Position numbers and translations under genes: made by a program | Assembly (NCBI GenBank): GCA_965220765.1 | Contig: OZ244847.1 | Coordinates: 3,200,699-3,264,698 of the forward strand | Length of the DNA: 64,000 bases | Direction of reading: 5' to 3' | Source of the DNA: Candidatus Latescibacterota bacterium | Lineage (GTDB): Bacteria; Latescibacterota; UBA2968 | The notes under the pieces: generated by a model | Told to the model about the DNA's origin: nothing | The model's input: the letters and a program-made list of their open reading frames with translations, nothing else | The model's database searches: none | Shown: positions 1 to 64,000 of the stretch, piece after piece | How positions within the stretch are numbered: the first letter of the stretch is position 1 | Layout of the letters: each line of letters begins with the position of its first letter

Positions 1-1085
1 TGTCCGATGGGTGAGACGCCTGAAATGTCGAGCACTGTTGCGGGTATATCGAGAGTATAGACAAAGGCGTCGGAGATCGTTCCGGTGCCTTTGTTTTGTG
101 GGTGTCGCAAAATCATTGGGATGCACATGGTGCCCGGATACATGTAGTCTGCGGGTTTGCCGATTATGCCTTCGGCATTGTCGGCGAAATTTGTGCCGTG
201 ATCGCTGAGGAAAATGACCAGGGTATTGTCTCGTAAGCCCACTCTGTGAATTGTATTGATCAGTCGTCCGAACCAGGTATCCACCATTGTGACGAGTCCG
301 GCGTAGTTGGCGCGAATAGAAGCGAGCCGGTCTTCATAGTCGGGATTGGCACTCACGGGACCATAAGGTACATTGAGACAAATAGGTTCTCTGTCTTCTC
401 GGCTACCATACAGGTCGTAGTAGTGGAGCGGTGCTTCCCATGTTTCGTGAGGGGTAAAGCTATCGACGTAGAGGTAAAAAGGCGTATTTGAAGCATTCTG
501 CTCGAGGAACTCAATGGCAGCGCGAAACGTCCGCGCTGCGGGCCAGGTCTCTTCGGGACGCTGGGGTTGTACATTGACCAGATGGGCGCGGATCAAATTC
601 TGAGGCTGGCCTTCTCTGAGCTTATAGCATTCGATCAATGCCGGGTCTGCTGCGGCTATGGCGCGATAGCGATCTTCTGCCTGACCGCGAATGAATTGCC
701 ATTGGCGGAAACCCCGGGTAAAATTCATTCCGGGGACAAAGTAATGGGGAACATCGGCAAAGAAACCGGTGTGATAACCACCTTGCACAAGTGCCTCGGC
801 GATCGTGCCCTCATCAGATGACATAGGCTGCCATCCGGCGAGATAGACATTGTCCCAGGGAACGGGACGGTAGTCTTTAAAGGGGAAGGCTCGGCGCCCG
901 GTGTGAAGGGTTCGCCGCGTCGGGATGGTAGGCAGGCATTCGGGATGGGCATTGGTGAAGCGCACGCCATCTTTGGCAAATTGGTCGAGATTTGGTGTAT
1001 GGATCCAGTCATTTCCATAAGCACCCAGAAATGATGTGCGAAACGTATCGGCCACGATGACGACGATGTTCATAGGGTCTGACAT
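1..1085 (-). CDS. Sulfatase-like hydrolase (alkaline phosphatase superfamily), N-terminal ~360 aa; C-terminus lies beyond the window start
   Basis: Reverse-strand translation begins MSDPMNIVVIVADTFR... and continues in frame to position 1 with sulfatase hallmarks (VIFLSDHGTNF, GKPADYMYPG). An AGGAG RBS lies upstream of the ATG at 1083-1085. It is missing from the ORF track only because no stop codon falls inside the window. The canonical C-x-P-x-R motif looks disrupted (CLPTIPTRR). Confidence 0.65.
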   Translation of the reverse strand, partial: MSDPMNIVVIVADTFRTSFLGAYGNDWIHTPNLDQFAKDGVRFTNAHPECLPTIPTRRTLHTGRRAFPFKDYRPVPWDNVYLAGWQPMSSDEGTIAEALVQGGYHTGFFADVPHYFVPGMNFTRGFRQWQFIRGQAEDRYRAIAAADPALIECYKLREGQPQNLIRAHLVNVQPQRPEETWPAARTFRAAIEFLEQNASNTPFYLYVDSFTPHETWEAPLHYYDLYGSREDREPICLNVPYGPVSANPDYEDRLASIRANYAGLVTMVDTWFGRLINTIHRVGLRDNTLVIFLSDHGTNFADNAEGIIGKPADYMYPGTMCIPMILRHPQNKGTGTISDAFVYTLDIPATVLDISGVSPIG

Positions 1086-1150
1086 TGAGAATCTCCTTTA
1101 GAAAGAGCAGTATGCAAGTGTATTGAAACTATGTTTTATCCAGGGGCGTT

Positions 1151-2179
1151 CTATGGCAGTTCATTACCCCAGGGAAAAGATTGCACTCTCAAAGAGCGAT
1201 CTACATCTGACAGAGCAATTTTCGCACTCCCTTGCTTTGAGGAATGGTGGATGGCAAATCCGATCTCTGTCGATCTGCGCGCCTGATTGATGTCACAGGC
1301 CGTGCGACCACCCGTTTTGATAGCTTGTAGGAGATCGCGCACCATTGCAGGTCCTGTAGGCCACGGGGCTTCGTCTGTGGGAAGACTGAGAGGTTGGTAC
1401 ACATCTTCTTGGCAGAGATGGACCTGCGTCGCGTCAGAGAGGATGGATAGATGACCTTTTGTTCCCGTGATTTGAAAACTGGGACCTTTGCCGCCATCCG
1501 CTGTGATGTAGGCGACTACGCCATTGTCCAGACCAATTTGAGCACGCGCAGGCGGATCGAGTTTGCGGCGTTCATCGTCTGAATCACCGTGGTCAATCAG
1601 GCCGCTGACCCATAAGGGTTCTGGATCGCCCAATAAACCCAGCAAGGCGTCGTACCAATGACAGCCGTGGTTGATGGTGTTGGGCAGGCCATAAGCGACG
1701 AGACTCGTGATGGTTCCGATGAGGCCGCTCATGTTCTCGCGAAGGTGGCGATAGGGGAGAGACCAGCGTCGGTCAAGGCCAAAGCAGAGAGGGATGTTTG
1801 CACATGCTGAGATGATACGATCCATTTCCGCAAGGGTTGTAGCCAGAGGCTTGTCGCAGAGGATACCCCGAACGCCTGCTGCGGTAGCGGCCTCAATCTG
1901 GTCGGCGTGCATGGTCTGGCGCGTGGCAATGCAGAGTACATCTGGTTTGATCTCTTTGAGCATGCGTTCATAGTCACCGAAAGTTGGGATATCGCCCCAA
2001 ACGTCCCGCCAGCAGGTGACAAATTCCGCTCGCGTTTCCGCGCCGTAATCGAATACCCCCACGATCTCCGTTTCCGGAATGGCTCGAAAAGCCGCGGCAA
2101 AATTGTGATGGGTCAAATCGCGCAGTAACATGCGATGGCAACCCGCAATGGCGATCCTCAGTGTGTTTTCTTTAGCCAT
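1151..2179 (-). CDS. Gfo/Idh/MocA family NAD(P)-dependent oxidoreductase
   Basis: N-terminal Rossmann fold (LRIAIAGCHRM...) and a typical Gfo/Idh/MocA C-terminal domain. 342-aa ORF directly downstream of the sulfatase-like gene on the same strand. Confidence 0.8.
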   Translation of the reverse strand: MAKENTLRIAIAGCHRMLLRDLTHHNFAAAFRAIPETEIVGVFDYGAETRAEFVTCWRDVWGDIPTFGDYERMLKEIKPDVLCIATRQTMHADQIEAATAAGVRGILCDKPLATTLAEMDRIISACANIPLCFGLDRRWSLPYRHLRENMSGLIGTITSLVAYGLPNTINHGCHWYDALLGLLGDPEPLWVSGLIDHGDSDDERRKLDPPARAQIGLDNGVVAYITADGGKGPSFQITGTKGHLSILSDATQVHLCQEDVYQPLSLPTDEAPWPTGPAMVRDLLQAIKTGGRTACDINQARRSTEIGFAIHHSSKQGSAKIALSDVDRSLRVQSFPWGNELP

Positions 2180-2364
2180 CTCTATGGCCCTCCTGTAAAC
2201 GCATTTTACGTATCGAAACCAAAGTAATATATCCGGCTATAAGAGTAAAGAACTGAAACACTGCGAATGCCAAATGAGATTCAGGACTTGCCCCACCCAT
2301 GATTTTGCTTATTTTTGTAGGCAATATATTCCAGAAGTAGTCACCTCAATATTGGAGTGTTAAT

Positions 2365-2805
2365 ATGGCAGTTAAACAGCTTGAACCCACAGCAGCAAAA
2401 GCTGCGATGGATGAAGCGGAAAATTCGGTTTATCTCGATGTGCGCACGGAAATGGAGTTTGCCCAGGGGCACCCCGAAGGCGCCATCAATATCCCCATTG
2501 CAGTCCCCGGCCCAGGGGGCATGGTGCCAAATCCCGATTTTTTGAATATTGTGCAAAAAACACTATCCGATAAAGAACAGCCCATTTTTTGTGGCTGTCA
2601 CAGTGGGATGCGTTCTCAGATGGCCGCGGATTTGATGGCGCGGTTGGGGTATTCGAATCTCGCCAATGTTCAGGGCGGCTTTGGCGGAAAAGTCGAAAAT
2701 GGCGTTCTCGTAGTGGTGGGATGGCGCGACTCCAATTTGCCTGTCGAAACCGATGTCAATGATTCCAATTCTTATGCGAGTATCAAGGCGCGGGCAGAGT
2801 CTTAG
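2365..2805 (+). CDS. Rhodanese-domain sulfurtransferase
   Basis: Single rhodanese domain with an active-site loop cysteine (FCGCHSGMRSQ). GGAG RBS upstream. Confidence 0.75.
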   Translation: MAVKQLEPTAAKAAMDEAENSVYLDVRTEMEFAQGHPEGAINIPIAVPGPGGMVPNPDFLNIVQKTLSDKEQPIFCGCHSGMRSQMAADLMARLGYSNLANVQGGFGGKVENGVLVVVGWRDSNLPVETDVNDSNSYASIKARAES

Positions 2806-2868
2806 GAAAGAGGGACATAGCCTGATTATTTCATTTGAAGGAGAATAGAATATCGTTCTCCTTTTATT

Positions 2869-3936
2869 TTGTGGCAGAGTGGTTTACGAGTGATTAAAGC
2901 AAAAGATACACAAGCGCGTGAAGCATTTGTTGCAGCAGCAGATTTGCAGACCGGCACTCAGGTCCTGGATCTCGGCTGGGAGGGAGACTGTCTCGAATGC
3001 TTACAGAAAACAGGTGCTCGGGTGACTTTCGTGGGGGAGGATATTCGCGCTGTGCAAAAGGCAGAAGCACTTCTGATAAATGGGGTGCTCAGTGCAATGC
3101 CAGCACAGGTGATTACCGACGCGCGTGTCGTATTTTACAAACCTGCACAGAGATCTGCCAAGGGTCAGGTCTTTGAGTGGATTGATCAGGGCTTTCGGGT
3201 ACTTGAAATGGGTGGCGTGCTTTATCTGGCAGGGCAACGAAATCGCGGCATTAGAAGTTATGCCGCATATTTACAGGCGGTTTTTGGCAATAGCAAACGC
3301 GCAGGGCGCGTGGGCAGAGTGGAAATTTATAGCGCAAAAAAGGAGCAGAACGATCCTTGCCAAGCACCAGTTGACAATCGAATGACATTTGAATTGCGCG
3401 ATTTGCCGGGCAGCCCATACAGTGTTGAAACCCGTGCGGGCGTTTTTTCACAAGATGGACTTGATGACGGAACGAGGTTACTGATCGACTCTATGGAAGT
3501 CCGTCCCACAGACCAGGTGCTGGACTGGGGATGTGGCTGGGGCGCACTCGGCATGGTTGCTGCGCGTCTATCTGCAAAAGGCAACGCAACGCTCGTCGAT
3601 TCAAATATTCGCGCTGTTTCTTGCGCAAAAAGAAATTTGAGGCGAAATCGAATTTGCAATGCAGTGGTGCATGTGGAAGATGCTCGGGTTCTTGACCGGC
3701 GCGAAAAATTCGATCTGATTGTTTCCAATCCGCCCTTTCACGATGGCAATTTAGCGGCACACCCCCTTATAGAAGGTGCTTTTCGGGCATTGCGACCAGG
3801 AGGGCGTTTGATGCTTGTTGTGATGCGTCCAGAAGCGTATTTGAAACACATCCACAGGATTTTTGGGAAGGGGAGGGGAAATATCATGGCTCAAAAAGAT
3901 GGATATGTCGTTCTCCATGCCCATATAGGGAACTAA
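2869..3936 (+). CDS. Class I SAM-dependent methyltransferase, RsmC/RlmG-like rRNA (guanine-N2) methyltransferase
   Basis: SAM-binding motif VLDWGCGWGALG and the NPPFH catalytic motif typical of N2-G/N6-A methyltransferases. TTG start according to the track. Confidence 0.65.
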   Translation: MWQSGLRVIKAKDTQAREAFVAAADLQTGTQVLDLGWEGDCLECLQKTGARVTFVGEDIRAVQKAEALLINGVLSAMPAQVITDARVVFYKPAQRSAKGQVFEWIDQGFRVLEMGGVLYLAGQRNRGIRSYAAYLQAVFGNSKRAGRVGRVEIYSAKKEQNDPCQAPVDNRMTFELRDLPGSPYSVETRAGVFSQDGLDDGTRLLIDSMEVRPTDQVLDWGCGWGALGMVAARLSAKGNATLVDSNIRAVSCAKRNLRRNRICNAVVHVEDARVLDRREKFDLIVSNPPFHDGNLAAHPLIEGAFRALRPGGRLMLVVMRPEAYLKHIHRIFGKGRGNIMAQKDGYVVLHAHIGN

Positions 3937-3989
3937 TGTATTATATAGGCGTTTATCGAAATGAAGTATAAGGTCTGATAGTTGGACAC

Positions 3990-4059
3990 GGGTTTCCGCA
4001 CGTGTTCGGTCTGGTCCCCTCCCACCAGATTGGGACGTCTCGCGGAAGCCCGCTTTTTT
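3990..4059 (+). terminator. Long nested hairpin plus T-run (rho-independent terminator downstream of the methyltransferase gene)
   Basis: A 10-bp outer stem GGGTTTCCGC/GCGGAAGCCC (one G-U pair) encloses an inner hairpin TCTGGT-cccctccc-ACCAGA. It is followed by GCTTTTTT. Confidence 0.5.
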
Positions 4060-4109
4060 ATGATTGACACATCCAGTTTCAGAGCGTTAATTCTCACCCT
4101 TCAAAAGGC

Positions 4110-4138
4110 TTGACAGCCCGGAACTCCGGTTGTATTCT
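4110..4138 (+). promoter_or_regulatory. Sigma70-like promoter upstream of the coxMSL-like operon
   Basis: TTGACA, a 17-nt spacer, then TATTCT. Located about 100 nt upstream of the Shine-Dalgarno sequence and start of the FAD subunit gene. Confidence 0.35.
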
Positions 4139-4240
4139 TAGCTTCTTAGCAATATCCAAAAGTATCCGCAGATGACCCCTGTGAAAATAGGTAATGAACG
4201 CAGAATAAAATCTGTGGTTTTAATAAAGAGGAGGAAAATT

Positions 4241-5116
4241 TTGAACGCATTTGATTATGAAGCGCCCCAGTCTGTAGATGAAGCTATTTCTCTGCTCAGC
4301 GCGGGAAATGGCAATGTCGGCATTCTGGCGGGCGGCACGGACTTGATCGCGCAGTTGAAGGAGGGGCGCAAGATCGATTTGATGCTCGATCTCAAGCAGA
4401 TTCCCGAAGCAACGGCGTTGAGTTTTGATGAGGACAGCGGTTTGTCTATTGGCGCCGCAACATCTTGCTCCAAAATTTACGGTTACGATGTTGTCCAAAG
4501 CCGTTATCCCGCTCTTGTAGATTGTACTTCGCTCATCGGTTCTATTCAGATTCAAAATCGCGGAACAGTTGGGGGCAATTTCTGCAATGCCTCGCCCGCA
4601 GCGGACACCCCACCTGCTGTCATTGTTCTGGGCAGCACATGTCGTATTGCGGGGCCAAATGGCACGCGTGAAGTAGCCGCAGAGGATTTCTTTACCGGTC
4701 CCGGGCAAAGTGTTCTTCAATCCGGCGAGTTTCTCGTTTCTATTCAGGTGCCAACGCCTGCTGCCAATTCGGGGGCGTTTTTCCTGCGATTCATTCCACG
4801 CAATGAAATGGATATTGCTGTGGCCAATGCTGCTGCATCTGTGGTTTTGGACAGCGAGAAAACGATCATTCAAGAGGCGCGGGTGGCTATTGGTGCCGTC
4901 GCACCCACGCCCTTGCTCGTTGCCGATGCAGGCGCAGCACTCGTGGGAAAATCGGTAGATGATGAAGATGCAATAGCTGCGGCGTGCGCGGCATCGCGCG
5001 CCGCAGCCAGGCCTATTAGCGATATGCGGGGAACTATCGAACAGCGGATACACCTGTCCGGCGTTTTGACGCGCCGCGCCATTCAGGGAGCCATTCAGAG
5101 AGCAAAGGAGTCTTGA
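4241..5116 (+). CDS. FAD-binding subunit (CoxM/XdhB-like) of a xanthine dehydrogenase-family molybdoenzyme
   Basis: FAD-binding domain of the molybdopterin-dehydrogenase family (AGGTDLIAQLKEG). The start is placed at the TTG at 4241 because a strong AGGAGG RBS lies 7 nt upstream. The track's ATG at 4172 is in frame but has no RBS. Confidence 0.75.
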   Translation: MNAFDYEAPQSVDEAISLLSAGNGNVGILAGGTDLIAQLKEGRKIDLMLDLKQIPEATALSFDEDSGLSIGAATSCSKIYGYDVVQSRYPALVDCTSLIGSIQIQNRGTVGGNFCNASPAADTPPAVIVLGSTCRIAGPNGTREVAAEDFFTGPGQSVLQSGEFLVSIQVPTPAANSGAFFLRFIPRNEMDIAVANAAASVVLDSEKTIIQEARVAIGAVAPTPLLVADAGAALVGKSVDDEDAIAAACAASRAAARPISDMRGTIEQRIHLSGVLTRRAIQGAIQRAKES

Positions 5117-5120
5117 TCAC

Positions 5121-5597
5121 ATGCCAGGAAAAGTTCACGTTACAACGACAATTAATGGAGAATCAGTCGAGTTTTTGTGCGAACCTCGGCAGACAATTCT
5201 CGAAGTTTTGCGGGATCAACTCGATCTTACGGGCACGAAAGAGGGTTGCAGCAATGGCAACTGCGGCGCGTGCAGCATATTGGTCAATGGAGAGGTTATC
5301 GATTCTTGCCTGATGATGGGTGTAGAAGCTGATGGACAGGAAATTATAACTATCGAAGGTGTTGCAAGTGCCGATGGTTTGCATCCTCTGCAGCAGAAAT
5401 TTCTCGAACACGCAGCCCTTCAGTGCGGCATTTGCACGCCGGGCTTTATTGTAGCTGCTAAGGCATTGCTCGATCAAGAGTCTGATCCTTCGGAAGAACG
5501 CATTCGGTTATACTTAGCGGGGAATTTGTGCCGTTGCACGGGGTATGACAAAATCGTTCGCGCGGTGCAAGACGCCGCGTCTGAAATGGCCGAATAG
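5121..5597 (+). CDS. [2Fe-2S] iron-sulfur subunit (CoxS-like)
   Basis: Plant-type ferredoxin cysteine motif CSNGNCGAC and a second cluster motif CGICTPGF...CRCTGY. 158 aa. Confidence 0.85.
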   Translation: MPGKVHVTTTINGESVEFLCEPRQTILEVLRDQLDLTGTKEGCSNGNCGACSILVNGEVIDSCLMMGVEADGQEIITIEGVASADGLHPLQQKFLEHAALQCGICTPGFIVAAKALLDQESDPSEERIRLYLAGNLCRCTGYDKIVRAVQDAASEMAE

Positions 5598-5612
5598 GGA
5601 GGTGATCCCATA

Positions 5613-7907
5613 ATGGCGACAAAAACAGAAGATTATTTGGGGATTAAGGATTACAAAGTTATTGGCACCCGTCCGATCCGACACGATGGCGTCGATAAAG
5701 TCATCGGACGAGCCAAATACGGTGCAGATATCGATATGGCGGGTATGTTGCACGGGGCTGTTGTGCGCAGTCCGCACGCACATGCCAGGATTAAATCGAT
5801 AGATACGAGCAAGGCAGAAGCGCTTGCAGGTGTAAAAGCCGTGATCACGGTTGAAGACCTGCCATTGCAAGAAGACAAAATTGAAGACCTGGGTGAAGGC
5901 GCTGCCAATCTCCAGCATCTACGCGCAAATGTACTGGCCGATGGCAAAGTATTGTACCACGGACATGCAGTGGCTGCGGTTGCGGCAACAGATATTCACA
6001 CGGCGCAAGAAGCCGTCGATTTAATCGATGTCGAATACGAGGTGTTGCAACCCGTTCTAACTGTCCAGGAAGCCATGAAAAAGGACGCGCCTTTACTTCT
6101 GGAAAACCAGACCACTGAGTCGCTCGGCGAAGATACGGGACAAAAGAGCAATGTGTGTACCCATTTTCGCCACGAATTGGGCGACGTGGAGAAGGGATTT
6201 GCAGAGGCGGAACTCGTCATTGAGCGAGAATTTGATACTGCGACGGTTCACCAGGGGTATATTGAGCCGCAAAATGCCACAGCCCTGTGGAGTGCCGATG
6301 ATCAGATCACGGTGTGGTGCAGCACGCAGGGCGCATTTACAGTGCGTGAACAGACCGCACAGATATTAGATGTGTCAGTTTCACAGGTCAAAGTCGTTCC
6401 CATGGAAATCGGCGGTGGATTTGGGGGTAAAATTCGGATTTATCTCGAACCTCTGGCCGCGATTCTGTCGAAAAAGACAGGGCGCCCTGTCAAGATGGTC
6501 ATGAGCCGCACAGAAGTTTTGCAGGCTACTGGACCAACCGCTGGCTCTTTTATCAAGTGCAAAATGGGGGTTGACAAAGCGGGTAAGATTGTCGCCGCAT
6601 ATGCGTATATGGCGTATGAGTCGGGTGGTTTCCCCGGTAGTTGGGCAGCTCCAGGCGCCATGTGCATTTTCGCACCCTACAATATTCCCAATGTGTTGAT
6701 TGACGGGTACGAGGTGCTGGTCAACAAACCGCAGACCATGGCTTATCGGGCACCCGGCGCGACCAATGCCGCTTTTGCTTCAGAAACAATTATCGATGAG
6801 CTTTGCGAGCAATTGGATGTTGATCCTCTCGAGTTTCGGCTCAAAAACTCTGCCAGAGAAGGCACGCGCCGCGCAGACGGTCCGGTTTATCCGCGAATTG
6901 GTAATGAGGAATGTGTCCAAACAGCCCTGTCTTCAGAGCACTACGCGACGCAACTCAATGGCAAAAACCGGGGGCGCGGGATTGCATCGGGTTTCTGGTT
7001 CAACGTGGGTTTGAAGTCGAGTGCTGCTGCCAGCGTAAATTCCGATGGCACGGTCAGTCTGGTCGAGGGTTCTACGGATATTGGCGGAACCCGAACGTCT
7101 ATTGCGATGCAATTGGCCGAAGTACTCGGTATCCGGGCCGAAGATGTCAAGCCACAGGTGGCTGATACGGATTCTATCGGCGATACGGATGTGACTGGGG
7201 GAAGTCGCACGACATTTGCTACGGGGTGGGCGGCCTATCAGTGCGCCCTGGATATCAAGGAGCAGTTGATTGAACGCGCGGCAAAATTGTGGGAGATTTC
7301 GACTGATGATGTGGTTTTTGACGATGGTACATTTTCATCATCTGATTCTTCTAAAACCCTATCGTTCAAAGAATTGGCCGGAATGCTTGACGAAACCGGC
7401 GGTCCCGTTATGGGTAGGGCAACCGTAAATCCGTCCGGCGTGGGCGGTGCTTTTGCGGTAATGATTGTCGATATTGAGGTCGATACCGAAACGGGTAAAG
7501 TGGAGATTTTGCGCGTCTCTGTGATTCAAGATGCTGGCAAGGCTGTTTATCCCAGTTACGTCGAAGGACAAATGCAGGGGGGTATAGCGCAGGGTATTGG
7601 CTGGGCACTCAACGAAGAATACGCCTATAATCGGGATGGACTTTTGACAAATGCGAGTTTACTCGATTATCGGATGCCCACGTGTCTCGATTTGCCCATG
7701 ATTGAAACCCATATCGTCGAAGTGCCAAATCCCGGCCATCCCTATGGTGTGCGAGGGGTGGGGGAGGTACCGATTGTTCCGCCTGCCGCAGCAATTGCAA
7801 ATGCGATTTACGATGCTGTGGGCGTGAGAATGACGAATTTGCCCATGTCGCCAGGCGAAGTTCTCAAAGCGTTGTGGTCCCAAAATGGGGAGAATGAGAC
7901 AGCCTGA
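5613..7907 (+). CDS. Molybdopterin-binding large subunit (CoxL/aldehyde oxidase-xanthine dehydrogenase family)
   Basis: 764 aa covering the a/b hammerhead and molybdopterin-binding domains. The active-site loop reads MAYRAPGATN, not the form-I CODH VAYRCSFR motif. Confidence 0.8.
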   Translation: MATKTEDYLGIKDYKVIGTRPIRHDGVDKVIGRAKYGADIDMAGMLHGAVVRSPHAHARIKSIDTSKAEALAGVKAVITVEDLPLQEDKIEDLGEGAANLQHLRANVLADGKVLYHGHAVAAVAATDIHTAQEAVDLIDVEYEVLQPVLTVQEAMKKDAPLLLENQTTESLGEDTGQKSNVCTHFRHELGDVEKGFAEAELVIEREFDTATVHQGYIEPQNATALWSADDQITVWCSTQGAFTVREQTAQILDVSVSQVKVVPMEIGGGFGGKIRIYLEPLAAILSKKTGRPVKMVMSRTEVLQATGPTAGSFIKCKMGVDKAGKIVAAYAYMAYESGGFPGSWAAPGAMCIFAPYNIPNVLIDGYEVLVNKPQTMAYRAPGATNAAFASETIIDELCEQLDVDPLEFRLKNSAREGTRRADGPVYPRIGNEECVQTALSSEHYATQLNGKNRGRGIASGFWFNVGLKSSAAASVNSDGTVSLVEGSTDIGGTRTSIAMQLAEVLGIRAEDVKPQVADTDSIGDTDVTGGSRTTFATGWAAYQCALDIKEQLIERAAKLWEISTDDVVFDDGTFSSSDSSKTLSFKELAGMLDETGGPVMGRATVNPSGVGGAFAVMIVDIEVDTETGKVEILRVSVIQDAGKAVYPSYVEGQMQGGIAQGIGWALNEEYAYNRDGLLTNASLLDYRMPTCLDLPMIETHIVEVPNPGHPYGVRGVGEVPIVPPAAAIANAIYDAVGVRMTNLPMSPGEVLKALWSQNGENETA

Positions 7908-7933
7908 GATGAATCCAATCCAAAGGGGGTAAC

Positions 7934-8527
7934 ATGAATCGAGTGATTTCAATATTAGCTGCCTGGGGACTGGCAGCCCTGATGGTGCTGTGTGTTCCTC
8001 AGATGGCCAATGCCCTGGGATTGGGGGTCAAAGCGGGTGTGAGTCTGACGCGCGAACAGCAGTTTGATACCTTTTATGGCATGGGGGGGCAATTTGACTC
8101 TCACCGATGGATGCTTGGAGGCAATCTCGATCTGGGATCCATTATATTACCCAAATTGCATCTGCTGCCGGGCATGGATATCGCAGTACAGGAAAATTTG
8201 CGCGTTTATGTCGTCAACCTGGATGTCGTTTACTTTTTTCATCAATCTCCGGTCGGGCGGGCCTATGTGGGGGGTGGTTTTGGAACCCACTTCTTTCGCC
8301 CAAAAGACGCAATAGAGCCAGATGTATTAGTAGTAGAAGCATCTGAAGATATCGTCCTTGAAGGACCGCAACCCGATACCAAAATCAGCGTAAATATACC
8401 ATTGGGGTATCGGCGCAAATTGGGGCCGGGGTTGTCCTGGTTTGGCGAGATGAAACTCATCATTGCCGACGATGAGAAAGATAGCGCATTGCAATTCACA
8501 ATTGGTTTTCACTTTGGTAACGAATAG
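7934..8527 (+). CDS. Hypothetical secreted/outer-membrane beta-barrel-like protein
   Basis: N-terminal signal peptide (ILAAWGLAALMVLCVPQMANA) followed by alternating hydrophobic beta-strand-like segments. No recognisable family. Confidence 0.4.
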   Translation: MNRVISILAAWGLAALMVLCVPQMANALGLGVKAGVSLTREQQFDTFYGMGGQFDSHRWMLGGNLDLGSIILPKLHLLPGMDIAVQENLRVYVVNLDVVYFFHQSPVGRAYVGGGFGTHFFRPKDAIEPDVLVVEASEDIVLEGPQPDTKISVNIPLGYRRKLGPGLSWFGEMKLIIADDEKDSALQFTIGFHFGNE

Positions 8528-8536
8528 GAAGGATTT

Positions 8537-8635
8537 ATGGCGAGTAGTGAACGCAGAAAAGAGCTTCGCCGAAGGCGACAGAGGCGAAAAAAACGCCTTA
8601 AAGCACGTCGTCGAGAAGGTAGAAGTGGGAAGTAA
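8537..8635 (+). CDS. Possible 32-aa extremely basic small protein (MASSERRKELRRRRQRRKKRLKARRREGRSGK)
   Basis: ATG preceded by a GGAAGG RBS, 10 nt after the stop of the upstream gene. Too short to appear in the ORF track. 17 of 32 residues are Arg or Lys. Confidence 0.25.
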   Translation: MASSERRKELRRRRQRRKKRLKARRREGRSGK

Positions 8636-8761
8636 GAACTAATAATAGGCATGGCGATTAAAACGAAATAAATAATAAGAACCCTTGCCATATATGCGAT
8701 TTTTTGTACATTAGTATGGAATAAATCAGACCCGCAGTGTCATTTTTCAGGAGGTTTTTCA

Positions 8762-9127
8762 ATGGCTAATCCCAAAGTCATCGCCTATTTGAAGCCAGTC
8801 TGTGGTTGGAGCGGTGGTGTGCGCGCTGTTCTGGCAAAATATGGGCTGGAGTACGAAGACCGCGATATTATTAACAATCCCAATAACTATCGCGAGATGG
8901 TTATGAAGAGTGGGCAACCCTTACAGCCTTGCGTGCAGGTTGGGGATACGATGCTGGCTGATATCAGCGGTGATGAGTTGGAAGGTTGGTTAGTCGCAAA
9001 TGGGTACCAACCGGCAGGTCCAGACGCAACGGTTCCGACAGATCGTTCCTGTACAGATGAAGAACATGAAGCAATGGCGCGCGCAGCACAGCAACCGACC
9101 ATTGCCAACCCTCACTTTGGTAGATAA
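8762..9127 (+). CDS. Glutaredoxin-like thioredoxin-fold protein (CxxS motif)
   Basis: KVIAYLKPVCGWSGGV... matches a glutaredoxin-type fold and monothiol-like motif. AGGAGG RBS. Confidence 0.55.
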   Translation: MANPKVIAYLKPVCGWSGGVRAVLAKYGLEYEDRDIINNPNNYREMVMKSGQPLQPCVQVGDTMLADISGDELEGWLVANGYQPAGPDATVPTDRSCTDEEHEAMARAAQQPTIANPHFGR

Positions 9128-9154
9128 AAACAAGGTGATGGTTTTTTACAGCGA

Positions 9155-9184
9155 GGCGATCCTCAGGGGTCGCCTTTTTCTTTT
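9155..9184 (+). terminator. Rho-independent terminator after the glutaredoxin-like gene
   Basis: GGCGA-loop-TCGCC hairpin followed by TTTTTCTTTT. Confidence 0.45.
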
Positions 9185-9226
9185 GTGCGAATAGAAGCCA
9201 TTTGCAGGTACTTGTATTTTTAGATT

Positions 9227-9910
9227 GTGAATACTATGCAGACGCGCGTTCTCAAAAAAGAGATTGCAGGATGTACCCTGTGCAAACGTCTGGTTGAATA
9301 CTGCCGCACCTTTGATCTGGCGGAAAACCGCAAAATTGGCGATTGCGATTACTGGGCAAAACCCGTTCCGGGGTTTGGAGATGTCAATGCACAATTGCTC
9401 ATTATTGGTCTGGCTCCCGGCGCACACGGAGCCAATCGCACGGGTAGGCCTTTTACGGGCGATGGTGCTGGCGATGTGCTTTACCGCGCACTCTTCCGGC
9501 ACGGTTTTGCCAACCGGGAAACAGCGATTGATCTCTATGACGGAATGCGTCTGGACAATGTGTATATCACCAATGCCGTAAAGTGTGTTCCGCCTCAAAA
9601 TCGCCCCAATGCTGAAGAAAAGCGTACCTGTCTCGACTGGCTGGCGCAGGAGATGACCGTCTTGTCTCGGGTGAAAATCGTTCTGGCGATGGGCAGAGAT
9701 GCATTTGAAAGTTATATTCGGCTGGAGAGGGCAGCAGGGCGTGTGACGAGGCTGAACGCCTATCGTTTCCAACACGGTGGTGTGTATCAGTTAGACGATA
9801 AAATTCTCGTGGCGACTTACCATTTTAGTCGCTACAATATGAATACGGGCGTGCTGACAGAAGACATGATCGATGTGTTGTTCCAGCACGTGTGCGCGTT
9901 GTTGAAGTGA
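9227..9910 (+). CDS. Uracil-DNA glycosylase, family 4 (Fe-S type)
   Basis: N-terminal Cys motif CTLCKRL, the GLAPG active-site motif (equivalent of GEAPG), and a conserved HFSRYN-like C-terminus. Confidence 0.75.
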   Translation: MNTMQTRVLKKEIAGCTLCKRLVEYCRTFDLAENRKIGDCDYWAKPVPGFGDVNAQLLIIGLAPGAHGANRTGRPFTGDGAGDVLYRALFRHGFANRETAIDLYDGMRLDNVYITNAVKCVPPQNRPNAEEKRTCLDWLAQEMTVLSRVKIVLAMGRDAFESYIRLERAAGRVTRLNAYRFQHGGVYQLDDKILVATYHFSRYNMNTGVLTEDMIDVLFQHVCALLK

Positions 9911-9943
9911 GGGGCTGGGGGCTGGATGCTGGAGGGTAGCTGA

Positions 9944-10474
9944 CTACGGATGCTTCAGCACAGCGATGTAGGGAAGATTGCGATAGGCCTGGTTGTAGTC
10001 GAGACCGTAGCCCACTACAAACTGATCCGGAATGGTGAAACCACAGTGATGAATGGGGACAGGGACGATTCTGCGGTCTGGTTTGTCCAGGAGGGTGCAA
10101 ATACTGAGACTGCGTGGATTTCTGCCCTTTAATAATGTGAGAAGAGCAGAGATCGTGCGCCCCGTATCGACAATGTCTTCGACGATGATTACATGGCGAT
10201 CGGCAATTTCACGACTGAGGTCTTTTTTGAATGTCACTGTCCCCGAGCTACTTGTACCGACATAACTCGAAATCGCAATGAAATCAATTTCAATGGGGCA
10301 GCTTATTGCGCGCGAAAGATCGACTAAAAAGTAGAGAGCGCCTGTTAAAATGCCGACGAGAATAACACCGTCTGGATACTGTGCGGAAATTTCGGCACCG
10401 AGTTCACGAACGCGGTTTTGGATTGCTTTTTCGTCAAGTAATATAGAACTGTGATGAGAATCAAAAACCTGCAC
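9944..10474 (-). CDS. hpt: Hypoxanthine-guanine phosphoribosyltransferase
   Basis: PRPP-binding motif VIIVEDIVDTGRT. Typical Hpt length (176 aa) and overall sequence. Confidence 0.85.
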   Translation of the reverse strand: MQVFDSHHSSILLDEKAIQNRVRELGAEISAQYPDGVILVGILTGALYFLVDLSRAISCPIEIDFIAISSYVGTSSSGTVTFKKDLSREIADRHVIIVEDIVDTGRTISALLTLLKGRNPRSLSICTLLDKPDRRIVPVPIHHCGFTIPDQFVVGYGLDYNQAYRNLPYIAVLKHP

Positions 10475-10795
10475 TTGACAAACCTCCTTGTGATGGAAAG
10501 ATGGTATAAATTAAACGATTTATTTTTTTAGTCAAAGAGAAGTACTATCGGCATGTTGCAGTAAGGGGCGTACATATTTTCTGCAGTATTTGAGAAGAAC
10601 CCCTTGATTCAGATTTGTAAAAATGCTATATTTGCGTCGAAGCTTGTGCTTCACAAAAAAACGCCTTGAATCTGCATGAGGGTAGCCCCGCAGGAAGTTT
10701 TCCGCTGTTTTAACACCGGGACTTCGACAACCATTTCGGCGCCCGGCGGGTTAGGCGTTTTTTGTTTTCTTTTTTTATCATCATCTATCCTCAAT

Positions 10796-12589
10796 ATGTC
10801 CAATAAAATTCGCATACTTCCGGATGATATCGCCAACCGCATCGCTGCAGGGGAAGTGGTTGAGCGACCTGCGTCTGTCGCAAAAGAACTGATGGAAAAT
10901 TCAGTGGATGCGGGATCAGACCGCATTGTCGTTGAAGTTGCTGCTGGCGGCAAGGAAAGCCTGCGGGTCAGTGATAACGGATGTGGAATGTCGCGCGATG
11001 ACGCGCTTTTGGCACTGGAACGGCACGCGACGAGCAAAATTCAAAGCCTGGACGACCTAAAAGGGTTGCTCACACATGGATTCAGAGGCGAGGCATTGCC
11101 CAGTATTGCCGCTGTTTCGCGCATGACCCTTGAAACTCGCCTGGCAGATGCGGTTGAAGGGACACGAGTGTCCGTGATAGGTGGGCGCGTGCAGGATGTA
11201 TCAGCGATTGGTCGGGGGCAGGGTACGGCTGTTACATTGCACGGCCTATTTTTTAACGTGCCCGCCAGGCGTAAATTTCTCAAAAGTGTCGATACAGAAT
11301 TTCGGCATATTGTGAACGCGGTGACGGCTATGGCCATGGCCTATCCCGAGATCGGGTTTGACCTCAAGCACAATGGTCGCCAGGTGCTGCAACTGGGCAG
11401 GTCGCGCTTTGATCGGCGGGCAGAACAGATATTTGGCGTGCGATATGGCGCAGATGCCATCGGTGTTGAGAGCAAGACAAGCGGGATTGAGGTGCGGGGC
11501 TTTGTGGGCAAGCCAGAGTCCGCACGGAAATCCGGCGCCCAACAGGTTTTGATTGTCAATAACCGATGGGTGCAGCACAAAGCCATCGCTTTTGCAGTTT
11601 ACGAAGGGTATGGCGGGCTTTTGCCCAAGGGGCTTGCGCCATCGTATTGCCTTTGTCTGAACATTGATCCGGCGCGTGTGGATGTCAATGTTCATCCTTC
11701 AAAGCGCGAGGTTCGCTTTGCCGACGAGCGGTCAATTTACGGTCTGATCACCGGAGCGGTTCAACAATCGCTGCGCGGCGCAGATTTGATCCCAGAAATG
11801 GGCGATGCTGTTATGCCTGTGGCAGATACACCTGTGAGCATTGCAGAATCTCCCGAGATTACCTATCAGCTCGGACAGCCCAAAGTTGGCGGACAGCCCC
11901 AGATGGCATTGCCCTTGACAACGAGAATATCGCAGGAGAGAGCAAAGCCGGGGACCGGGATTAATACCGATGGTCTCGATGAAGAGGATTTTACACGGAT
12001 TTCCGTATGGCAGTTGCACAGCAAGTATATTTTGGCACATATCAAAAACGGTTTGATTGCGATTGACCAGCAGATTGCCCATCAGAGAATTTTGTACGAA
12101 CGCGCCATTGACAATATGCATACCCGTCCCGCAACGAGCCAGCGGCTGTTGTTTCCACTTACACTCGATTTTGGCGTCAAAGAAATTCTTATTGTGCGCG
12201 AGGCAATGCCCCTGTTGGAAAAAATGGGGTTTGGCATCCGTGATTTTGGGGGACATACTGTTGTAGTCGATGCCATTCCTCTGGGATTGAGAACGTGGCA
12301 AGACGGGCAGCTTTTGAGAGATATGATTCGCGATATGGCCGAAGCCGAGCAAGCGACTTCTGTTCCGCCTTCTGTGCAAGCGCGACAGATCGCTTCCGAG
12401 GAACATCGGCTCGCGTCGGTTTATGCCTGGCATACGTCGATTCGCACAGGTGAGGATTTATCGACAGAAGAAATGCGCGCGCTTATCGACCAATTGTTCG
12501 CAACGCGAGAGCCTTTCGTCAGTCCTTATGGCAAGCCGACTCTTGTGAAGATTGGGCTGGATGAAATCGACAATCGGTTTAAGCGGTAG
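10796..12589 (+). CDS. mutL: DNA mismatch repair protein MutL
   Basis: GHKL ATPase N-terminus (IRILPDDIANRIAAGEVVERPASVAKELMENSVDAG) and a MutL C-terminal dimerisation domain. The start is moved to the internal ATG at 10796 to match the canonical MutL N-terminus. Confidence 0.9.
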   Translation: MSNKIRILPDDIANRIAAGEVVERPASVAKELMENSVDAGSDRIVVEVAAGGKESLRVSDNGCGMSRDDALLALERHATSKIQSLDDLKGLLTHGFRGEALPSIAAVSRMTLETRLADAVEGTRVSVIGGRVQDVSAIGRGQGTAVTLHGLFFNVPARRKFLKSVDTEFRHIVNAVTAMAMAYPEIGFDLKHNGRQVLQLGRSRFDRRAEQIFGVRYGADAIGVESKTSGIEVRGFVGKPESARKSGAQQVLIVNNRWVQHKAIAFAVYEGYGGLLPKGLAPSYCLCLNIDPARVDVNVHPSKREVRFADERSIYGLITGAVQQSLRGADLIPEMGDAVMPVADTPVSIAESPEITYQLGQPKVGGQPQMALPLTTRISQERAKPGTGINTDGLDEEDFTRISVWQLHSKYILAHIKNGLIAIDQQIAHQRILYERAIDNMHTRPATSQRLLFPLTLDFGVKEILIVREAMPLLEKMGFGIRDFGGHTVVVDAIPLGLRTWQDGQLLRDMIRDMAEAEQATSVPPSVQARQIASEEHRLASVYAWHTSIRTGEDLSTEEMRALIDQLFATREPFVSPYGKPTLVKIGLDEIDNRFKR

Positions 12590-12591
12590 TC

Positions 12592-13512
12592 ATGGCCTCG
12601 CTTCGAGATATTCTGGTAATTGCCGGACCGACGGCATCGGGCAAAACGGCTGTGGGCATTGAACTCGCGCAGAGATTAAATGGCGAGATTATATCGGCAG
12701 ATGCGCGCCAGATTTATCGTTTTATGGATATTGGGACAGCAAAGCCGACCGCTGAAGAGCGAGTTGCTGCGCGCCATCATCTCATCGATTTTGTCAATCC
12801 CGATAAAGGCTATAGCGCTGGACAATTTGCCGAAGATGCATCTGCGGTGGTTGGAGATATTCTGCGTCGCGGCAAGATGCCCATTGTCGTCGGTGGAGCG
12901 GGATTGTATATTCGCGCGTTGTTCGATGGCTTTTCACCTATGCCGAAAATTCCGATAGAGATTCGCGCGCGGTTGCAGGAAGAGGGGAGAGATTGTCTTC
13001 CCGAATTGTACAAAAGGCTGTGCGAGGTCGATCCGGAATGGGCTACAAAAATTCAGTCAACCGATACACAACGCATTCTGCGCGGCCTGGAGGTCTATGA
13101 AGCGTCGGGTAAGCCGCTTTCTGAACATCAGAAAGTGCAGCCAACGCCGCCGATCCGTCATACTGCATCTTATTTTGGTTTATACTGGGAGCGCGAAGCA
13201 CTCTATGACCGGATCAATGCGCGTGCGTGTCTTATGTTCGAGAATGGCCTGATTGAAGAAGCCGCAAGCCTTCGCGATAGAGGTTGCTCCCCCGATCTAA
13301 ACGCGCTCAATGCGTTTGGGTACCGGGAAGTATTTCAATATCTCAATGGTGAGACGACGCTTGATCGCGCACTTGCCGATTTGCAACAGGGTACGCGACG
13401 CTACGCCAAACGACAGATGACTTTTTTTCGCAGAGATAAGCGCTTCAGGTGGATAGATGGTAGCGATGTTGATGTGGCAGATGTCATCTTGCAAAATCTT
13501 GAAACATGTTGA
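12592..13512 (+). CDS. miaA: tRNA dimethylallyltransferase MiaA
   Basis: P-loop GPTASGKT and IPT-family motifs. Lies 2 nt downstream of mutL, the classic mutL-miaA arrangement. Confidence 0.9.
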   Translation: MASLRDILVIAGPTASGKTAVGIELAQRLNGEIISADARQIYRFMDIGTAKPTAEERVAARHHLIDFVNPDKGYSAGQFAEDASAVVGDILRRGKMPIVVGGAGLYIRALFDGFSPMPKIPIEIRARLQEEGRDCLPELYKRLCEVDPEWATKIQSTDTQRILRGLEVYEASGKPLSEHQKVQPTPPIRHTASYFGLYWEREALYDRINARACLMFENGLIEEAASLRDRGCSPDLNALNAFGYREVFQYLNGETTLDRALADLQQGTRRYAKRQMTFFRRDKRFRWIDGSDVDVADVILQNLETC

Positions 13513-13553
13513 CACTACAGATGAACGCCTGTAAATTGGCTATTCCTTGCGGA

Positions 13554-13629
13554 GCGGGAATAACTCAGTTGGTAGAGTGCAAGCTTCCCAAGCTTGATGT
13601 CGCGGGTTCGAGTCCCGTTTCCCGCTCCA
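13554..13629 (+). tRNA. tRNA-Gly (anticodon CCC), with encoded CCA
   Basis: Manually folded cloverleaf with acceptor GCGGGAA/TTCCCGC, D-arm ACTC-AGTTGGTA-GAGT, and anticodon stem CAAGC/GCTTG. The loop TTCCCAA gives anticodon CCC. T-arm GCGGG-TTCGAGT-CCCGT, discriminator U, then CCA. Confidence 0.85.
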
Positions 13630-13738
13630 AAAAATAATGAAAAATCACGGGCAATCTCAAAGCGGGTTGTCCGTTCTTTTTGTTTTGTGTATTGGATAAA
13701 TTCAGTTGGTGCAATTTATTGCGTCCGAAGGAGTTTCC

Positions 13739-14485
13739 ATGGATAACGAAATTCGCATCCACTATGTCAGCCACTTTCTCAAGCTGAGTTTGTGGTATGC
13801 GCGATTTCTGATGATGCGGGAGGGGATTGCGTTTGAAGATGCGATTACTTCCCGGGCCAATGTGTACCGCAATACGGATTTTTTCGATGGCGAAAATCAT
13901 CCGGCGCGGGGGTATGAAGACCCGGATTGGGACGCCTATCTGATGGGTTTAAAGGCCATTTTTGATCGCTATAAGGATGAGTCCTGGGAGGAAGAAGGAC
14001 TGGCCTATTTATGGCCCCATGTGAAAAAGGGTTATAGCAGACCTTCGACAAAGGGACGTCCGTACGAATGCTGGACGTATGACGATGGCGACGATTATAT
14101 CGCGATTCACATTGGCAATGTGTATCAGCCCAAATCGCCTTTGAGTGAAATGCGAGATGCATTTATGGGCACATTGCTGCAATTGTTAAAGGATACGCAG
14201 CGGCGACGCTCCGATGTGAAGACCGTGAGGTGCGGCAGTTGGCTCAATGCTGTGCCGCCATTTCAAGATCTGTTTTCCAAAAGCTGGCGCGAGAGCGCGA
14301 TAGTGAGTCCAAAAGCGGGATATACGATGGGGCATTGGGGGCAGTTTATGGACCGCACAGGACGCTTTCACATAAAAAATGGGGCACATTTGCGGGCAAC
14401 GGGGGAGTTTCTCTACCCCTGTTCGACCTGTTATGCACCAATTGATGAGATTGTAGCGCATCTGGAGGCTATGGTGGAGGGTTAG
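13739..14485 (+). CDS. Hypothetical protein (no recognisable family)
   Basis: 248-aa ORF with GAAGGAG RBS, located directly downstream of tRNA-Gly. The track's upstream extension from 13706 lacks an RBS. Confidence 0.5.
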   Translation: MDNEIRIHYVSHFLKLSLWYARFLMMREGIAFEDAITSRANVYRNTDFFDGENHPARGYEDPDWDAYLMGLKAIFDRYKDESWEEEGLAYLWPHVKKGYSRPSTKGRPYECWTYDDGDDYIAIHIGNVYQPKSPLSEMRDAFMGTLLQLLKDTQRRRSDVKTVRCGSWLNAVPPFQDLFSKSWRESAIVSPKAGYTMGHWGQFMDRTGRFHIKNGAHLRATGEFLYPCSTCYAPIDEIVAHLEAMVEG

Positions 14486-15762
14486 GCAGGTTGTTTTTCC
14501 AAAGTCTCGGGGACGAGGACGAGGAAGATCCCGGCGGCGGAAAGGCCAATGCCTGCAATGACCAGAGCAGCGGGCGATAGGCCGAGGAAATCGGCGACAT
14601 AACCGACGCTTATGGGGCCAGACATGCGCCCACCATCGCCGATGAGGCGCCAGAGACCCAAAAATTCGCTCAGGGCATCGCGAGGTGCGAGGTCGGCTCC
14701 CAGGGTCATCATGGCTCCTGAACTGAGGCCATTGCCAAATCCGAGCAGACTGGCGGCAAGGAGGAGGGCGATAAATTCTCCTGTGATGAGGCCAATAGAG
14801 AAAAAGGGCAGATTCAGGTGGAGAACAAGACCTTCTGTGAGCGGGATAAGTGCCATACCAATGGCTTGTAGCGCGAAACTGGGGACATTGGCGAATTTTC
14901 GTCCAAAGCGGTCCATGATGACTCCGGCGGGATAAAACATCATCATGTCGATAAAGCCCGAGATTGACATGATGAGACCGATTTGTTCATATCCCAGATT
15001 GAGGACTTCGGCACCGTAAAGCGGTATGATGATGTAGCGACCGCTGCGAATGGTTTGGGCAAAGAGCTGACCAGTACCTGCGGTGATCAGATTTTTTCTG
15101 TGAGCGCGAAGGATGTTGACAAAGTGTCTCACAAGGCCGTGTTGCGGTGGCGATACGCGCTTGCGAGAAGCTTCAACGGCGATTGCCGCGACCACTGCGG
15201 CTAAGAGTGAAATACAGCCATAAACGAGGAATGGATATTCTACGGAGGTGGCAGAGGCGATATAGCCGCCGATAACAGGTCCCAAAAAGGTGCCGATACG
15301 GCTGATGCCACCAAAGACAGAGAGGGCGCGGCCTCTCTGGTGGACGGCTGTGGCATCGGCTAAATAAGCATATCGCGAGATGTCCCAAAGTGCGCCGCCA
15401 ATGCCTCCCGCAAAGCGCAGCAAGAAGACCACAAAGATGGTGGGTGCGAAAAAGAGGCCCGCGCCGCACAGTGCAACTGTTATTACCCCCAATAGCATCG
15501 CGGATTTGCGACCAATGCGGTTGAGTACCATGGCCGCGGGCAGGTCGCCAACGAGATGGCCGATACCCTCGGCAGCGAGTACGAGACCGACGAGACCATA
15601 GGAAATGTCAAACGACTTGGCGTAGAGTGGCAATATCGGGACGATCAAGCCACTGCCCAGTCTGAGTAGAAATGTGGGGATAAAGACGGGGAGGATAAGG
15701 GGGTTGCGGATAATGGCATTCATTGAACTAAAAAACGAAAATAGGAAGCAAAAAGCAACCAT
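14482..15762 (-). CDS. MFS transporter
   Basis: 426 aa with about 12 predicted TM segments and an MFS-like GxxxDRxGRK loop (LNRIGRKSAM). Confidence 0.8.
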   Translation of the reverse strand: MVAFCFLFSFFSSMNAIIRNPLILPVFIPTFLLRLGSGLIVPILPLYAKSFDISYGLVGLVLAAEGIGHLVGDLPAAMVLNRIGRKSAMLLGVITVALCGAGLFFAPTIFVVFLLRFAGGIGGALWDISRYAYLADATAVHQRGRALSVFGGISRIGTFLGPVIGGYIASATSVEYPFLVYGCISLLAAVVAAIAVEASRKRVSPPQHGLVRHFVNILRAHRKNLITAGTGQLFAQTIRSGRYIIIPLYGAEVLNLGYEQIGLIMSISGFIDMMMFYPAGVIMDRFGRKFANVPSFALQAIGMALIPLTEGLVLHLNLPFFSIGLITGEFIALLLAASLLGFGNGLSSGAMMTLGADLAPRDALSEFLGLWRLIGDGGRMSGPISVGYVADFLGLSPAALVIAGIGLSAAGIFLVLVPETLEKQPA

Positions 15763-15768
15763 AACACA

Positions 15769-16500
15769 ATGGATTTTCCAATACGCGAAATATGCTATGC
15801 GAGCAGTATTTTTTGGATTGCGGGTAGCTTGCAGGGGTTAACAGGGTTTGGGTTTAACCTGCTTTCTGTGCCAGCGATGGTTTTGTGGTTTCCCGCACAG
15901 GTCGTTGTGCCCGGGGTTTTGATGTCTTATTTGCCTTTGGGCACAGGGCAGTTTATTCAATTGCGGCGGGATGTGGATTGGAAGGTGCTGGGGATGATTG
16001 TGGGTACTGCGATTCTGGGCATGCCTATCGGTGCGTTTATTTTACGCGATACAGATGCAGAGGTGATGAAGCGCGCCATTGGTTTGGCGATGGTGGTATT
16101 GGCAATTGTTTTGCAGTTGCGACCGGGTAATCCTTTTCGACATGAAGCACTGACCTGTGGGGGGGTGGGGATGTTCAGTGGTTTTTTGTCGTCCAGTATC
16201 GGCGTATCTGGACCGCCTATCGTTCTGTTTGGGCTGAAACAGCGCTGGCCGCAGGCGATGATGCGCGCAACGCTGTTAACCTGTTTTTTGTGTACTTCCA
16301 CGTTGAGTCTCTGTGTGTTGTGGGCAGTGGGGGTGTTGACAGTTGAGAGTTTGCAATTTGTCCTATGGGGTGCGCCGGGTTTGATTTTGGGGTTTTTGAC
16401 CGCGACTTATCTCCGCGCGCGGGTTCACCAGGTGGCGGTGTTTCGCTGGATATCGATTGGGATGGTGATGGCCGGTGGATTGGCTGCGGCGATTTTTTGA
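15769..16500 (+). CDS. TauE/SafE (DUF81) family membrane transporter
   Basis: 243-aa glycine-rich polytopic membrane protein with the internal two-repeat organisation typical of TauE/SafE. Confidence 0.6.
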   Translation: MDFPIREICYASSIFWIAGSLQGLTGFGFNLLSVPAMVLWFPAQVVVPGVLMSYLPLGTGQFIQLRRDVDWKVLGMIVGTAILGMPIGAFILRDTDAEVMKRAIGLAMVVLAIVLQLRPGNPFRHEALTCGGVGMFSGFLSSSIGVSGPPIVLFGLKQRWPQAMMRATLLTCFLCTSTLSLCVLWAVGVLTVESLQFVLWGAPGLILGFLTATYLRARVHQVAVFRWISIGMVMAGGLAAAIF

Positions 16501-16623
16501 TGATGGGCAAGTGCGTGCCTGTCAGTTGACTAAACTCAACGGCCTGTTGATAGGTCAGGCACGCTATTTATTATATCTTTATCCTCGACTTTTTCCTCTT
16601 CAACCGAATAAGAGAATAGATGT

Positions 16624-19600
16624 ATGCGCGATATAGATACGACCATCCGCAAATTGATGTCAGAGCGCATTTTACTGCTCGATGGGGCGATGGCCACGGT
16701 GATCCAGGCTTATGATCTGGACGAGCAGGCGTTTCGAGGCGATGGCTTTGCTGACCACCCCATTGATGTGAAGGATGGAAGTGGGTGTGGGACCGCGTGC
16801 GGGTGCTGTGGTGATGACTTTGCCGACCATCCCAGTGATGTGAAGGGGTGTATCGATCTCTTGTGTCTGACGCAGCCGCATTTGATCGCGGATGTTCATA
16901 GGCGATTTTTGGATGCTGGAGCAGATATTATCGAGACGAATACGTTTAATGCCACGCCGATCTCAATGGCGGAGTATCAGCTTCAGGACCGGGTTTACGA
17001 TCTCAATGTGGCAGCCGCTCGCATTGCGCGACAAGCAGCGGATGAGGTAACAAGACAAAATTCGAACAAGCCGCGATTTGTTGCGGGCGCTCTGGGACCA
17101 ACGAGTTGTACGCTTACGCTGTCGCCCGATGTGAATGACCCGGCTTTTCGCACGCACACCTTTGAAGAGGTGGTCAATGGGTATTACGCACAAATTGAAG
17201 GTTTGATGGCAGGGGGAGTGGATATAATCCTGGTGGAGACGGTGTTTGATACACTCACGGCCAAAGCCGCGCTATTTGCCGTGTCGCGTTATTTTCTGGA
17301 TCACGGCGTGAAAGTACCCGTGATGATTTCTGGCACAGTGACCGATCAAAGTGGACGCACATTGTCCGGGCAGACGATAGAGGCATTCTGGTTGTCGGTG
17401 GCGCACGCACAGCCCTTGAGCGTGGGGATTAACTGCGCCCTCGGTGCGCGGGAAATGCGGCCTTATGTGGAGGCTTTGTCGCATTTTGCACCGGCATTTA
17501 TGAGTTGTTATCCCAATGCGGGTTTGCCCAATGAGTTTGGGGAATACGACGATTCTCCGGGACACATGGCGGGTGTTTTGGGCGATTTTGCCGCACAGGG
17601 TTGGCTCAATATTGTGGGCGGATGTTGTGGCACTACGCCCGAACATATCGCTGCGATTGCCGAGGCTGTATCCGATAAGGCGCCGAGAAAAATTCCCGAG
17701 CTTTCTTCTGTGTCGCGCTTTAGCGGTTTGGAGCCGATGATTATTTATCCGGATTCCAATTTTATTATGATTGGCGAGCGCACCAATGTGACGGGATCGC
17801 GGCGGTTTGCGCGGTTGATCAAAACGGGTGATTATGCTGCGGCACTGGCAGTTGCGCGGGAACAGGTGGTCGGTGGCGCGAATATGATCGATATCAATAT
17901 GGACGAGGGATTGCTCGATTCAAAAGACGCTATGGCGACGTTTTTAAAGCTGATTGCGGGCGAACCCGATATTGCGCGCGTGCCAATTGTGATTGATAGT
18001 TCCGATTTTGAAGTGATTGAGGCGGGGTTGAAATGTGTGCAGGGCAAGGCGATTGTCAATTCTATCAGTTTGAAAGAAGGAGAGGCGGTTTTTAAGTCGC
18101 AGGCAGAAACCGTGTTGCGCTATGGTGCTGCGGTTGTGGTGATGGCGTTTGATGAGGAGGGGCAGGCGACGTCGATTGAAGATAAGGTGCGGATTTGCCA
18201 GCGCGCATATCGCATTTTGACCGAAGATGTGGGAATGGATGCATCGGATATTATTTTTGATCCGAATATTCTGACCGTTGCAACGGGTATTGAAGAGCAT
18301 AACGATTATGGAGTCAATTTTATCGAGGCCGTGAAGCAGATCAAGGACCTGTGCCCGGGCGCGAAAACGAGTGGTGGCGTGAGCAATATTTCATTCTCTT
18401 TTCGGGGCAATGATTATGTGCGGGAGGCGATTCACGCGGCTTTTTTGTATCACGCCATTCAAGCGGGTCTCGATATGGGCATTGTCAATGCCGGGCAGTT
18501 GATGGTGTATGAAGAAATCCCCGAGAAGTTGCGCGTGCTGATTGAAGATGTGCTGTTCAACAGGCGGGAAGATGCAACGGAACGGCTGGTGGATTTTGCC
18601 GAGTCTGTGCGGTCAGAGGGCAAGAGACGAGAAAAAGACGATGCATGGCGGCAGGGAGCGGTTGAAGATCGCTTGAAGCACGCGCTGTTGCACGGGCAGT
18701 CAGAGCATCTGGAAGAGGATCTGGAGGAGGCACTTGGCAGGTACAAACCACTGGAGATGATTGAAGGTCCGTTGATGGATGGGATGAATGTGGTGGGCGA
18801 TTTGTTTGGCGCAGGCAAAATGTTTTTGCCCCAGGTGGTCAAAACAGCGCGCGTGATGAAGCAGGCGGTGGCGTATCTCGAGCCTTTGATGGAAGATGAG
18901 AAAGCGGGTGGTAGAGCACGGGGCAAGGTTCTGATGGCGACGGTAAAGGGCGATGTTCACGATATTGGCAAGAATATTGTGGGCGTGGTTTTGGGGTGCA
19001 ATAATTACGAGGTGATCGATTTGGGTGTTATGGTACCCGCGGATCGCATTTTGAAAGTTGCGCGCGAAAAGGCGGTCGATATCATCGGGCTGAGCGGTTT
19101 GATTACGCCGTCGCTCAATGAGATGGTCCATGTTGCAGAGGAGATGCAGCGCGAAGCGTTTAACGTGCCTCTTTTAATTGGGGGAGCGACCACGAGCCGC
19201 AAGCATACGGCGGTAAAAATTGCGCCGGTTTACGATTATGCAACCGTGCATGTGAAGGATGCTTCGCGCGCGACAGGTGTGGTGGGTACGCTGTTGAACG
19301 CAGAGCAGCGCGACGAGTATGTGCGGGCAAATCGCGAGTCGCAGCAGCGGGCACTGGCGGAGTTTAATATTTCTCAAAGACCGCTTATTTCGTACTCAGA
19401 TGCTCTATCGCGTCGCCAGATGTTTGATTGGGCGCAGATAGATCTTTCCAAGCCCAGTTTTACAGGTGTTCAGGCTTTGCGCGATTTCCCAATTTCTCAA
19501 CTGGTCGAGTTTATCGACTGGGGACCGTTTTTCCACGCATGGGAGTTGCGGGGCAGTTATCCGAAGATACTGAATGATCCTCACAAGGGCGCAGAGGCGC

Positions 19601-20352
19601 GCAAGTTGTTCGACGACGCACAGGCAATGCTCCAGACGATTACCGATGAGGGATGGCTCAAGGCACAGGCTGTGTACGGATTTTTCTCTGCAAATGCCGA
19701 TGGTGATGACATTGTCGTGTTTGAGGACGAGCACAGAGATACCGAGCGGGTGCGGTTGCCGATGTTGCGCCAGCAGCAGGAAAAGCGCGCGGGGGGACCG
19801 TATTTTTCACTGGCTGATTTTGTCGCGCCTGTGGGATATGCGGATTATATCGGGGCATTTGCCGTGACTGCGGGTTTGGGTGTTGACGCAAAATCTGCGG
19901 GATTTAAGGATGCGCTGGACGATTACAATGCCATTTTGCTCCAGGCTGTGGCGGACCGCCTGGCTGAGGCATTTGCCGAGTGTTTGCACGCAAAGGCGCG
20001 GAGAGATTGGAGCTATGGTCTGGATGAGGCGTTGAGCAATGAGGATTTGATCAGGGAACGATATCGCGGTATTCGCCCTGCGCCCGGTTATCCCGCTTGC
20101 CCGGATCACACGGAGAAGCAGACTTTGTTCGATTTGCTCGGGGTTGAGCGAGAGGCGGATATTCGGTTGACGGAGAATTTTGCGATGTCCCCAGCGGCTT
20201 CGGTCAGCGGGTGGTATTTCGCACATCCCGATGCGCGTTATTTTGCCGTGGGCAGGGTTAACGCCGATCAAGTGGCCGATTACGCACGCCGGAAGGGGAT
20301 GCAGATGGCAGAGATGGAGCGCTGGCTGGCGCCGAATTTGGGGTATAAATAA
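16624..20352 (+). CDS. metH: Cobalamin-dependent methionine synthase MetH
   Basis: 1242 aa containing all four modules (Hcy-binding, pterin-binding, B12-binding with DxHxxG-like region, AdoMet-activation domain). It carries an in-frame 24-aa duplication/insertion near the N-terminus (see findings). Confidence 0.9.
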
Positions 20353-20381
20353 AGAATAGTGAGGTTTGTAAGGAAAACAGC

Positions 20382-20978
20382 ATGCATGTTTATATCGTAT
20401 TCGCTCATCCGAGTAGGCGATCTTTTACGGGTGATGTGCTCGCAGAATTTTGTCGCGGATTGGAGGATGGGGAGCACTCATATGAGATAGGCGATTTGTA
20501 CGAAATGGATTTCAGGACCGATATGAGTTTGGATGAATACAACCGGGAGATGAATGTCCATGGCAATCGTCCTGAATTGCCCGTTCCATCTGATGTGCAG
20601 GCTGAACACGCAAAGATCGAAAAGGCTGATGGGCTGGTGTTCGTATTTCCAGTTTGGTGGAGTGATTGTCCGGCAAAATTGAAGGGATGGTTTGATCGGG
20701 TGTGTGTTTGTGGATATACGTATGTGTATGAGAACGAAGAATACCCGATGTCTGGACTCCAGATTGATAGGGCATTGGTCTTGTGTACTGCAGGTAACAC
20801 CAGCGAGCATCTTGAAGAAATCGGTATCTTAGAGAGTATGCGGCGTATTTATCTCAATGATCGCCTTCGCCCTGAAATAGGCGTGACACAGGCAGATATG
20901 GTTGTGTTGGGAGGCGGAGAAAGCATGAGGCAGAAGAATCTCCTACGAGCCTATCAGTTGGGTAAGGAGTTTTGTTGA
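20382..20978 (+). CDS. NAD(P)H-dependent oxidoreductase, flavodoxin-like fold (NQO/MdaB-type)
   Basis: MHVYIVFAHPSRRSFTGDV... and VFVFPVWWSDCPAKLKGWFDRV are typical of the Flavodoxin_2/NAD(P)H:quinone oxidoreductase family. Confidence 0.7.
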   Translation: MHVYIVFAHPSRRSFTGDVLAEFCRGLEDGEHSYEIGDLYEMDFRTDMSLDEYNREMNVHGNRPELPVPSDVQAEHAKIEKADGLVFVFPVWWSDCPAKLKGWFDRVCVCGYTYVYENEEYPMSGLQIDRALVLCTAGNTSEHLEEIGILESMRRIYLNDRLRPEIGVTQADMVVLGGGESMRQKNLLRAYQLGKEFC

Positions 20979-21084
20979 CGTAATTTCAAACTGTTGTGGT
21001 TTGATCATAGTGTAGATTTTTTTATATTTTAAAAATCAAAGGTAAATTGAAGGCAGGCACACATCCAAAATAGGAGATGGAACG

Positions 21085-22203
21085 ATGGGCCTCAAGATTC
21101 AAAACCTTACATTAAAACATTTTCGCGCATTCCGAGAATTGCGTATTAGTGGTTTGGGCCGTGTGAACCTCATCACAGGAAAAAACAACACCGGAAAGTC
21201 GTCAGTGCTTGAAGCATTACACATTTTCGCGCTTGGCGCAGCACTTGACGTAATTAGCCACGTACTTGAACGGCGCGAAGGAAATATTAAAGTGGAGGGA
21301 GAAGGCCGTGCTGCTGACTTGGACCGTCTGCTTCAAATTTCCACACTGTTCTACGGATTTCCAGAGCCTTCAGACATCGCTGATCCAATCGTCATTTCAA
21401 GCGATAACAATTCCTGTCCTATGCGGTTGACGATACAGGTAGGCTGGTTTTCGGAGGAACGTGACGCCGACGGCAATTTGCGGTTGGTTCCTTTGCAAGC
21501 AGATTCCTTTGACGAGCCAGATGACATCGCAGCATTGGTAGTTGAGTCACAAAATAAAAAAAAGCGAATCCTTGCACTGGAAAGGCTTGAGCGATACTCT
21601 TACCTGAGCAGAATTTCCGCACCTGGTTCCGAAACCCAAATACCCTGCATCTTTGTCAGTCCTTATGATGACCGTACAGCAATATTGGCTCCCTTATGGG
21701 ACAGGATTTCGCTAACAAAATTCGAGAATCATGTCGTTGAGGCTTTGAAAATTATAGAACCACGCATATCTGCTGTCAATATGATATATGATGAAAACAG
21801 TAACATAGGACGCAAAGCGATTGTCCGGATTGAGAATATTGATCGACCTGTACCGCTACGGTTGTTGGGCGACGGCGTGAATCGCCTCCTTGACATAGCC
21901 CTCTCGCTCATCAACGCTCGCGGGGGGCTCTTGTTAATAGATGAATTTGAAAACGGCTTGCATCACACAGTCCAGTACGATGCCTGGAAGACTATATTCC
22001 TCTTGGCCAGGGAACTCGATATACAGGTTTTCGCCACTTCGCACAGTTGGGATGCGGTAGAGGCTTTTCAGCAAGCTGCAGCGGAAACACCTGAAGACGG
22101 AACTCTCGTGCGCCTGACCCGAAGAGGAGAAGAGATCATTCCCACCGTATTCTCGGAAGATGAACTGGCTATAGTGACTCGTAATAGAATCGAGGTGCGC
22201 TGA
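21085..22203 (+). CDS. ABC-type (AAA_21/OLD N-terminal-like) ATPase, candidate defence-system component
   Basis: Walker A motif GKNNTGKS, signature-like LGDGVNRLL, Walker B LLLIDEFENGLH, and H-loop ATSHS. Lower GC than neighbouring genes. AT-rich upstream intergenic region with an RBS AGGAGA. Confidence 0.7.
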   Translation: MGLKIQNLTLKHFRAFRELRISGLGRVNLITGKNNTGKSSVLEALHIFALGAALDVISHVLERREGNIKVEGEGRAADLDRLLQISTLFYGFPEPSDIADPIVISSDNNSCPMRLTIQVGWFSEERDADGNLRLVPLQADSFDEPDDIAALVVESQNKKKRILALERLERYSYLSRISAPGSETQIPCIFVSPYDDRTAILAPLWDRISLTKFENHVVEALKIIEPRISAVNMIYDENSNIGRKAIVRIENIDRPVPLRLLGDGVNRLLDIALSLINARGGLLLIDEFENGLHHTVQYDAWKTIFLLARELDIQVFATSHSWDAVEAFQQAAAETPEDGTLVRLTRRGEEIIPTVFSEDELAIVTRNRIEVR

Positions 22204-22204
22204 T

Positions 22205-22834
22205 ATGGCTGTCCGAAAGAAACTTTTGGTGGAAGGCAAGGACGACGAGCATGTTTTGAAACACATTTGCGGGACTTGTGACGTTGGCCACCTTGACGAG
22301 GTGAAAAATCTTGGCAACGTTGAAGAACTGCTTGTAAGCATACCTACTGAGCTTAAAGGAAGTGACCTGGAAGCTGTTGGTGTGATTGTAGATGCTGATA
22401 CCGATATGAATAGCCGTTGGCAATCGATTCGCGACCAAATCATCAGTGTTGGATACCAGAGTGTGCCAATACAACCGGTTGCGGACGGAACCATCCTTGA
22501 TCCGCCCGAGGGAACCCTGTTACCAAAAGTGGGTATTTGGATTATGCCGGATAACCGAACAGACGGAATCTTGGAGGATTTTCTACGCTTTCTCGTCCGT
22601 CCACCAAACGATCTGTTCGACCATGTAGAGGCAAGCGTTGCGACTATACCACAAAAATTGCAGCGTTTCAAAGACCTGGATAAGATCAAGGCGGTTATAC
22701 ATACCTGGCTTGCATGGCAAGAAGATCCAGGCAAACCCTACGGCACCGCTATTACCGCTGGCTTCCTTGATCCGAACATCGCTGAGGTAGATGTTCTCGT
22801 CTCTTGGTTGAAGCGATTATTTTTTTCAAGCTAA
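22205..22834 (+). CDS. Small TOPRIM-fold protein (DUF4276/DUF3226/RloB-like), probable nuclease partner of the upstream ATPase
   Basis: Starts 2 nt after the ATPase stop. N-terminal LLVEGKDDEHVL supplies the Toprim glutamate, and VGVIVDADTDM supplies the DxD motif. 209 aa. Confidence 0.5.
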   Translation: MAVRKKLLVEGKDDEHVLKHICGTCDVGHLDEVKNLGNVEELLVSIPTELKGSDLEAVGVIVDADTDMNSRWQSIRDQIISVGYQSVPIQPVADGTILDPPEGTLLPKVGIWIMPDNRTDGILEDFLRFLVRPPNDLFDHVEASVATIPQKLQRFKDLDKIKAVIHTWLAWQEDPGKPYGTAITAGFLDPNIAEVDVLVSWLKRLFFSS

Positions 22835-22863
22835 GTATAACGATATTGTTTTAACCATTTAAC

Positions 22864-22899
22864 CCCACAAGATCAACCGATTTTGTGGGACTTTTTTTT
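22864..22899 (+). terminator. Rho-independent terminator closing the ATPase-TOPRIM cassette
   Basis: CCCACAA-loop-TTGTGGG hairpin followed by a run of 9 T. Confidence 0.6.
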
Positions 22900-23016
22900 A
22901 TTGTTGCTAAACTATTTTATTTGAAAAACATTTGGTGTGTTTGGCTGGGCGTTGTATTATTTAAAAATGAATATGTGATAGGTAATGCTAAATTAACAAC
23001 TAAAAAGGCATAGTCC

Positions 23017-24432
23017 ATGCGCAGAGCGAAAATAGTGAGTACACTTGGACCTGCGAGTTCGTCGGAGCGCGTGATAGAGCAACTGATTGGGGCGGGGGTG
23101 GATGTTTTTCGGCTCAATTTTTCACACGGGACACGAGAGGAACACACGGAGAATGTTGGGCGCATTCGGCAGATTGCGGACAACATGCAGCGCAGTGTCG
23201 CGATTTTACAGGATTTGCAGGGTCCTAAAATGCGGGTGGGGAAACTCGCGGAGGATCCGATTGAGTTGGAAGAAGGCAACAGGCTGACGGTGACAACTCG
23301 CGAAGTTCCGGGTAATGCAGCGTGTGTATCGACAACTTATGCGGGATTGCCCCGAGATGTGAAGCCCGCGGATCGCATTTTGCTCGATGACGGACATATT
23401 GAGTTAATGGTGCGAGAAGTCTATCGTTCGGATGTCGTGTGTGAGGTTGTGGTGGGGGGGCTGTTAAAATCCAACAAGGGCATCAATTTGCCCGGTGTAC
23501 AGGTCAGCGCGCCTTCTCTGACGACCAAAGATCGAGAGGACCTGGATCTGGGTATCGAATTGGGCGTGGATTATATTGCGCTGTCTTTTGTGCGGGAACC
23601 CGACGATGTGCGAGAGGTCCAACATATTATTGAACGGGCAGAGAAAGAGATCCCCGTTATTGCAAAGCTGGAACGCGCCGAAGCCGTCGATCACCTCGAA
23701 GATATCCTCGATGTTGCCGATGGCGTAATGGTTGCACGGGGCGATCTGGGCGTAGAATTATCACCTGAAGACGTGCCAGTGATCCAGAAGCGTGTGATTT
23801 CGGCGGCCAACCGCGCGGGAGTGTTTGTGATTACGGCTACGCAGATGCTGGAATCGATGACCGATCATCCGCGGCCTACGCGCGCCGAGGCATCAGATGT
23901 GGCCAATGCGATTTTTGACGGCACCGATGCGGTGATGCTGTCTGGCGAGACCGCGATAGGCAAATATCCCCTTCAAACCGTGCAAATGATGGCACGGATT
24001 ATTGAGAAGGCCGAAGCGAGTGTAGAATTGGGGCCGCCAATTTTAAATCTGGATTCTTCGCTTTCTTTTCCAGATGCGATTGGGCAAGCTGCCGCTGCGG
24101 TATCGACGGCGGTATCCCCCAAAGCCATTGTCGCATTTACCCAATCGGGATCTACAGCGCGTCTGATTTCAAAACGCAGACCGCGTACGCCGATTATTGC
24201 GTTTACGCCCAGTGCGCGGATATGTCGGCGGTTGTGCTTGTGCTGGGGCGTTGAACCTCGTCAAATTACGTTGATCGACGATACGGATCGCATGGTAGCG
24301 GAAGTTGAAGCGCGTTTGCTCTCTGAGGGCAATGTGCGTTTTGGAGATACGCTGGTGATTCTGGCCGGTGCGCCCATCACGGCGCGGGCCGAGACCAATT
24401 TGCTAAAATTGCATCGGGTTGGAGAAATATAG
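23017..24432 (+). CDS. pyk: Pyruvate kinase
   Basis: MRRAKIVSTLGPASSS...FRLNFSHGT, with full-length homology to pyruvate kinase (471 aa). Confidence 0.9.
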   Translation: MRRAKIVSTLGPASSSERVIEQLIGAGVDVFRLNFSHGTREEHTENVGRIRQIADNMQRSVAILQDLQGPKMRVGKLAEDPIELEEGNRLTVTTREVPGNAACVSTTYAGLPRDVKPADRILLDDGHIELMVREVYRSDVVCEVVVGGLLKSNKGINLPGVQVSAPSLTTKDREDLDLGIELGVDYIALSFVREPDDVREVQHIIERAEKEIPVIAKLERAEAVDHLEDILDVADGVMVARGDLGVELSPEDVPVIQKRVISAANRAGVFVITATQMLESMTDHPRPTRAEASDVANAIFDGTDAVMLSGETAIGKYPLQTVQMMARIIEKAEASVELGPPILNLDSSLSFPDAIGQAAAAVSTAVSPKAIVAFTQSGSTARLISKRRPRTPIIAFTPSARICRRLCLCWGVEPRQITLIDDTDRMVAEVEARLLSEGNVRFGDTLVILAGAPITARAETNLLKLHRVGEI

Positions 24433-24577
24433 ATCTCATGGATGAAAAATTGGTAGAAAACGCAGAAACCCGTGCACAGGCATTGCTGGAAGTGTCGAAA
24501 TTTTTTGTAATACTGGTACCGAGCATCTCGACGTCATTTTCTCCCCGAATATAATTCTCATTACCTATTGTGACAGA

Positions 24578-26353
24578 ATGAATTACATTTATTGCCTAAA
24601 GGTCCTCTTTGCCAGATTGAGGACCTGTTTTATACTGATCGCTCTGATAGCTGTTGTGCCGGCTCATGGGGAAACTTTATCTGATGACCCCATTGTGAGA
24701 TGGCTGCACATTTCGGGGCATCAAGCGATTTGGGGAGGAGAACTGAAAGCGTTGATGGTCACGCACGCCTCGCCGTGGTACGATTTTTTGCCCCTGGTCC
24801 ATGCGCGCAGATACGATCCTTTGACTCTTGTATCTGATCTGGAAAAATTGCGAGCATATTACCGCGATCGGGGATATTTGGCAGTATCGGTGCATTCGAC
24901 CGTTGAGCAACTTAGCGCAGATGAGATTGGGCTGGAAATACATATTGCAGAGGGACCTTTGACGCGGATTTCCAGGGTGTCAGTAATCGGCGGTGAAGAT
25001 ATCGAGAACGCTTTTGGACAGCTCGATGGCAAGCCGCTATCGAGCGATCTCGTGAACAAGGGCGTGTCACAGGTCGTAAGCGAGTTGCGGAACAAAGGCT
25101 ATGCGTTTGCGCGTGCTGAGGTCGAGACGACGACTGTCGGGCAACAGGCCGAACTCGTTCTAAAACTTGTACCTGGCCCTGTATGTAGCGTGGGCGTTGT
25201 GCAAATATCGGGGCACAAAGCCATGGCGGAAAATACCATCTTGCGCGGTCTCACATTTAAGGCGGGCGATCAATTTAGCGAAGAGGCATTACAAAACAGC
25301 CAGTACCTGCTCTATCGTGCGGGCGTGTTTCGGTCTGTGGCGTTGGGATTGGCAGATAGCGTGGCGCACGACAACCGGGTGGATGTAGCTTTGCGCGTGT
25401 CCGAACGCCCTTTTCGCACGTTGCGCGTGGGCACGGGATACGACACGGATGAAGACTTGTGGGCCTCGGGCGCGTGGACGCATCGCAATTTTGGGGGAGA
25501 CTTCCGTCAGTTTAAGCTGTCTGGACGCGTTTCAGGAAAGAACAGAGAAGCGGTTATCGGCCTGCGGCAGGCGCATTTCAGGGGCAGTCGCAATTGGCTG
25601 AATATCGGTGGGTTTGTACAGCGTGAACGGCAGGCGACATTTGTCCAAGAAGAGCTGGGGAGCAATATATCTCTCGAGAGAAATCTTACGAGGGCCACAG
25701 ATGTAATCGCTCAGTTCAGCAGTGGCGTGGTAGATTTTTCAGCCGATAGCGCGTTTGCCGAAATGAAGGTTGGATTGCTCATGGACACGCGCGACGATAT
25801 TTTTGATCCGCAATCGGGGATGCTCGCACAATTCACCCTGCGCGAACGCGGGCGATTTCTCCGGTCCGATGGCGAATTTTTGCAGGCGACGGCAGAGGGG
25901 CGATGGTTCCACCGCATGCCTTTGCGAAGTGTGCTGGCACTGCGCGTGCAGGGCGGTATAATTTTTGAACTGGGCAAGGCGGGCGGCGTGCCCAATGTCG
26001 AGCGGTTTTTTGCAGGAGGACTCAATAGTGTGAGAGGATGGGGATTGGATGAATTGGGCCCCAAAAACCATCAGGGCGAGCCAACGGGCGGTTTGAGCCG
26101 TATGGAAATGAGCATGGAGATTAGAACGCAGATATTTTTTTCGATAGGTACAGCCGTTTTTGTAGATGTGGGCAATGTCGATGCGAAATCGGGGGCGTTT
26201 AACCCCGAATCGCTCAAGTACGCTGTAGGCGCAGGGCTTCGGTATTTGAGTCCGGTTGGCCCTGTGAGATTTGATGTGGGATACCGCTTGTCAGATGATA
26301 GTACTGTGGAGAAACGCATTCAGTATCACATCAGTTTGGGACAGGCGTTTTGA
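24578..26353 (+). CDS. tamA: Omp85-family outer membrane protein, TamA-like (translocation and assembly module)
   Basis: Signal peptide, POTRA-like repeats, and a C-terminal 16-strand barrel domain ending in an aromatic residue. 591 aa and directly followed by a TamB-like gene. Confidence 0.7.
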   Translation: MNYIYCLKVLFARLRTCFILIALIAVVPAHGETLSDDPIVRWLHISGHQAIWGGELKALMVTHASPWYDFLPLVHARRYDPLTLVSDLEKLRAYYRDRGYLAVSVHSTVEQLSADEIGLEIHIAEGPLTRISRVSVIGGEDIENAFGQLDGKPLSSDLVNKGVSQVVSELRNKGYAFARAEVETTTVGQQAELVLKLVPGPVCSVGVVQISGHKAMAENTILRGLTFKAGDQFSEEALQNSQYLLYRAGVFRSVALGLADSVAHDNRVDVALRVSERPFRTLRVGTGYDTDEDLWASGAWTHRNFGGDFRQFKLSGRVSGKNREAVIGLRQAHFRGSRNWLNIGGFVQRERQATFVQEELGSNISLERNLTRATDVIAQFSSGVVDFSADSAFAEMKVGLLMDTRDDIFDPQSGMLAQFTLRERGRFLRSDGEFLQATAEGRWFHRMPLRSVLALRVQGGIIFELGKAGGVPNVERFFAGGLNSVRGWGLDELGPKNHQGEPTGGLSRMEMSMEIRTQIFFSIGTAVFVDVGNVDAKSGAFNPESLKYAVGAGLRYLSPVGPVRFDVGYRLSDDSTVEKRIQYHISLGQAF

Positions 26354-26409
26354 ATCCACAGGTATGCCCCTGTGAAAACAGGGATGAACGCAGATAAGGA
26401 CTATTTAAC

Positions 26410-29400
26410 ATGAACAGGCGAGCGAAATCAATAATCTGGATTCTGGTCGGCGCTGGCATTCTGCTGTCAATAGGGGCGATACTCGTCACGGGGGGCTATG
26501 CCAATGGCATTTTGCGCGATTTGGCGCAGCGCGCCCTGTCCCGGCAAGGGGATGAGGTCGGTCTGATTGGTGAGATTCAGGGCAATCCGCTGGGTGATTG
26601 TCGCATCGTTGATGTGCAGATCGGAGATAGGGCGCGGGTGGATACGCTCGATGTGACGTACAGTTTTTGGAACCTGCTTACAGGAAAAGTTGTGATTCAT
26701 CGGCTGCGGTTGTCGGGAATCGAGATGCGACTTGATGCTTCTGATGAAGAGACCGAGACGTCGATATGGGATGCTCCTCCCCCCCTGGATTTAGATATCG
26801 AGTCGCTGGAGATTGCGGATGCCAATGTCCTGGTTGATGGTACACAGGTGCGCGATATCGCGATAGAGGGTGCTATTTTCGCGGGAGAATCTGAGTATCG
26901 TTTGATCCTGGAGCGTTTTCGTTCGGTGCAATTCGATCCGCCACTGGAGGTGACCAATCTATCTGGTATTGCCATTTTACAGGCCGGTCACTTGCGACTG
27001 AACGACGTGGCGTTGCACACTCACGGCTCTCGCATTTTGCTGCGCGGCAGGGTTTGGCAATTGGATAATCCCGAGGTGGATCTCGTAGTGGAAGCCGATT
27101 CTCTATGGCTGGCAGATCTCAGGCCCCTGATCGATCTACCCACACGCACTATGCAGATGCGTGGAAGAGTGAAAGGTAGCCTGCAATCCCTTGTTACAGA
27201 ATTAGTTGTGAAAGATAAAGAAGCTTCAATTGCGTTTAATGGCGTCATGGGGATTGCGCCGTTTACAGTGCGGGGAGATGCGATTTTTGAGATCGAGACC
27301 AATGATCTCATCTCGTTGGGATACACAGGATCTGATACTGATTTACCCCGTATCAGTACAAGCCTGGACGGGGTGATTTCTTTCGCAGTGGATTCCTCTG
27401 GCGTGGAGAGTGCCATTGCCAAGGGTGTTTTTCGGCGGGTGCAGTTTGGAGATGCGCGATTCGATTCCGTGCGTTTTGCCGTCAATTTGGCAAATGACCT
27501 GTTGCAAACGCAAGTCACCGCTAATGGACCAAGTGGCAATATAGTGGGCAATGGAGAAGCGCGGTTGACCACCTGGAATGGCGAATGGGAAATGCGATTT
27601 CGCGATCTATATGCTAATCATTTACCCGGTGTACCCAAAAAAGTCGGGCGGACGACGGGGCGTATTGATGGTGCGAGATATGTAGATCAACGGTTTTTTA
27701 TCGATCATTTTGAGACACAATTACAGGATTGGGGAACGCGCGTCAATGGAAATGGGCAATTGCATTTTGAAGGAGACAAACCGGCTATTGCGGGGAATAT
27801 CCAGGCGGAGGTCGCGTTACCTCGTTTGACAGACACAGACAGGTGGGGGACATTGCTGACTCTTGAGGGCAATGTAAATGGCATCTCGGGTGGCGATTTG
27901 ACTGTTGAATTGGCGGGGAATATTGCGGGGAATGCTGCGGCAGACAGTTTTAGCGTTTCTGCGCTGGTCAATTCTGAAGGGAGGTCTGATATTCGCGCTG
28001 GTCTGTCGGGCACAGGTGGAGTATTTTCCGCTCAGGGGCATATTGATCGGCATTCTGAGGGCCAATGGCGAATGGATGTACAGGATTTAGAGGCGATAGG
28101 TGAGGTGATTGATGTGGATTTATCGGGGACGTTGGATCTATCGGGCACCTGGTCGGGGACGCTGGATGCGCCCGGTTTTTCTGCACAAGGTGGCGCGGAT
28201 AGCCTTGTGGTTGAGGGTATTCCGCTTCAAAATGTTGCAATTGAGACTCAATGGACGCGCCCAGATTCGGGAGCTATTAACCTGCAAGTGGATCGCTTGA
28301 CCTGGGGTGAACGGGCGTTGCAGGCGGTTTTTTTTAATGCTATGTACAATCGTGGCGAGACATCATTTTTGTTAGGTAGCGGCGAGCAGGTAGATAACCA
28401 TGTGCTTTTTCGGGGGCGCGCAGGGCAAGAAGAAGACCTATTCCAGGTGGCGATGGATTCGCTATACGTTAAGGTTGATCAGGTGGTGCTGCATAACGAG
28501 GGACCCGTGCAATTCGCGTATTCGTCATCTCGCGGCGTCCACATTGAACATCTGGTGCTTTCTGGGCCAGCGGGGCGTCTGGTCGCGCGGGATCAACAGG
28601 GCTTTCAGGCGACCGTAGAGGTGTTGTTGAAAGATCTGGACTTGCGGACCTGGGCATTTCTGGCGGGTGCTTCAGATATGGGGGGTATTCTCAATGGTGA
28701 AGTACTTTTTGCTGGCACATTGACCGATCCTCTTATTTTTATTCAATTCACTCTTGCAAAGGGCAAAATATCGAGCGTGGAGTTCGATAGTGCCACAGGA
28801 GAGATGTCTCTGGGCAATGATAGGATACATTTTGAGGTGAAAGTCGTACCTGATAGAGATGAAGCTCTGACACTGATTGGCAGTTTTCCCATTACAGGTA
28901 CAGGTGATATGCATCTACGCGCTCAGTCTGAGGGGATCGCGTTGAAGACACGCCAGAACACAGTGGATGAAAAAACGAAATTGGTCGGGCGAAAAATATC
29001 CGAGAGATTGAGATTTGGCACAGTGCCAAACGCGTTTTTCGATGTGGATGAGGGAATTTCTGGGATGTTATCTTTCGATCTGGAAGGACGCGGCCGTTTT
29101 GAGCAACCGGATATCCGAGGGGTAATCGAAATTCGAGATGGGACGTTCCACATGCCCGATCTACATCGGTCTTACACACCTGTTTCAGGGCGTGCTGTGT
29201 TTGGCGACGGGAAAATTCAGATTGACAGTCTTGCGATTGGGAATTCGGCGAATCTTTCTGGCGATATAACGCTTGAGGGTTTTTTGCCGATCAGATGGAA
29301 TTTATCTGCACAATTTCGCGATTTTGAACCGGTTGCTCGCCCCGAATTACAAATCGTAACAGATGGACAATTGCAGATTGAGGGAACGCCGCAGGGCAAC

Positions 29401-30276
29401 AATGTTAAGGGCAAGTTGGCGATGAAACAGGCTGAGATTCGCCTGGCGGAATTGCTTGGAGTACCGAGCCTGACGACGAAACAGGCAGATATTCGCTTGA
29501 CGGAATTGTTCGATGAATCGGGTACAGAGATGCCACCATTTCTGATGGCTCCGGAAATACGCCTGCAAGTGTCTGCTGACAGACAGGTGTGGTTGCGCGA
29601 CCCGGTCTTTGAGGTGGAAATTGGGGGTGATCTGGATATAATAAAAAATCGCGAAGATTCGCGTATTTACGGCGCGATGTCGAGCCGCCGGGGCAATTAC
29701 ATCTGGCAAAACCACCGCTTGCGTATTACACAGGGCGAGGTTCAATTTCAGGGCAGGCCCGACTGGAACCCCGATCTGGATATTCGCGCCGAGACGCGTG
29801 TGCGCGCTGTGGATACGGGGCCTGTCGATATTATTGTCACAGTGGGGGGGACATTGACATATCCGCAGATTTCGTTTGACAGCAGCGATCCGTCATTTGG
29901 AGGGGATGTGAGGGATATTGCATCTCTATTGTTGACTGGCAGACCCGCTGACCAATTTAAGTTTTCTCGCGAGCACACCCTGGATCTGTTTGCGGGGGTT
30001 GTTGCAAATCGCCTGGGGCGGCATATTGGGCAAAAATTACATCTGGATGTGGTGGAGATCGACTTTGGCGAGGGCAGTATCTCCAGGATTCGATTGGGCA
30101 AGTATATTGGAGACAGGTTATTCATGAGTTATGCAAAGGATATTTCGACCACGGCTTATGAAGCGGCAATGGAGTTTGAAGTATTGTCAGGGCTGACATT
30201 GGAAGCGAGTCAGATAGAAGAGGATAATCGACGCAGACGAGGATCGGTAGGGTTATTCTGGAAAAAAGAGTGGTGA
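26410..30276 (+). CDS. tamB: TamB-like translocation and assembly module protein (AsmA-like with DUF490 C-terminus)
   Basis: 1288 aa with an N-terminal TM anchor, long repetitive beta-rich periplasmic span, and a conserved DUF490-type C-terminus. Genomic pairing with tamA. Confidence 0.7.
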   Translation: MNRRAKSIIWILVGAGILLSIGAILVTGGYANGILRDLAQRALSRQGDEVGLIGEIQGNPLGDCRIVDVQIGDRARVDTLDVTYSFWNLLTGKVVIHRLRLSGIEMRLDASDEETETSIWDAPPPLDLDIESLEIADANVLVDGTQVRDIAIEGAIFAGESEYRLILERFRSVQFDPPLEVTNLSGIAILQAGHLRLNDVALHTHGSRILLRGRVWQLDNPEVDLVVEADSLWLADLRPLIDLPTRTMQMRGRVKGSLQSLVTELVVKDKEASIAFNGVMGIAPFTVRGDAIFEIETNDLISLGYTGSDTDLPRISTSLDGVISFAVDSSGVESAIAKGVFRRVQFGDARFDSVRFAVNLANDLLQTQVTANGPSGNIVGNGEARLTTWNGEWEMRFRDLYANHLPGVPKKVGRTTGRIDGARYVDQRFFIDHFETQLQDWGTRVNGNGQLHFEGDKPAIAGNIQAEVALPRLTDTDRWGTLLTLEGNVNGISGGDLTVELAGNIAGNAAADSFSVSALVNSEGRSDIRAGLSGTGGVFSAQGHIDRHSEGQWRMDVQDLEAIGEVIDVDLSGTLDLSGTWSGTLDAPGFSAQGGADSLVVEGIPLQNVAIETQWTRPDSGAINLQVDRLTWGERALQAVFFNAMYNRGETSFLLGSGEQVDNHVLFRGRAGQEEDLFQVAMDSLYVKVDQVVLHNEGPVQFAYSSSRGVHIEHLVLSGPAGRLVARDQQGFQATVEVLLKDLDLRTWAFLAGASDMGGILNGEVLFAGTLTDPLIFIQFTLAKGKISSVEFDSATGEMSLGNDRIHFEVKVVPDRDEALTLIGSFPITGTGDMHLRAQSEGIALKTRQNTVDEKTKLVGRKISERLRFGTVPNAFFDVDEGISGMLSFDLEGRGRFEQPDIRGVIEIRDGTFHMPDLHRSYTPVSGRAVFGDGKIQIDSLAIGNSANLSGDITLEGFLPIRWNLSAQFRDFEPVARPELQIVTDGQLQIEGTPQGNNVKGKLAMKQAEIRLAELLGVPSLTTKQADIRLTELFDESGTEMPPFLMAPEIRLQVSADRQVWLRDPVFEVEIGGDLDIIKNREDSRIYGAMSSRRGNYIWQNHRLRITQGEVQFQGRPDWNPDLDIRAETRVRAVDTGPVDIIVTVGGTLTYPQISFDSSDPSFGGDVRDIASLLLTGRPADQFKFSREHTLDLFAGVVANRLGRHIGQKLHLDVVEIDFGEGSISRIRLGKYIGDRLFMSYAKDISTTAYEAAMEFEVLSGLTLEASQIEEDNRRRRGSVGLFWKKEW

Positions 30277-30332
30277 GAAAAAAACGAAATAACAACGGTT
30301 GACAATATTATCCTATAAGATTAGTTTTTTGT

Positions 30333-30614
30333 ATGATCAGGACATTTAAGGATAAAGAGGCTGAAAAAATATTTAAGGGTCATTTTTCCAAAAAATTGCC
30401 ACAGAATATTCAGCACATTGCTGAACGCAAATTGATTTTACTTCACCAATCGACAAATTTAAACGATTTGCGTGTACCACCATCTAATCGTTTAGAGGCT
30501 TTGAAAGGCAATCGAAGAGGACAGCACAGTATTCGCATAAATGATCAGTGGCGAATTTGTTTTGAATGGAATGAGGATGGTGTTTATGCTGTTGAAATCG
30601 TCGATTATCATTGA
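30333..30614 (+). CDS. higB: HigB-family type II toxin (RelE/ParE superfamily, plasmid-maintenance killer type)
   Basis: 93 aa MIRTFKDKEAEKIFKG...RLEALKGNRRGQHSIRINDQWRICFEW matches the HigB-like toxin consensus. Followed 9 nt later by the antitoxin. Confidence 0.8.
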   Translation: MIRTFKDKEAEKIFKGHFSKKLPQNIQHIAERKLILLHQSTNLNDLRVPPSNRLEALKGNRRGQHSIRINDQWRICFEWNEDGVYAVEIVDYH

Positions 30615-30623
30615 GGTGCTATT

Positions 30624-30920
30624 ATGAGAGACAGGCCCCCGATCCATCCTGGTGAGATTTTGCAAGAAGAATTTCTAAAGCCAATGGGAATCAGTTGCTA
30701 TCGTCTTGCTCGTGATATTTGCGTTTCTGAAATGAGAATCAATCAAATTATTCGCGGGGAAGAGGGTATTAGTGCAGATATAGCACTTCGACTTGCTCAT
30801 TATTTTGGCATGTCGGTTGAATTTTGGACAGGTATTCAAACACATTATGAAATAGAGAAAGCCAAAATGACACTGGCTGATCGAATAGAAAAAGAGGTCA
30901 AGATTTTTGCACCGGTATAG
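30624..30920 (+). CDS. higA: HigA-family antitoxin (XRE-type HTH)
   Basis: IHPGEILQEEFLKPMGIS...LARDICVSEMRINQIIRGEEGISADIALRLAHYFGMSVEFW is the canonical HigA HTH antidote protein. Confidence 0.8.
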   Translation: MRDRPPIHPGEILQEEFLKPMGISCYRLARDICVSEMRINQIIRGEEGISADIALRLAHYFGMSVEFWTGIQTHYEIEKAKMTLADRIEKEVKIFAPV

Positions 30921-30955
30921 TTGTGTAATGTGCTACAAGTATTGACAGAAAAAAA

Positions 30956-30991
30956 GAAGCTGCCTCCCGATATTTTTGGGGCGGCAGTTTT
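30956..30991. terminator. Bidirectional rho-independent terminator between the convergent higA and the asnB-like gene
   Basis: GCTGCCTCCC-loop-GGGGCGGCAG hairpin flanked by A-run and T-run. It abuts the TAA stop of the minus-strand gene. Confidence 0.55.
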
Positions 30992-32692
30992 TTATTTTAG
31001 GGTAATTTTTAATAGTTCAGCCACTTCTTCTGATGTGCGGTATTTGCCGTCAAAGAGTTGGATGAGATAGAGTTGGTAGGTCATGTAGCGCCCCAAAATG
31101 ATCGTGTGGTCTTCGCCTGCGAGGTGGCGTTGCCAGAGCTTGGAGGTGTTAGATGTGTTGTAGAGAAGATGGTCGCACAAATTTTTACCCGGCGATTGGC
31201 GCAACCAATTCGCGTAATCGGCAAAGGTCTGGGGCGCGGGATTGCGCAATCCGGTGAACCTCCGCAGGATTTTGACGGTCCAGGGTGAATGGGATATGGG
31301 AAGTCCCGTGGCCTGATAGGGAATATTTTTGAAATATTCTGGAAAGGTCTCGAGAAGCATCTGGCGGTAGAGGCGATTGTTGGCTTTTTGTTGTAGGGGA
31401 ATAGAATAGAGTAATTCCTGCACCTGATTGTCGAGGAATGGTAAGCGGTATTCAAGGCCGTGCAAAAGTCCCAGACGAGGGCCGTGCAGGGTGAACCCAC
31501 GCATGCGCCAATCTATGTAAAAAGCATGTGCCGATCCCGCATTGTTAAATGCGGTTTTGAGGTGTTGGGTCGTGTTGCGATCTACCCGAATGTGTAGCTC
31601 ATTTTTCAGGTATGCAGAGAATTTGTTGGAGGGAAATAGATGGCCTGCACCTGCTAACCCATCGCCTCCTGCTCCGTTGAGGAAAATATCACAGGCTTCT
31701 TTCTGTTGCTTGAGGTGTTCAATGCCGTGCATATGGAGCAGGTCGAGTGCGCCATCGGCATACCACACGCCTGAGATTCTCGGCAAGAGCCAATTTTGAT
31801 CATCCAAGGGCAGGACGGTATGTGGCGCGTTTTTTACGGATGCTGCCTGGGCAGCAATGCGAACATCCGCGCTGTCGGGATGACCGAATGTGAAGGTTCT
31901 GGGTGTGCGAGGCATGGCGGCGAGGATCGCACGCGAATCGAGGCCACCGCTGAGGGCGAGACCCGTTCGTCCTGTGGTTCTCTGTTCTACGGCAGTGCGA
32001 AAGCGCGCGCCCAATTCATGTGCCAATTCGCGCTGGGTGTGATGCCCTGTGAGGGGAGCAATATCATCCCAGGACCAGTAGCATTGCTGTGTAAGGCTAC
32101 CATCTGAGATGCGAAATGTCATTTGCGTTGCAGCGGGCACGGGCGCGACGCCTTCGAGCCATGTGCGATCAGAAGGCAATTGCCCGGTGGCGAAAAATAT
32201 GTCGCGAGAAATGGGGTCAATCACAGGTGAAAACTCGGGTAGCGCGAGAAATGCCTTGGTCTGAGACGCCCAGGCTATACGATTGCCCTGGCACGTCCAG
32301 TAGAGCGGGCGCAAGCCATAGCGATCGGTGATAATATGCAGTTCATTTTTTTGTGTATCGAAAATCACGCCGGAAAAAAGGCCATTAATGCGGTTTAATA
32401 GTTCGCGTCTATCCGCGACGATTTCAACTAAGAATTCAAGGTCGGAAGTAGCAGAGAGAGCCAGCGCGACGCGGTTGAAAAATTCGCCATCGAGATAAGC
32501 AATATGTCCCGATTGTGAATAAACTGGGGACACTGTACGCCAATCTGGCGCAAATGCGACGCCCGCAATGTGCGGGGCAAAGACGATGCGGTGCGCTTTT
32601 TGATGTACGACCAGGCTATCTGCCATGCGCGTGAGCGAGTGGGTGAGTTCACGGGAGGTAAGAGGCGATTGAGATATGAATCCGGCGAGCAT
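30992..32692 (-). CDS. Asparagine synthetase (AsnB) family protein lacking the N-terminal catalytic cysteine
   Basis: 566 aa with the PP-loop synthetase domain (LSGGLDSRAILAAM) and an Ntn-like N-domain. The N-terminus is MLAGF..., not MCGI. Confidence 0.7.
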   Translation of the reverse strand: MLAGFISQSPLTSRELTHSLTRMADSLVVHQKAHRIVFAPHIAGVAFAPDWRTVSPVYSQSGHIAYLDGEFFNRVALALSATSDLEFLVEIVADRRELLNRINGLFSGVIFDTQKNELHIITDRYGLRPLYWTCQGNRIAWASQTKAFLALPEFSPVIDPISRDIFFATGQLPSDRTWLEGVAPVPAATQMTFRISDGSLTQQCYWSWDDIAPLTGHHTQRELAHELGARFRTAVEQRTTGRTGLALSGGLDSRAILAAMPRTPRTFTFGHPDSADVRIAAQAASVKNAPHTVLPLDDQNWLLPRISGVWYADGALDLLHMHGIEHLKQQKEACDIFLNGAGGDGLAGAGHLFPSNKFSAYLKNELHIRVDRNTTQHLKTAFNNAGSAHAFYIDWRMRGFTLHGPRLGLLHGLEYRLPFLDNQVQELLYSIPLQQKANNRLYRQMLLETFPEYFKNIPYQATGLPISHSPWTVKILRRFTGLRNPAPQTFADYANWLRQSPGKNLCDHLLYNTSNTSKLWQRHLAGEDHTIILGRYMTYQLYLIQLFDGKYRTSEEVAELLKITLK

Positions 32693-32842
32693 GAAAGTGC
32701 CTATCTGAATACCGGTTGAAGTTCATCCGTGATTAGATGTAATCAATATAAGGAAAACTTCAGGATTTCCCTTTTCATTTTTCGTTTTTATTGGTACAAT
32801 AAAGCAGTTCTAATATCATCGCATTTAACCATAGAGGTCGGA

Positions 32843-34054
32843 ATGGCAGAAAAAAATTATAAGGTTCGCGCGGCGCATTGCAATTGGCGGGCGTCGGAGG
32901 AAGAAATATACCAGACGCTGCGCCGCATTACAGACCCATTGCATCGGTCGTGGGAAAAGCTGGAGAAAGCCAATCGGATTGTGATCAAGTTCAATATGAT
33001 GAAGCTACACAATCGCATTATTTACTACATGGGACGGCGGCGCGAGTTGGTCGATGACATGGTCGCACGCGCTGTGTTGCGTTTGTTGCGAGAACGCACC
33101 CGTGCGGAAATTATTGCGACGGATACCAATCCCTATACGCGCGACCATCTGATGGATGAAGATTTTAATTACGCACATATTTTGAAAGAATACGATGTGG
33201 GGTTTGTCGATTCAAACGCGCAACCGTTCAAACAGTATGACGTGCCGGGCGGTGGATGTATGTTTGACCGCTATACACTCAGCGCGTGTTTTGAAGGGGC
33301 AGAGGTGGTTTCTGTGGCAAAGATGAAGAATCATCTGTTTATGGGGATTACGCTTTGCATGAAAAATCTTTTTGGTCTGCCTCCAATCACGCTGCCACAC
33401 GGCCGCGTGCGATCCTATTATCACCACTTTATCCGCCTGTCTTACGTCTTGCCCGATTTGGGATTGATCACGCAACCTTGTCTGAATATTGTGGATGCAC
33501 TAACCGGGCAATGGGGGAGAGAATGGGGCGGACAGGGGCGTATCTGCAATGCGTTATTAGCAGGTGACCATGTAACCGCTACCGATGCATGTGGTACCCA
33601 TTTGATGGGTCACGACCCTGCGTCTGATTGGCCCAATCCGCCGTTTCGACGCGACCGCAACCATTTGCTGATTGCAGACAGGCGCGGTTTTGGTACGGTT
33701 GATCTGAGGGAGATTGATTTTGAGAGCGAGGTATCTGCGCCCCTATCCGAGTTTGATTCAGAGCGTACAGACAGCGAGGAAATTGTGGAAAGCTGGCGTC
33801 GCACCACCTGTGAGCAGGCATTGTTTTACCAGGACCGTCAGCGGGATATCGTTGACCGGTATCGGAATAAATTTATCTTTTTGCAAGATGGCGATGTGGT
33901 CTGGCACGGTGCAGATCCCGCCAATTTGGGTAGCCGCAGGCAGTTGAGCGGACAGAAAAAGGATCAGGGGATGTGGCTCAAGTTGGTCGATCCCGAAGAA
34001 ACTGAAGGCGAACGCTTTGAGACTTATGAGGCGTGTTTGAGGATGACGGGATAA
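32843..34054 (+). CDS. DUF362-family protein
   Basis: Motifs KMKNHLFMGITLCMKNLFG, IVDALTGQWGREWGGQG and ATDACGTHLMGHDP match the DUF362 consensus. The start is moved to the ATG at 32843 (GAGGT RBS) because the upstream in-frame extension looks non-coding. Confidence 0.55.
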   Translation: MAEKNYKVRAAHCNWRASEEEIYQTLRRITDPLHRSWEKLEKANRIVIKFNMMKLHNRIIYYMGRRRELVDDMVARAVLRLLRERTRAEIIATDTNPYTRDHLMDEDFNYAHILKEYDVGFVDSNAQPFKQYDVPGGGCMFDRYTLSACFEGAEVVSVAKMKNHLFMGITLCMKNLFGLPPITLPHGRVRSYYHHFIRLSYVLPDLGLITQPCLNIVDALTGQWGREWGGQGRICNALLAGDHVTATDACGTHLMGHDPASDWPNPPFRRDRNHLLIADRRGFGTVDLREIDFESEVSAPLSEFDSERTDSEEIVESWRRTTCEQALFYQDRQRDIVDRYRNKFIFLQDGDVVWHGADPANLGSRRQLSGQKKDQGMWLKLVDPEETEGERFETYEACLRMTG

Positions 34055-34079
34055 AATCCGCTGAGACAGTGCAATAGAT

Positions 34080-34802
34080 ATGGATATTTTGCGAACCGAT
34101 ACTGCCCATGTCTGGGCAGTGGATTTAGAGCGCGAGACACACATGTTGGCCCAGACGCTATCGGCAGATGAGTGGAGGCGTGCTGACAAGTTTGTCTATG
34201 AAAAGCACCGGGCGCATTTTGTTGCCGCACGCGGATGTCTGCGCGCGATTCTCGCAAAATACATGGATTGTAAGCCAGGTGAACTGGCTTTTTTTTATGG
34301 CGAACACGGCAAACCCGCTCTGGCACCTCCCTGGGATAAATCTCAGTTGCGATTTAACCTGAGCCATTCAGCTGGCCTGGCTCTTATCGCGGTTTCGATG
34401 CGCCATGAGATTGGGGTTGATGTTGAGCATCTCAGCCGCAAGGTCGGCCAGATGAAAGACATTGCGAAGCGTTTTTTCGCACCTGGCGAATACGAGCAGT
34501 TGTGCGCGTTGTCGCGAGAAGAACTGCGCCGGGCTTTTTTTTGTTGCTGGACGCGCAAAGAGGCATATCTGAAAGCCATGGGCGCTGGTCTTACCCATTC
34601 ATTAAAAAATTTTGAAGTGAGTTTGGGACGCAAAGCAGAATTGCTGTGGATAAAAGAAGGGAATACAGAAGATTGGACACTGCAACACCTTGAACCCGCG
34701 AAGGGGTATGTCGGCGCGGTGGCGATTGCGGGGAAAGATGTTGAGGTGAAGATAATGAAACACTTGTTGCGCGATCTTTGTCTGAATAAGGGTGTGAATT
34801 AG
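34080..34802 (+). CDS. 4'-phosphopantetheinyl transferase, Sfp/EntD type
   Basis: Two-lobed PPTase with motifs GKPAL, FNLSHS, and WTRKEAYLKAMG (W/FxxKEAxxK). 240 aa. Confidence 0.75.
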   Translation: MDILRTDTAHVWAVDLERETHMLAQTLSADEWRRADKFVYEKHRAHFVAARGCLRAILAKYMDCKPGELAFFYGEHGKPALAPPWDKSQLRFNLSHSAGLALIAVSMRHEIGVDVEHLSRKVGQMKDIAKRFFAPGEYEQLCALSREELRRAFFCCWTRKEAYLKAMGAGLTHSLKNFEVSLGRKAELLWIKEGNTEDWTLQHLEPAKGYVGAVAIAGKDVEVKIMKHLLRDLCLNKGVN

Positions 34803-34818
34803 CAGAGGTGACTGTCCG

Positions 34819-37059
34819 ATGCAGGAGCAGATAATGGATCCTTTACTGGACAATGAACAAAACGGTAGTCTGAATTGGTTGAAACACGCTTTGCCCGAAG
34901 GGGAAGACGAACTCATTCGGGTACAGACCGATCTGGATGAAAAAGGTGACTTCGGAAACCAGTGGGTGGTGGTGACCCGCAATCGCGTGCTGGTGCGACA
35001 AAATGGCGCGATAGCAGATATTCCGATTTCCGAAATTGAACTGGCGCGAACCGAGGCTCTGGTGGGCGGTGCGCGTTTGGAAATACATCGAAAAAATAAG
35101 CCGACCGTGCATATTCCATATTCCATGACGCAGGCGCAAAAGTTTTCGGAGACTACGCGCGGGATTGAGCAACTGCGCAAGGGGCAGGAATTTTTTATTA
35201 ATGCAAATCTGGATCGCACAATCTGCGAATCGTGCGGTCGGCTATTGCCGGAAAAAAATGGGATATGTCCGGCCTGTTTAAACAAATTTGCAACACTGGG
35301 ACGCATTGCATCGTATTTGAAACCCTACAAGATACGCGCGATTGTGCTGGCACTGGCGTCTATTGTGACGACGGTTGCAGAATTGATTCCGCCTTATGTG
35401 ACAAAACTCATTGTCGATGATGTGTTGGTGCTGCCCGAGGGCGTAGAGGCGCTGTACGACGATCGGCTCAGTTTGCTCGGCTGGCTCGTGCTGGCTCTGG
35501 TGGGTATCCGGCTGATAACCTGGGGGGGAGAATGGGCGCACGGCTGGACAGTGACGTGGCTTTCCGCACGGGTGACTGCAGATATCCGCAGCCAGCTTTA
35601 CAGGTGTTTGGAGTTGCTATCCCTGCAATTTTACGACAAACGGCAAGTTGGCGCAGTTATGTCTCGCGTGACGACGGATAGCAGTCGTTTACAGATGTTT
35701 TTGGTCGATGGATTGCCCTATCTGGTGATCGAGGCGATGATGTTGCTGGGGATTCTCGCCGCGCTGTTTATGATGAGTTGGTCACTGGCTATTCTGGTGC
35801 TGATTCCCGTTCCGTTAATCATGATCTGGGGGTATGCGTTTTATCGGCGGATGCGGAAATTTTTTACCAGTTGGATGCAGTCGTGGTCTGACACTATGGC
35901 GCGGGTCAATGAAGCGCTCACGGGCATTCGCGTGGTGAAGGCATTTGCACAGGAAAAGCAGGAAATCAGGGTGTTCAAAAGGCGCAATGACAAATTGACG
36001 CGCATCGGTATTACGACAGAGGTCAACCGGGGCATTTTTTACAAAACGATGACCCTATTGACGGCGGCTGGCGTGATTATTGTATGGTATTATGGGGGGC
36101 TTGAGGTAATCGATGGGGAATTGACGCTCGGCACTTTGATGGCTTTTTACAGTTATATGATGTTGCTTTACGGCCCGCTGGAATGGTTTGGGATGGTCAA
36201 TTCGTGGATGACGCGTGCAATGGCCGGTGCAGAACGCATTTTTGAGATTATCGATACGCCTTCCGAAGCGTACCAGGACCCCAATGCCGTGCCGGTACCC
36301 GATATCGAAGGGCGCGTGAAGTTCGATGATGTCACATTTGGATACGACAAGAGCAAGCCCGTGTTGCACGAAATCAACCTCGAGGTCAAACCAGGAGAGA
36401 TGATCGGGCTGGTGGGAAAATCAGGCGTGGGCAAGACGACAACGGTAAATTTGATTTGTCGGTTCTACGATGTTGACCGCGGAAGCATTGAGGTGGATGG
36501 GGTGGATTTGCGCGATATTCGGCTGGAGGATTTGAGGTCTCAAATTGGCATTGTGTTGCAAGAGCCGTTTCTGTTTTCGGGCAGTATTGCGGAAAATATT
36601 GGCTATGGCAAGCCGGGCGCGACATTCGATGAGATTGTAGAAGCAGCCAAGACTGCCCATGCACACGACTTTATTGTGACAAAGCCCGATGGCTACGATA
36701 CGCTTATCGGCGAGCGCGGAGAATCGCTTTCGGGAGGCGAACGGCAGCGCGTGTCTATTGCACGAGCCATTTTACACGATCCCAGAATTTTGATCTTAGA
36801 CGAGGCCACATCGTCTGTTGATGTGCAAACTGAAAAGCGCATTCAAGATGCGGTTGCGCGATTGGTCAAAGGACGAACGACTTTTGCAATAGCCCATCGT
36901 TTATCCACCCTTCGCAATGCCGACCGGCTGGTGGTGATGGATGCCGGACGCATTGTGGAAATGGGAACGCACCGCGAATTGCTGGAAAAGAAAGGCATGT
37001 TTTACAAATTGGTGCAGATGCAAGAAGAGATTTCACAAATTATTGCAATTAAGGAATAG
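34819..37059 (+). CDS. ABC exporter (TMD-NBD half-transporter) with a ~160-aa N-terminal cytoplasmic extension
   Basis: Six-TM ABC_membrane domain and an NBD (Walker A GKSGVGKT, signature LSGGERQR, Walker B ILILDEATS). The N-terminal extension contains CESCGRLLPEKNGICPAC. Confidence 0.85.
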   Translation: MQEQIMDPLLDNEQNGSLNWLKHALPEGEDELIRVQTDLDEKGDFGNQWVVVTRNRVLVRQNGAIADIPISEIELARTEALVGGARLEIHRKNKPTVHIPYSMTQAQKFSETTRGIEQLRKGQEFFINANLDRTICESCGRLLPEKNGICPACLNKFATLGRIASYLKPYKIRAIVLALASIVTTVAELIPPYVTKLIVDDVLVLPEGVEALYDDRLSLLGWLVLALVGIRLITWGGEWAHGWTVTWLSARVTADIRSQLYRCLELLSLQFYDKRQVGAVMSRVTTDSSRLQMFLVDGLPYLVIEAMMLLGILAALFMMSWSLAILVLIPVPLIMIWGYAFYRRMRKFFTSWMQSWSDTMARVNEALTGIRVVKAFAQEKQEIRVFKRRNDKLTRIGITTEVNRGIFYKTMTLLTAAGVIIVWYYGGLEVIDGELTLGTLMAFYSYMMLLYGPLEWFGMVNSWMTRAMAGAERIFEIIDTPSEAYQDPNAVPVPDIEGRVKFDDVTFGYDKSKPVLHEINLEVKPGEMIGLVGKSGVGKTTTVNLICRFYDVDRGSIEVDGVDLRDIRLEDLRSQIGIVLQEPFLFSGSIAENIGYGKPGATFDEIVEAAKTAHAHDFIVTKPDGYDTLIGERGESLSGGERQRVSIARAILHDPRILILDEATSSVDVQTEKRIQDAVARLVKGRTTFAIAHRLSTLRNADRLVVMDAGRIVEMGTHRELLEKKGMFYKLVQMQEEISQIIAIKE

Positions 37060-37065
37060 GTTCTC

Positions 37066-39345
37066 ATGAATCACTTGCCCGGAAAACCGTTGATCGAAAA
37101 ACTCCCCCCATCCGTAGCAAAGAAGCTGCGTGCGGCAAAGCCCAATGGCGAGACCGTGCTGATGCAGGTGGCAACGGATCTGGACGAGTCCTTGAATTAC
37201 AACCCGCAGTGGGTGGTGGTGACTGATCAACAGGTGCTGGTAATTCCCGAATCGGGTGTGGATGGCACACAGTCGATAGCGATTGGCGATGTGGAAGACG
37301 TGAAAGTGGAAGAGCGCGTGGGGTTGGGTGCCATGGCGTTAACGCACAAAGCAGGACCTGGAATGCATGTACCTTATTCGCCATCTCTTACCGCTGTGTT
37401 TGCCGAAGTGGCAGATGGAATTAGGCAGTTGACGGATAATGAACCATTAACATTGCCCACAGAATTGGAGCAGACGCACTGCGAGCATTGTGGGCGTCGG
37501 TTGCCGGAAAAGAATGGTGTGTGTGCTGCGTGTTTGAAAAAGTGGCAGACGTTTCGGCGCATTGTGGGGTATATGGCCGCTTATCCCGTGCGTCTGGTCA
37601 TCACCATAGTCCTGACATTTGTCAGCGCTTTATTTACGCTGTTGCCACCCAAAATTACAGAGTATGTGATTGACGGTGTTTTGACAACGGGCTGGGATGC
37701 GGTTGAGATTCCATTTATCACATCAACGGATCGCCTTGATCGATTGGGACTGTTGATTTTAGGGCTTGTTATTATACGGCTGTTGATCTGGGGTGTCGAT
37801 GTGGTGATGGCGGCGTTGAGTCGGTCGTTGGGGTTGCGCGCTATCGGCGATTTGCGGGAAGATCTCTACCGCGCGTTTCAGATGGTGCCTGTTCGCTTTT
37901 ACGATCGGCGAAAAGTGGGTGCTCTGACGTCCCGCATGAATAATGATACGGACCGCATGGAAGTGATCATGACGTATGATTTTTATTATGTGTTTTCCAA
38001 CAGTTTGTTATTTGTCGGTATTTTGGGTTTTCTGGCGTGGATGAACTGGCAACTCACACTGTTTGTGATAGCACCTATACCGCTGATTGTGCTTGCCGGC
38101 ACACGGATATGGTACCGCATCATGACATTCTGGACGCAGTGGTCGGGAAAGTGGGGCAGGCTATCGGCACAGTTGAATGAGTCAATTCACGGTATTCGCG
38201 TTGTGAAGGCATTTGCACAGGAGGCAAAAGAGAGCGAGCGTTTTGACCAGTACAACGAAGACCTGCGCGATGTGGATACCCGGGGCGAACGGGCCTGGTT
38301 TGTTTTTTGGACTGTGACAAATCTGTTTATGAACGTCGGGGTGTTTTTTGTATGGTACTTCGGAGGAAAACAGATTCTGGGCGGTGAATTGACACTGGGT
38401 GCGTTAATCGCATTTATGAGTTATCTCTGGATGTTGTACCAACCATTGAGATGGTTTGGCGATTTTTACAGTTATATTTTGCGGGCATTTGCCGGCGCGC
38501 AGCGCGTGTTCGAGGTGATTGATTCCGAACCCGAGCCATACCAGAAACCCGATGCAGTGCGGCTGCCCAAAATTGAGGGTGGTTTGAAGTTCGAGTCCGT
38601 GTTCTTTGGTTATGATCCCGGCAAACCCGTGCTCAAGGGGGTTGATCTGGAAGTGAAGGCGGGCGAGATGATAGGACTTGTGGGCAAGTCCGGCGCTGGC
38701 AAGTCAACGCTTATCAATCTGATATGTCGATTCTACGACCCAGACCGCGGACAGTTGATGGTCGATGGCGTGCCGATGACCGATGTGAGTTTGCGCGATT
38801 TGCGATCCCAAATCGGAATGGTGCATCAGCAACCCTTTTTGTTTGACGGCACGATTGCCGAAAATATCGCCTATGGCAAACCAGACGCGACCTTTGACGA
38901 GGTAATGCGCGCCGCAATGGCAGCCGAAGCACACGAGTTTATTGTCAAGAAGCCCGATGGTTATGATATGCGGGTGGGGGAAAGCGGCGGGCGTCTGTCG
39001 GGCGGCGAAAAACAGCGGGTGTCTATTGCGCGGGCGATTTTGCACAATCCGCGGATTCTCATTCTCGACGAAGCCACTTCTTCACTGGATACACCAACCG
39101 AGAAAAAGATTCAAACAGCGATTGCACGTCTGGTTGAGGGACGCACGACATTTGCCATAGCACACCGTTTGTCAACGCTTCGCAGCGCGGATCGGCTCGT
39201 GGTGATGGATGAGGGCAATATCGCCGAAGTTGGTACGCATCAGGAGTTGATGGACCGGGAGGGTATTTTTTATCGCCTGGTCAGGACACAGCAAGAGACG
39301 ACGTTGGATATGTTTATGACTGCGGTGGGGGTAGAGTTGGAATAG
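37066..39345 (+). CDS. ABC exporter half-transporter, paralogous partner with the same N-terminal extension
   Basis: Same architecture as the upstream gene (Walker A GKSGAGKS, LSGGEKQR, ILILDEATS). N-terminal extension contains CEHCGRRLPEKNGVCAAC. Starts 7 nt after the first ABC gene, so likely a heterodimer. Confidence 0.85.
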   Translation: MNHLPGKPLIEKLPPSVAKKLRAAKPNGETVLMQVATDLDESLNYNPQWVVVTDQQVLVIPESGVDGTQSIAIGDVEDVKVEERVGLGAMALTHKAGPGMHVPYSPSLTAVFAEVADGIRQLTDNEPLTLPTELEQTHCEHCGRRLPEKNGVCAACLKKWQTFRRIVGYMAAYPVRLVITIVLTFVSALFTLLPPKITEYVIDGVLTTGWDAVEIPFITSTDRLDRLGLLILGLVIIRLLIWGVDVVMAALSRSLGLRAIGDLREDLYRAFQMVPVRFYDRRKVGALTSRMNNDTDRMEVIMTYDFYYVFSNSLLFVGILGFLAWMNWQLTLFVIAPIPLIVLAGTRIWYRIMTFWTQWSGKWGRLSAQLNESIHGIRVVKAFAQEAKESERFDQYNEDLRDVDTRGERAWFVFWTVTNLFMNVGVFFVWYFGGKQILGGELTLGALIAFMSYLWMLYQPLRWFGDFYSYILRAFAGAQRVFEVIDSEPEPYQKPDAVRLPKIEGGLKFESVFFGYDPGKPVLKGVDLEVKAGEMIGLVGKSGAGKSTLINLICRFYDPDRGQLMVDGVPMTDVSLRDLRSQIGMVHQQPFLFDGTIAENIAYGKPDATFDEVMRAAMAAEAHEFIVKKPDGYDMRVGESGGRLSGGEKQRVSIARAILHNPRILILDEATSSLDTPTEKKIQTAIARLVEGRTTFAIAHRLSTLRSADRLVVMDEGNIAEVGTHQELMDREGIFYRLVRTQQETTLDMFMTAVGVELE

Positions 39346-39368
39346 GGTAATTTTGATCGGAGATTTTG

Positions 39369-39938
39369 ATGGCTACGGATATGCTGGAGATGGAAGTCGA
39401 AGAGTTTGAAGAAAATACAGAGGAATGGAAGCCGATACCCATTGAGATGGTACATCCCGAATCGGTCGATCCGCGTAAGATCCGCCTGTTTAAGGAGCCA
39501 CAGTGGATTTTGCGGATGACGATTGAAGGAGATCGGTCCTATACCCGCGTGAAAGTGGTGCGGGCAGCACCTTTGACGGAACCGGACCGCTATTTTTGCA
39601 TTCTGGATATCAAGGACGAAGCGATCTGCCTGATCAAAGACCTGTCCGATTTGACAGAAGAGAGCCAGGTTCTGGTGCATGAGGAACTGGACAACCGGTA
39701 TTTGACGGCGGAGATCCAGAAGATCGTGGCATTGCAAAATGAATACGGGGTGACGTACTGGACTGTCGATACTGACCGGGGCAGGCGCGATTTTGTAGCC
39801 AAGTCCGTCGCTGAAAACGCGCAGTGGCTGGGAGAGACGCGGTTGATGATTTTTGATGTGGATAACAACCGCTTTGAGGTGCCCGATATAAGGGCGCTGG
39901 ACCGCCGCAGTCAGGGGTTGTTGGAATCGGTTGTGTGA
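39369..39938 (+). CDS. Hypothetical acidic cytoplasmic protein co-operonic with the ABC pair
   Basis: 190 aa, Glu/Asp-rich N-terminus, GGAGA RBS, 20 nt after ABC-2. No recognisable motifs, though it may correspond to a DUF family found with ABC exporters. Confidence 0.45.
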   Translation: MATDMLEMEVEEFEENTEEWKPIPIEMVHPESVDPRKIRLFKEPQWILRMTIEGDRSYTRVKVVRAAPLTEPDRYFCILDIKDEAICLIKDLSDLTEESQVLVHEELDNRYLTAEIQKIVALQNEYGVTYWTVDTDRGRRDFVAKSVAENAQWLGETRLMIFDVDNNRFEVPDIRALDRRSQGLLESVV

Positions 39939-39956
39939 TGCAACGCACCATTACTT

Positions 39957-39988
39957 AAAAGGGCATTTGAGAAAATGCCCTTTTTTTC
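39957..39988 (+). terminator. Rho-independent terminator ending the DUF362-PPTase-ABC operon
   Basis: Perfect 12-bp stem AAAAGGGCATTT/AAATGCCCTTTT with a T-run. Confidence 0.65.
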
Positions 39989-40090
39989 TTGTATGGTCAG
40001 TCTCGAATCACTAACTTGTCGAAACTCGGTGAGATATTTATGCGTCTCTTTATCAGCAAATCATTTTAATCCGGTTATCTGGAGGTTTTT

Positions 40091-41845
40091 ATGCGAAAGA
40101 AAATAGGTCGAATTTTGGCGTGGATTGGTGGGATTACGGTTGGGCTGGTCGTCCTGATCATCTTGTCAGTTGTATTGTTCTCCGGCGAAGATCCCGTGCC
40201 CGATCAGGTAATTCTGGAGATCAATCTGGAGCAGGGGATTGCGGAGTATGTGCCCGAAGATCCGTTTGCAAAATTGATCGCAGACGAAACGCGCTCGCTG
40301 CGCGATGTAATAGGTGCTTTAGACGCGGCGGCTTCAGATGACCGCGTTGTGGGATTGCTGGCTCGTGGGGGCGGCGCGCCGATGGGCTTTGCACAGGCAC
40401 AAGAAATAAGAGATGCGGTTCTGGCTTTTGGAAAAAGCGGAAAACCCACCGCGATTTTTGCCGAGACATTTGGCGAATTTGGATCGGGAAATATCGGATA
40501 TTATCTGGCGACGGCATTTGAGCGCATCTATCTCCAGCCCTCGGGCGATGTGGGTTTGATGGGACTGGCGATGGAGCATCCCTTTGTCAGGGGAACATTG
40601 GATTCGCTTGGGATTGGGGTGCAAATGGATCACCGGTATGAATATAAAAATGCAATGAACCTATATACCGAAACCAAATTTACAGACGCGCATCGCGAGG
40701 CGAGTGAAGCACTTTTAAAGTCGATGGTCGATCAGATGGTCCTGGGTATTTCTCGGGCGCGGGGTACAACGCCCGAAGCTGTCCGCGACCTCATCAATCG
40801 CGGGCCTTTTTTGGCATTATCTGCCCATGCCGAAGGCCTGATAGATAGCCTGGCGTATTGGGATGAAGTACGCGATCTGGTGAAGCGCGAGCATGGCGAA
40901 GATTCCAAATGGTTGGATATAAAAAATTATCTCAAGCGTAGCGATGAAAAGCCATATAGTGAAGGTACAAAGGTGGCGTTGATATACGGCGTGGGACCTG
41001 TGCTTCGCGGGAAGAGTGCCTACGATCCCTTATATGGGTCTGCTACAATGGGCGCGAGTACCCTGACCAGTGCTTTTCGCGATGCAGTAAAGGATAAGGA
41101 TGTGCGTGCAATCCTGTTTCGAATAGACTCTCCCGGTGGGTCTTACGTTGCTTCTGATGCGATCTGGCGCGAGGTTGCCAAAGCGAAGAAGGCGGGCAAA
41201 CCCGTGATTGTATCAATGGGCAATGTGGCCGGTTCTGGAGGATATTTTGTGGCGATGAATGCCGATAAGATTGTGGCGCAACCCGGTAGCATCACGGGAT
41301 CCATTGGGGTATTAGCGGGAAAGTTCGTGACAACTGAATTTTGGAAACGCCTGGGCATTACCTGGGATACGGCGCAGGTGGGTGAAAACGCGCTGATATG
41401 GGGCACGGGTGCAGAATTTACACCCGAACAATGGGCGAAATTTCAGACGTGGTTAGATCGCATTTACGAAGATTTTACAGCAAAGGTGGGCGAGGGGCGC
41501 GACATGTCACAGGCTGATGTCCACGCTGTGGCAAAGGGGCGAATCTGGACTGGGGAGGACGCCAAAGCGCATGGCCTGATCGATGAATTGGGCGGCTTGA
41601 AGACCGCGATGCGTCTGATTCGGGAGGCATTGGAATTGGAAGCTGATGAATCTCTCAACCTCGTGGTATTTCCGAAAGAAAAGACGCTGATAGAACAGGT
41701 GATGGAAAAAGGCCTGATCCGCACGCTGAGCAATGGCGATGAGTTGGTAAGACTCGCCGCAGAATTGCAACCCGTTTTTCGCTTTGCGCGCACAGTGGGG
41801 CAACCACGACAGGTTTTGGAGATGACACCCATGAATATTCGGTAA
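40091..41845 (+). CDS. sppA: Signal peptide peptidase SppA (protease IV, 67K type)
   Basis: N-terminal TM anchor and two ClpP/crotonase-like repeats with the catalytic-region motif SMGNVAGSGGYFVAM. Confidence 0.85.
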   Translation: MRKKIGRILAWIGGITVGLVVLIILSVVLFSGEDPVPDQVILEINLEQGIAEYVPEDPFAKLIADETRSLRDVIGALDAAASDDRVVGLLARGGGAPMGFAQAQEIRDAVLAFGKSGKPTAIFAETFGEFGSGNIGYYLATAFERIYLQPSGDVGLMGLAMEHPFVRGTLDSLGIGVQMDHRYEYKNAMNLYTETKFTDAHREASEALLKSMVDQMVLGISRARGTTPEAVRDLINRGPFLALSAHAEGLIDSLAYWDEVRDLVKREHGEDSKWLDIKNYLKRSDEKPYSEGTKVALIYGVGPVLRGKSAYDPLYGSATMGASTLTSAFRDAVKDKDVRAILFRIDSPGGSYVASDAIWREVAKAKKAGKPVIVSMGNVAGSGGYFVAMNADKIVAQPGSITGSIGVLAGKFVTTEFWKRLGITWDTAQVGENALIWGTGAEFTPEQWAKFQTWLDRIYEDFTAKVGEGRDMSQADVHAVAKGRIWTGEDAKAHGLIDELGGLKTAMRLIREALELEADESLNLVVFPKEKTLIEQVMEKGLIRTLSNGDELVRLAAELQPVFRFARTVGQPRQVLEMTPMNIR

Positions 41846-41856
41846 TAAGGGAGGGA

Positions 41857-42618
41857 ATGATGATTACCGCAGATTTTGAAGCGTATTTGACAGATGACTG
41901 GTATGGACAGCAAATAACGGTTGATGCTTTGCTGGAATGTGAGGCCGAAGCGGGATTTGAGATGGCGGTGGTAATGCCGCAGACCAAACCTCTTCCGGAT
42001 AATGATGGGTTGCTCGACAAGACAGCGGGACACCCCCAGCTTTTGCCCTGTCCGCTCATAGATCCGCATTGGGGTGAAGAAGGGATTGCCGCTTTGAAGA
42101 CGTATGTCGATCGCGGTGCTCAGGGCGTGAAGTTGATGGGTGCTATTCACAAGTACAATGTGGATGATCCCATGGTCATTCCGTTTGTCGAGTCTGCTCG
42201 AGACCTGGGGATTGTGGTATCGATTCATTCGGGGCGCGACAACTGCAGTGCTGAGCGCATTGGCAATGTGGCGCGACAAGTGCCCGGCGTGCCAATTATT
42301 ATGGATCACATGGGCTTTCCCGATGGGTTTGATACAGCCCTTGATGTGTGCCGAGAATGTCCCGATGTATATCTGGGTACAACGATTCTGCGATTTCACA
42401 AGTTGTGGGCTATTAATCCCGAAGAAACCGTGCCGCATGAGGTCAAACAGGCTGTTGAAGAATTGGGGGCCGAACGGATTGTTTTTGGATCCAATTTGCC
42501 GGAATATCGCCCGATTCAGGTCAAGCGGGCAATTCAGCGGTTGGAATTGGGTGACGAAGCGGAAACTCTGATCTTCGGAGGGAATTTGGGCCGGATTTAC
42601 GGAATTGGAGGCAGTTGA
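41857..42618 (+). CDS. Amidohydrolase-2 family metal-dependent hydrolase (TIM barrel)
   Basis: VSIHSG...IIMDHMGFP histidine/aspartate metal-ligand pattern of the amidohydrolase_2 family. 253 aa. Confidence 0.65.
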   Translation: MMITADFEAYLTDDWYGQQITVDALLECEAEAGFEMAVVMPQTKPLPDNDGLLDKTAGHPQLLPCPLIDPHWGEEGIAALKTYVDRGAQGVKLMGAIHKYNVDDPMVIPFVESARDLGIVVSIHSGRDNCSAERIGNVARQVPGVPIIMDHMGFPDGFDTALDVCRECPDVYLGTTILRFHKLWAINPEETVPHEVKQAVEELGAERIVFGSNLPEYRPIQVKRAIQRLELGDEAETLIFGGNLGRIYGIGGS

Positions 42619-42640
42619 TCATTGGTTTGTAAGACGTGAA

Positions 42641-42672
42641 AAGGGCGACCTGTGGGTACGCCCTTTTTTATT
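42641..42672 (+). terminator. Rho-independent terminator after the amidohydrolase gene
   Basis: AAAAGGGCGACC...GGTACGCCC hairpin followed by TTTTTTATTTTT. Confidence 0.55.
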
Positions 42673-42905
42673 TTTCACCTTATATCTGTATTCATCGGTG
42701 GTTTTTTTCTGATTTTCCTTGATTTTTTTTCATAAACTTGTTTAAATTTTTGGTCTTAAAAAATTAGTCGTCCTTCCCTCTTTACTCTTCAGGGTATGGA
42801 CAGTTTTCGTCACGAGCCAAATCTGTGCCGTTGGCAGTGTTGGGCGAGTGCCAACCGCTGTACGCAGGGCATAGCTTAACTCACACATAGGAGGTTAATT
42901 CCAGA

Positions 42906-43850
42906 ATGATTCGAGTTGAGAATTTGGAGAAGTATTACGGCGATATTCATGCACTCAAGGGCATTGATTTTGAGATTGACGACGGAGAAATCGTCGGGTT
43001 CCTGGGTGCAAATGGCGCGGGTAAATCTACGACATTGAAAATCATGACAGGCTTTTTAGCACCAAGTGCTGGCAATGTATTTATAGACGATCTGAATATT
43101 CAGGACAATTCGCTGGATATTCGCGAGCAAATCGGCTATTTGCCCGAAATGAATCCCCTGTACGGGGAAATGAGAGTGTATGACTATCTCGAGTTTATAT
43201 CTCAAGTTCGCAGTATAGACGCAGGAGAGTTCAAACCGGCTTTGGATCGCGTGGTCGAACAATGTGGTTTGCGCGATGTGATTCATCTGCCCATCTCTGC
43301 GTGTTCAAAGGGTTATAAACAGCGGGTCGGGCTGTCTGCCGCGATTTTGCACGATCCCAAGGTATTGATCTTTGATGAGCCGGTCTCCGGGCTGGATCCC
43401 AACCAGATTGTGGAGATTCGGAACCTGATTCGAGAATTGGGTCAGCAGAAGATGGTGATTATCTCCAGTCATATTTTGCAAGAGATTGAAGCCACTGTGG
43501 ATCGCATTGTAATTATTGATCACGGCGAAATTGTGGCCAATGGGACGAGTCAAGAATTGATGGCGGGATTTATGGGGCGCACGCAACTGACGCTCGATGT
43601 AAAATACGCCAGTGAAGAGAGTCTGGCTGCGTTGCCCAACAGCGTTGATGAGGTCGAAGTCGCAAATATAGAGATGGTAGATGGACGCAGTGTTTTGTCG
43701 ATAGAATACGCCCGAGAGGCGGATCCCCGCGAGGCGATTTTTGATTATGCCAAAAACAGTGGTTGGGCCATTTTGGAGATGACGCAAAATCAAGTTCTCC
43801 TCGAAGATGTGTTCCGCGGATTGACAGGGGAAGGAGGGAGCGATGAATAA
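42906..43850 (+). CDS. ABC transporter ATP-binding protein (GldA-like)
   Basis: Walker A GANGAGKST, signature VSGLDP region, Walker B LIFDEP. 314 aa, first gene of a four-gene cluster. Confidence 0.75.
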   Translation: MIRVENLEKYYGDIHALKGIDFEIDDGEIVGFLGANGAGKSTTLKIMTGFLAPSAGNVFIDDLNIQDNSLDIREQIGYLPEMNPLYGEMRVYDYLEFISQVRSIDAGEFKPALDRVVEQCGLRDVIHLPISACSKGYKQRVGLSAAILHDPKVLIFDEPVSGLDPNQIVEIRNLIRELGQQKMVIISSHILQEIEATVDRIVIIDHGEIVANGTSQELMAGFMGRTQLTLDVKYASEESLAALPNSVDEVEVANIEMVDGRSVLSIEYAREADPREAIFDYAKNSGWAILEMTQNQVLLEDVFRGLTGEGGSDE

Positions 43851-44556
43851 TGTAATGGCGATTTATCGCAAAGAAGTCGGCGCGTATTTCAAGAGTCCCA
43901 TGGCGTATATTTTTCTGGTGTTTTTCGCCCTGTTTAACGGCTATTTCTTTAGCAACACGTTCTTCCTGTTCAGTCAGTCCGATATGCGGGCGTTATTTAA
44001 TATTACGCCGATGATTTATCTGATTTTTGTGCCCGCAGTCACGATGGGGGTGCTTGCACGCGAAAAAAGTGCGGGCACATACGAGTTGATGGCGACACTT
44101 CCGATTAAAAATTTTGAACTTGTGATTGGGAAGTATTTGTCCGCATTTACCCTGGTGTTGGCCGGGCTGGGTTTTACGCTGATACATTTTTTCACGCTTT
44201 TGGTCGTTGGTACAAATATCGACTACGGCGGCATAATCTGTGGGTATTTGGGACTGGCTCTGGTAGGTGCATTTTACGCAGCTATTGGCACGTTCACAAG
44301 TAGTTTGACGGATAATCAGGTCGTTGCATTTATTCTCGCTGCGGTATTTGTTTTGGGATTTTATCTTCTCGACAAATTGCTGATTTTTGTGCCGGTGGCT
44401 CTTGCTGGGCCCATTCAGTTTATGGCGGTCGATTACCATTTGTCCAATATGTCGCGTGGAGTTGTCGATTCCCGCAATCTGGTGTATTTCGGATCGCTGA
44501 TATGGTTGTTTTTGGCGCTTACAGTGCGCGTCATTGATATGCGGAAGTGGAGGTGA
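43843..44556 (+). CDS. ABC-2 type permease (GldF-like)
   Basis: 237-aa six-TM ABC-2 permease overlapping the ATPase gene by 8 nt. Confidence 0.7.
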   Translation: MNNVMAIYRKEVGAYFKSPMAYIFLVFFALFNGYFFSNTFFLFSQSDMRALFNITPMIYLIFVPAVTMGVLAREKSAGTYELMATLPIKNFELVIGKYLSAFTLVLAGLGFTLIHFFTLLVVGTNIDYGGIICGYLGLALVGAFYAAIGTFTSSLTDNQVVAFILAAVFVLGFYLLDKLLIFVPVALAGPIQFMAVDYHLSNMSRGVVDSRNLVYFGSLIWLFLALTVRVIDMRKWR

Positions 44557-44558
44557 TC

Positions 44559-46067
44559 ATGCCCGTTATTGATTCCAAAAAGAGCTTTGTGATTTTTATT
44601 GTGGTGGCTATCGCACTCGTGGCACTTGGTAATCTGGTTTCTCGCAATTTTTTCTTTCGGCTGGACCTGACGGAGAATCAGATTTACTCGCTGTCGTCAT
44701 CGAGCAAGGTGATAATCGAGAAAATCGACGATTTTTTGACTGCTAAAGTCTATTTTTCCGAAAATTTGCCAGGGCAATACGGCAATACGCGGCGGTATTT
44801 GCAGGATATACTGGAAGAATACGCTGCGTATTCTGACGGCAATTTTCGGTTTGAATTTTACAGACCCGATGACGATGAACAATTGGCGCTTGATGCGCAA
44901 AAGTCCGGTATTCAGCCCGTGCAATTGCAGGTACTCGAAAACGACAAGTTTGAGGTGAAGCGCATTTATATGGGAATGGTGTTGCTCTACGGCGACAAAC
45001 GAGAGGTGTTGCCGGTTATTCAAACGACTACGGGGCTGGAATACGAGATTACAACGCGAATTAAAAAACTGGTTGACGATAACCGCTCTGTAGTTGGCGT
45101 AGCAAATACCGGGGCTTCGGCACCGGCAATGGAGCGAGTGAGTGCGCGACTTCGGGAAGCCTACGACGTGCGCTCGGTCTTTTTGAGTGCCGGCGTGCCC
45201 GACGATATTGAAATGCTGCTCGTCAATGGGGTTGTCGATTCCCTGTCTGAAGATGCACTCGGCGCGCTGAGGAGCTATATCAACTCGGGAGGGAACCTGT
45301 TTTTGGCGCAAAGCAAGATCAATGGCGATCTTCAAGCGCAGCGCGGGACGCCCATTCAGTCCAATATCTTCGAGGTGCTCGAACCCTTTGGCGTAAGCCT
45401 GGCTGACAATCTGGTAATGGATCGGATTTGTGGCACAGTGACGGTGTCACAGCAGCGCGGATTTTTGCGTTTTAATTCGGCGGTGGAGTATCCATTCTTT
45501 CCCGTATTGCAATCTTTTCCCGACCACGAAATTGTCAGTGGCTTAGAGCAAGTTCAGATGTTGTTTTCCAGTGAGATTGTTTACGATACGGCTGATTCAA
45601 CGCGTCTTGTGAAGCCGTTGTTGGTCACGTCAGACCATTCGGGCGCAGCGGCCGGGTTTATCAATCTCAACCCCATTCAAAATCAGGCATTTCAATCGCT
45701 CAACGAACCGGGCAAGGTGGTGGGAGTCTATGCGGCAGCTACCTCAGATAGCCCGGAAAATGTGATGAGCCAATTGGTGCTGGTTTCTACATCCGACTTT
45801 CTACTCGACAGCGGGGGAGGACAGGTGCCAGCCAATGGGATCTTTGTGATGAATACAGTGGATGTGCTCATTGGCGACCGCGACCTCGTGGCTTTGAGAT
45901 CGCGTGAGATTACAACGCGACCGTTGCAAACTGTGGAGGATACGACTCGAACCACTGTGAAAACCCTCAATATTGTGCTGCCCGTGCTGTTGGTCATTGT
46001 TTTAGGTCTGGTACAGTGGCGGCTTGTGGTGGCGCGTGCAAAGCGATTGGAGGCACTCTATGAGTAA
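44559..46067 (+). CDS. GldG-like ABC transporter auxiliary protein
   Basis: N- and C-terminal TM anchors flank a large periplasmic domain. Position and size match GldG. Start placed at the ATG at 44559 after a GGAGGTG RBS. Confidence 0.65.
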   Translation: MPVIDSKKSFVIFIVVAIALVALGNLVSRNFFFRLDLTENQIYSLSSSSKVIIEKIDDFLTAKVYFSENLPGQYGNTRRYLQDILEEYAAYSDGNFRFEFYRPDDDEQLALDAQKSGIQPVQLQVLENDKFEVKRIYMGMVLLYGDKREVLPVIQTTTGLEYEITTRIKKLVDDNRSVVGVANTGASAPAMERVSARLREAYDVRSVFLSAGVPDDIEMLLVNGVVDSLSEDALGALRSYINSGGNLFLAQSKINGDLQAQRGTPIQSNIFEVLEPFGVSLADNLVMDRICGTVTVSQQRGFLRFNSAVEYPFFPVLQSFPDHEIVSGLEQVQMLFSSEIVYDTADSTRLVKPLLVTSDHSGAAAGFINLNPIQNQAFQSLNEPGKVVGVYAAATSDSPENVMSQLVLVSTSDFLLDSGGGQVPANGIFVMNTVDVLIGDRDLVALRSREITTRPLQTVEDTTRTTVKTLNIVLPVLLVIVLGLVQWRLVVARAKRLEALYE

Positions 46068-46665
46068 TTTAAAATGGCTTCTCATCGGGATTGCAGTACT
46101 GCTGGGTCTTTACGCACTTTTGCAGGTACGAGAGAGCGGATATACGACCCCTTCAGGCCTGGTCTTTCCCGAAAATACTGATAATATTTACAAGGTTGAA
46201 ATGACGACAGAGGGCGATAGTCTGACGCTGCAAAAGAAAGATCTCGAGTGGACGATTGTGGGACACGATACTCTGAAAGTTCGAGACCATCGGATCACGG
46301 CACTATTTGAGCAGGTACTAAAGGTGAGTCGCGAGACCCCGATGACAGACAACTTCGACAACTGGTCTAAGTATGCCGTAGATGACGCGGCGGGAACCCA
46401 TATCAAGATCTATAATGCGAAGGATGAGTTGCTCACGCACGCGGTATTTGGCAGGTCGAGTACCGATTGGGCGCGCAATTACGTGCGGATTGGCGATGGT
46501 CCTGAGGTGTATTTGACGGATCGAAGTATTGTCTATCAGGTAAGCACCGATGCGACATTCTGGGGCGAAAAACCCCCAGAACCCGCGCCCGCAGCGGTAG
46601 ATTCCGCAGATGTAGCCCCCGCACCTGTAGTGGTGGATTCTGCTAAAGCAGGGGATGATGGATAG
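46060..46665 (+). CDS. DUF4340-like protein associated with the GldAFG-type system
   Basis: N-terminal TM/signal anchor MSNLKWLLIGIAVLLGLYALL. DUF4340 typically follows gldG. Start placed at the ATG at 46060 (GGAGG RBS). Confidence 0.5.
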   Translation: MSNLKWLLIGIAVLLGLYALLQVRESGYTTPSGLVFPENTDNIYKVEMTTEGDSLTLQKKDLEWTIVGHDTLKVRDHRITALFEQVLKVSRETPMTDNFDNWSKYAVDDAAGTHIKIYNAKDELLTHAVFGRSSTDWARNYVRIGDGPEVYLTDRSIVYQVSTDATFWGEKPPEPAPAAVDSADVAPAPVVVDSAKAGDDG

Positions 46666-46695
46666 CCGTACAGGCAACGGGTTATAGTAAAAGTC

Positions 46696-46734
46696 AAAAA
46701 GGGTCACGGTTTAAATTACCATGACCCTTTTTTA
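46696..46734 (+). terminator. Rho-independent terminator
   Basis: AAAAAGGGTCA...TGACCCTTTTTT hairpin with a T-run. Confidence 0.6.
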
Positions 46735-46860
46735 TTCATTTCGATCCATTTTCTTTTTCTCTAAATATGTCTCCTTCAAAGAGATTTTTTATCTCTTTAG
46801 ACTCTGACTACGGAATCAGCACAGGCATATTAACAGAAAATGTTTGCGTAAAACTGAACA

Positions 46861-47232
46861 TCAAGCGGCTGGTAACTCATAAGGCTGAACCAAAATATCC
46901 GCCGAAATTCCAAGACCCTTATGCAACTTGCGAATCATGTTCAGTGACAGTGAACATTTTCGATTCAAAACCTCCGACACACGGGTGTCCGAACCCAGAT
47001 AGGGTTCAAGGTCACGATGAGATAAACCTTGACTCTCCATATGGTGAAGGATTGCCTCAATTGGATCCGGTGGCGGGATAGGGTAGTGCTTCTGTTCATA
47101 AACTTCAACGAGCGTGACCAAAACATCGAGTTTATCACCTTCTGGCGAACCATAAGTTGCTCCCCAAAGCCGTTCAATCTCTCTCAAAGCGGCTTCATGG
47201 TCTGACTCGGTTTTGATGGGTTTAATATCCAT
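46861..47232 (-). CDS. higA: HigA-family antitoxin (HTH)
   Basis: MDIKPIKTESDHEAALREIERLW...LSLNMIRKLHKGLGISADILVQ matches the canonical HigA-2 family. Start at the internal ATG (position 47232). Confidence 0.75.
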   Translation of the reverse strand: MDIKPIKTESDHEAALREIERLWGATYGSPEGDKLDVLVTLVEVYEQKHYPIPPPDPIEAILHHMESQGLSHRDLEPYLGSDTRVSEVLNRKCSLSLNMIRKLHKGLGISADILVQPYELPAA

Positions 47233-47242
47233 AGTTATCACC

Positions 47243-47536
47243 TCAAATCGTCGCGGCGTTGATTTTATTATATATCTGGTGTGTACCAACAAATCGAATA
47301 TAAACGATACCGTATTGATAATCAATTGCCGCGACCAACCGGTAGGCATTACCCTTGATGTTGAATATCACCCGATTGTTTTCGACAAAACTGGCATTTC
47401 GATATGTGGCTTTTACATCGGATGGCGTTTTCCAATCGGCCCGTTTCACATTGGCATACCAGGCTTTAAGCGGCTGTTCGGAATCTGCATGCGTTGCCCA
47501 AAATTCTCTCAAAGCCCTGCGTGAAATAATTCTCAT
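47243..47536 (-). CDS. higB: HigB-family toxin (mRNA interferase, RelE/ParE fold)
   Basis: MRIISRRALREFW...KAWYANVKRADWKTPSDVKATY...YRLVAAIDYQYGIVYIRFVGTHQIYNKI is the classic HigB sequence. It sits upstream of higA, i.e. reverse TA order. Confidence 0.8.
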   Translation of the reverse strand: MRIISRRALREFWATHADSEQPLKAWYANVKRADWKTPSDVKATYRNASFVENNRVIFNIKGNAYRLVAAIDYQYGIVYIRFVGTHQIYNKINAATI

Positions 47537-47543
47537 ATGCTTA

Positions 47544-48851
47544 TTATACCATTTGCCTACAGAAATCGGGAACTTCACCCCAGGTCTCGGTCGCCTCACG
47601 TATCCTTTCTTTCACCTCACGTACGAAGGCACCATCCCTATCGCGTTGGGATGCCCGCGCCGCCGACCATGTGTAGCTAATATCAAGGCCAGGTGACATG
47701 GAGATTCGATCGCGATTTGTCCGGGTCGTCTTTTCTTCAAGTGGCTGCACGTCATCGTGAGAAATCAAGCCTATGCCGCTCAGACGGTCCCAGTTGTGGC
47801 GATAAGAACCGGCATCATCTCGGTAAAGAGAGGTAATCTCCATCTCGTCGGGCTCCCACAACTCAATGTACTCATTTACCTCAAGCGACGTGTCCGCCCG
47901 GTGCAGATGTGTCGCTATGTAAGAGAAATGCAGGTTCGGTTTCAACCGCCAGCCATTGTTCTGCAACGCCAAGAGATCTGCGGCGTTATTGTGGTCATTG
48001 TACCAGAAATTCCTTGCCTGTGCCATAGTATCTCCCGGCAAGATCTGAAGCGCAATCTGCCATGATCCTGCATCATCTTGTTCTGCATAGAGCCAGATTT
48101 GCTTGAAAGATGGAAAGTTTACAGCGATGATGGGGGAGGTACGATGCCACGCTGGGGTTGGGTCAATCTCCCGTAGAATCGCTTCGCATCGCCTATTCAG
48201 GAGGTACAAATCGTCCCTACACACCGCGAAGTGATCGAATGGATTGAGCTTTCGATAGTTTTTGGGATAGGCTATGACATAATCAATGAAGTCTCGGATG
48301 ATCACCTTCTCTGCGGGACTGACCAACTCTCTCAGTTCAATGTCCGTAAGGGTACTGATGATATCTCGCCAGGCCAGAATCACTGCCTGTGGATCCACTG
48401 TGATCTGGTCCCCCAAACTCGCCGCGCTTGGCATCAACTGCCACGCTTCGACCTCAGCACCGAGCTTGCACTCGACGGTGAGGGTTAAACTCTCCTGCTG
48501 ATGCCGCCGACCCTCTGGTGCAACAAAAGTCACTACGCCATCGTATATCGCTTTTCTGTCATCCGGCCGGACACCGACATCGACATTCATATTCTCAGCG
48601 GTGATCCCAATGGCTACAAGGCGTCCTTCCTGTGCGACCAGATTTCCGGTCTGCGTTTGAACGACGCACTCCCGCTCTCTTAAGGCCGTCAATGCAGGTA
48701 TCGGTTGCTCCTGCTTGTCCCGGACGAGATCCAGAAATGCCGCACGAATGATTGGCGAGATGCGTATCAGGTTCATCAAAGCCCAGGTAAGGCGGTTTTC
48801 CTCACCTGGCGGATAGGAAAGGCCACCACCAAAAACGTTTAGCTTGTCCAT
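47544..48851 (-). CDS. Hypothetical 435-aa protein, first gene of an operon with higB-higA
   Basis: Long ORF with no recognisable motifs. Its stop is 7 nt before the higB start on the same strand. AT-rich upstream region. Confidence 0.5.
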   Translation of the reverse strand: MDKLNVFGGGLSYPPGEENRLTWALMNLIRISPIIRAAFLDLVRDKQEQPIPALTALRERECVVQTQTGNLVAQEGRLVAIGITAENMNVDVGVRPDDRKAIYDGVVTFVAPEGRRHQQESLTLTVECKLGAEVEAWQLMPSAASLGDQITVDPQAVILAWRDIISTLTDIELRELVSPAEKVIIRDFIDYVIAYPKNYRKLNPFDHFAVCRDDLYLLNRRCEAILREIDPTPAWHRTSPIIAVNFPSFKQIWLYAEQDDAGSWQIALQILPGDTMAQARNFWYNDHNNAADLLALQNNGWRLKPNLHFSYIATHLHRADTSLEVNEYIELWEPDEMEITSLYRDDAGSYRHNWDRLSGIGLISHDDVQPLEEKTTRTNRDRISMSPGLDISYTWSAARASQRDRDGAFVREVKERIREATETWGEVPDFCRQMV

Positions 48852-49244
48852 TTTGTCCTCCAGATTTGGCGTACCCCTTTAGGCCAATTTTTTTTTCTTC
48901 AAGTGTAAAAATAGCCTATTTGTCATGACCAGTCAACAGGCAGGCTGGGACAGGTCTCCATCTGCATCCAGCTATAGATGCTTAACCTTTGTTTCGCCCC
49001 CTGCGTCTTATGTAGTAAAGGGTCAAGAAAAAGGGAACGAAACCGACGACCAGAATGCGCCAGAGGATTTTTGGATCGGAGGATAAATAGGAAAAGCCCG
49101 GCGCGATTTTTCGGCGGGCTTGAAAATCGGCAAATTGTGGGCCATACGAGTAATAGCAAGCGCAATATCTGAATTTGGGATTGGAATAGATGAACACAAG
49201 AGGTATATTGGCACAAATTTATCAATCGCTAACTACTGAAATCT

Positions 49245-50204
49245 ATGGCTAAACAAATAAGAAAAAAAGGCTTTTGTGCCTACTATCTGGGCGGTTTGTT
49301 TGTCAGGATGAGCGATAACAATCTCTTTTTGCTCTGTGCTGGGTTGGCTTTTGCTACTCTTTTGTGCCTTGTGCCTCTGGTCTTTCTGATCTTCTTCGCG
49401 CTTGAGGCCATCCTGGACGTGAGAGCGATAGCTCATTTGGTCAACCAAACGGTAGATATGCTCATCCCATATCCAGAAGAGGCCGAGTATCTGAAGGAGG
49501 TTTTATCCGCGCGCGTCTCAGGTGTCCTGACCTTCAAAAAAGCTTATGGGGCCTCGGGCCTGTTGATTTTGATAGTGAGTGCCAGCAGTCTGTTCAGCAG
49601 CATGAGAACCCTGCTCAATGCGGTCTTCAAGATCGAGCATAATTTTGGGCCGAAAGAGGGAGATACAGGGCCGGTCACGGTGGGACAGTTAAAAAATATG
49701 GGTAATCCAGGACGCTGGATAAAATTCTTGCACGGAGTTTTGTCAATAGCAGTGGGCAAATTGAAAGATCTCACTATGGTACTTCTGGTAATATATATTT
49801 TTCTTCTATTAGTCCTCGCGTTGCCCATCCTATCTACCGTCATCGACACTGCTCCAGCTCTACTGCACACATATATCACCTACTTCTACGGTCTTACCTC
49901 CCTCGTCCTGATTTTTGCTGTCTTTCTGGGGCTATACTGGCTGCTCCCATACCAGAAAATCCAGATAAAGGTACTGGTTACAGGTGCTTTCTGGGCCGCT
50001 TTGCTGTGGAAATTCACCGAATGGGGCTTTGGCTATTACTTGAGTCACTTCGGTTCTATATCGTATCTGTACGGAGCTTATGTTCTGTTAGTGGTCGTAG
50101 CTTTGTGGATATATTTTTCGGCGATTATTTTTATTGCAGGTGCTCAGATCGCCCAACTATGCCGAGAAAGGCCATCTGCTGATCTTCAAAGTTCTTTGTT
50201 TTAA
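49245..50204 (+). CDS. YihY/BrkB family inner membrane protein
   Basis: 319 aa with six predicted TM helices and YihY-type conserved motifs (FFALEAIL, YGAYVLLVVVALWIYFSA). Confidence 0.75.
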   Translation: MAKQIRKKGFCAYYLGGLFVRMSDNNLFLLCAGLAFATLLCLVPLVFLIFFALEAILDVRAIAHLVNQTVDMLIPYPEEAEYLKEVLSARVSGVLTFKKAYGASGLLILIVSASSLFSSMRTLLNAVFKIEHNFGPKEGDTGPVTVGQLKNMGNPGRWIKFLHGVLSIAVGKLKDLTMVLLVIYIFLLLVLALPILSTVIDTAPALLHTYITYFYGLTSLVLIFAVFLGLYWLLPYQKIQIKVLVTGAFWAALLWKFTEWGFGYYLSHFGSISYLYGAYVLLVVVALWIYFSAIIFIAGAQIAQLCRERPSADLQSSLF

Positions 50205-50210
50205 AATAAA

Positions 50211-50240
50211 GAAGCCGAGTTTTTTGAAAAACTCGGCTTC
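50211..50240. terminator. Perfect palindromic bidirectional terminator (GAAGCCGAGTTTTT tga AAAAACTCGGCTTC)
   Basis: 14-bp perfect inverted repeat between convergent yihY (+) and the TonB-dependent receptor (-). Confidence 0.65.
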
Positions 50241-50260
50241 TCTATAACGGCCCACAACAC

Positions 50261-52927
50261 TTAAAATTTGAAATCGTAACTGGCCTTTGCGTATAGGAAT
50301 GTGCCGCCAAAGCCATAAGGGCTGTACTCACCGAATGGTCTGCCAACAATGGGGCCTGGATTGACACCTTCTTCGATATTATCAGGCTCGACATCGAGAA
50401 TATTTTGAATACCAGCGGTTATGGTCGCTCCGTTGCCAAGAGAAAGGCTGGACTCGAGGTCGATCAAAACCGCGCTCCCAAAGACTTGATGGCCCACACT
50501 CCACTCATCCCAGGAACCGTAATAATTGACGCGCCCCAATGCACTCCAATAAGGCGTTATAGGTTTTGACAGAGTCAAATTTCCGCGATGCCTGGGAAGG
50601 CCTTTCTCCAATAGCGTGATGCGCTGTTCGTCGAGAAGGGCCGGATCGTGTTTGGTCACTTCGGTGTTGGTGTAGTTATACGCGACACTCAGTGCGCCAT
50701 AACACCAAACTGGCGCCGTGAGAACAAAGTCAATCCCCTGGGTTTGCGTTTCAAAGTCGTTGGTAAAGAACGCGAATTCCTGCAGGTTTCTCGCATTGAT
50801 GCCCGTAGCCTCCAACTGGTCAATTTGTTGCGGTGTAAGTGCCTTGTCGCTGGAGGTTGTCATGCGATCTTTCACTGAAATATTGAAATAGTCTATCGTT
50901 ATATTGAGTGGGGCGATATTGGTATCAACGGGATAAACGTGCTTCGTAAAAATAAGGCCCGCCGAGATATTGATCGACTTTTCTGGTTTAAGCCCCTCGC
51001 CACCTACCAATGCCGCTGCGGGATGGATAGAGGGAATCGTGCCTCTATTGACCAGGATAAAATTGCCGTCGTCATCTTCGCCGAACTCGGTCGTGACATT
51101 AAAGGCATTTTGCTGGCCGGGCGTGGGTGCTCTAAAGCCCGTGCTAAAACTGCCGCGCACTCTCACATTTTCATTTACTTCGAAGTTGGTCGCCAGCTTG
51201 AAATTGGTCGTGGCACCAAAATCCTCAAAGTTTTCAAAGCGCAGAGCAGCACCGAGCAACCAGTTCTCCTGTGGATTAAATTCGGCATCTGCATAAATCG
51301 CCCAGTTGGAACGGCTCCAATTCCCGGAGGCAATATCGCCAAAACCGGGAAAGCCGTTGGAAGCCGAGCTAAATCCCTGGCTCGCCAGAGGGCCTATTTC
51401 AAAAGACTCGCGCTGTCCGGGCACAACTTCAAAGTTTTCAATGCGATATTCAAGACCGGTAGCGAAAAAGAATTCTTCGCTGAACGGATACGTCACATCA
51501 AAATTGAAATTGGTATCCGTCTGGATATAGTCTCCGGGGTTAAATTCCGTTGGCGTGTTGGGCCCCAGAGAGGCGTTTACCGTATTGAAAATGAAGAAAT
51601 CAGAGTGGTGACGACCATAAGATGCGCTGAGGTCCCATGTCAGCAGCGACCGCGTTCCCCTGATACCCGCCAAAAAGGCACGATCTACCGTATTTCCGCC
51701 AAATCGGGGGGTGAACCCGCCGGGAAAGAGTTCCTGGAATGTGAACAAATTGGGATCGTCGAAAACCTGTTTTAAGGCTATCGGATCTGGCTCCGAGCAG
51801 GTTATGGCTACCACAGGAACATCGCCACCGCTCATGTTGCCAACGAGCAATGTCGCGACCAGATTGCCGTTTACGCCATCGACAATCCCCAAGGCTTCGG
51901 CTTCCGATTTCGTGTAATAGTTAGTGCCATCCCACATCAATACGGGTCCCTGATAGACAGCACCGCGCGTATTGGGATTGCGGAAGTAGAAACCACCCTC
52001 AACTTCCTTGCTCGCATAGTTACCGTGCCCGTAAAACTCGATATTCTCGTTAATATTAGCACCGTAATTGGCAAAAATTTTCAGGTCGTCTCTAACAAAG
52101 GGTTGACCCCAGTTTTGTGCGGGATCCTTCACATGGGTATTGCCAACGCGTATCAAACGCGCTGCATCGTCGCGTTGAACAGCTCGGTCAGTTTCATCCG
52201 TATTGCCGTATTCCACGCTGAGGTTGATCCAGGTATCGGGTGTACCCAGACCGATATTGCCAGCCAGGGCGTAAGTGCCTCCGTCCCCTTGCCGGAAAAT
52301 ACCGGGTTTGATTTCAATAGAGCCGCCTTCGTAATTGTCTTTGAGTTCAAAATTCAACACGCCTGCAATGGCGTCAGAACCGTATTGCGCGGACGCGCCA
52401 TCGCGCAGGACTTCCACGCGCTTGAGGGCAATACTCGGGATAGCGGATATGTCGGGACCTTGCGCGGCATTGGAGAGACCATTGCCCAACCAATAAATTA
52501 CGGATGCGCGGTGGCGTCGCTTGCCGTTGACGAGCACCAGCGCGTGGTCGGGGGCCAGTCCTCGCAGATTGGGCGGTCGTACGACAGTTGCTGCATCACT
52601 GATCGGTTGGAGGTTGACATTGTAAGACGGCACGACGTTTCTCAGCAAGTCCTGTACATCGCTACCGCCTTGCTTAACAAAATCTTCACCGGTAACCACA
52701 TCGATGGGTACAGCGGATTCGGTGACAGAACGCGGTTGTGCGCGGGTACCGATGACCACCAATTCTTCGAGCACGACCACTTCTTCGAGTATGTCTGTGA
52801 GCGGGGGTAAGGCAGTTGTATCCGCGCTTTCGGTACGCGGTGCTTCCTGTGATACTACAGCACCACTCATCGCAAGCAGGGCAACGAGGCCAAGGGCGAG
52901 AGACTTAAAATGGAATTTATGTTGCAT
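50261..52927 (-). CDS. TonB-dependent outer membrane receptor (paralog 1)
   Basis: Signal peptide and a plug domain, followed by a 22-strand barrel that ends in a C-terminal F. Start placed at the ATG at 52925-52927 after a GGAGG RBS (M35 of the track ORF). Confidence 0.85.
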   Translation of the reverse strand: MQHKFHFKSLALGLVALLAMSGAVVSQEAPRTESADTTALPPLTDILEEVVVLEELVVIGTRAQPRSVTESAVPIDVVTGEDFVKQGGSDVQDLLRNVVPSYNVNLQPISDAATVVRPPNLRGLAPDHALVLVNGKRRHRASVIYWLGNGLSNAAQGPDISAIPSIALKRVEVLRDGASAQYGSDAIAGVLNFELKDNYEGGSIEIKPGIFRQGDGGTYALAGNIGLGTPDTWINLSVEYGNTDETDRAVQRDDAARLIRVGNTHVKDPAQNWGQPFVRDDLKIFANYGANINENIEFYGHGNYASKEVEGGFYFRNPNTRGAVYQGPVLMWDGTNYYTKSEAEALGIVDGVNGNLVATLLVGNMSGGDVPVVAITCSEPDPIALKQVFDDPNLFTFQELFPGGFTPRFGGNTVDRAFLAGIRGTRSLLTWDLSASYGRHHSDFFIFNTVNASLGPNTPTEFNPGDYIQTDTNFNFDVTYPFSEEFFFATGLEYRIENFEVVPGQRESFEIGPLASQGFSSASNGFPGFGDIASGNWSRSNWAIYADAEFNPQENWLLGAALRFENFEDFGATTNFKLATNFEVNENVRVRGSFSTGFRAPTPGQQNAFNVTTEFGEDDDGNFILVNRGTIPSIHPAAALVGGEGLKPEKSINISAGLIFTKHVYPVDTNIAPLNITIDYFNISVKDRMTTSSDKALTPQQIDQLEATGINARNLQEFAFFTNDFETQTQGIDFVLTAPVWCYGALSVAYNYTNTEVTKHDPALLDEQRITLLEKGLPRHRGNLTLSKPITPYWSALGRVNYYGSWDEWSVGHQVFGSAVLIDLESSLSLGNGATITAGIQNILDVEPDNIEEGVNPGPIVGRPFGEYSPYGFGGTFLYAKASYDFKF

Positions 52928-53049
52928 AAAAAACCTCCGTTGTGTTAGAAACACGGGGGTGAGATACGGCTTTGGACTGTACGCATTCCAGATTAGACAA
53001 AAAATAACTTGAGATTTACTCAGCGTCAATATCTATTACAAATTATTAC

Positions 53050-53081
53050 AAAAAAGAAGCCGCGTTAAAAAACGCGGCTTC
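53050..53081 (-). terminator. Rho-independent terminator after TonB-dependent receptor paralog 2
   Basis: GAAGCCGCGTT-aaaaa-AACGCGGCTTC hairpin with a T-run on the minus strand. Confidence 0.6.
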
Positions 53082-53116
53082 TCAGTGATTAGGTGAACAA
53101 TCCTTTGAACTACGAC

Positions 53117-55846
53117 CTAAAAGCCGAAGTTGTATTTGGCGTACCAGAACGCGCCACTAAAACCAAATGGGCTGTACTGGCTGTATAAATGGCCAGAACC
53201 ACTCGTTGCATGAGGATTGATGTCGGGATAGATATCGAGGATGTTCTGCGCGCCAACGGTTACCGTTGAGTGCTCGGCAATGGTGTAACTAACTTCGGCG
53301 TCCAGTATCCATTCGTCGCCATAAATGAAGTCGTCTTCTTGATCGTACCACGAACTGTAATACCGGAGACGACCCAGCACCTCAAACATATCGTTCAGCG
53401 GTTTGACTACCGTCAGATTCCCGCGGTGTTTGGGCAAAGCCCCTTGTATTTCTCGAATCCTTTGATCATCCATGGTTGCTGGATTGTGTTTGGTCACTTC
53501 GGTATTCGTCAAGTTATACGCCAGACTCAGTTGACCATCACACCACACCGGAGCCGTAAGCACGACGTCAATACCCTGGGTTTTGGTGTCAAAATCATTG
53601 ATGAAAAACTTGAAATTGGTAATAAAATTCGCAGCGGTGATACCCGCATTGAGCAGTTCATCGACCTCTGCTTGGGTCAGGGAGAAATTTTGCGAGAGCG
53701 TCAGGCGTCCCTTTACCAAAATGTGGAAATAGTCCACCGTGATGTTGACAGGAGGGATACCGGTATCCACGGGAAAAACGGGAATTTCAAAAACAATACC
53801 AGCCGAGATATTGGTTGATTTTTCGGGATCGAGCGGCTCACCACCCTTGGATTCTGCGACGGGATTGTTTGACGGAATTGTGCCGTCATTTGTCAAATCA
53901 CCGATTGCGGGATCGAAGATCGTGGATACGTTAAAGGCATTTTGCTGTCCGGGCGTGGGTGCTCTGAAACCCGTGCTAAAACTGCCGCGCACTTTTGTAT
54001 TCTCGTTAAGCCCGTAATTGGTCGCCACTTTAAAGTTCGTCGTGGATCCAAAATCATCGAAGTTTTCAAAGCGCAGCGCTGCACCGAGCAGCCAGTTCTC
54101 TTGCGGGTTAAATTCGGCGTCTCCATAAATCGCCCAGTTGGAGCGGCTCCAGGTGCCTGCGGCAATTTCACCAAATCCCGAGAACCCGTTGGACGCGACA
54201 GTAAATCCATACTCTGCCAGCGGGCCTTTTACCCATGATTCTCGTTGCCCCTGCACAATTTCAAAATTTTCTGTGCGGTATTCAAGACCAGCGGCAAAGA
54301 AAAACTGTTCGCTGAACGGATAGGTGATATCAAAGTTGAAATTGGTATCTGTCTGGATATAGGTTCCAGGATCAAAATACGGTGCATCTTCGTGACTGGG
54401 ATCAACTTGTGGTCCATTGGGCCAGGGTTGGTTGGGACCCAAAGAGGCATTTACAGTATTGAAGATGAAGTAATCGGCTTCGTTGCGCCCATAAGACGCG
54501 CTGAGATCCCATGTCATCAGCCCTTGCGATCCCTTGATACCCGCCAGAAAGGCGCGGTCATCCATAAACGCGCCAAATCGGGGCGTGAAGCCGCCGGGAA
54601 AGAGTTCCTGGAATGTGAACCAATCGGAGTTGTCGAAAACGCGTTGTAAGGCTGCTGCATCCGGCACATGGCAAAATATGCGCACGATGAACTCTTGGGG
54701 AATTCTAAGACCAGTATCTTCGGAAGGTTCGAGAACCTGGCTCAGATTGCCGGTGAGTAATGTCGCTGTCAGCGTTCCGTTTACGCCATCGACAATACCG
54801 AGTTCCGCAGCTTTGTCCGGATGATAATAAGTGGCACCGTCCCACATCACTACGGGGCCTCTGAATACGCCACTTCGCGTATTGGGATTTCGGAAGTAGA
54901 AACCGCCTTCAACTTCTTTGCTCGCATAGTTGCCATGTCCGTATAATTTGACATTGTCATTGATGTTAATACCGTAGTTGGCAAAGAGTTTCAGGTCGTC
55001 TCTAATGTAGGGTTGTCCCCAAATTTGTGCGGGATTTTCCACACGGGTATTGCCCACGCGTATCAATCGCGCGGCATCGTCGCGTTGCACGGAACGGTCG
55101 GTTTCGTCCTCGTTGCCATATTCCGCGCTGAAATTGACCCAGGCATCTGGCGTGCCCAGACCGATATTGCCTGCAAAAGCATAACCGAAACCATCGCCTT
55201 GCTGAAAAATGCCGGGTTTGACCTCAAAAGAACCACCTTCGTAATTGTCTTTAAGTTCGAAATTCAACACGCCAGCAATGGCGTCAGAGCCGTACTGTGC
55301 GGATGCGCCATCGCGCAGGACTTCTACACGCTTGATGGCGATAGAGGGGATGGGGGCTATGTCCGGCCCCTGTGCGCCGTCGGCGACACCATTGGTTATC
55401 CAGTGAATGACAGCGGCGCGGTGGCGACGCTTGTTATTGATAAGGACCAGCGTGTGGTCTGGAGCCAGTCCTCGCATGCTGGGCGGGCGCACGACGGTTG
55501 AGGCATCGCTAATCGGGTTTGTATTCACGTTGTAGGATGGCACCATGTCTCTTAGAAGATTTTGTACATCCGTATCGCCTTGCTTGACAAAATCTTCGCC
55601 GGTAACGACATCAATAGGCACTGCGGACTCGGCGACAGAACGCGGTTGTGCGCGTGAACCAATGACCACCAATTCTTCGAGTATGACCACTTCTTCGAGT
55701 ATATCTGTAAGCGGGGGTAAGGTAGCTGTTGTATCCGCCTCTTCAGTACGCGGTTTTTCCTCTTCCTGCGATATGGCAGGTCCACTCATCGCAAGCAGGG
55801 CAGCAATGCCAAGGGTGAGGCCCTTAAAATGAGTCTTAGATTTCAT
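53117..55846 (-). CDS. TonB-dependent outer membrane receptor (paralog 2)
   Basis: 909 aa with high similarity to paralog 1 over its whole length (signal peptide, plug, barrel). AAGGAG RBS. Confidence 0.85.
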   Translation of the reverse strand: MKSKTHFKGLTLGIAALLAMSGPAISQEEEKPRTEEADTTATLPPLTDILEEVVILEELVVIGSRAQPRSVAESAVPIDVVTGEDFVKQGDTDVQNLLRDMVPSYNVNTNPISDASTVVRPPSMRGLAPDHTLVLINNKRRHRAAVIHWITNGVADGAQGPDIAPIPSIAIKRVEVLRDGASAQYGSDAIAGVLNFELKDNYEGGSFEVKPGIFQQGDGFGYAFAGNIGLGTPDAWVNFSAEYGNEDETDRSVQRDDAARLIRVGNTRVENPAQIWGQPYIRDDLKLFANYGININDNVKLYGHGNYASKEVEGGFYFRNPNTRSGVFRGPVVMWDGATYYHPDKAAELGIVDGVNGTLTATLLTGNLSQVLEPSEDTGLRIPQEFIVRIFCHVPDAAALQRVFDNSDWFTFQELFPGGFTPRFGAFMDDRAFLAGIKGSQGLMTWDLSASYGRNEADYFIFNTVNASLGPNQPWPNGPQVDPSHEDAPYFDPGTYIQTDTNFNFDITYPFSEQFFFAAGLEYRTENFEIVQGQRESWVKGPLAEYGFTVASNGFSGFGEIAAGTWSRSNWAIYGDAEFNPQENWLLGAALRFENFDDFGSTTNFKVATNYGLNENTKVRGSFSTGFRAPTPGQQNAFNVSTIFDPAIGDLTNDGTIPSNNPVAESKGGEPLDPEKSTNISAGIVFEIPVFPVDTGIPPVNITVDYFHILVKGRLTLSQNFSLTQAEVDELLNAGITAANFITNFKFFINDFDTKTQGIDVVLTAPVWCDGQLSLAYNLTNTEVTKHNPATMDDQRIREIQGALPKHRGNLTVVKPLNDMFEVLGRLRYYSSWYDQEDDFIYGDEWILDAEVSYTIAEHSTVTVGAQNILDIYPDINPHATSGSGHLYSQYSPFGFSGAFWYAKYNFGF

Positions 55847-56009
55847 AAAAGGACTCCTTTAAAAAAATGGAGGAGAAATATGGTGAGGTTTTACACTTCG
55901 GGCAATTTAGTCTATAAAATAACTCTATATACGGAATACGTCAACATATATTTCTATAACTGCTAATTTGCAATTAAGGGTATCTTTATATATATTTCTG
56001 CGTTTATGA

Positions 56010-56216
56010 GTGAGATGTAAAGACCCACTATATTCACCTGAAGGAGATTGCGTTTTGAAGTCCAGTTACGTAAATAAAGACCTCGAAGAAACCAGACGGC
56101 TACTGACGCTGGTGCGGCAGGGTGGAAAGCGAGGCAAAAAGGCGCGTAAGAAATTGGAAGCCAAAGGCATCAGATATTATACATCTGAAGAAGCCGAGAG
56201 CCTCGGTATTGAATAA
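56010..56216 (+). CDS. Hypothetical small lysine-rich protein (57-68 aa)
   Basis: ORF with an alternative TTG start at 56055 preceded by an AAGGAG RBS. Followed by a hairpin plus T-run immediately before mobA. Confidence 0.3.
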   Translation: MRCKDPLYSPEGDCVLKSSYVNKDLEETRRLLTLVRQGGKRGKKARKKLEAKGIRYYTSEEAESLGIE

Positions 56217-56251
56217 AAAAGAAAGGCGTGCGAAAGCGGCCTTTTTTTCCT

Positions 56252-56857
56252 ATGAATGACGCGGGAATCATCCTTGTAGGCGGCGAAAGCAGACGAATGG
56301 GCAAACCCAAGTATAGCTTGCCCTTTGGCGATGAAACTCTGCTTCAGCGAAGTGTCAGAAATCTGAGAGGGGCTGTTTGTCCAATTGTAATTGTAGGCGC
56401 GCCCGATCAGGATTTACCCGCCATACCCCATATCCTGTCTATATGCGATCCCATTGCCGGGCAAGGTCCGTCAATGGGACTGATGACAGGATTAAAACAT
56501 GTCGAAGGCATTTCTGAATGGGCACTGGGGACGGGTTGCGACATGCCATTTATCAGTACTGAATTGGTCCAGTACCTCAAATCGTGCAGAACATCAGAGG
56601 CAGAGATCGTCATTCCTCGGATAGATGGGCAGTATTATCCTTTGTGCGCGCTTTATCGAACTGCTATATGGCGAAAGGCCAAATTGCTACTCGAAAAAGG
56701 AGAACGGCGACTTTTGACATTGGTCAATGCCTGCCGCGTTCAGATTGTTGAACAAGAGGCACTCATACAAATTGATCCCGACCTTCGTTTTTTAATGAAT
56801 ATCAATACGCCTCAATGTTATCAGCGTGCCCTTGAATTAGCTGGCTTGCAGCGATGA
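56252..56857 (+). CDS. mobA: Molybdenum cofactor guanylyltransferase MobA
   Basis: N-terminal GIILVGGESRRMG nucleotide-binding motif. Start at the ATG at 56252 downstream of the terminator hairpin. Confidence 0.75.
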   Translation: MNDAGIILVGGESRRMGKPKYSLPFGDETLLQRSVRNLRGAVCPIVIVGAPDQDLPAIPHILSICDPIAGQGPSMGLMTGLKHVEGISEWALGTGCDMPFISTELVQYLKSCRTSEAEIVIPRIDGQYYPLCALYRTAIWRKAKLLLEKGERRLLTLVNACRVQIVEQEALIQIDPDLRFLMNINTPQCYQRALELAGLQR

Positions 56858-56946
56858 GGTTGGGTGAAGCTATCCACGGTTGACGATATTCTTTTTTCCC
56901 ATATATTGCCACGTATCCATTTACTTATCACTAAGGAGTTATCACG

Positions 56947-57249
56947 ATGGCTATTGAAGACAAAACCCTGCTGACCGAAGATGAGATTCGCGCGGAGGTT
57001 GCCGATCTCGAAGGATGGGAATATTTGGAAGACGCAAAAGAATTGCAGCGCGTTTGGCATTTTGAAAAATTTGTGCCAACTATGGCTTTTGTACGCAGGC
57101 TAACAGAGATTATGGATGAAAATAATCACCATTCGGATATCAGCCTCAACAGCCGAACAAAAACTCTCACAGTCACGGTGACGACCCATAGTGAAAATGC
57201 CGTCACCCGTGCAGATATCGATTTTGCAGGCGCAGTAAATAGAGGATAG
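56947..57249 (+). CDS. Pterin-4a-carbinolamine dehydratase (PCD/DCoH)
   Basis: 100 aa. EGWEYLEDAKELQRVWHFEKF and the catalytic His-containing region match the PCD consensus. Confidence 0.8.
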   Translation: MAIEDKTLLTEDEIRAEVADLEGWEYLEDAKELQRVWHFEKFVPTMAFVRRLTEIMDENNHHSDISLNSRTKTLTVTVTTHSENAVTRADIDFAGAVNRG

Positions 57250-57267
57250 AAAAGCATTGGAGATGGA

Positions 57268-58620
57268 ATGAAGGTAAATGTCAATATTCAGCCTGGCGAC
57301 CTGAAAGTCAGGCTGAATCGTTTTTTTGAACTGGCCGCACAGAAAATTCGGAATATCGATTCAACGTGGGACCCCGGCCGGGGAACACCAGTATTTACAG
57401 AAGGAGGTAAATACACCACGCGCGGATGGACGGAGTGGACGCAGGGATTCCAATTTGGATGTGCCATTTTGGGATATGAAATTACAGGCGAGGAAGATTT
57501 ATTGCGGATTGGGCGCAAGGGCACGGTCGAGCGAATGGCGTCTCATGTGACGCATATTGGCGTACATGATCACGGGTTTAACAATGTATCGACCTATGGC
57601 AATTTGAGACGGTTGATGCGAGAAGGTATGATTCCAGAAAACGAGTGGGAGCAGCACTTTTACGAACTGGCACTCAAAGCATCTGGCGCTGTTCAGGCTG
57701 CTCGCTGGACGACCATTGGTGATGGGAAAGGGTATATTCATTCATTTAATGGACCGCATTCCCTGTTTTCAGATACCATCAGGTCCTGTCGCGCACTGGC
57801 TGTAGCACACGACCTCGGTCACGTTTTAATGGGGGAGAATGACCTCGCAATTTCGCTGCTCGGGCGCTTGATTCACCACGCTGAGACGACCGCGCAGTTC
57901 AATGTGTATTACGGCGAGGGGCGCGATCGATACGATGTGCGAGGACGGGTTGTACACGAGTCCATTTTTAATGTCGCCGACGGCAATTACCGCTGCCCGA
58001 GTACACAGCAGGGGTATTCACCGTTTTCGACATGGACCCGGGGGTTGGCCTGGATTGTGACTGGCTATGCAGAACTACTCGAATATGTGGCGCACCTGTC
58101 GGATGACGCACTTGATCTTTATGGCGGTAGGGACGCGATCAATGATTCGATGCTCAAGGCCGCGTGTGCAACGGCAGATTATTATATCGATAGTATCACT
58201 TCTGCCGATGGCATTCCATTTTGGGATGCAGGCGCGCCGGGCCTGGTTGAAGGCTATGGGGATAAAATATCAGATCCTTACAATACAAGCGAACCCGTGG
58301 ATAGTTCTGCCGCTGCCATTGCCGCGCAAGGGCTTTACCGTTTGGGCAAATATCTGGATGATGCGCGTTATAGGCAGGCTGCATTAACCGTTGCTCATAC
58401 GCTATTTGATGCACCCTATTTGTCCGAGAGTGAAGAGCATCAGGGTCTTATTCTGCATTCTATTTATCACAATCCCAATGGGTGGGACTATGTGCCGAGT
58501 GGACAAAAAGTCGCATGCGGCGAGTCTTCTATGTGGGGAGATTACCACGCGATGGAATTGGCTGTTTTGCTCCAGCGGGAGATGGAGAACGCATCATATC
58601 TGACGTTTTTTGATCAATAA
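57268..58620 (+). CDS. Hypothetical (alpha/alpha)6-barrel glycoside hydrolase-like protein (GH88/GH105/AGE-like)
   Basis: 450 aa. Repeated aromatic/acidic motifs (HDHGFNN, WTRGLAW, DAG..G) suggest a six-hairpin glycosidase fold. The family was not resolved. Confidence 0.35.
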   Translation: MKVNVNIQPGDLKVRLNRFFELAAQKIRNIDSTWDPGRGTPVFTEGGKYTTRGWTEWTQGFQFGCAILGYEITGEEDLLRIGRKGTVERMASHVTHIGVHDHGFNNVSTYGNLRRLMREGMIPENEWEQHFYELALKASGAVQAARWTTIGDGKGYIHSFNGPHSLFSDTIRSCRALAVAHDLGHVLMGENDLAISLLGRLIHHAETTAQFNVYYGEGRDRYDVRGRVVHESIFNVADGNYRCPSTQQGYSPFSTWTRGLAWIVTGYAELLEYVAHLSDDALDLYGGRDAINDSMLKAACATADYYIDSITSADGIPFWDAGAPGLVEGYGDKISDPYNTSEPVDSSAAAIAAQGLYRLGKYLDDARYRQAALTVAHTLFDAPYLSESEEHQGLILHSIYHNPNGWDYVPSGQKVACGESSMWGDYHAMELAVLLQREMENASYLTFFDQ

Positions 58621-58633
58621 AAGTGGGTGGAGG

Positions 58634-59434
58634 ATGTGGCGAATATTAAATAAAAGAACTTCAGCATATACATGGATAATTGGCCTTCTTTTTGCTGGCT
58701 TCACGTCTCAAAGTGAAGCCGATTCCTTCGATTATGCACCGCTTAACCGCGTGCTCGGCCGGGTTGTAAATGCACAGGGACGCGTGGATTACGAGGCCGC
58801 AAAAACAGATGCGGATCTGCAGGCTTTTGTAGATCAACTCGCACGGATCAGTCCAGATACACATCCCGCGCTTTTTTCCAGTCGCGCAGATAGCCTTGCC
58901 TTTTGGATCAATGCGTACAATGCCTGTGTACTTGCGGGGGTCTCAAAAGCCTATCCCATTTCTTCTGTCACCGAAATCGCGCCTGCTTTTGGCTTTTTTA
59001 AGATATATCGGTTTGTCGTTGGTGGGCACAGATTCACATTGGATCACATTGAGCACGAGATTATTCGCAAGCAGTTTGCCGATCCACGCATTCACGCGGC
59101 AATCAATTGCGCGGCAGTGAGTTGCCCGCGTTTGCTCAACAAAGCATTTACGCCTGACAAACTGGATGATCAACTCAATTCGGTTATGCGAGATATGATT
59201 CACAACCCAATGCACGTTCAGATCAATCGTGAGACGAGGGTTGTGAGTCTATCTGCGATTTTTGATTGGTTTGCCTCTGATTTCACATCTTATGTGCAAG
59301 CGCGTGAGGCAGGCGGGACTGTGTTGGATTATGTCTCTCTTTTTTTATTGAAAGACGATATCCTTTATTTGCAAAATCACCCCGATCTTCAAATTGTATT
59401 TTTAGATTACGATTGGTCTCTGAATAGCCAGTAA
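58634..59434 (+). CDS. DUF547-family secreted protein
   Basis: Signal peptide (TSAYTWIIGLLFAGFTSQSEA) and a DUF547-like core. Start at the ATG at 58634 after a GGAGG RBS. Confidence 0.5.
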   Translation: MWRILNKRTSAYTWIIGLLFAGFTSQSEADSFDYAPLNRVLGRVVNAQGRVDYEAAKTDADLQAFVDQLARISPDTHPALFSSRADSLAFWINAYNACVLAGVSKAYPISSVTEIAPAFGFFKIYRFVVGGHRFTLDHIEHEIIRKQFADPRIHAAINCAAVSCPRLLNKAFTPDKLDDQLNSVMRDMIHNPMHVQINRETRVVSLSAIFDWFASDFTSYVQAREAGGTVLDYVSLFLLKDDILYLQNHPDLQIVFLDYDWSLNSQ

Positions 59435-59436
59435 AA

Positions 59437-61125
59437 ATGAGTATATCAGATATGCAAGTGTCTTTGGGCGCGTTCCAGTCCGCCGTTGATCGCGCTTTGA
59501 AAACATGGTCAGAAAATGGCAATACAGAACGGCTGTGGCGCGGCGATGCCACACTCTGGTCGGGGGCTGATGAGGCCAACTGGTTGGGATGGCTCAATAT
59601 CGCGCCTCAAATACGCGACCAGGCAGGTGACCTATGCGCTTTTGCACAGCAGGTGCGCGATAGGGGGATAACGGATATTCTGCTTTTGGGAATGGGTGGC
59701 AGTAGTTTGTGTCCCGAAGTGCTGGCGATGACTTTTGGCCGTCGGGAGGATTGGCCCAGGTTGCATGTGCTGGATTCTACTATTCCCGCACAGGTACAGC
59801 GGTTTGCCGATGCCGTAAATTTGGAGACAACCCTTTGCGTTGTGGCCAGCAAATCCGGAACAACAACTGAACCCCACGCATTTTGCGAGTTCTTCTGGGC
59901 AAAAATGTGTGAAACCATCGGCGATGCGGCGGGTCAACACTTTATCGCCATTACAGATCCTGGTTCTGATTTGGAAACGCTTGCCATAGAACGGAACTTT
60001 CTGTCTGTTTTTTATGGTTTGCCAGAGATCGGCGGTAGATTTTCAGCGCTCTCAAACTTTGGGATGGTGCCTGCGGCATTGATCGGCATTGATGTGCGAA
60101 CATTTTTAGGACGCGCAATAGCGATGGGTGAGCGGTGCAAAAGATCAGATGCCCAGAATCCCGGTCTTTTTCTGGGCCTTATTTTGGGTGAGTTGGCAAA
60201 AGTAGGACGCGATAAAGTGACACTTGTAACTTCTCCCAAATTGTGGGATTTGGGGGCGTGGCTGGAGCAACTATTAGCCGAAAGCACAGGGAAAAATGGT
60301 CGGGGTCTCATACCTGTTGATTTAGAAGAGGTTGCCACGCCCAGTGTGTACGGCGAAGATCGGGTATTCGTCTATATCAGACTTAAAGACAATGCGGATG
60401 TTGAACAGGATGCAGGCATAGAAAATCTGCGAGCTGATAATTTTCCAGTTATTCAGATTGATGTGGCAGAACTATTAGACCTGAGCGCAGAGTTTTTCCG
60501 GTGGGAATATGCAACCGCGGTCGCTGGCGCAGTTATGAATATCAATCCCTTCGACCAGCCCAATGTGCAGGAGAGCAAAGATTTTACGGCGCAATTGACT
60601 CAGGCGTATGAACAAGAGGGAATATTGCCTGTTCAGACGCCGTTTTTTGTTGAAGATGATGTCGAAGTATATGCCGATGAAGCCAATGCACAGGCATTGG
60701 GAACAATTAAAGATCTCAATAGTTGTACTGCTGAACTGCTCAATCAGATTCGGGCAGGTGACTATGTCGCACTGTGTGCTTATCTCGATATGAATGAAGA
60801 TACCGTCGCTGTTTTACAGGCTCTGAGACACCGGATACGCAATGTATATCAGGTGACAACCACATTGGGGTTTGGTCCGCGATTCTTGCATTCTACGGGG
60901 CAATTGCACAAGGGGGGACCGAACAATGTGGTGGTCGTGCAACTGACGAGCGACGATGCGACAGATGTAGATATTCCTGGGCGAGCGTTCTCTTTTGGCG
61001 TGCTCAAACAAGCACAGGCTCTGGGCGATGCCCACGCTCTTTCGAGCCGAAAAAGACGGGCGATTCGCATTCATTTTAAGGCAGATATAATTGCTGGTAT
61101 CCATCGGGTGAAGCAAGCGGTTTGA
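59437..61125 (+). CDS. pgi: Glucose-6-phosphate isomerase
   Basis: SIS-domain motif DILLLGMGGSSLCPEV, two SIS domains, 562 aa. Confidence 0.8.
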   Translation: MSISDMQVSLGAFQSAVDRALKTWSENGNTERLWRGDATLWSGADEANWLGWLNIAPQIRDQAGDLCAFAQQVRDRGITDILLLGMGGSSLCPEVLAMTFGRREDWPRLHVLDSTIPAQVQRFADAVNLETTLCVVASKSGTTTEPHAFCEFFWAKMCETIGDAAGQHFIAITDPGSDLETLAIERNFLSVFYGLPEIGGRFSALSNFGMVPAALIGIDVRTFLGRAIAMGERCKRSDAQNPGLFLGLILGELAKVGRDKVTLVTSPKLWDLGAWLEQLLAESTGKNGRGLIPVDLEEVATPSVYGEDRVFVYIRLKDNADVEQDAGIENLRADNFPVIQIDVAELLDLSAEFFRWEYATAVAGAVMNINPFDQPNVQESKDFTAQLTQAYEQEGILPVQTPFFVEDDVEVYADEANAQALGTIKDLNSCTAELLNQIRAGDYVALCAYLDMNEDTVAVLQALRHRIRNVYQVTTTLGFGPRFLHSTGQLHKGGPNNVVVVQLTSDDATDVDIPGRAFSFGVLKQAQALGDAHALSSRKRRAIRIHFKADIIAGIHRVKQAV

Positions 61126-61136
61126 GAGGATTGAAT

Positions 61137-62135
61137 ATGGTACTGGCGACAATGGATTTGATGCAAATTGCAGGTGATGATCACAAGATTGATTTTGTGA
61201 GCAAACTCCGCGATGAGCAATTGGATCTCACGCGCAACCGGTTGGATATTTTGCAGGTCAATGTCGGCAAATTGTGCAATCAAGCGTGTCACCACTGCCA
61301 TGTGGATGCCAGCCCGATCCGCACAGAGATCATGACCCGAGAGACCATTGACCGCATCCTGTCATTTCTCAAAACATCCGATATTCAAACAGTTGACATA
61401 ACGGGTGGCGCACCTGAGTTGATTCCAGATTTTCGCTATTTTGTCGAACAAATACGCGAGCAGGACCGTCGCGTGATGGTGCGCTGTAATTTAACCGTGA
61501 TATTTGAAAGCGGGCAAGAAGACTTGCCTGAATTTTATCGCAAACACGAAGTTGAATTGGTATGTTCGCTGCCGTGTTATCTCGAAGAAAATGTAGATGA
61601 ACAACGCGGGCGCGGTGTTTTCACAAAAAGCATACGGGCATTGCAGATTCTCAATGAAATTGGATATGGTCGTCCTGGCACGGGATTGGAACTCGATCTG
61701 GTCTATAATCCTGTTGGCGCGTCTTTGCCGCCTCCGCAGGCCGAACTCGAAGCCGATTATAAAGAAGAGCTAAAAGCCCGTTACAACATCGATTTTAATA
61801 AGCTCTACACCATTACCAATATGCCCATCAGCCGGTTTGGGGAATTTCTAAAACGCCGGGGCATTTACGACAGCTATATGCAGACTTTGCAGGACAATTT
61901 TAATCCACATACAATCGATAATTTGATGTGTCGCTCGCTGATTAGCGTCGGATGGCAAGGTGAAGTTTACGATTGTGACTTTAATCAAATGCTCGATATG
62001 CATTCTTTTGGGCGCGAAGTCAAACTCTGGGAATTGACCGTTGAAGATCTGATCGGATGTAATGTGCGGGTGCGAGACCACTGCTTTGGATGCACTGCGG
62101 GTGCGGGCAGCAGTTGTGGGGGAGAGCTTGTGTAG
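61137..62135 (+). CDS. Radical SAM protein with Cys-rich C-terminal domain (ArsS-like, rSAM + DUF3641-type)
   Basis: CxxxCxxC motif CNQACHHC and a C-terminal cysteine cluster CDFNQ...CFGCTAGAGSSCGG. Start at the ATG at 61137. Confidence 0.55.
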   Translation: MVLATMDLMQIAGDDHKIDFVSKLRDEQLDLTRNRLDILQVNVGKLCNQACHHCHVDASPIRTEIMTRETIDRILSFLKTSDIQTVDITGGAPELIPDFRYFVEQIREQDRRVMVRCNLTVIFESGQEDLPEFYRKHEVELVCSLPCYLEENVDEQRGRGVFTKSIRALQILNEIGYGRPGTGLELDLVYNPVGASLPPPQAELEADYKEELKARYNIDFNKLYTITNMPISRFGEFLKRRGIYDSYMQTLQDNFNPHTIDNLMCRSLISVGWQGEVYDCDFNQMLDMHSFGREVKLWELTVEDLIGCNVRVRDHCFGCTAGAGSSCGGELV

Positions 62136-62199
62136 AGGTGTGAAGTGTTAAGGACCACTGAAACGCAATCGCTAAAAAGGCACCGAGATAGGTGCCTTT

Positions 62200-64000
62200 T
62201 TATTTTATGTTTAGTGCAATACGCTGTGTCTGTGGTGATAGGCAGCGCGTGCTATCGCATGCTTGATATGTGAGTAGTAGCGAGAGGTTTTGCGGTCGAG
62301 TTTTGAATGATAGGGTAAGGGGTATATTGAGGCTGTCTTTATAAACGGCAATGGCACGCTCGGCAAAGGGAAAGCGTAAGTCTTCGGCAGGTGGATAGTC
62401 GATTTGGGTGATTTTGGCAATGTCTGTGTCCAGTGTGAGGCGCGTGGGGATCAAATAATGGTCTGTGGGATTGGATGCTTGAATATGCCAGCCCGAAGCA
62501 ATATTTAGACGCATATTCACTTTGAGGGTGTTCGCGCTATCAGAGGGCAAGGCCGTTGCGGATGCAGTGACAAGGCTATCGGGTGCAAGGATGGGAGAAG
62601 ATGCCATCATTGTGCCGTGAATGAAGTGCAGGAGCGCGCCCGGTGTATTCTCTGCAAGGGGAGCGAAACTATTGGTGAGTGCGAGGGCGCGTTGGGCATA
62701 CAGGGGATTCTGTGTCAATGTCCGCAGTTCCCACAAAAGGTGCAGGGCAACGGCATTGCCAGAGGGCAGGGCGCTGTCGTAAAAACTCTTGGTACGCACA
62801 ATCATTTCGTTTTGATCCCTCGTAAGAAAATATCCACCATCTATCGTATCCCAAAATGCGGTGTGCATTCGCTCTGAAAGCGATAGGGCGTCCTGAAGAT
62901 AGCGCGCAGAATGCGTTGCGCTATAGAGGTGAAGGAGGCCGTCGATTAAAAAGGCGTAATCTTCCTGATAGGCTTCTCCTTTGCGCTGCCCCTCGCGATA
63001 GATGCGATACAGGTCGCCGTCTGCATTGCGGAGGTTGTTGTGGATAAAATCGGTCGCCTCTTGTGCGGCTACGAGGTAATCGGTCTGGTCGAGGACTTCA
63101 TAGGCGCGGGCATACGCACCAATCATGAGGCCATTCCACGCTGTGATAATTTTGTCATCGAGGAGGGGGCGGATGCGTTGGCTACGAGTATTCAGGAGTT
63201 TGTCTTTTAGTGAAGATAGGCGCGTGCGCAGAGTTGTGACGTCGATTTGATGGCGGACTGATAGCGCGCTGTCTGTATCGGTTTTATAAATGACACCGGT
63301 TGAGCCTTCGGGCATAGGCGCGAGCGCATAACACAAGAGGAAGAAGTCCGCATCTTTTTTCAGGGTCTGGCGAATTTCTTGCTCTGTCCAGGTGTAATAC
63401 GCGCCTTCTTCAGCTTCGGTTTCTGCGTCGAGAGCAGAGTAAAAGCCGCCTTTGGAATCTGTCATTTCACGCGCAACAAAGTCCAGAATTTCCTCTGCCG
63501 CAATGCGATAGGCCATTTTATTGGTGATCTGGTACGCGCGAAGAAAGTTGTGGATAAGGAGGGCCTGGTTGTAGAGCATTTTTTCAAAGTGCGGCACGCG
63601 CCATTTTGCATCTGTTGCATAGCGATGAAATCCACCGCCGAGATGATCGCGGATGCCGCCCAGCGCCATGTGATGCAGTGTTTGCCCGACCATATCGAGG
63701 TACTCTGCCTGGGGATCTTGTCGATAGGCCGTCAATAACAGGCTGAGCGCGTGATCCGGTGGAAATTTCGGGGCTGTGCCCAGGCCGCCGTTGATGGCGT
63801 CAAACCTTTTTTTTGTATGGTCAATCGCCTTGCCAAGCAGATCTTCTCCCGTTTTTTCTGAAACGGTTTGTATCGTGTGCCTGCGCGCGATAGATTGTGA
63901 TATCTGATCGGCCTGTTTTTCGAGTTCTTGTCTCTGTTCCTGCCATGCCACATGCAGCGCTTGAATCACGCGCGGAAAGCCCGGACGCCCATGTGAATCT
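62200..64000 (-). CDS. Thioredoxin-domain protein, YyaL/DUF255 family (with N-acylglucosamine 2-epimerase-like domain), N-terminus beyond the window end
   Basis: The frame continues upstream of the track's GTG at 63969 as ...GRPGFPRVIQAL, a conserved YyaL region. An (alpha/alpha)6 domain follows. Confidence 0.65.
   Translation of the reverse strand, partial: DSHGRPGFPRVIQALHVAWQEQRQELEKQADQISQSIARRHTIQTVSEKTGEDLLGKAIDHTKKRFDAINGGLGTAPKFPPDHALSLLLTAYRQDPQAEYLDMVGQTLHHMALGGIRDHLGGGFHRYATDAKWRVPHFEKMLYNQALLIHNFLRAYQITNKMAYRIAAEEILDFVAREMTDSKGGFYSALDAETEAEEGAYYTWTEQEIRQTLKKDADFFLLCYALAPMPEGSTGVIYKTDTDSALSVRHQIDVTTLRTRLSSLKDKLLNTRSQRIRPLLDDKIITAWNGLMIGAYARAYEVLDQTDYLVAAQEATDFIHNNLRNADGDLYRIYREGQRKGEAYQEDYAFLIDGLLHLYSATHSARYLQDALSLSERMHTAFWDTIDGGYFLTRDQNEMIVRTKSFYDSALPSGNAVALHLLWELRTLTQNPLYAQRALALTNSFAPLAENTPGALLHFIHGTMMASSPILAPDSLVTASATALPSDSANTLKVNMRLNIASGWHIQASNPTDHYLIPTRLTLDTDIAKITQIDYPPAEDLRFPFAERAIAVYKDSLNIPLTLSFKTRPQNLSLLLTYQACDSTRCLSPQTQRIALNIK

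Follow-up and report, generated by a model that had tools for sequence, protein, structure and literature searches.

A translationally coupled ABC ATPase and DUF3226 gene pair belongs to the phage-defence candidate family PDC-M38

The two genes found between positions 21085 and 22899 of the 64-kb stretch of DNA analysed here (the window) are, judging from their sequences, a member of a widespread family that is already catalogued as a phage-defence candidate under the names PADLOC PDC-M38 and Pfam DUF3226. We interpret the pair as a split OLD-like system, composed of a sensor ATPase and a nuclease effector, which probably serves in defence; as a module of the defence type it is plausible, though ordinary, and it does not represent a novel sort of system. 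A previous interpretation derived from the letters and open reading frames (the sequence-only reading) had described the locus as a horizontally acquired and possibly undescribed anti-phage cassette, and is overall partly supported by the results that follow. The unit consists of the ATPase gene, ORF1, followed by ORF2, both on the + strand; its layout is as follows.

21001-21028, + strand: weak candidate for a sigma-70-like promoter in the AT-rich spacer 5' of ORF1, with 9/12 consensus matches
21072-21076, + strand: Shine-Dalgarno-like AGGAG, 8 nt 5' of the ORF1 ATG, as read from the sequence
21085-22203, + strand: ORF1, 372 aa, OLD-type ABC ATPase (PADLOC PDC-M38A; Pfam AAA_15/AAA_21)
22193-22207, + strand: coupling junction, with an RBS-like GAGG(TG) site within the 3' end of ORF1, the stop codon TGA at 22201-22203 and the ORF2 ATG at 22205
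22205-22834, + strand: ORF2, 209 aa, DUF3226 protein (PADLOC PDC-M38B) with a predicted Toprim-like alpha/beta core and a helical region
22864-22899, + strand: intrinsic-terminator-like hairpin (11-bp stem, 4-nt loop), then ACTTTTTTTT, closing the two-gene unit

The tight coupling of the two frames is borne out: a single base separates the stop codon from the start codon (TGAtATG), and a GAGG is read 6-7 nt 5' of the ORF2 start. The AT-rich spacers and the terminator said to bound the pair are also in place, with intergenic GC as low as 0.32 on the 5' side (20979-21084) and 0.30 on the 3' side (22835-23016), and with a hairpin proper at 22864-22889 that is followed by a T-run and is the sole terminator-like site within 20300-23100. 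Because the number of sigma-70-like sites in the region is not above that in shuffled sequences, the promoter stays a mere candidate. An antisense ORF at 21934-22734 (266 aa), for which there is no family match, is regarded as a shadow ORF of ORF1 and ORF2.

Both proteins match the PDC-M38 models of PADLOC from end to end. The E-value of ORF1 against the PDC-M38A model (PDLC04611) is 3.8e-93, with residues 5-372 aligned to positions 2-383 of 383, and that of ORF2 against the PDC-M38B model (PDLC04624) is 7e-55, with residues 2-206 aligned to positions 11-218 of 220. ORF2 is also a full-length DUF3226 protein (PF11536; E = 1e-64, 218.3 bits vs a gathering threshold of 27, profile positions 2-207 of 208), and at E<=1 these are its sole matches in PADLOC and Pfam, respectively. 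The two genes lie next to each other on one strand, with coupled translation, and nothing in the structure of this locus departs from PDC-M38. The outcome of these profile searches, which had been called for in the sequence-only reading, removes the claim that the module is undescribed; the suggestion that it might be an unclassified variant distinct from PARIS and Gabija stands insofar as it is neither of these, and falls insofar as it is catalogued. PDC-M38 is one of 145 bioinformatic "guilt-by-embedding" candidate systems, which are defined by their embedding in BREX, DISARM and type I R-M systems (Payne et al., bioRxiv 10.1101/2024.01.29.577857). No papers on DUF3226 or PDC-M38 were found in the searchable literature.

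The ABC-ATPase motifs that had been quoted for ORF1 are all present, and the following residues are invariant in 36 homologues.

21178-21201, + strand: Walker A, G32-KNNTGKS-39; G32, N34, N35, G37, K38, S39 and S40 invariant
21865-21891, + strand: ABC-signature-like motif, L261-GDGVNRLL-269; G262, D263, G264, N266, R267 and L268 invariant
21928-21963, + strand: Walker B/D-loop region, L282-LLIDEFENGLH-293; L283, L284, D286, E287, E289, N290 and H293 invariant
22033-22047, + strand: H-loop, A317-TSHS-321; A317, T318, S319, H320 and S321 invariant

In Pfam, ORF1 matches AAA_15 (1.6e-21) and AAA_21 (4e-18), and its 2217 homologues are each about 370 aa long. Its AlphaFold model is poor (pLDDT 57), and a profile search of the PDB yielded just short P-loop matches (RecF, Rad50, PtuA) and short signature/Walker B matches (ABC transporters). 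A housekeeping ATPase, which the sequence-only reading had regarded as damaging to its case, is not what was found, as no curated NCBIfam cutoff for RecF, Rad50 or ABC transporter ATPases is reached. Identity with RecF/Rad50 was rejected (the best NCBIfam match, RecF, scores 41 bits vs a cutoff of 172 and covers only residues 5-53), and so was identity with an ABC transporter ATPase (transporter models score <=24 bits vs NCBIfam cutoffs >=240).

The corresponding features of ORF2 are listed below.

22223-22249, + strand: L7-LVEGKDDE-15; E10 is the putative Toprim glutamate at the end of predicted strand 1, with D14 at +4
22391-22405, + strand: DxD motif, D63-ADTD-67, at the end of predicted strand 55-63
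22544-22582, + strand: M114-PDNRTDGILEDF-126; N117 and E124 at the start of the first post-sheet helix (model helix 122-130)
22688-22720, + strand: K162-AVIHTWLAWQ-172 helix with an invariant lysine (model helix 157-171, lower confidence)

The first motif extends to L7-LVEGKDDEHVL-18, and the DxD motif is part of the stretch V60-IVDADTDM-68; the acidic motifs pointed out earlier in this protein are therefore present. Among 140 diverse DUF3226 representatives, E10, P115 and K162 occur in all 140, D63, N117 and E124 in 139, Q172 in 136, D14 in 133 and D65 in 118, with N replacing the latter in 21. In the structural model the region of the first motif forms a strand (4-9) and a helix (12-24), while the C-terminal half is of low confidence. 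The catalytic residues of Bp OLD are E400/E404/D455/D457/E508/K562 (PMC6755086), and E10, D14, D63/D65, E124 and K162 (84-100% conserved) appear to be spaced like them; in this putative correspondence, drawn from spacing rather than from superposition, D14 would match E404, N117/E124 would match T506/E508, and K162 would match K562. A Foldseek search of the PDB with the ORF2 model gave no match at E<=1e-3, the best OLD match (E = 0.02, TM 0.45) being found amid lumazine synthase and PurE folds, and a search of the viral structures of BFVD gave no matches. An uncharacterised protein from structural genomics, PH0156 of Pyrococcus horikoshii (PDB 2P62), was not picked up when sequence searches were run with ORF2 or its profile.

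PARIS, Gabija, AbiL and HEC-01 can each be dismissed as the identity of the pair, since the models of the partner proteins of these systems fail to match. In OLD nucleases of Classes 1 and 2 (P2 Old, Ts OLD 6P74, Bp OLD 6NK8, GajA) a single polypeptide, with the ABC ATPase at its N-terminus and the Toprim at its C-terminus, takes the place of the two genes seen here; ORF2 has no Toprim_OLD match, and the Old and GajA models of PADLOC are matched partially and by the ATPase only. The UvrD-like GajB of Gabija is absent 3' of the pair, where the terminator and then pyk are found instead. PARIS (AriA + AriB, 'Class 4 OLD') is likewise encoded by two separate genes, that of the ATPase preceding that of the Toprim effector. 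However, the AriA models match ORF1 only partially (residues 244-321 at 1e-23, and 219-323), the coiled-coil insertions of AriA are not predicted in ORF1 (whose model is of low confidence), and ORF2 is about 100 aa shorter than AriB, has no DUF4435/AriB match at E<=1 and reaches a Foldseek TM of only 0.27 to 8ux9_A. AbiL of Lactococcus, which has been counted among the ABC ATPase + TOPRIM systems (PMC11464382), shares with the pair only the lineage of the ATPase: ORF1 is a full-length match to AbiLi (PDLC02336; 4e-68, profile positions 2-340 of 340), but ORF2 has no AbiLii, RloB or DUF4435 match at E<=1. HEC-01 (ATPase + DUF4276 TOPRIM) is similar in architecture, in size (about 400 + 207 aa) and in its embedding in Hma systems, and yet it is a distinct family, since ORF1 matches HEC-01A weakly (7e-11 and weaker) and ORF2 matches neither HEC-01B nor DUF4276. 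An hhalign comparison of the DUF3226 alignment with a single DUF4276 protein, that of the relative L001, gave no signal (probability 0.25%); as the DUF3226 profile is shallow (Neff 1.7), a distant relationship to DUF4276 is compatible with this result. HEC-01, the closest assayed analogue with a separate Toprim partner, was not protective in the assay that has been published.

Both genes have a GC of 0.476 and a GC3 of 0.47, vs 0.534/0.582 for metH and 0.540/0.549 for pyk, so that the "low-GC islet" of the sequence-only reading is borne out in part. The dip is however modest: the mean GC of the window is 0.501 (sd 0.020), 12.7% of equal-sized tiles are as low as the pair or lower, and the flavodoxin-like gene upstream is similarly low (0.469). 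Relatives keep the pair in synteny with its housekeeping flanks; dS is the same for the pair as for pyk, and purifying selection on the pair is strong. Since the pair is retained in relatives, with a dS equal to that of pyk and a modest GC dip, the notion of a recently acquired islet is unsupported; the pair is anciently resident and vertically inherited here, not newly acquired. In an unbiased test of presence or absence, metagenome loci anchored on pyk provided a single usable, more distant relative, L090 (pyk 79% identical), in which the pair is absent beside pyk; local synteny is wholly lost there, and therefore this is not a clean empty site. No other defence system was found in the 64-kb window, the rest of which consists of housekeeping genes. 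PADLOC matches to mad3 (three members), mad2, mad8 and AriA elsewhere in the window were not accepted as a defence system, and are probably explained by three Pfam ABC_tran transporter ATPases, equal in number to the mad3 matches, and to one small methyltransferase domain. In L001 the pair is preceded, at a distance of 0.7 kb, by a copy of HEC-01.

At least 591 species-level genomes contain DUF3226, and at 50% identity the family falls into about 3,000 clusters. Across 86 loci, an ORF1-like ATPase is found directly 5' of the DUF3226 gene wherever the contig permits; A and B are adjacent and on the same strand in 82 of them, with a spacing mostly between -4 and +4 nt. The best 150 DUF3226 representatives are 129-275 aa long (most of them 200-240), and are therefore too short to contain a fused ATPase. 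Immediate neighbours are mostly housekeeping genes across genomes, and their heterogeneity rules out a conserved third gene; the flavodoxin-like gene upstream was likewise rejected as a third component, as it accompanies the pair in six close relatives only and in 0/80 diverse genomes. Identity across phyla is unusually high (about 65%); such conservation, together with stable vertical inheritance, is atypical of defence genes with fast turnover. The pair was not found among 50,697 phage records.

A mechanism can be proposed in the light of what is known of related systems. The effector of ~210 aa would have retained the two-metal site of the OLD nucleases in full, and a dedicated short ABC ATPase would release or activate it, by analogy with the logic of PARIS, in which the sensor ATPase restrains and then frees the nuclease. 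Its target might be, for example, tRNA, as with PARIS AriB; a tRNA target is also reported for P2 Old in a 2026 preprint. High conservation and stable chromosomal residence would be consistent with a pair that guards a conserved host process, rather than one that senses a fast-evolving phage protein. It is conceivable, with the balance tilting somewhat against it, that ATPase/DUF3226 pairs form a separate class of OLD-like immunity in which OLD is literally split and which has a trigger and a target of its own. If the pair works as a defence system, a function would be gained for Pfam DUF3226, and a compact split version would join the OLD/PARIS/AbiL group, which would help in studying the control that ABC ATPase sensors exert over Toprim nucleases. 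At the level of the window the outcome is more modest: the reading as a defence-type ATPase-nuclease cassette is correct, and yet the cassette is already catalogued.

Other functions have to be weighed against defence. The pair is the main cargo of small plasmids (a 6.4-kb ColE10/MOBQ plasmid of Citrobacter and 9.7-14-kb plasmids of Acinetobacter), it is compact and tightly coupled, it often resides among housekeeping genes outside defence islands, and the Pfam text for AAA_21 reads 'putative AbiEii toxin, Type IV TA system'. All this would suit an addiction or stabilisation module similar to toxin-antitoxin pairs, in which the ATPase curbs a nuclease toxin and post-segregational killing lets the pair persist on plasmids and chromosomes, with no dedicated anti-phage role. 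We consider this unlikely, as only 9 of 72,556 plasmid records carry the pair, while its embedding in Hma systems (about 9/80 diverse genomes) and its position beside a variable defence island speak for defence. Moreover, toxin-like behaviour and abortive defence are one mechanism in PARIS, the best-studied analogue, and therefore addiction overlaps with the defence reading instead of excluding it. The synteny, the dS and the purifying selection described above, the very high conservation across phyla, the housekeeping character of the rest of the window and the resemblance of the ORF1 N-terminus to the P-loop regions of RecF/Rad50 could also be explained by a chromosomally encoded nuclease complex for DNA maintenance or repair, similar to RecF/Rad50-SbcCD or to core-genome OLD homologues, that does housekeeping work in this lineage. 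This is less probable still: the resemblance spans about 45 N-terminal residues at the subthreshold score given above, the distribution across phyla is patchy and not universal, with a tandem duplication of the pair in one genome and an interruption in another, the pair is present on mobilizable plasmids and inside Hma systems, and it is missing beside pyk in L090, even though synteny there is broken overall.

PARIS senses Ocr, and a comparable role as an auxiliary anti-anti-restriction sensor, dependent on Hma, BREX or R-M, would make the copy in the window an orphan deprived of its partner system. The embedding by which PDC candidates are defined and the finding that several genomes carry the pair between HmaA and HmaB agree with such a role, and OLD-type ABC ATPase + Toprim pairs have been described as BREX backup effectors (PMC12839542). 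Nevertheless, dependence on a partner is improbable, because about 90% of the examined loci are free of Hma genes within 10 kb, the pair is flanked by neither Hma nor BREX genes in the window or in its relatives, and on the small plasmids it travels as the sole defence-like cargo; published systems embedded in Hma, such as Septu, occur mostly outside it.

By profile comparison, the locus belongs to PDC-M38 of PADLOC and to DUF3226 of Pfam, and the pair is a further case of a kind that is catalogued but uncharacterised; its description as an "undescribed" module in the sequence-only reading therefore does not hold. The HMM searches proposed there place ORF1 in AAA_15 (1.6e-21) and AAA_21 (4e-18), and ORF2 in DUF3226 (PF11536), matched at full length (profile positions 2-207 of 208, 1.2e-64; 218 bits, the cutoff being 27). 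In PADLOC-DB, ORF1 matches PDC-M38A end to end (3.8e-93) and an AbiLi model along its whole length (4e-68), while AriA, GajA, HEC-01A and PtuA are matched in part only; the sole match of ORF2 is PDC-M38B (7e-55, end to end). None of the NCBIfam models scored on the pair, housekeeping ATPase families included, reached its own cutoff; matches to RecF, Rad50 and transporters are limited to short P-loop or signature stretches. The PDC systems are 145 candidates proposed by Payne et al. because their cassettes are found inside BREX, DISARM or type I R-M loci; two ATPase>>partner cassettes are placed in PDC-M38 in their supplement, and according to a 2026 survey most PDCs still await validation. A search of the accessible literature for DUF3226 or PDC-M38 retrieved no paper naming either.

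The features of the locus, with motifs read from the sequence, are as follows.

20382-20978, + strand: flavodoxin_2/NAD(P)H oxidoreductase-like gene (PF02525, 3.7e-31)
21085..22203, + strand: ORF1, 372 aa; Walker A G32-KNNTGKS, signature-like motif L261-GDGVNRLL, Walker B/D-loop L282-LLIDEFENGLH, H-loop A317-TSHS
22205..22834, + strand: ORF2, 209 aa; motifs L7-LVEGKDDEHVL and V60-IVDADTDM
22864-22889: terminator-like hairpin, 11-bp stem, then ACTTTTTTTT

The ORF positions and all the motifs quoted earlier are present, as are the AT-rich intergenic bounds (GC 0.32 and 0.30) and the terminator-like hairpin, which is the only such site within 20300-23100. The ORF1 start is preceded at 8 nt by AGGAG; the ORF1/ORF2 junction reads TGAtATG, with GAGG 6-7 nt 5' of the ORF2 start, and an antisense 266-aa ORF spanning it gave no family match. 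The pair does lie below its neighbours in GC/GC3 (0.476/0.47, versus 0.534/0.582 for metH and 0.540/0.549 for pyk), but the supposed low-GC islet is a modest dip, as 12.7% of equal-sized window tiles (mean 0.501, sd 0.020) are as low or lower. The flavodoxin-like gene directly upstream has an equally low GC (0.469). The sole tRNA gene of the window, a tRNA-Gly (anticodon CCC; 13554-13629, +), is 7.5 kb upstream rather than adjacent to the pair, and hence there is no sign of tRNA-targeted integration.

The structural reading of the pair, as an ABC-type ATPase with a predicted Toprim-like partner, was judged right. Since the nucleotide-binding motifs of ORF1 are all invariant (36 homologues), this protein is expected to bind ATP and hydrolyse it. 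The AlphaFold model of ORF1 was poor (pLDDT 57) and was kept out of fold searching; no long coiled-coil is predicted, which at this pLDDT is weak evidence. Against PDB sequences the ORF1 profile gave only short matches: its N-terminal P-loop stretch resembles RecF, Rad50 and PtuA, and the part with the signature and Walker B motifs resembles ABC transporters. The ORF2 model, built from 38 sequences, has a pLDDT of 74.9 (mostly 73-94 for residues 1-115, weaker for the C-terminal helices).

Fold comparison of the ORF2 model (structure, followed by the two values of the comparison)
PH0156, a Pyrococcus horikoshii structural-genomics protein (2p62): 10.0; 177
Class 2 Bp OLD catalytic region (6nk8): 9.7; 158
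Class 1 Ts OLD (6p74): 8.6; 123
Retron Ec67 (9i2f): 7.7; 153
Generic alpha/beta folds: <=7.8; about 100

Among 140 diverse representatives, E10 and K162 are conserved in 100%, D63, N117 and E124 in 99%, D14 in 95% and D65 in 84% (N in 15%). In the model, strand 1 ends at E10 and helix 1 opens with D14, D63 closes strand 55-63 with D65 two residues further on, E124 starts the first helix past the sheet, and K162 lies within a later helix. Judging from spacing and secondary structure, this putative site would parallel the two-metal site of Bp OLD (E400, E404, D455/D457, T506/E508, K562; PMC6755086). Foldseek support is much less convincing than the tabulated comparison: there was no match at E<=1e-3, the Xcc OLD catalytic region reached E 0.02 (TM 0.45) and AriB a TM of 0.27. 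The viral structure library gave no match to the model. Together ORF1 and ORF2 amount to 581 aa; a single-chain OLD protein is roughly as long, and the name "split OLD" suits the pair.

The pair would work in the manner of OLD and PARIS but belongs to neither family. OLD is a single polypeptide, whereas the pair consists of two ORFs without a Toprim_OLD match; PARIS differs in that the pair has no DUF4435 match and matches AriA in part only; the GajB gene that marks Gabija is absent beside it, and it has no RloB or DUF4276 match. With AbiL it has in common the AbiLi-type ATPase lineage of ORF1, but the AbiLii partner is missing. The earlier suggestion of an unclassified variant was therefore correct in separating the pair from PARIS and Gabija, and incorrect in that PDC-M38 already classifies it.

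Searches for DUF3226 relatives gave 1,936 matches in the 90%-clustered database, and 3,056 (E<=1e-3) or 712 (E<=1e-30) clusters in the 50%-clustered library. Such a gene is present in at least 591 species-representative genomes, the matches listed coming from Latescibacterota, Planctomycetota, Verrucomicrobiota, Chloroflexota, Cyanobacteria, Spirochaetia, Pseudomonadota, Bacteroides and others; ORF2 is about 65% identical to relatives across several phyla. The 150 best representatives are 129-275 aa long (mostly 200-240), so none could accommodate a fused ATPase. An ORF1-like ATPase of about 365-400 aa, a range in which the supposedly "unusually short" 372 aa of ORF1 are normal, lies directly 5' on the same strand in 82 of 86 fetched loci, with an actual spacing of -4 to +4 nt; the four exceptions are two contig ends (L047, L082), an insertion (L024) and a start-calling artefact (L016). 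No conserved third gene adjoins the pair in the fetched loci, where the nearest neighbours on both sides are heterogeneous, and this, with the constant adjacency, defines a strict two-gene module. The flavodoxin-like gene was rejected as a general companion, being present in 6/6 close relatives and 0/80 distant genomes; it may have arrived together with the pair, or merely mark an island edge. In the Spirochaetia MAG locus L024, 1.67 kb (8246-9914), which may be a mobile element disrupting the pair, separates the two genes, and the ATPase ORF there is down to 326 aa. In an uncultured Enterobacteriaceae MAG contig (L063:153-3897) the pair occurs twice in tandem, head to tail (A 153-1382, B 1382-2053; A 2141-3250, B 3247-3897).

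The six close relatives, found by way of ORF2 itself, include NCBI MAGs labelled "Gemmatimonadetes bacterium" and ENA metagenome contigs. All keep the order flavodoxin-like, ATPase, DUF3226, pyk, Omp85, TamB, while the interval from metH to the flavodoxin-like gene varies: in L001 it holds HEC-01 (AAA_21 ATPase + DUF4276) with DUF433; in L002-L004, a CBASS-type E2/E1/JAB-patatin fusion of 1153 aa; in L005, a candidate TIR protein (PDC-S35); and in L006, the specificity (S) subunit of a type I R-M system adjoining a giant PDC-M54A-like protein of 1516 aa. With this arrangement the pair forms the constant border of a defence hotspot. The counterpart interval in the window (20353-20381) is empty, the flavodoxin-like gene starting 30 nt past metH, and no other defence system was found in the rest of the window, which is housekeeping. 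Between the DUF3226 gene and pyk, small ORFs of 66-163 aa without Pfam match are called in three relatives (L001:8801-9001, L003:8671-8871, L006:8768-9259); the window has just a 182-bp AT-rich spacer with the terminator.

ORF1 is 91-94% and ORF2 81-86% identical to its counterparts in the relatives, values covered by the spread among the flanking proteins (pyk 95-97%, metH 90-92%, Omp85 81-87%), and synonymous divergence of the pair (0.26-0.43) equals that of pyk (0.28-0.32); with dN/dS of 0.10-0.13 (ORF1) and 0.20-0.31 (ORF2), these values indicate vertical inheritance together with the flanks and purifying selection on the pair. A recent acquisition is thus not supported; its lower GC3 and patchy cross-phylum distribution fit an ancient acquisition only. 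A pyk-anchored search yielded a single usable relative, which is more distant (its pyk 79% identical) and in which the pair is absent and the surrounding synteny is also lost.

The most likely reading, to which we give a somewhat better than even chance, is a sensor ATPase with a restrained Toprim nuclease effector that aborts infection. The ABC ATPase would act as sensor and regulator, holding the DUF3226 protein, a two-metal Toprim nuclease, inactive in a common complex; an infection cue would, via ATP binding or hydrolysis, free or activate the nuclease, which would cut DNA or tRNA and so abort the infection. There is precedent in PARIS, where the AriA hexamer releases AriB, which cleaves tRNA, and for the nuclease step in OLD two-metal catalysis (PMC6755086); P2 Old is described as a tRNase in a 2026 preprint. 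Against this reading, the pair mostly has housekeeping genes as neighbours, its degree of conservation and stability is unusual for a defence gene, and the analogous pair HEC-01 conferred no protection when tested. An addiction module and a DNA-maintenance nuclease each have some support, as does an accessory sensor that needs Hma, BREX or R-M; all three are hard to tell apart from abortive defence. Roughly 9 of the 80 diverse genomes have the pair between or beside HmaA (SNF2 helicase) and HmaB (DUF1156 methylase), all on one strand, and in L030, L039 and L056 (5236-14256) both flanking genes are full-length (HmaA E=0; HmaB, adenine methylase, E=0), so that PDC-M38-type cassettes are also Hma-embedded, like published HEC systems.

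The pair was found in 9 of 72,556 plasmid records and in none of the phage records searched. A 6.4-kb ColE10/MOBQ plasmid of Citrobacter freundii (L087, NZ_CP055541.1) has the pair as its principal cargo; besides rep and mob it carries only an 'ATP-binding protein' and a 'DUF3226 domain-containing protein' gene (4-nt overlap) and, directly upstream of them, a small gene annotated 'tRNA modification GTPase'. Several Acinetobacter plasmids of 9.7-14 kb also carry the pair.

Follow-up and report, generated by a model that had tools for sequence, protein, structure and literature searches.

The gene considered here is placed between tamB and an operon of DUF362, 4'-phosphopantetheinyl transferase (PPTase), two ABC exporter, DUF1854 and SppA genes, in a 64-kb window (the whole stretch of DNA that was analysed, from an uncultured Latescibacterota bacterium), and encodes an AsnB-like protein without the nucleophile cysteine (Table 1). 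Pfam and NCBIfam scans of the neighbours agreed with the original prediction that it is divergent from the DUF362-PPTase-ABC operon. TamB is its most constant neighbour; the HigB/HigA pair is inserted in only 5 of 18 closely related loci, and three of the 18 lack DUF362 here. Each ABC half-transporter carries an N-terminal extension of ~160 aa, and a search by sequence for a relative of DUF362 with a solved structure found none.

Table 1. Features of the AsnB-like gene and its surroundings (positions in the window)
Feature	Position	Strand	Basis
TamA-like Omp85 and TamB, convergent with the AsnB-like gene	24578..30276	+	Pfam, locus comparison
HigB/HigA toxin-antitoxin pair, between tamB and the AsnB-like gene	30333..30920	+	Pfam
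Intrinsic-terminator-like hairpin and U-run	30947..30987	-	-13.3 kcal/mol, z = -2.06
Cys-less AsnB-like gene, 566 aa (stop codon 30992-30994)	30992..32692	-	ORF call, Pfam
Family-specific C-terminal helical region, residues 471-566	30995..31282	-	Alignment, AlphaFold2 model
PP-loop ATP-pyrophosphatase (synthetase) domain, residues 206-470	31283..32077	-	Pfam, Foldseek
N339-G-A-G-G-D-G345, equivalent of AsnB S346-G-E348-G-S-D351-E	31658..31678	-	1CT9 alignment, family table
H320-M-H322-G motif, acyl-substrate site	31724..31735	-	HMM alignment to 1CT9, family table
PP-loop S248-G-G-L-D-S253	31934..31951	-	Family table
N-terminal Ntn/GATase-like domain, residues 1-205, glutaminase-dead	32078..32692	-	HMM alignment to 1CT9, family table
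D68-G69-E70, equivalent of AsnB N74-G75-E76	32483..32491	-	HMM alignment to 1CT9, family table
Divergent intergenic region, presumably promoters/operators	32693..32842	.	Conserved across 13 genomes
DUF362 protein, first gene of the divergent operon	32843..34054	+	Pfam
Sfp/HetI-type 4'-phosphopantetheinyl transferase	34080..34802	+	Pfam; NF042922 219.5 bits, below the cut-off of 370
Two MsbA-like ABC exporter half-transporters, 746 and 759 aa	34819..39345	+	NF052233 671/595 bits, below the cut-off of 880
DUF1854 protein, usual partner of this ABC type	39366..39938	+	Pfam; bioRxiv 10.1101/072470
SppA (peptidase S49)	40091..41845	+	Downstream of DUF1854 in 9 related loci examined

The ORF starts with ATG and its translation opens with MLAGFISQS, as predicted, without a Met-Cys start. 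An in-frame stop is found 11 codons 5' of this ATG with no ATG, GTG or TTG between them, which bears out the earlier statement that no alternative upstream start is available. The MLAGF start is common to 26 protein clusters (83-92% identity) and 15 genome loci, and it was found in all 47 close homologues, none of which carries the cysteine whose presence in orthologues would have spoken for an ordinary AsnB. Just 5' of the ATG, genomes differ in length by 1-3 nt, and this DNA is therefore non-coding. Compared with its relatives, the gene has an identity of 0.92, 0.95 and 0.78 at codon positions 1, 2 and 3 and a dN/dS of 0.17 overall, with 0.20 in the N-domain and 0.155 in the synthetase domain. 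Given the MLAGF start in all 47 close homologues and this dN/dS, the gene is not an artefact: it is real, conserved and under purifying selection. A sequencing or frameshift error, or a Cys start hidden upstream, was consequently rejected on the uniform start, the non-coding 5' DNA and the selection together.

On the other side of the start codon, the first gene of the divergent operon most likely begins at ATG 32843, giving a DUF362 protein of 403 aa as in its orthologues, so that the intergenic region of 150 nt proposed at 32693-32842 stands. Between genomes it is 87% identical, whereas third codon positions reach 78%. No Rfam match was obtained in this region at E <= 1 and its fold is not significant (z = -1.1), by which a riboswitch or leader was discarded. 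As for the suggestion that shared regulator sites be looked for there, the region, conserved across 13 genomes, presumably holds promoters or operators; a consensus scan gave only sigma-70-like hits, no more frequent than in shuffled sequence. Directly 3' of the AsnB-like stop codon lies the terminator-like hairpin, which on the + strand is also 3' of higA. The gene would be monocistronic in the Latescibacterota lineage, with its own terminator and a conserved divergent control region in common with the DUF362-PPTase-ABC-ABC-DUF1854-SppA operon, and co-regulation of the two is possible.

The C-terminal PP-loop domain of AsnB announced for the 566-aa protein was recovered by Pfam (Asn_synthase, residues 229-450, 61.7 bits), with the PP-loop SGGLDSRAI at residues 248-256, whereas the GATase_7 match, at residues 78-150, covers just the last two thirds of that model. 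The AlphaFold2 model (mean pLDDT 91, pTM 0.90) gave as best Foldseek matches TsnB9, beta-lactam synthetase, AsnB, ASNS and CarA, with E-values of 1e-24 to 1e-16. Active-site positions were compared in a table anchored on the 1CT9 alignment, in which 184 sequences were aligned and 174 classified, namely 172 family members and two Cys-type paralogues. The S, G, G, D and S of the PP-loop are invariant in all 174, L251 of the loop is invariant in a 27-sequence alignment, and H320, D313, R396, R398, R416, D421 and Y442 show little or no variation in the table. At the N-terminus, the position of the Cys nucleophile is deleted (MLAGF compared with MPGLxGF or MCGIxG), and the glutamine-pocket residues Arg49, Asn74, Glu76 and Asp98 correspond to Ala46, Asp68, Glu70 and Asp84, so that two of the four are lost, among them the oxyanion-hole Asn, replaced by Asp68. 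The Ntn domain is retained as a folded but glutaminase-dead domain, and judged from these residues the protein does without the usual use of glutamine. In the synthetase domain, AsnB E348, T322 and R324 (1CT9 chain numbering) are replaced by A341, H320 and H322, which argues against an asparagine synthetase, while the equivalent of Asp351 is retained. Across the family A, F or Y takes the place of E348, with no acidic residue among the commonest ones listed, and His stands at the T322 and R324 positions. The claim that the protein cannot hydrolyse glutamine and is not an ordinary AsnB agrees with the deleted Cys and with these replacements.

Relatives of the protein form a family, called MPG-type here and defined in this analysis from alignment A1, which has 37 invariant columns over 27 sequences of 33-73% identity. 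The window protein contains the shared motifs LDGE, DRYGLRPLYW, LSGGLDSRAI, NGAGGDG, RLPFLDN and NWL.PR..GVW.(T/A)DG..(D/N)..HMHG, and its C-terminal region ends in the shared motif LT(F/Y)E(L/I)(W/Y)L(Q/R)Q(V/L)F; family matches to it had phmmer E-values of 1e-85 to 0. Members at 30-45% identity start with MPG[LI]xG, with Pro for Cys in 99 of 109. The N-terminal Pro-Gly is deleted in the 47-sequence MLAGF clade and present in its sister clade, and in a neighbour-joining tree rooted on the Cys-type paralogues the MLAGF clade falls inside the MPG-type sequences. By these comparisons the window protein is a derived branch of a large MPG-type family, the Latescibacterota MLAGF lineage having lost the Arg49 equivalent along with the Pro-Gly. 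A set of 185,579 species genomes contained at least 357 confirmed matching stretches, and the family is spread over many phyla. Cultured hosts of MPG-type relatives include Desulfoluna limicola ASN36 (L037), Marinobacterium sp. MBR-109 (L076), Zarconia navalis LEGE 11467 (L030) and Trichodesmium erythraeum IMS101 (L056). No curated model covering the family was found, NCBIfam cut-offs being reached by none of ten diverse proteins tested, five of them MPG-type. Targeted text searches found no published description of it, and a literature text search for Cys-less AsnB in polysaccharide loci, N-terminal-Pro AsnB or AglU returned nothing relevant; the archaeal AglU may be AsnB-like and plays no part in the argument.

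Loci for polysaccharide biosynthesis of the Wzx or HepA type house the other family members, whose gene often comes right after that of the flippase. The loci of relatives carry Wzx (24), GT4 (20), DegT (17), methyltransferase (13), epimerase (10) and hexapeptide acetyltransferase (7) genes, as well as those for UDP-sugar dehydrogenase, Wzy and GT2. In 21 of 57 loci the gene directly upstream, in the same orientation, is Wzx, and for 19 of these 21 the gap measures -43 to +12 nt. This is the wbpE-wzx-wbpS order, reported as wbpE(DegT)-wzx-asnB for PGN_1234 (WbpS) of P. gingivalis, where the uronamide is lost when this gene is deleted (PMC7468200). WbpS, WbqG and PGN_1234 (TIGR03108, eps_aminotran_1) have the AsnB fold in common with the window protein; its distant relatives hold the same position in the locus, DegT(wbpE)-wzx-asnB-like (PMC7468200), and by analogy the expected common chemistry would be an ATP-dependent amidation of sugar carboxylates. 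However, TIGR03108 aligns from an MCG start and is presumably glutamine-dependent, the window protein without Cys reaches 89.5 bits on it against a cut-off of 816.9 (83-138 for distant family members), and the window gene is outside any polysaccharide locus.

Likeness to better-known enzymes of this fold is similarly partial. Escherichia coli AsnB and human ASNS share with the window protein the two-domain layout, the PP-loop SGGLDS and the DRxG.xPLY and E.R.PFLD motifs, but their Cys1, R49 and N74 are matched by no residue, Ala and Asp, and the family-specific C-terminal helical region belongs to the window protein. TsnB9 (PDB 7YLZ), the best structural match and the only full-length profile match (positions 1-453), is a hydroxyamidotransferase that places a nitrogen group onto a non-aspartate carboxylate; unlike the window protein it retains the MCG nucleophile in the alignment, and it acts in a polyketide pathway. 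The beta-lactam and carbapenam synthetases (Foldseek E ~1e-21 to 1e-15) have a Cys-less AsnB fold in which only the adenylating domain works, yet they perform intramolecular lactam formation in clavulanate or carbapenem clusters, at 14-18% identity and with no such context in the window. Lasso cyclases of the McjC type likewise combine the AsnB fold with a lack of glutaminase activity, and ABC exporters frequently lie next to their genes, as next to the window gene, but the window locus has no B protein, RRE or precursor and its ABC proteins are of a different subfamily.

Taken together, the protein is read as a glutamine-independent, ATP-dependent AsnB-fold enzyme that amidates or ligates carboxylates, probably on an envelope glycoconjugate, with a probability of roughly 0.55. 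The ATP-dependent amide ligase of the original prediction is accordingly kept as the most plausible reading, given the intact PP-loop adenylation domain. The enzyme would bind ATP and adenylate a non-aspartate carboxylate, most likely one carried by a precursor of a cell-envelope glycoconjugate, for example a uronic acid, and the acyl-AMP would be resolved with free ammonia or an amine to give an amide, in parallel to the uronamide formation of the WbpS type but without glutamine hydrolysis. Pfam scans found no glycosyltransferase, flippase or sugar-nucleotide gene in the 64-kb window, so that the glycan part is borrowed by analogy from relatives at 30-45% identity. The context and the N-domain residue changes in the window lineage may signal a new substrate, and the loss of the Glu348 equivalent might change or impair the adenylation chemistry. 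The conserved divergent region and the long adjacency to the PPTase-ABC operon might instead point to another pathway, one that relies on a carrier protein or on an exporter.

That the enzyme works with the neighbouring operon, making or modifying a product (for example a polymer of amide-linked amino acids, or an acyl compound bound to a lipid or carrier) that is exported by the ABC-ABC-DUF1854 proteins, with the PPTase serving a carrier protein, is a rather unlikely alternative. In its favour, AsnB chemistry natively activates the Asp side-chain carboxylate. A published proposal has DUF1854-ABC systems exporting an amino-acid polymer that CphA-like ligases synthesise (bioRxiv 10.1101/072470). 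All 18 closely related loci keep the divergent adjacency, as does L023 (46% identity), the pairs P0034/P0126, P0044/P0142 and P0045/P0129 come from contigs of matching length, which suggests the same linkage at 44-63% identity, and the intergenic region is better conserved than third codon positions. Against this, ABC-ABC-DUF1854 is found without an AsnB-like gene or PPTase in three genomes (54-67% DUF1854 identity), and in L021 the AsnB-like gene adjoins tamB while DUF362-PPTase is ~7 kb off and the ABC genes are gone from the locus. Within the same genome DUF1854 is 86% identical but the AsnB-like protein 71%, the 64-kb window holds no carrier protein, cphA or other ligase, and the wider family is tied to Wzx-type polysaccharide loci instead. 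The link is thus hypothetical: what speaks for it is synteny within the Latescibacterota lineage, and synteny in one lineage can be inherited gene order. Of the functional link to the exporter that had been predicted, the divergent arrangement, kept down to ~44-46% identity, stood, but the coupling did not hold in L021, in the three genomes with the trio alone or in the Wzx loci of the wider family.

An alternative given still lower odds starts from the N-terminal domain. Across the family the amino-acid-binding residues (the Arg49, Glu76 and Asp98 equivalents) are mostly retained while the oxyanion Asn becomes Asp or Glu, and it is this retention, the strongly conserved N-terminal Pro and the flippase coupling that suggest a new delivery of nitrogen or amino acids to sugar carboxylates as an undescribed use of the Ntn domain. 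The window lineage would then be neofunctionalised, its N-domain function lost, and might have been recruited to DUF1854-ABC export, where it would perhaps modify an amide-linked polymer or envelope lipid that is exported. Co-evolution of Pro2, as a catalytic residue, with the glutamine pocket gave a mixed result in the sequences: Pro is kept in 34 sequences without the Arg49 equivalent, and Pro2 may therefore be structural.

A non-catalytic pseudoenzyme acting as scaffold or regulator is very unlikely. It would account for the dead N-domain active site and for the replacement of several AsnB catalytic positions, but not for the invariance of the PP-loop and ~35 other positions across phyla, nor for the dN/dS of 0.155 in the synthetase domain. 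An ordinary asparagine synthetase using only ammonia is given hardly any weight. The generic asn_synth_AEB is the best NCBIfam match, and the C1A mutant of AsnB, the form seen in 1CT9, retains ammonia-dependent activity; however, TIGR01536 gave 123.7 bits against a cut-off of 267.1, the equivalents of Glu348, Thr322 and Arg324 are replaced by Ala, His and His, and family members are embedded in polysaccharide loci.

The original prediction had also called the protein lasso-cyclase-like, and a Cys-less AsnB fold with ABC exporters nearby does recall a cyclase of lasso peptides or other RiPP macrolactams together with its exporter. This did not survive comparison and is now extremely unlikely: NF033535 gave 66.8 bits against a cut-off of 525, over residues 101-257 only, and is better matched by a Cys-bearing amidotransferase paralogue (183 bits), while NF033561 gave 65 bits against 300. 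Pfam scans of every window ORF of at least 150 aa and of HigB and HigA found no transglutaminase-like B protein or PqqD/RRE, and inspection of small ORFs in three intergenic gaps gave no plausible precursor, as had already been noted for this neighbourhood. Gaps between genes do not exceed 152 nt, the ABC proteins are of the DUF1854-associated and not of the McjD type, and the relatives occupy polysaccharide loci. A lasso or RiPP identity was consequently rejected, on grounds of the HMM scores, the missing partners and intergenic gaps with no room for a precursor gene.

Unusual amide-bond chemistry has repeatedly come from AsnB-fold enzymes without the Cys, as in beta-lactams, carbapenems and lasso peptides. 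For the window gene itself, neither asparagine synthase nor lasso cyclase fits as an annotation. Beyond it, the gene points to a large multi-phylum family without a curated model, which probably decorates cell-surface glycans since it is coupled to polysaccharide flippase genes in most lineages, and whose substrate, if learnt, would improve the prediction of O-antigen and exopolysaccharide structures from genomes.

The asparagine-synthetase-like (AsnB-like) protein starts with MLAGFISQS and carries the PP-loop SGGLDSRAI at residues 248-256, as originally predicted, and the lack of an upstream start with Cys was also borne out, an in-frame stop lying 11 codons 5' of the ORF start with no alternative start in between. 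Every close genome match, the closest at 95% identity, is a Candidatus Latescibacterota MAG. The start reads ML(A/V)GF or MIAGF in 47 clade sequences, which contradicts both an artefact hiding an MCG start and orthologs that carry the Cys, the two cases in which the original prediction would have been wrong. Genomes differ by 1-3 nt in length just 5' of the ATG and the upstream bases are therefore non-coding; identity to the window sequence is 0.92, 0.95 and 0.78 at codon positions 1, 2 and 3, and dN/dS comes to 0.17 for the whole gene (N-domain 0.20, synthetase domain 0.155). By these four observations, the absence of Cys is genuine. A hairpin with a U-run follows directly 3' of the stop codon.

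Pfam assigned residues 229-450 to Asn_synthase, and residues 78-150 matched GATase_7 only over its C-terminal two thirds, while the top NCBIfam match was a generic asparagine synthase model (123.7 bits against a cut-off of 267). A confident AlphaFold2 model from an alignment of 27 sequences (mean pLDDT 91, pTM 0.90) found TsnB9, beta-lactam synthetase, E. coli AsnB, human ASNS and carbapenam synthetase as its best PDB matches in Foldseek, so the protein is a complete two-domain AsnB fold. Residues were mapped by profile alignment to 1CT9, with a chain numbering that reproduces R49, N74, G75, E76, D98 and the PP-loop 234-239, over 184 aligned sequences of which 174 were assigned to four classes. 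The position of AsnB Cys1 is deleted, Arg49 is lost (Ala46) and Asn74 is replaced (Asp68), with Glu76 and Asp98 kept as Glu70 and Asp84. The PP-loop corresponds to S248-S253, its S, G, G, D and S being invariant in 174/174 classified sequences, and Asp351 is kept as Asp344. Glu348 corresponds to Ala341, elsewhere in the family A, F or Y and never acidic among the commonest residues, and Thr322/Arg324 correspond to His320/His322, His in most members. Judged from these residues, the adenylation machinery is preserved, the glutaminase site is dead and the acyl-substrate site differs from that of asparagine synthetase.

Among 5.8 billion proteins searched there were 272 matches, and relatives below about 52% identity essentially all start with MPG(L/I)xG(F/L), the class-II amidotransferase N-terminus MCG(I/V)xG with Pro for Cys. 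Among 109 distant members of this MPG-type family, Pro is found at residue 2 in 99, the Arg49 equivalent in 81, Glu76 in 108, Asp98 in 80, and Asp or Glu at the Asn74 position in 105. No NCBIfam model reached its cut-off with the family proteins tested, and a targeted search of NCBIfam and the literature found neither a curated model nor a published description of the family. Two Cys-bearing paralogues from the same loci as MPG-type genes score as normal amidotransferases in NCBIfam, and the presence of both types within one locus suggests that they are non-redundant. In a neighbour-joining tree rooted on these two paralogues, the window's MLAGF clade is nested among MPG-type sequences, next to a Latescibacterota sister clade in which the MPGL start persists but the Arg49 equivalent has already gone; the Pro-Gly deletion is thus late and derived. 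Since Pro2 is kept in 34 sequences without the Arg49 equivalent, a structural role for it is possible, a catalytic one being only a candidate.

The neighbourhoods were surveyed by calling ORFs in 80 loci of species-representative genomes (the best 80 of 357 confirmed matches), five contig loci and the central region of the window, clustering neighbour proteins all-against-all and annotating recurrent clusters. The home of the distant MPG-type members is polysaccharide biosynthesis loci, with a Wzx-type flippase (Polysacc_synt_3) in 24 loci, a GT4 glycosyltransferase in 20, a DegT aminotransferase in 17, a methyltransferase in 13, an NAD-dependent epimerase/dehydratase in 10 and a hexapeptide acetyltransferase in 7, along with FemAB/GNAT-like proteins, GT2, Wzy, UDP-sugar dehydrogenase, UDP-GlcNAc 2-epimerase and sugar N-formyltransferase. 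Of the 57 distant loci that have a called gene, 21 carry the Wzx gene directly 5' in the same orientation, 19 of them at a gap of -43 to +12 nt. The many groups with this pattern include Thermodesulfobacteriota, Acidobacteriota, Planctomycetota, Omnitrophota, Bacillota, Gammaproteobacteria, Balneolales, Actinomycetota, Chloroflexota and Latescibacterota; cyanobacterial relatives have a HepA-family ABC exporter and GT4 instead. The order DegT-(acetyltransferase)-Wzx-AsnB-like is that of porR(wbpE)-porS(wzx)-PGN_1234 in Porphyromonas gingivalis, where a mutant deleted for the AsnB homologue WbpS no longer made the linking sugar in its uronamide form (PMC7468200). WbpS and WbqG belong to TIGR03108, a separate Cys-type family whose model (cut-off 816.9) gives the proteins studied here no more than 83-138 bits.

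The window's lineage has a different locus, common to 18/18 closely related loci (68-95% identity, window counted) and one at 46% (L023), in the order pyruvate kinase, TamA, TamB, AsnB-like gene, then DUF362, PPTase (4'-phosphopantetheinyl transferase), ABC, ABC, DUF1854 and SppA. For the protein pairs P0034/P0126, P0044/P0142 and P0045/P0129, contigs of equal length suggest the same linkage. The HigB/HigA pair is a variable insertion at the tamB junction. Although the mechanical ORF call for DUF362 starts at GTG 32729, 36 nt from the AsnB-like start, orthologues of 403-405 aa in four loci and a conserved ATG favour 32843. The 64-kb window has no cphA and no sugar-nucleotide, flippase or glycosyltransferase gene. 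Within the best 80 of 357 confirmed matches, none of the 12 chromosome-level genomes with the window's gene type occurs a second time, and no tamB-locus copy was seen in Latescibacterota genomes with a polysaccharide-locus copy, a pattern that fits relocation of the gene and not its duplication.

Features of the window and of related loci
Feature	Position or locus	Strand	Remark
AsnB-like gene	30992-32692	-	566 aa
HigB/HigA toxin-antitoxin pair	30333-30920		between tamB and AsnB-like gene; 5/18 closely related loci
Divergent intergenic region	32693-32842		150 nt
DUF362-PPTase-ABC-ABC-DUF1854-SppA	32843-41845	+	divergent operon
ABC-ABC-DUF1854 trio	34819-39938		recurs as autonomous unit, neighbours vary; DUF1854 54-95% identical across many genomes
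AAA_15/AAA_21 ATPase (372 aa), then DUF3226 protein (209 aa)	21085-22834		only some related loci; looks like an anti-phage defence pair
ABC ATPase, ABC-2 permease, ABC_transp_aux/DUF7088, DUF4340	42906-46665		resembles gliding-motility GldA/F/G type
Radical SAM protein, DUF3641 C-terminal domain	61122-62135		adjoins PGI-like and DUF547 proteins
Distant relatives (MPG-type family)	L024-L085 (e.g. L037:9839-11611, L076:9815-11563, L030:9143-10978)		proteins P0047-P0120
Canonical MCGI-type AsnB/WbpS-like amidotransferases	L040:6291-8351, L061:1615-3507		share locus with MPG-type gene
Wzx directly upstream	L031, L033, L036-L038, L042, L043, L045, L047, L052, L059, L062, L066, L072, L074, L076-L079, L082, L083

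The likeness to lasso cyclases put forward originally did not hold. The protein scored 66.8 bits on the lasso model (cut-off 525) with only residues 101-257 aligned, and a true Cys-type amidotransferase scored higher, at 183 bits, so that the similarity is generic; a macrolactam cyclase was likewise rejected (65 bits, cut-off 300). The reported lack of a B protein, RRE or precursor nearby was upheld: window ORFs of at least 150 aa include no B protein or RRE, and the small ORFs in three intergenic gaps (the largest near the gene being 145-152 nt) were all implausible as precursors.

The divergent arrangement with the exporter operon stood, in 18/18 loci, but the functional link proposed with it is conceivable only and rather unlikely. 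In its favour, the genes have long been adjacent in this lineage, and identity across 13 genomes is 87% in the divergent intergenic region compared with 78% at third codon positions. The region gave no Rfam match or significant RNA fold and is likely to contain promoter or operator sequence that both sides share. The ABC pair and DUF1854 resemble NCBIfam "cyanophycin metabolism-associated" models, with scores below cut-offs, and export of an amino-acid polymer has been proposed for such ABC-DUF1854 systems from cofitness with cphA and cphA' (Price et al., bioRxiv 10.1101/072470), so that an amide ligase could conceivably be linked to them. On the other hand, in one locus at 68% identity (L021) the AsnB-like gene is still beside tamB while DUF362-PPTase lies about 7 kb away without ABC genes after it, DUF362 is absent from its place in 3 closely related loci, the ABC-ABC-DUF1854 trio stands alone among unrelated neighbours in three genomes (54-67% DUF1854 identity), and the AsnB-like protein diverges much faster than DUF1854.

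Taken together, the AsnB-like protein has an intact PP-loop domain under selection, a dead glutaminase site and an acyl site unlike that of AsnB, and its gene descends from the polysaccharide-locus family. We propose, with a probability of about 0.55 for the reading as a whole, that it would adenylate a carboxylate other than aspartate at the expense of ATP, that free ammonia or an amine would then attack the acyl-adenylate to give an amide, that, by analogy with the relatives and WbpS, an envelope glycoconjugate precursor may carry the substrate, and that the gene may be co-regulated with the divergent operon. Considerably safer is the narrower statement that the enzyme forms amides by adenylation, independently of glutamine, and is neither an AsnB nor a lasso cyclase. 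The window gene is a variant among already known Cys-less AsnB-fold amide-forming enzymes, and the more interesting, collateral result is the large MPG-type family, spread over many phyla, with its conserved N-terminal Pro, partly kept amino-acid pocket and tight coupling to flippase genes.

Follow-up and report, generated by a model that had tools for sequence, protein, structure and literature searches.

A paired ABC exporter of Candidatus Latescibacterota with a predicted N-terminal PH domain, a putative zinc ribbon and a DUF1854 partner

The locus and its two half-transporters

Here, we present an analysis of a pair of ABC transporter genes and their neighbors in a stretch of 64,000 nucleotides from Candidatus Latescibacterota (the window). 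The analysis followed up a reading of the DNA made from the letters alone (the sequence-only reading). The features are as follows, with the basis of each assignment in brackets.

32729-34054, + strand: DUF362 protein (Pfam and NCBIfam matches)
34080-34802, + strand: HetI-like 4'-phosphopantetheinyl transferase, PPTase (Pfam and NCBIfam matches)
34819..37059, + strand: ABC-A, half-transporter of 746 aa (ORF, translation, Pfam, NF052233, AF2)
34900..35184, + strand: PH-like domain of ABC-A, residues ~28-122 (AF2 secondary structure; bPH_3 on relatives)
35221..35283, + strand: putative Cys4 zinc ribbon of ABC-A, residues 135-155, with C136, C139, C150 and C153 (motif conservation)
37066..39345, + strand: ABC-B, paralogous half-transporter of 759 aa with the architecture of ABC-A (ORF, translation, Pfam, NF052233)
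37147..37440, + strand: PH-like domain of ABC-B, residues ~28-125 (38% identity to the ABC-A PH domain)
37477..37539, + strand: putative Cys4 zinc ribbon of ABC-B, residues 138-158, with C139, C142, C153 and C156 (71% identity to the ABC-A ribbon)
39366..39938, + strand: DUF1854 protein of 189-190 aa, probable ATG start at 39369 (PF08909)
39957..39984, + strand: intrinsic-terminator-like hairpin, 12-bp stem plus T-run (19 nt after the DUF1854 stop)

The sequence-only reading had described two adjacent half-transporters with long extensions ahead of TM1; this description is borne out by the ORFs of ABC-A and ABC-B, the translations of which contain the motifs that it quoted. The ABC-A stop codon lies 6 nt from the ABC-B start. 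From its N-terminus, ABC-A runs through the predicted PH domain and the putative Cys4 zinc ribbon to an elbow helix, after which come six TM helices and the NBD. PF00664 and PF00005 were matched on both proteins, with ABC_membrane spanning residues 176-454 and ABC_tran residues 516-665 in ABC-A, and with ABC_membrane beginning at residue 177 in ABC-B. In ABC-A and ABC-B alike, ~155 residues precede the elbow helix, and no Pfam family scored above threshold on residues 1-175 of either protein. ABC-A and ABC-B share 49% identity from end to end, including the N-terminal regions, and this identity is unevenly distributed (PH, 38%; zinc ribbon, 71%; TMD, 38%; NBD, 71%). Both NBDs contain the motifs GKSGxGK(T/S)T, LSGGE(R/K)Q, ILILDEATSS, and IAHRLST and are canonical, i.e., the Walker B Glu, the H-loop His, and the LSGGE/K-Q signature are kept. 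The AF2 model of ABC-A has six long helices and an NBD (mean pLDDT 83.6), and the best Foldseek matches of the exporter core are 5mkk, 6quz, 4q4h, and 2hyd. We conclude that ABC-A and ABC-B are half-transporters of the type IV (Sav1866/MsbA/TmrAB-like, ABCB-type) exporters.

Among solved exporters, TmrAB and TM287/288 (5mkk, 3qf4, 4q4h) match the core best (Foldseek E~1e-41; 36-38% identity; TM 0.84-0.91, normalized to the target), and they likewise derive from adjacent paralogous half-transporter genes. However, these proteins lack the N-terminal PH/zinc ribbon, the alignment covering ~580 columns only, and have one degenerate ATP site, whereas ABC-A/ABC-B has none. We therefore did not assign the pair, with two canonical NBDs that are 71% identical, to the class of degenerate-site heterodimers (TmrAB/TM287-288/TAP type). 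MsbA and Sav1866, similarly to TmrAB and TM287/288, align over the ~580-residue core only, in agreement with the earlier statement that typical exporters have no such extension.

At the 3' end of the locus, the transcription unit probably ends at the hairpin (39957..39984), which is one strong site; the counts of such sites in the region are overall not above those in shuffles.

The N-terminal module

In the AF2 model of ABC-A, the N-domain consists of seven strands (residues 31-39, 45-53, 56-61, 64-69, 73-81, 84-91, and 94-101) followed by a helix (residues 103-121) (pLDDT 76-89). As criteria for a PH domain, we used the bPH_3 gathering score of 23 bits and a seven-strand beta sandwich with a C-terminal helix cap. 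bPH_3 (PF14470) matches the N-domains of ABC-A (E=0.073, 14.0 bits) and ABC-B (E=0.017, 16.0 bits) below the gathering score and the relatives P0283 (32.4 bits) and P0268 (23.6 bits) above it; at E<=0.01, it matches 8 of 40 family members. Conserved residues in this domain are D38, W49, T53, G83, L87, and F109. Based on the topology of the AF2 model and the Pfam matches to relatives, the N-domain is predicted to be a bacterial PH domain, as the sequence-only reading had proposed for a PH-like beta domain.

The second element, which the same reading had recognized as a zinc ribbon of identical spacing in both proteins, indeed has the arrangement CxxC-N10-CxxC in ABC-A and ABC-B. In ABC-A, it carries an LPEKNG knuckle and abuts the elbow helix (residues 156-165). 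The four Cys residues are invariant across 20 homologous N-termini, and all four are present in 24 of 25 full-length representatives and in 120 of the 122 divergent 50%-identity cluster representatives that cover these columns, so that the motif is conserved in orthologs. Weak matches were obtained to the zinc-ribbon Pfam families DZR and DZR_2 (E~0.04) and, at the level of PDB profiles, to the zinc knuckles of L37e and MetRS. From this motif, we suggest that the element is a zinc ribbon that binds zinc. Conservation of the ribbon and its LPE(K)NG loop is very high, which would also suit a contact, allosteric or regulatory, with the core of the transporter.

A profile of the N-terminal region matched 1033 representatives (clusters at 50% identity) at E<=1e-3 and 520 at E<=1e-10 among 1.84 billion, and conservation of the N-domain is far beyond chance. 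The exporter clade is widespread, with relatives encoded in at least 279 stretches of the GTDB species-representative genomes. It occurs commonly in uncultured phyla, and many of these are associated with sponges. All clade members examined have a predicted N-terminal cytoplasmic PH domain, a short linker, and the Cys4 ribbon, followed by the elbow helix before TM1. Mean pairwise identity across the family is 56% for the zinc ribbon, 63% for the NBD, 38% for PH, and 45% for the TMD. The PH domain is thus the more variable element, and its divergence matches that of the TMD.

DUF1854 and the cyanophycin-associated transporter

The downstream gene, previously noted as encoding a 190-aa acidic protein, encodes a DUF1854 protein, which scores 130.2 bits with PF08909 against a cut-off of 26.8 and is a member of this Pfam family. 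In its AF2 model (pLDDT 77.7), two beta-rich subdomains follow a disordered, acidic tail at the N-terminus. In 43 of 80 related loci, the DUF1854 gene is located directly 3' of the ABC pair, and DUF1854 is fused to the transporter C-terminus in P0181, P0286, and P0287. With a sensitive HMM, DUF1854 was not detected within 10 kb in 37 of the 80 loci, including all 27 single-gene loci; in these 37 loci, the N-domain (PH and Cys4) is fully kept. ABC-A and ABC-B belong to an exporter clade that works with a DUF1854 protein, and this protein is likely a third subunit, which would be cytoplasmic.

Pairs of orthologous A-type and B-type genes are present in 53 of the 80 loci and were found in Latescibacterota, Gemmatimonadota, Zixibacteria, and some Poribacteria. 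The DUF362 and PPTase genes are upstream of, co-oriented with, and closely spaced to the ABC genes; the co-occurrence suggested for them earlier holds in close relatives (loci L001-L021) and breaks down in more distant loci, from which both are missing. They are lineage-specific neighbors outside the conserved module. Beyond DUF1854 and, in some lineages, SppA, the related loci have no recurrent neighbors, and their gene neighborhoods yielded no cargo candidate.

Both ABC proteins match NF052233, the model for a cyanophycin metabolism-associated ABC transporter. ABC-A scores 671.5 bits in one stretch (residues 19-737, model positions 21-745) and ABC-B 594.6 bits (residues 11-745), i.e., they have the full-length architecture, including the N-terminal region, and lie below the equivalog cut-off of 880 bits for the whole protein. 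By comparison, a true member from Ralstonia (locus L081) scores 1460 bits; it adjoins cphA/cphA' and DUF1854 and has a PH region and a VCPTC...NCPQC motif as in ABC-A/ABC-B. Because the DUF1854 protein scores 87.8 bits with NF052234, below the equivalog cut-off of 150, we do not count it among the equivalogs of the cyanophycin-associated branch. Price et al. (bioRxiv 10.1101/072470) linked DUF1854 to an ABC transporter by cofitness and, from fitness data, proposed polymer efflux for the cphA-linked system; outside this work, we found no mention of DUF1854 in the literature searched. The sequence-only reading had called the N-terminal module novel, which is too strong given that the curated full-length NF052233 spans this module and that the DUF1854 link is in Price et al. 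Rather, the PH and ribbon architecture, together with the DUF1854 partner, is already catalogued.

The NF052233/NF052234 system, exemplified by KOL96_03340/03345 of Ralstonia wenshanensis p56D2 and by the Cupriavidus/Acidovorax system (10.1101/072470), shares with the locus described here the PH domain, the CxxC-N10-CxxC ribbon, six TM helices, the NBD, and DUF1854 directly downstream, as well as D38, W49, T53, G83, the four Cys, L143, P144, and R162. It differs in having one transporter gene rather than two paralogous half-transporter genes (a putative heterodimer), in the nearby cphA/cphA', and in a DUF1854 protein without the extra acidic N-terminal tail of ~30 residues; the proteins of the locus described here score below the equivalog cut-offs. 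A tblastn search (E<=1e-3) that covered the 64-kb window and 10 kb around the 80 related loci detected no CphA homolog; the ~900-aa ORFs at 50261-55846 are TonB-dependent receptors. At this locus, the architecture occurs in a paired version, and no cyanophycin synthetase gene was found in its vicinity. The extension had been suggested to predate the split of the two paralogs; it is much older still, being also present in the betaproteobacterial single-gene transporter. Altogether, the corrected annotation for the window is a DUF1854-type three-gene exporter module and not an orphan novelty.

Possible function of the N-terminal module

We suggest, with a probability of about 0.5, that the N-domain is a cytoplasmic platform for handling cargo or a partner at the transporter entrance, with the ribbon as the connector and the PH domain capturing or positioning the cargo. 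According to this model, ABC-A and ABC-B would form a heterodimer, which the conserved A-type/B-type gene pairs in 53 of the 80 loci favor, and, because of this, the complex would carry two PH/zinc-ribbon modules, which would be placed at the membrane-cytoplasm interface, one by each lateral entrance of the inward-facing cavity. The ribbon would be a rigid, zinc-stabilized connector that fixes the PH domain beside the elbow helix, and the PH domain would capture or position a cargo made in the cytoplasm, or a partner that carries it, and hand the cargo to the transporter. Because no cyanophycin synthetase gene is nearby, it is improbable that this branch transports something made by an adjacent enzyme of this kind.

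Such cargo handling would be analogous to that by the C39 or C39-like domains of PCAT1 and HlyB (6v9z, 7sgr; E~1e-37), in which an extra N-terminal cytoplasmic domain is attached to a similar exporter core. The analogy is functional: the PCAT1/HlyB domain is a C39 peptidase or serves in C39-like cargo recognition, and its fold and sequence family are unlike those of the N-domain of ABC-A/ABC-B. Peptidase_C39 has no Pfam match in either protein, and a PCAT/HlyB-type exporter is ruled out, the NCBIfam HlyB and bacteriocin models (TIGR01846, TIGR01193, and TIGR03796) aligning only from ~residue 160-175 onward. The model also recalls DdE/DdF of the enterocin DD14 locus, which are needed together with an ABC transporter to export a cytoplasmic leaderless peptide (PMC8657885). 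DdE/DdF have a PH fold of bacterial type, as is predicted for the N-domains of ABC-A/ABC-B; however, they are separate membrane proteins of the PHb2 type and of another bPH family (YdbS/YdbT-like), whereas here the predicted PH domain is part of the transporter polypeptide, with the zinc ribbon after it.

It is possible, if rather unlikely, that the N-terminal module is instead a regulatory sensor, in line with the regulated, possibly signal-gated exporter of the sequence-only reading. Either the PH domain would then have a small ligand or a membrane lipid as its binding partner, or the Cys4 motif would be a redox/zinc switch, and ATPase activity or transport would be gated allosterically via the elbow helix. 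PH domains commonly bind lipids or ligands, which favors such a role, and the N-terminal module is present whatever the genomic context; moreover, the ribbon adjoins the elbow helix, and its conservation is on a level with that of the NBD, as expected of a contact with the invariant core. However, we identified no ligand-binding signature in the N-domain and found no sensor or regulator genes associated with the locus in the neighborhoods, and the PH domain and the TMD diverge equally fast, which fits adaptation to cargo better than a universal signal.

DUF1854 could also be the true cargo adaptor, with the PH/ribbon mainly serving to dock it. We consider this assembly function improbable: PH and Cys4 are kept in the 37 of 80 loci where the sensitive HMM detected no DUF1854 within 10 kb, all 27 single-gene loci among them; the natural fusions have DUF1854 on the C-terminus of the NBD, distant in sequence from the N-domain; and the N-domain and DUF1854 have no profile similarity. 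Finally, although NF052233 and NF052234 are the best NCBIfam matches and polymer efflux has been proposed for the cphA-linked system (10.1101/072470), it is very improbable that the pair is a cphA-associated ortholog exporting an amino-acid polymer made by a CphA encoded elsewhere in the genome, given the scores below the equivalog cut-offs (671 and 594 versus 880; 87.8 versus 150), the lack of a CphA homolog in the window and within 10 kb of the 80 related loci, and the duplicated pair here versus the single gene in the cphA-linked system.

Extending the model of a cargo-handling platform, we tentatively speculate, while considering it unlikely in this general form, that the PH/ribbon module and DUF1854 constitute an unrecognized cytoplasmic cargo-selection apparatus that defines a class of exporters for polymers or peptides made in the cytoplasm. 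Export of cyanophycin-like polymers in betaproteobacteria would be one branch of this class, and the product exported by the paired version of Latescibacterota, Gemmatimonadota, and some Poribacteria would be another. The PH-plus-zinc-ribbon module and its dedicated DUF1854 partner are without a solved structure, a biochemical function, or a mechanistic study, and, according to cyanophycin researchers, no cyanophycin export process is known (PMC9974463). The role of the N-domain and DUF1854, once known, would explain cargo selection in this clade, and the same knowledge could show whether bacteria export cyanophycin-like polymers.

This locus belongs to a catalogued exporter family whose partner protein is known; within that family it is a paired variant not linked to cphA. 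It comprises two genes for ABC exporter half-transporters, ABC-A and ABC-B (hereafter A and B), and a gene for an acidic DUF1854 protein (PF08909, 130 bits). The positions of the three genes, of which the first two were assigned by ORF call and translation, are as follows:

34819-37059, plus strand, ABC-A, 746 aa
37066-39345, plus strand, ABC-B, 759 aa
39366-39938, plus strand, DUF1854 protein, 190 aa

The half-transporters and their N-terminal module

The ORFs of A and B are separated by 6 nt; both ORFs and the N-terminal motifs quoted for them in the sequence-only reading were found in the translations. The two proteins are 49% identical over their whole length, N-terminal regions included. 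Based on Pfam, the ABC transmembrane domain (TMD) begins at residue 176 in A and 177 in B and is followed by the ATPase domain (NBD), while no family scored above threshold in the first ~175 residues of either protein. Both NBDs have canonical Walker A, Walker B, signature, and H-loop motifs and differ in this respect from TmrAB and TM287/288, the nearest solved structures, whose alignment to A is limited to the ~580-residue core.

We modeled full-length A with AlphaFold2 from a 40-sequence alignment (mean pLDDT 83.6). In the model, a short helix (residues 19-24) precedes seven beta strands (31-39, 45-53, 56-61, 64-69, 73-81, 84-91, and 94-101) and a long helix (103-121), the strands and long helix having pLDDT values of 76-89; as modeled, residues 31-121 have the topology of a PH domain. 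This part is followed by a linker, a Cys-rich segment (131-155; pLDDT ~75), and an elbow helix (156-165), after which come six long transmembrane helices and the NBD. The bPH_3 family (PF14470) scores above threshold on the equivalent region of two relatives (P0283, 32 bits; P0268, 23.6 bits). At E<=0.01, it matches 8 of 40 family members, and it is sub-threshold on the N-domains of the window (14 and 16 bits; cut-off 23). Sequence and profile searches of the PDB with the N-domain gave no meaningful match.

The Cys-rich segment contains four cysteines (C136, C139, C150, and C153 in A; C139, C142, C153, and C156 in B), which are invariant across 20 homologous N-termini. Of 25 divergent full-length cluster representatives, 24 keep them, and 120 of the 122 representatives covering those columns have the full set. 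Zinc-ribbon families in Pfam match the window N-domains weakly, and the motif suggests that the segment binds zinc. Together, the modeled topology, the bPH_3 matches on relatives, and the conserved cysteines support the earlier description of this region as a PH-like domain plus a zinc ribbon. In view of its conservation across phyla, we rejected a mis-called start codon or a chance motif as the source of the N-domain. The module is cytoplasmic, judging from what is known of type IV exporter topology and from the elbow helix directly after the second CxxC. Identities by region are as follows:

Regional conservation of the half-transporters (mean pairwise identity in the family; identity of A vs B)
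PH domain: 38%; 38%
Zinc ribbon: 56%; 71%
Elbow helix and TMD: 45%; 38%
NBD: 63%; 71%

A catalogued family and its DUF1854 partner

For both A and B, the top NCBIfam match is NF052233, "cyanophycin metabolism-associated ABC transporter." The alignment to this 766-position full-length model begins at residue 19 of A and residue 11 of B and covers the PH domain and the zinc ribbon; the scores (671 and 594 bits, respectively) are below the 880-bit equivalog cut-off. Similarly, the DUF1854 protein scores 87.8 bits with NF052234 ("cyanophycin metabolism-associated DUF1854 family protein"), for which the cut-off is 150. A true member of the family, on a Ralstonia wenshanensis megaplasmid, reaches 1460 bits with NF052233 and 234 bits with NF052234, and its locus has a single 768-aa ABC gene, a DUF1854 gene downstream, and two divergent cphA genes. 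The Ralstonia N-terminus aligns with those of the window and has D38, W49, T53, G83, the four cysteines, L143/P144, and R162 in common with them. Because NF052233 covers the module and the Ralstonia member keeps it, we conclude that the PH/zinc-ribbon module is an ancestral trait of a known, mechanistically unstudied exporter clade and not, as the sequence-only reading had it, novel at this locus. Our literature searches found no description of the N-terminal module; among the literature searched, DUF1854 is mentioned only in Price et al. (bioRxiv 10.1101/072470), who do not discuss the module.

The locus differs from the single-gene catalogued member in that the transporter is duplicated. Moreover, we found no CphA homolog anywhere in the window (64 kb), nor at a distance of up to 10 kb from any of 80 related loci. 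Two ~900-aa ORFs of the window considered as cphA candidates were rejected as TonB-dependent receptors; both lie on the minus strand at 46-56 kb, where GC skew drops to ~0. The preceding stretch (1 to ~46 kb), which carries nearly all its genes on the plus strand, has a strongly positive skew (0.09-0.27).

The DUF1854 protein is very conserved (mean column identity 66% over 20 orthologs), and the HMM with which we looked for it in the related loci is sensitive enough to detect the Ralstonia protein at E=8e-17. In an AlphaFold2 model (pLDDT 77.7), residues 1-30 are a disordered acidic tail, followed by two beta-meander-plus-helix subdomains. The ~30-residue acidic tail, predicted to be disordered, is a feature of the Latescibacterota-type protein (window 39369-39460), whereas the 156-aa Ralstonia cyanophycin-type protein (11222-11692 of its locus) is too short for it. 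PDB searches by sequence and profile with DUF1854 gave no meaningful match. An internal duplication is unsupported (hhalign of the halves, 16 columns, E=0.015), and kinship of the N-domain to DUF1854 was rejected (hhalign probability, 1%). In three relatives, DUF1854 is fused to the transporter C-terminus.

Distribution and genomic neighborhood

Among 1.84 billion 50%-identity clusters, the N-terminal profile detected 1033 representatives at E<=1e-3 and 520 at E<=1e-10, and at least 279 stretches encoding a relative turned up when one genome per GTDB species was scanned. The nearest relatives (93-99% identity) are from Candidatus Latescibacterota MAGs, which places the window in that phylum; others are from Poribacteria, Gemmatimonadota, Planctomycetota, and Zixibacteria. 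In 53 of the 80 related loci, an A-type and a B-type gene sit side by side as a conserved pair; the other 27, chiefly in Poribacteria, have just one gene, which is A-like. On several complete chromosomes of Poribacteria there are two single-copy PH/zinc-ribbon ABC genes that are A-like and not linked to each other (L035/L077, L036/L064, L043/L061, L044/L075, and L055/L068), with no conserved context and no DUF1854 found within 10 kb.

DUF1854 lies directly after the transporter pair in 43/80 loci (the HMM found none within 10 kb in 37/80). Of the other neighbors whose co-occurrence the sequence-only reading suggested checking, DUF362 and PPTase were restricted to close relatives (L001-L021), as was a divergent AsnB-like gene. 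SppA follows the module in several Latescibacterota. Neighborhood clustering of the 80 loci revealed nothing else recurrent beyond the ABC genes, DUF1854, these lineage-restricted neighbors (SppA, DUF362, PPTase, and AsnB), and an abundant GFO/IDH/MocA-type paralog family. Features flanking the exporter genes are as follows:

30992-34802, three genes: AsnB-like amidotransferase (minus strand) and, diverging from it, DUF362 and HetI-like PPTase
39957-39984, plus strand, strong terminator-like hairpin (12-bp perfect stem AAAAGGGCATTT...AAATGCCCTTTT and T-run), 19 nt after the DUF1854 stop
40091-41845, SppA

The hairpin probably marks off the exporter operon from SppA. DUF362 and PPTase, syntenic in close relatives only, are tightly packed with the ABC genes, at gaps of 16-25 nt, and the AsnB-like protein has weak similarity, far below cut-offs, to lasso-peptide and macrolactam cyclases; the three genes might be a lineage-specific biosynthetic add-on.

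Just upstream of the module, and syntenic in close relatives, is a TamA/TamB-like outer-membrane assembly pair (24578-30276, plus strand; 591-aa Omp85/POTRA protein, then 1288-aa TamB-domain protein). Downstream of SppA and an amidohydrolase are genes for an ABC-2 type transporter (42906-46067, plus strand; ATPase, permease, and a GldG-like ABC_transp_aux/DUF7088 auxiliary protein). A candidate AbiL-like anti-phage defense pair lies at 21085-22834 (plus strand), where a 372-aa AAA_15/AAA_21 ATPase has a 209-aa DUF3226 protein directly after it. This assignment follows from PADLOC matches of the pair to PDC-M38A (311 bits), AbiLi (228 bits), and PDC-M38B (184 bits).

Possible functions of the module

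We infer that A and B form a heterodimer, which would place two modules at the membrane-cytoplasm interface. Because the zinc ribbon is conserved on a par with the NBD, it may serve as a rigid connector or contact element, while the PH domain, whose divergence parallels that of the TMD, could capture or position cargo or a cargo-bearing partner. Such a role would resemble that of the N-terminal domains of PCAT1 and HlyB. Bacterial PH-domain proteins are needed to export EntDD14, a leaderless bacteriocin (PMC8657885), and the fused PH domain may echo these separate proteins. The conservation of the zinc ribbon fits equally well with a regulatory role of the module, as suggested in the sequence-only reading. 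That the module is kept in loci without DUF1854 within 10 kb argues against a function purely in DUF1854 docking. The family to which the module belongs is widely distributed among uncultured phyla.
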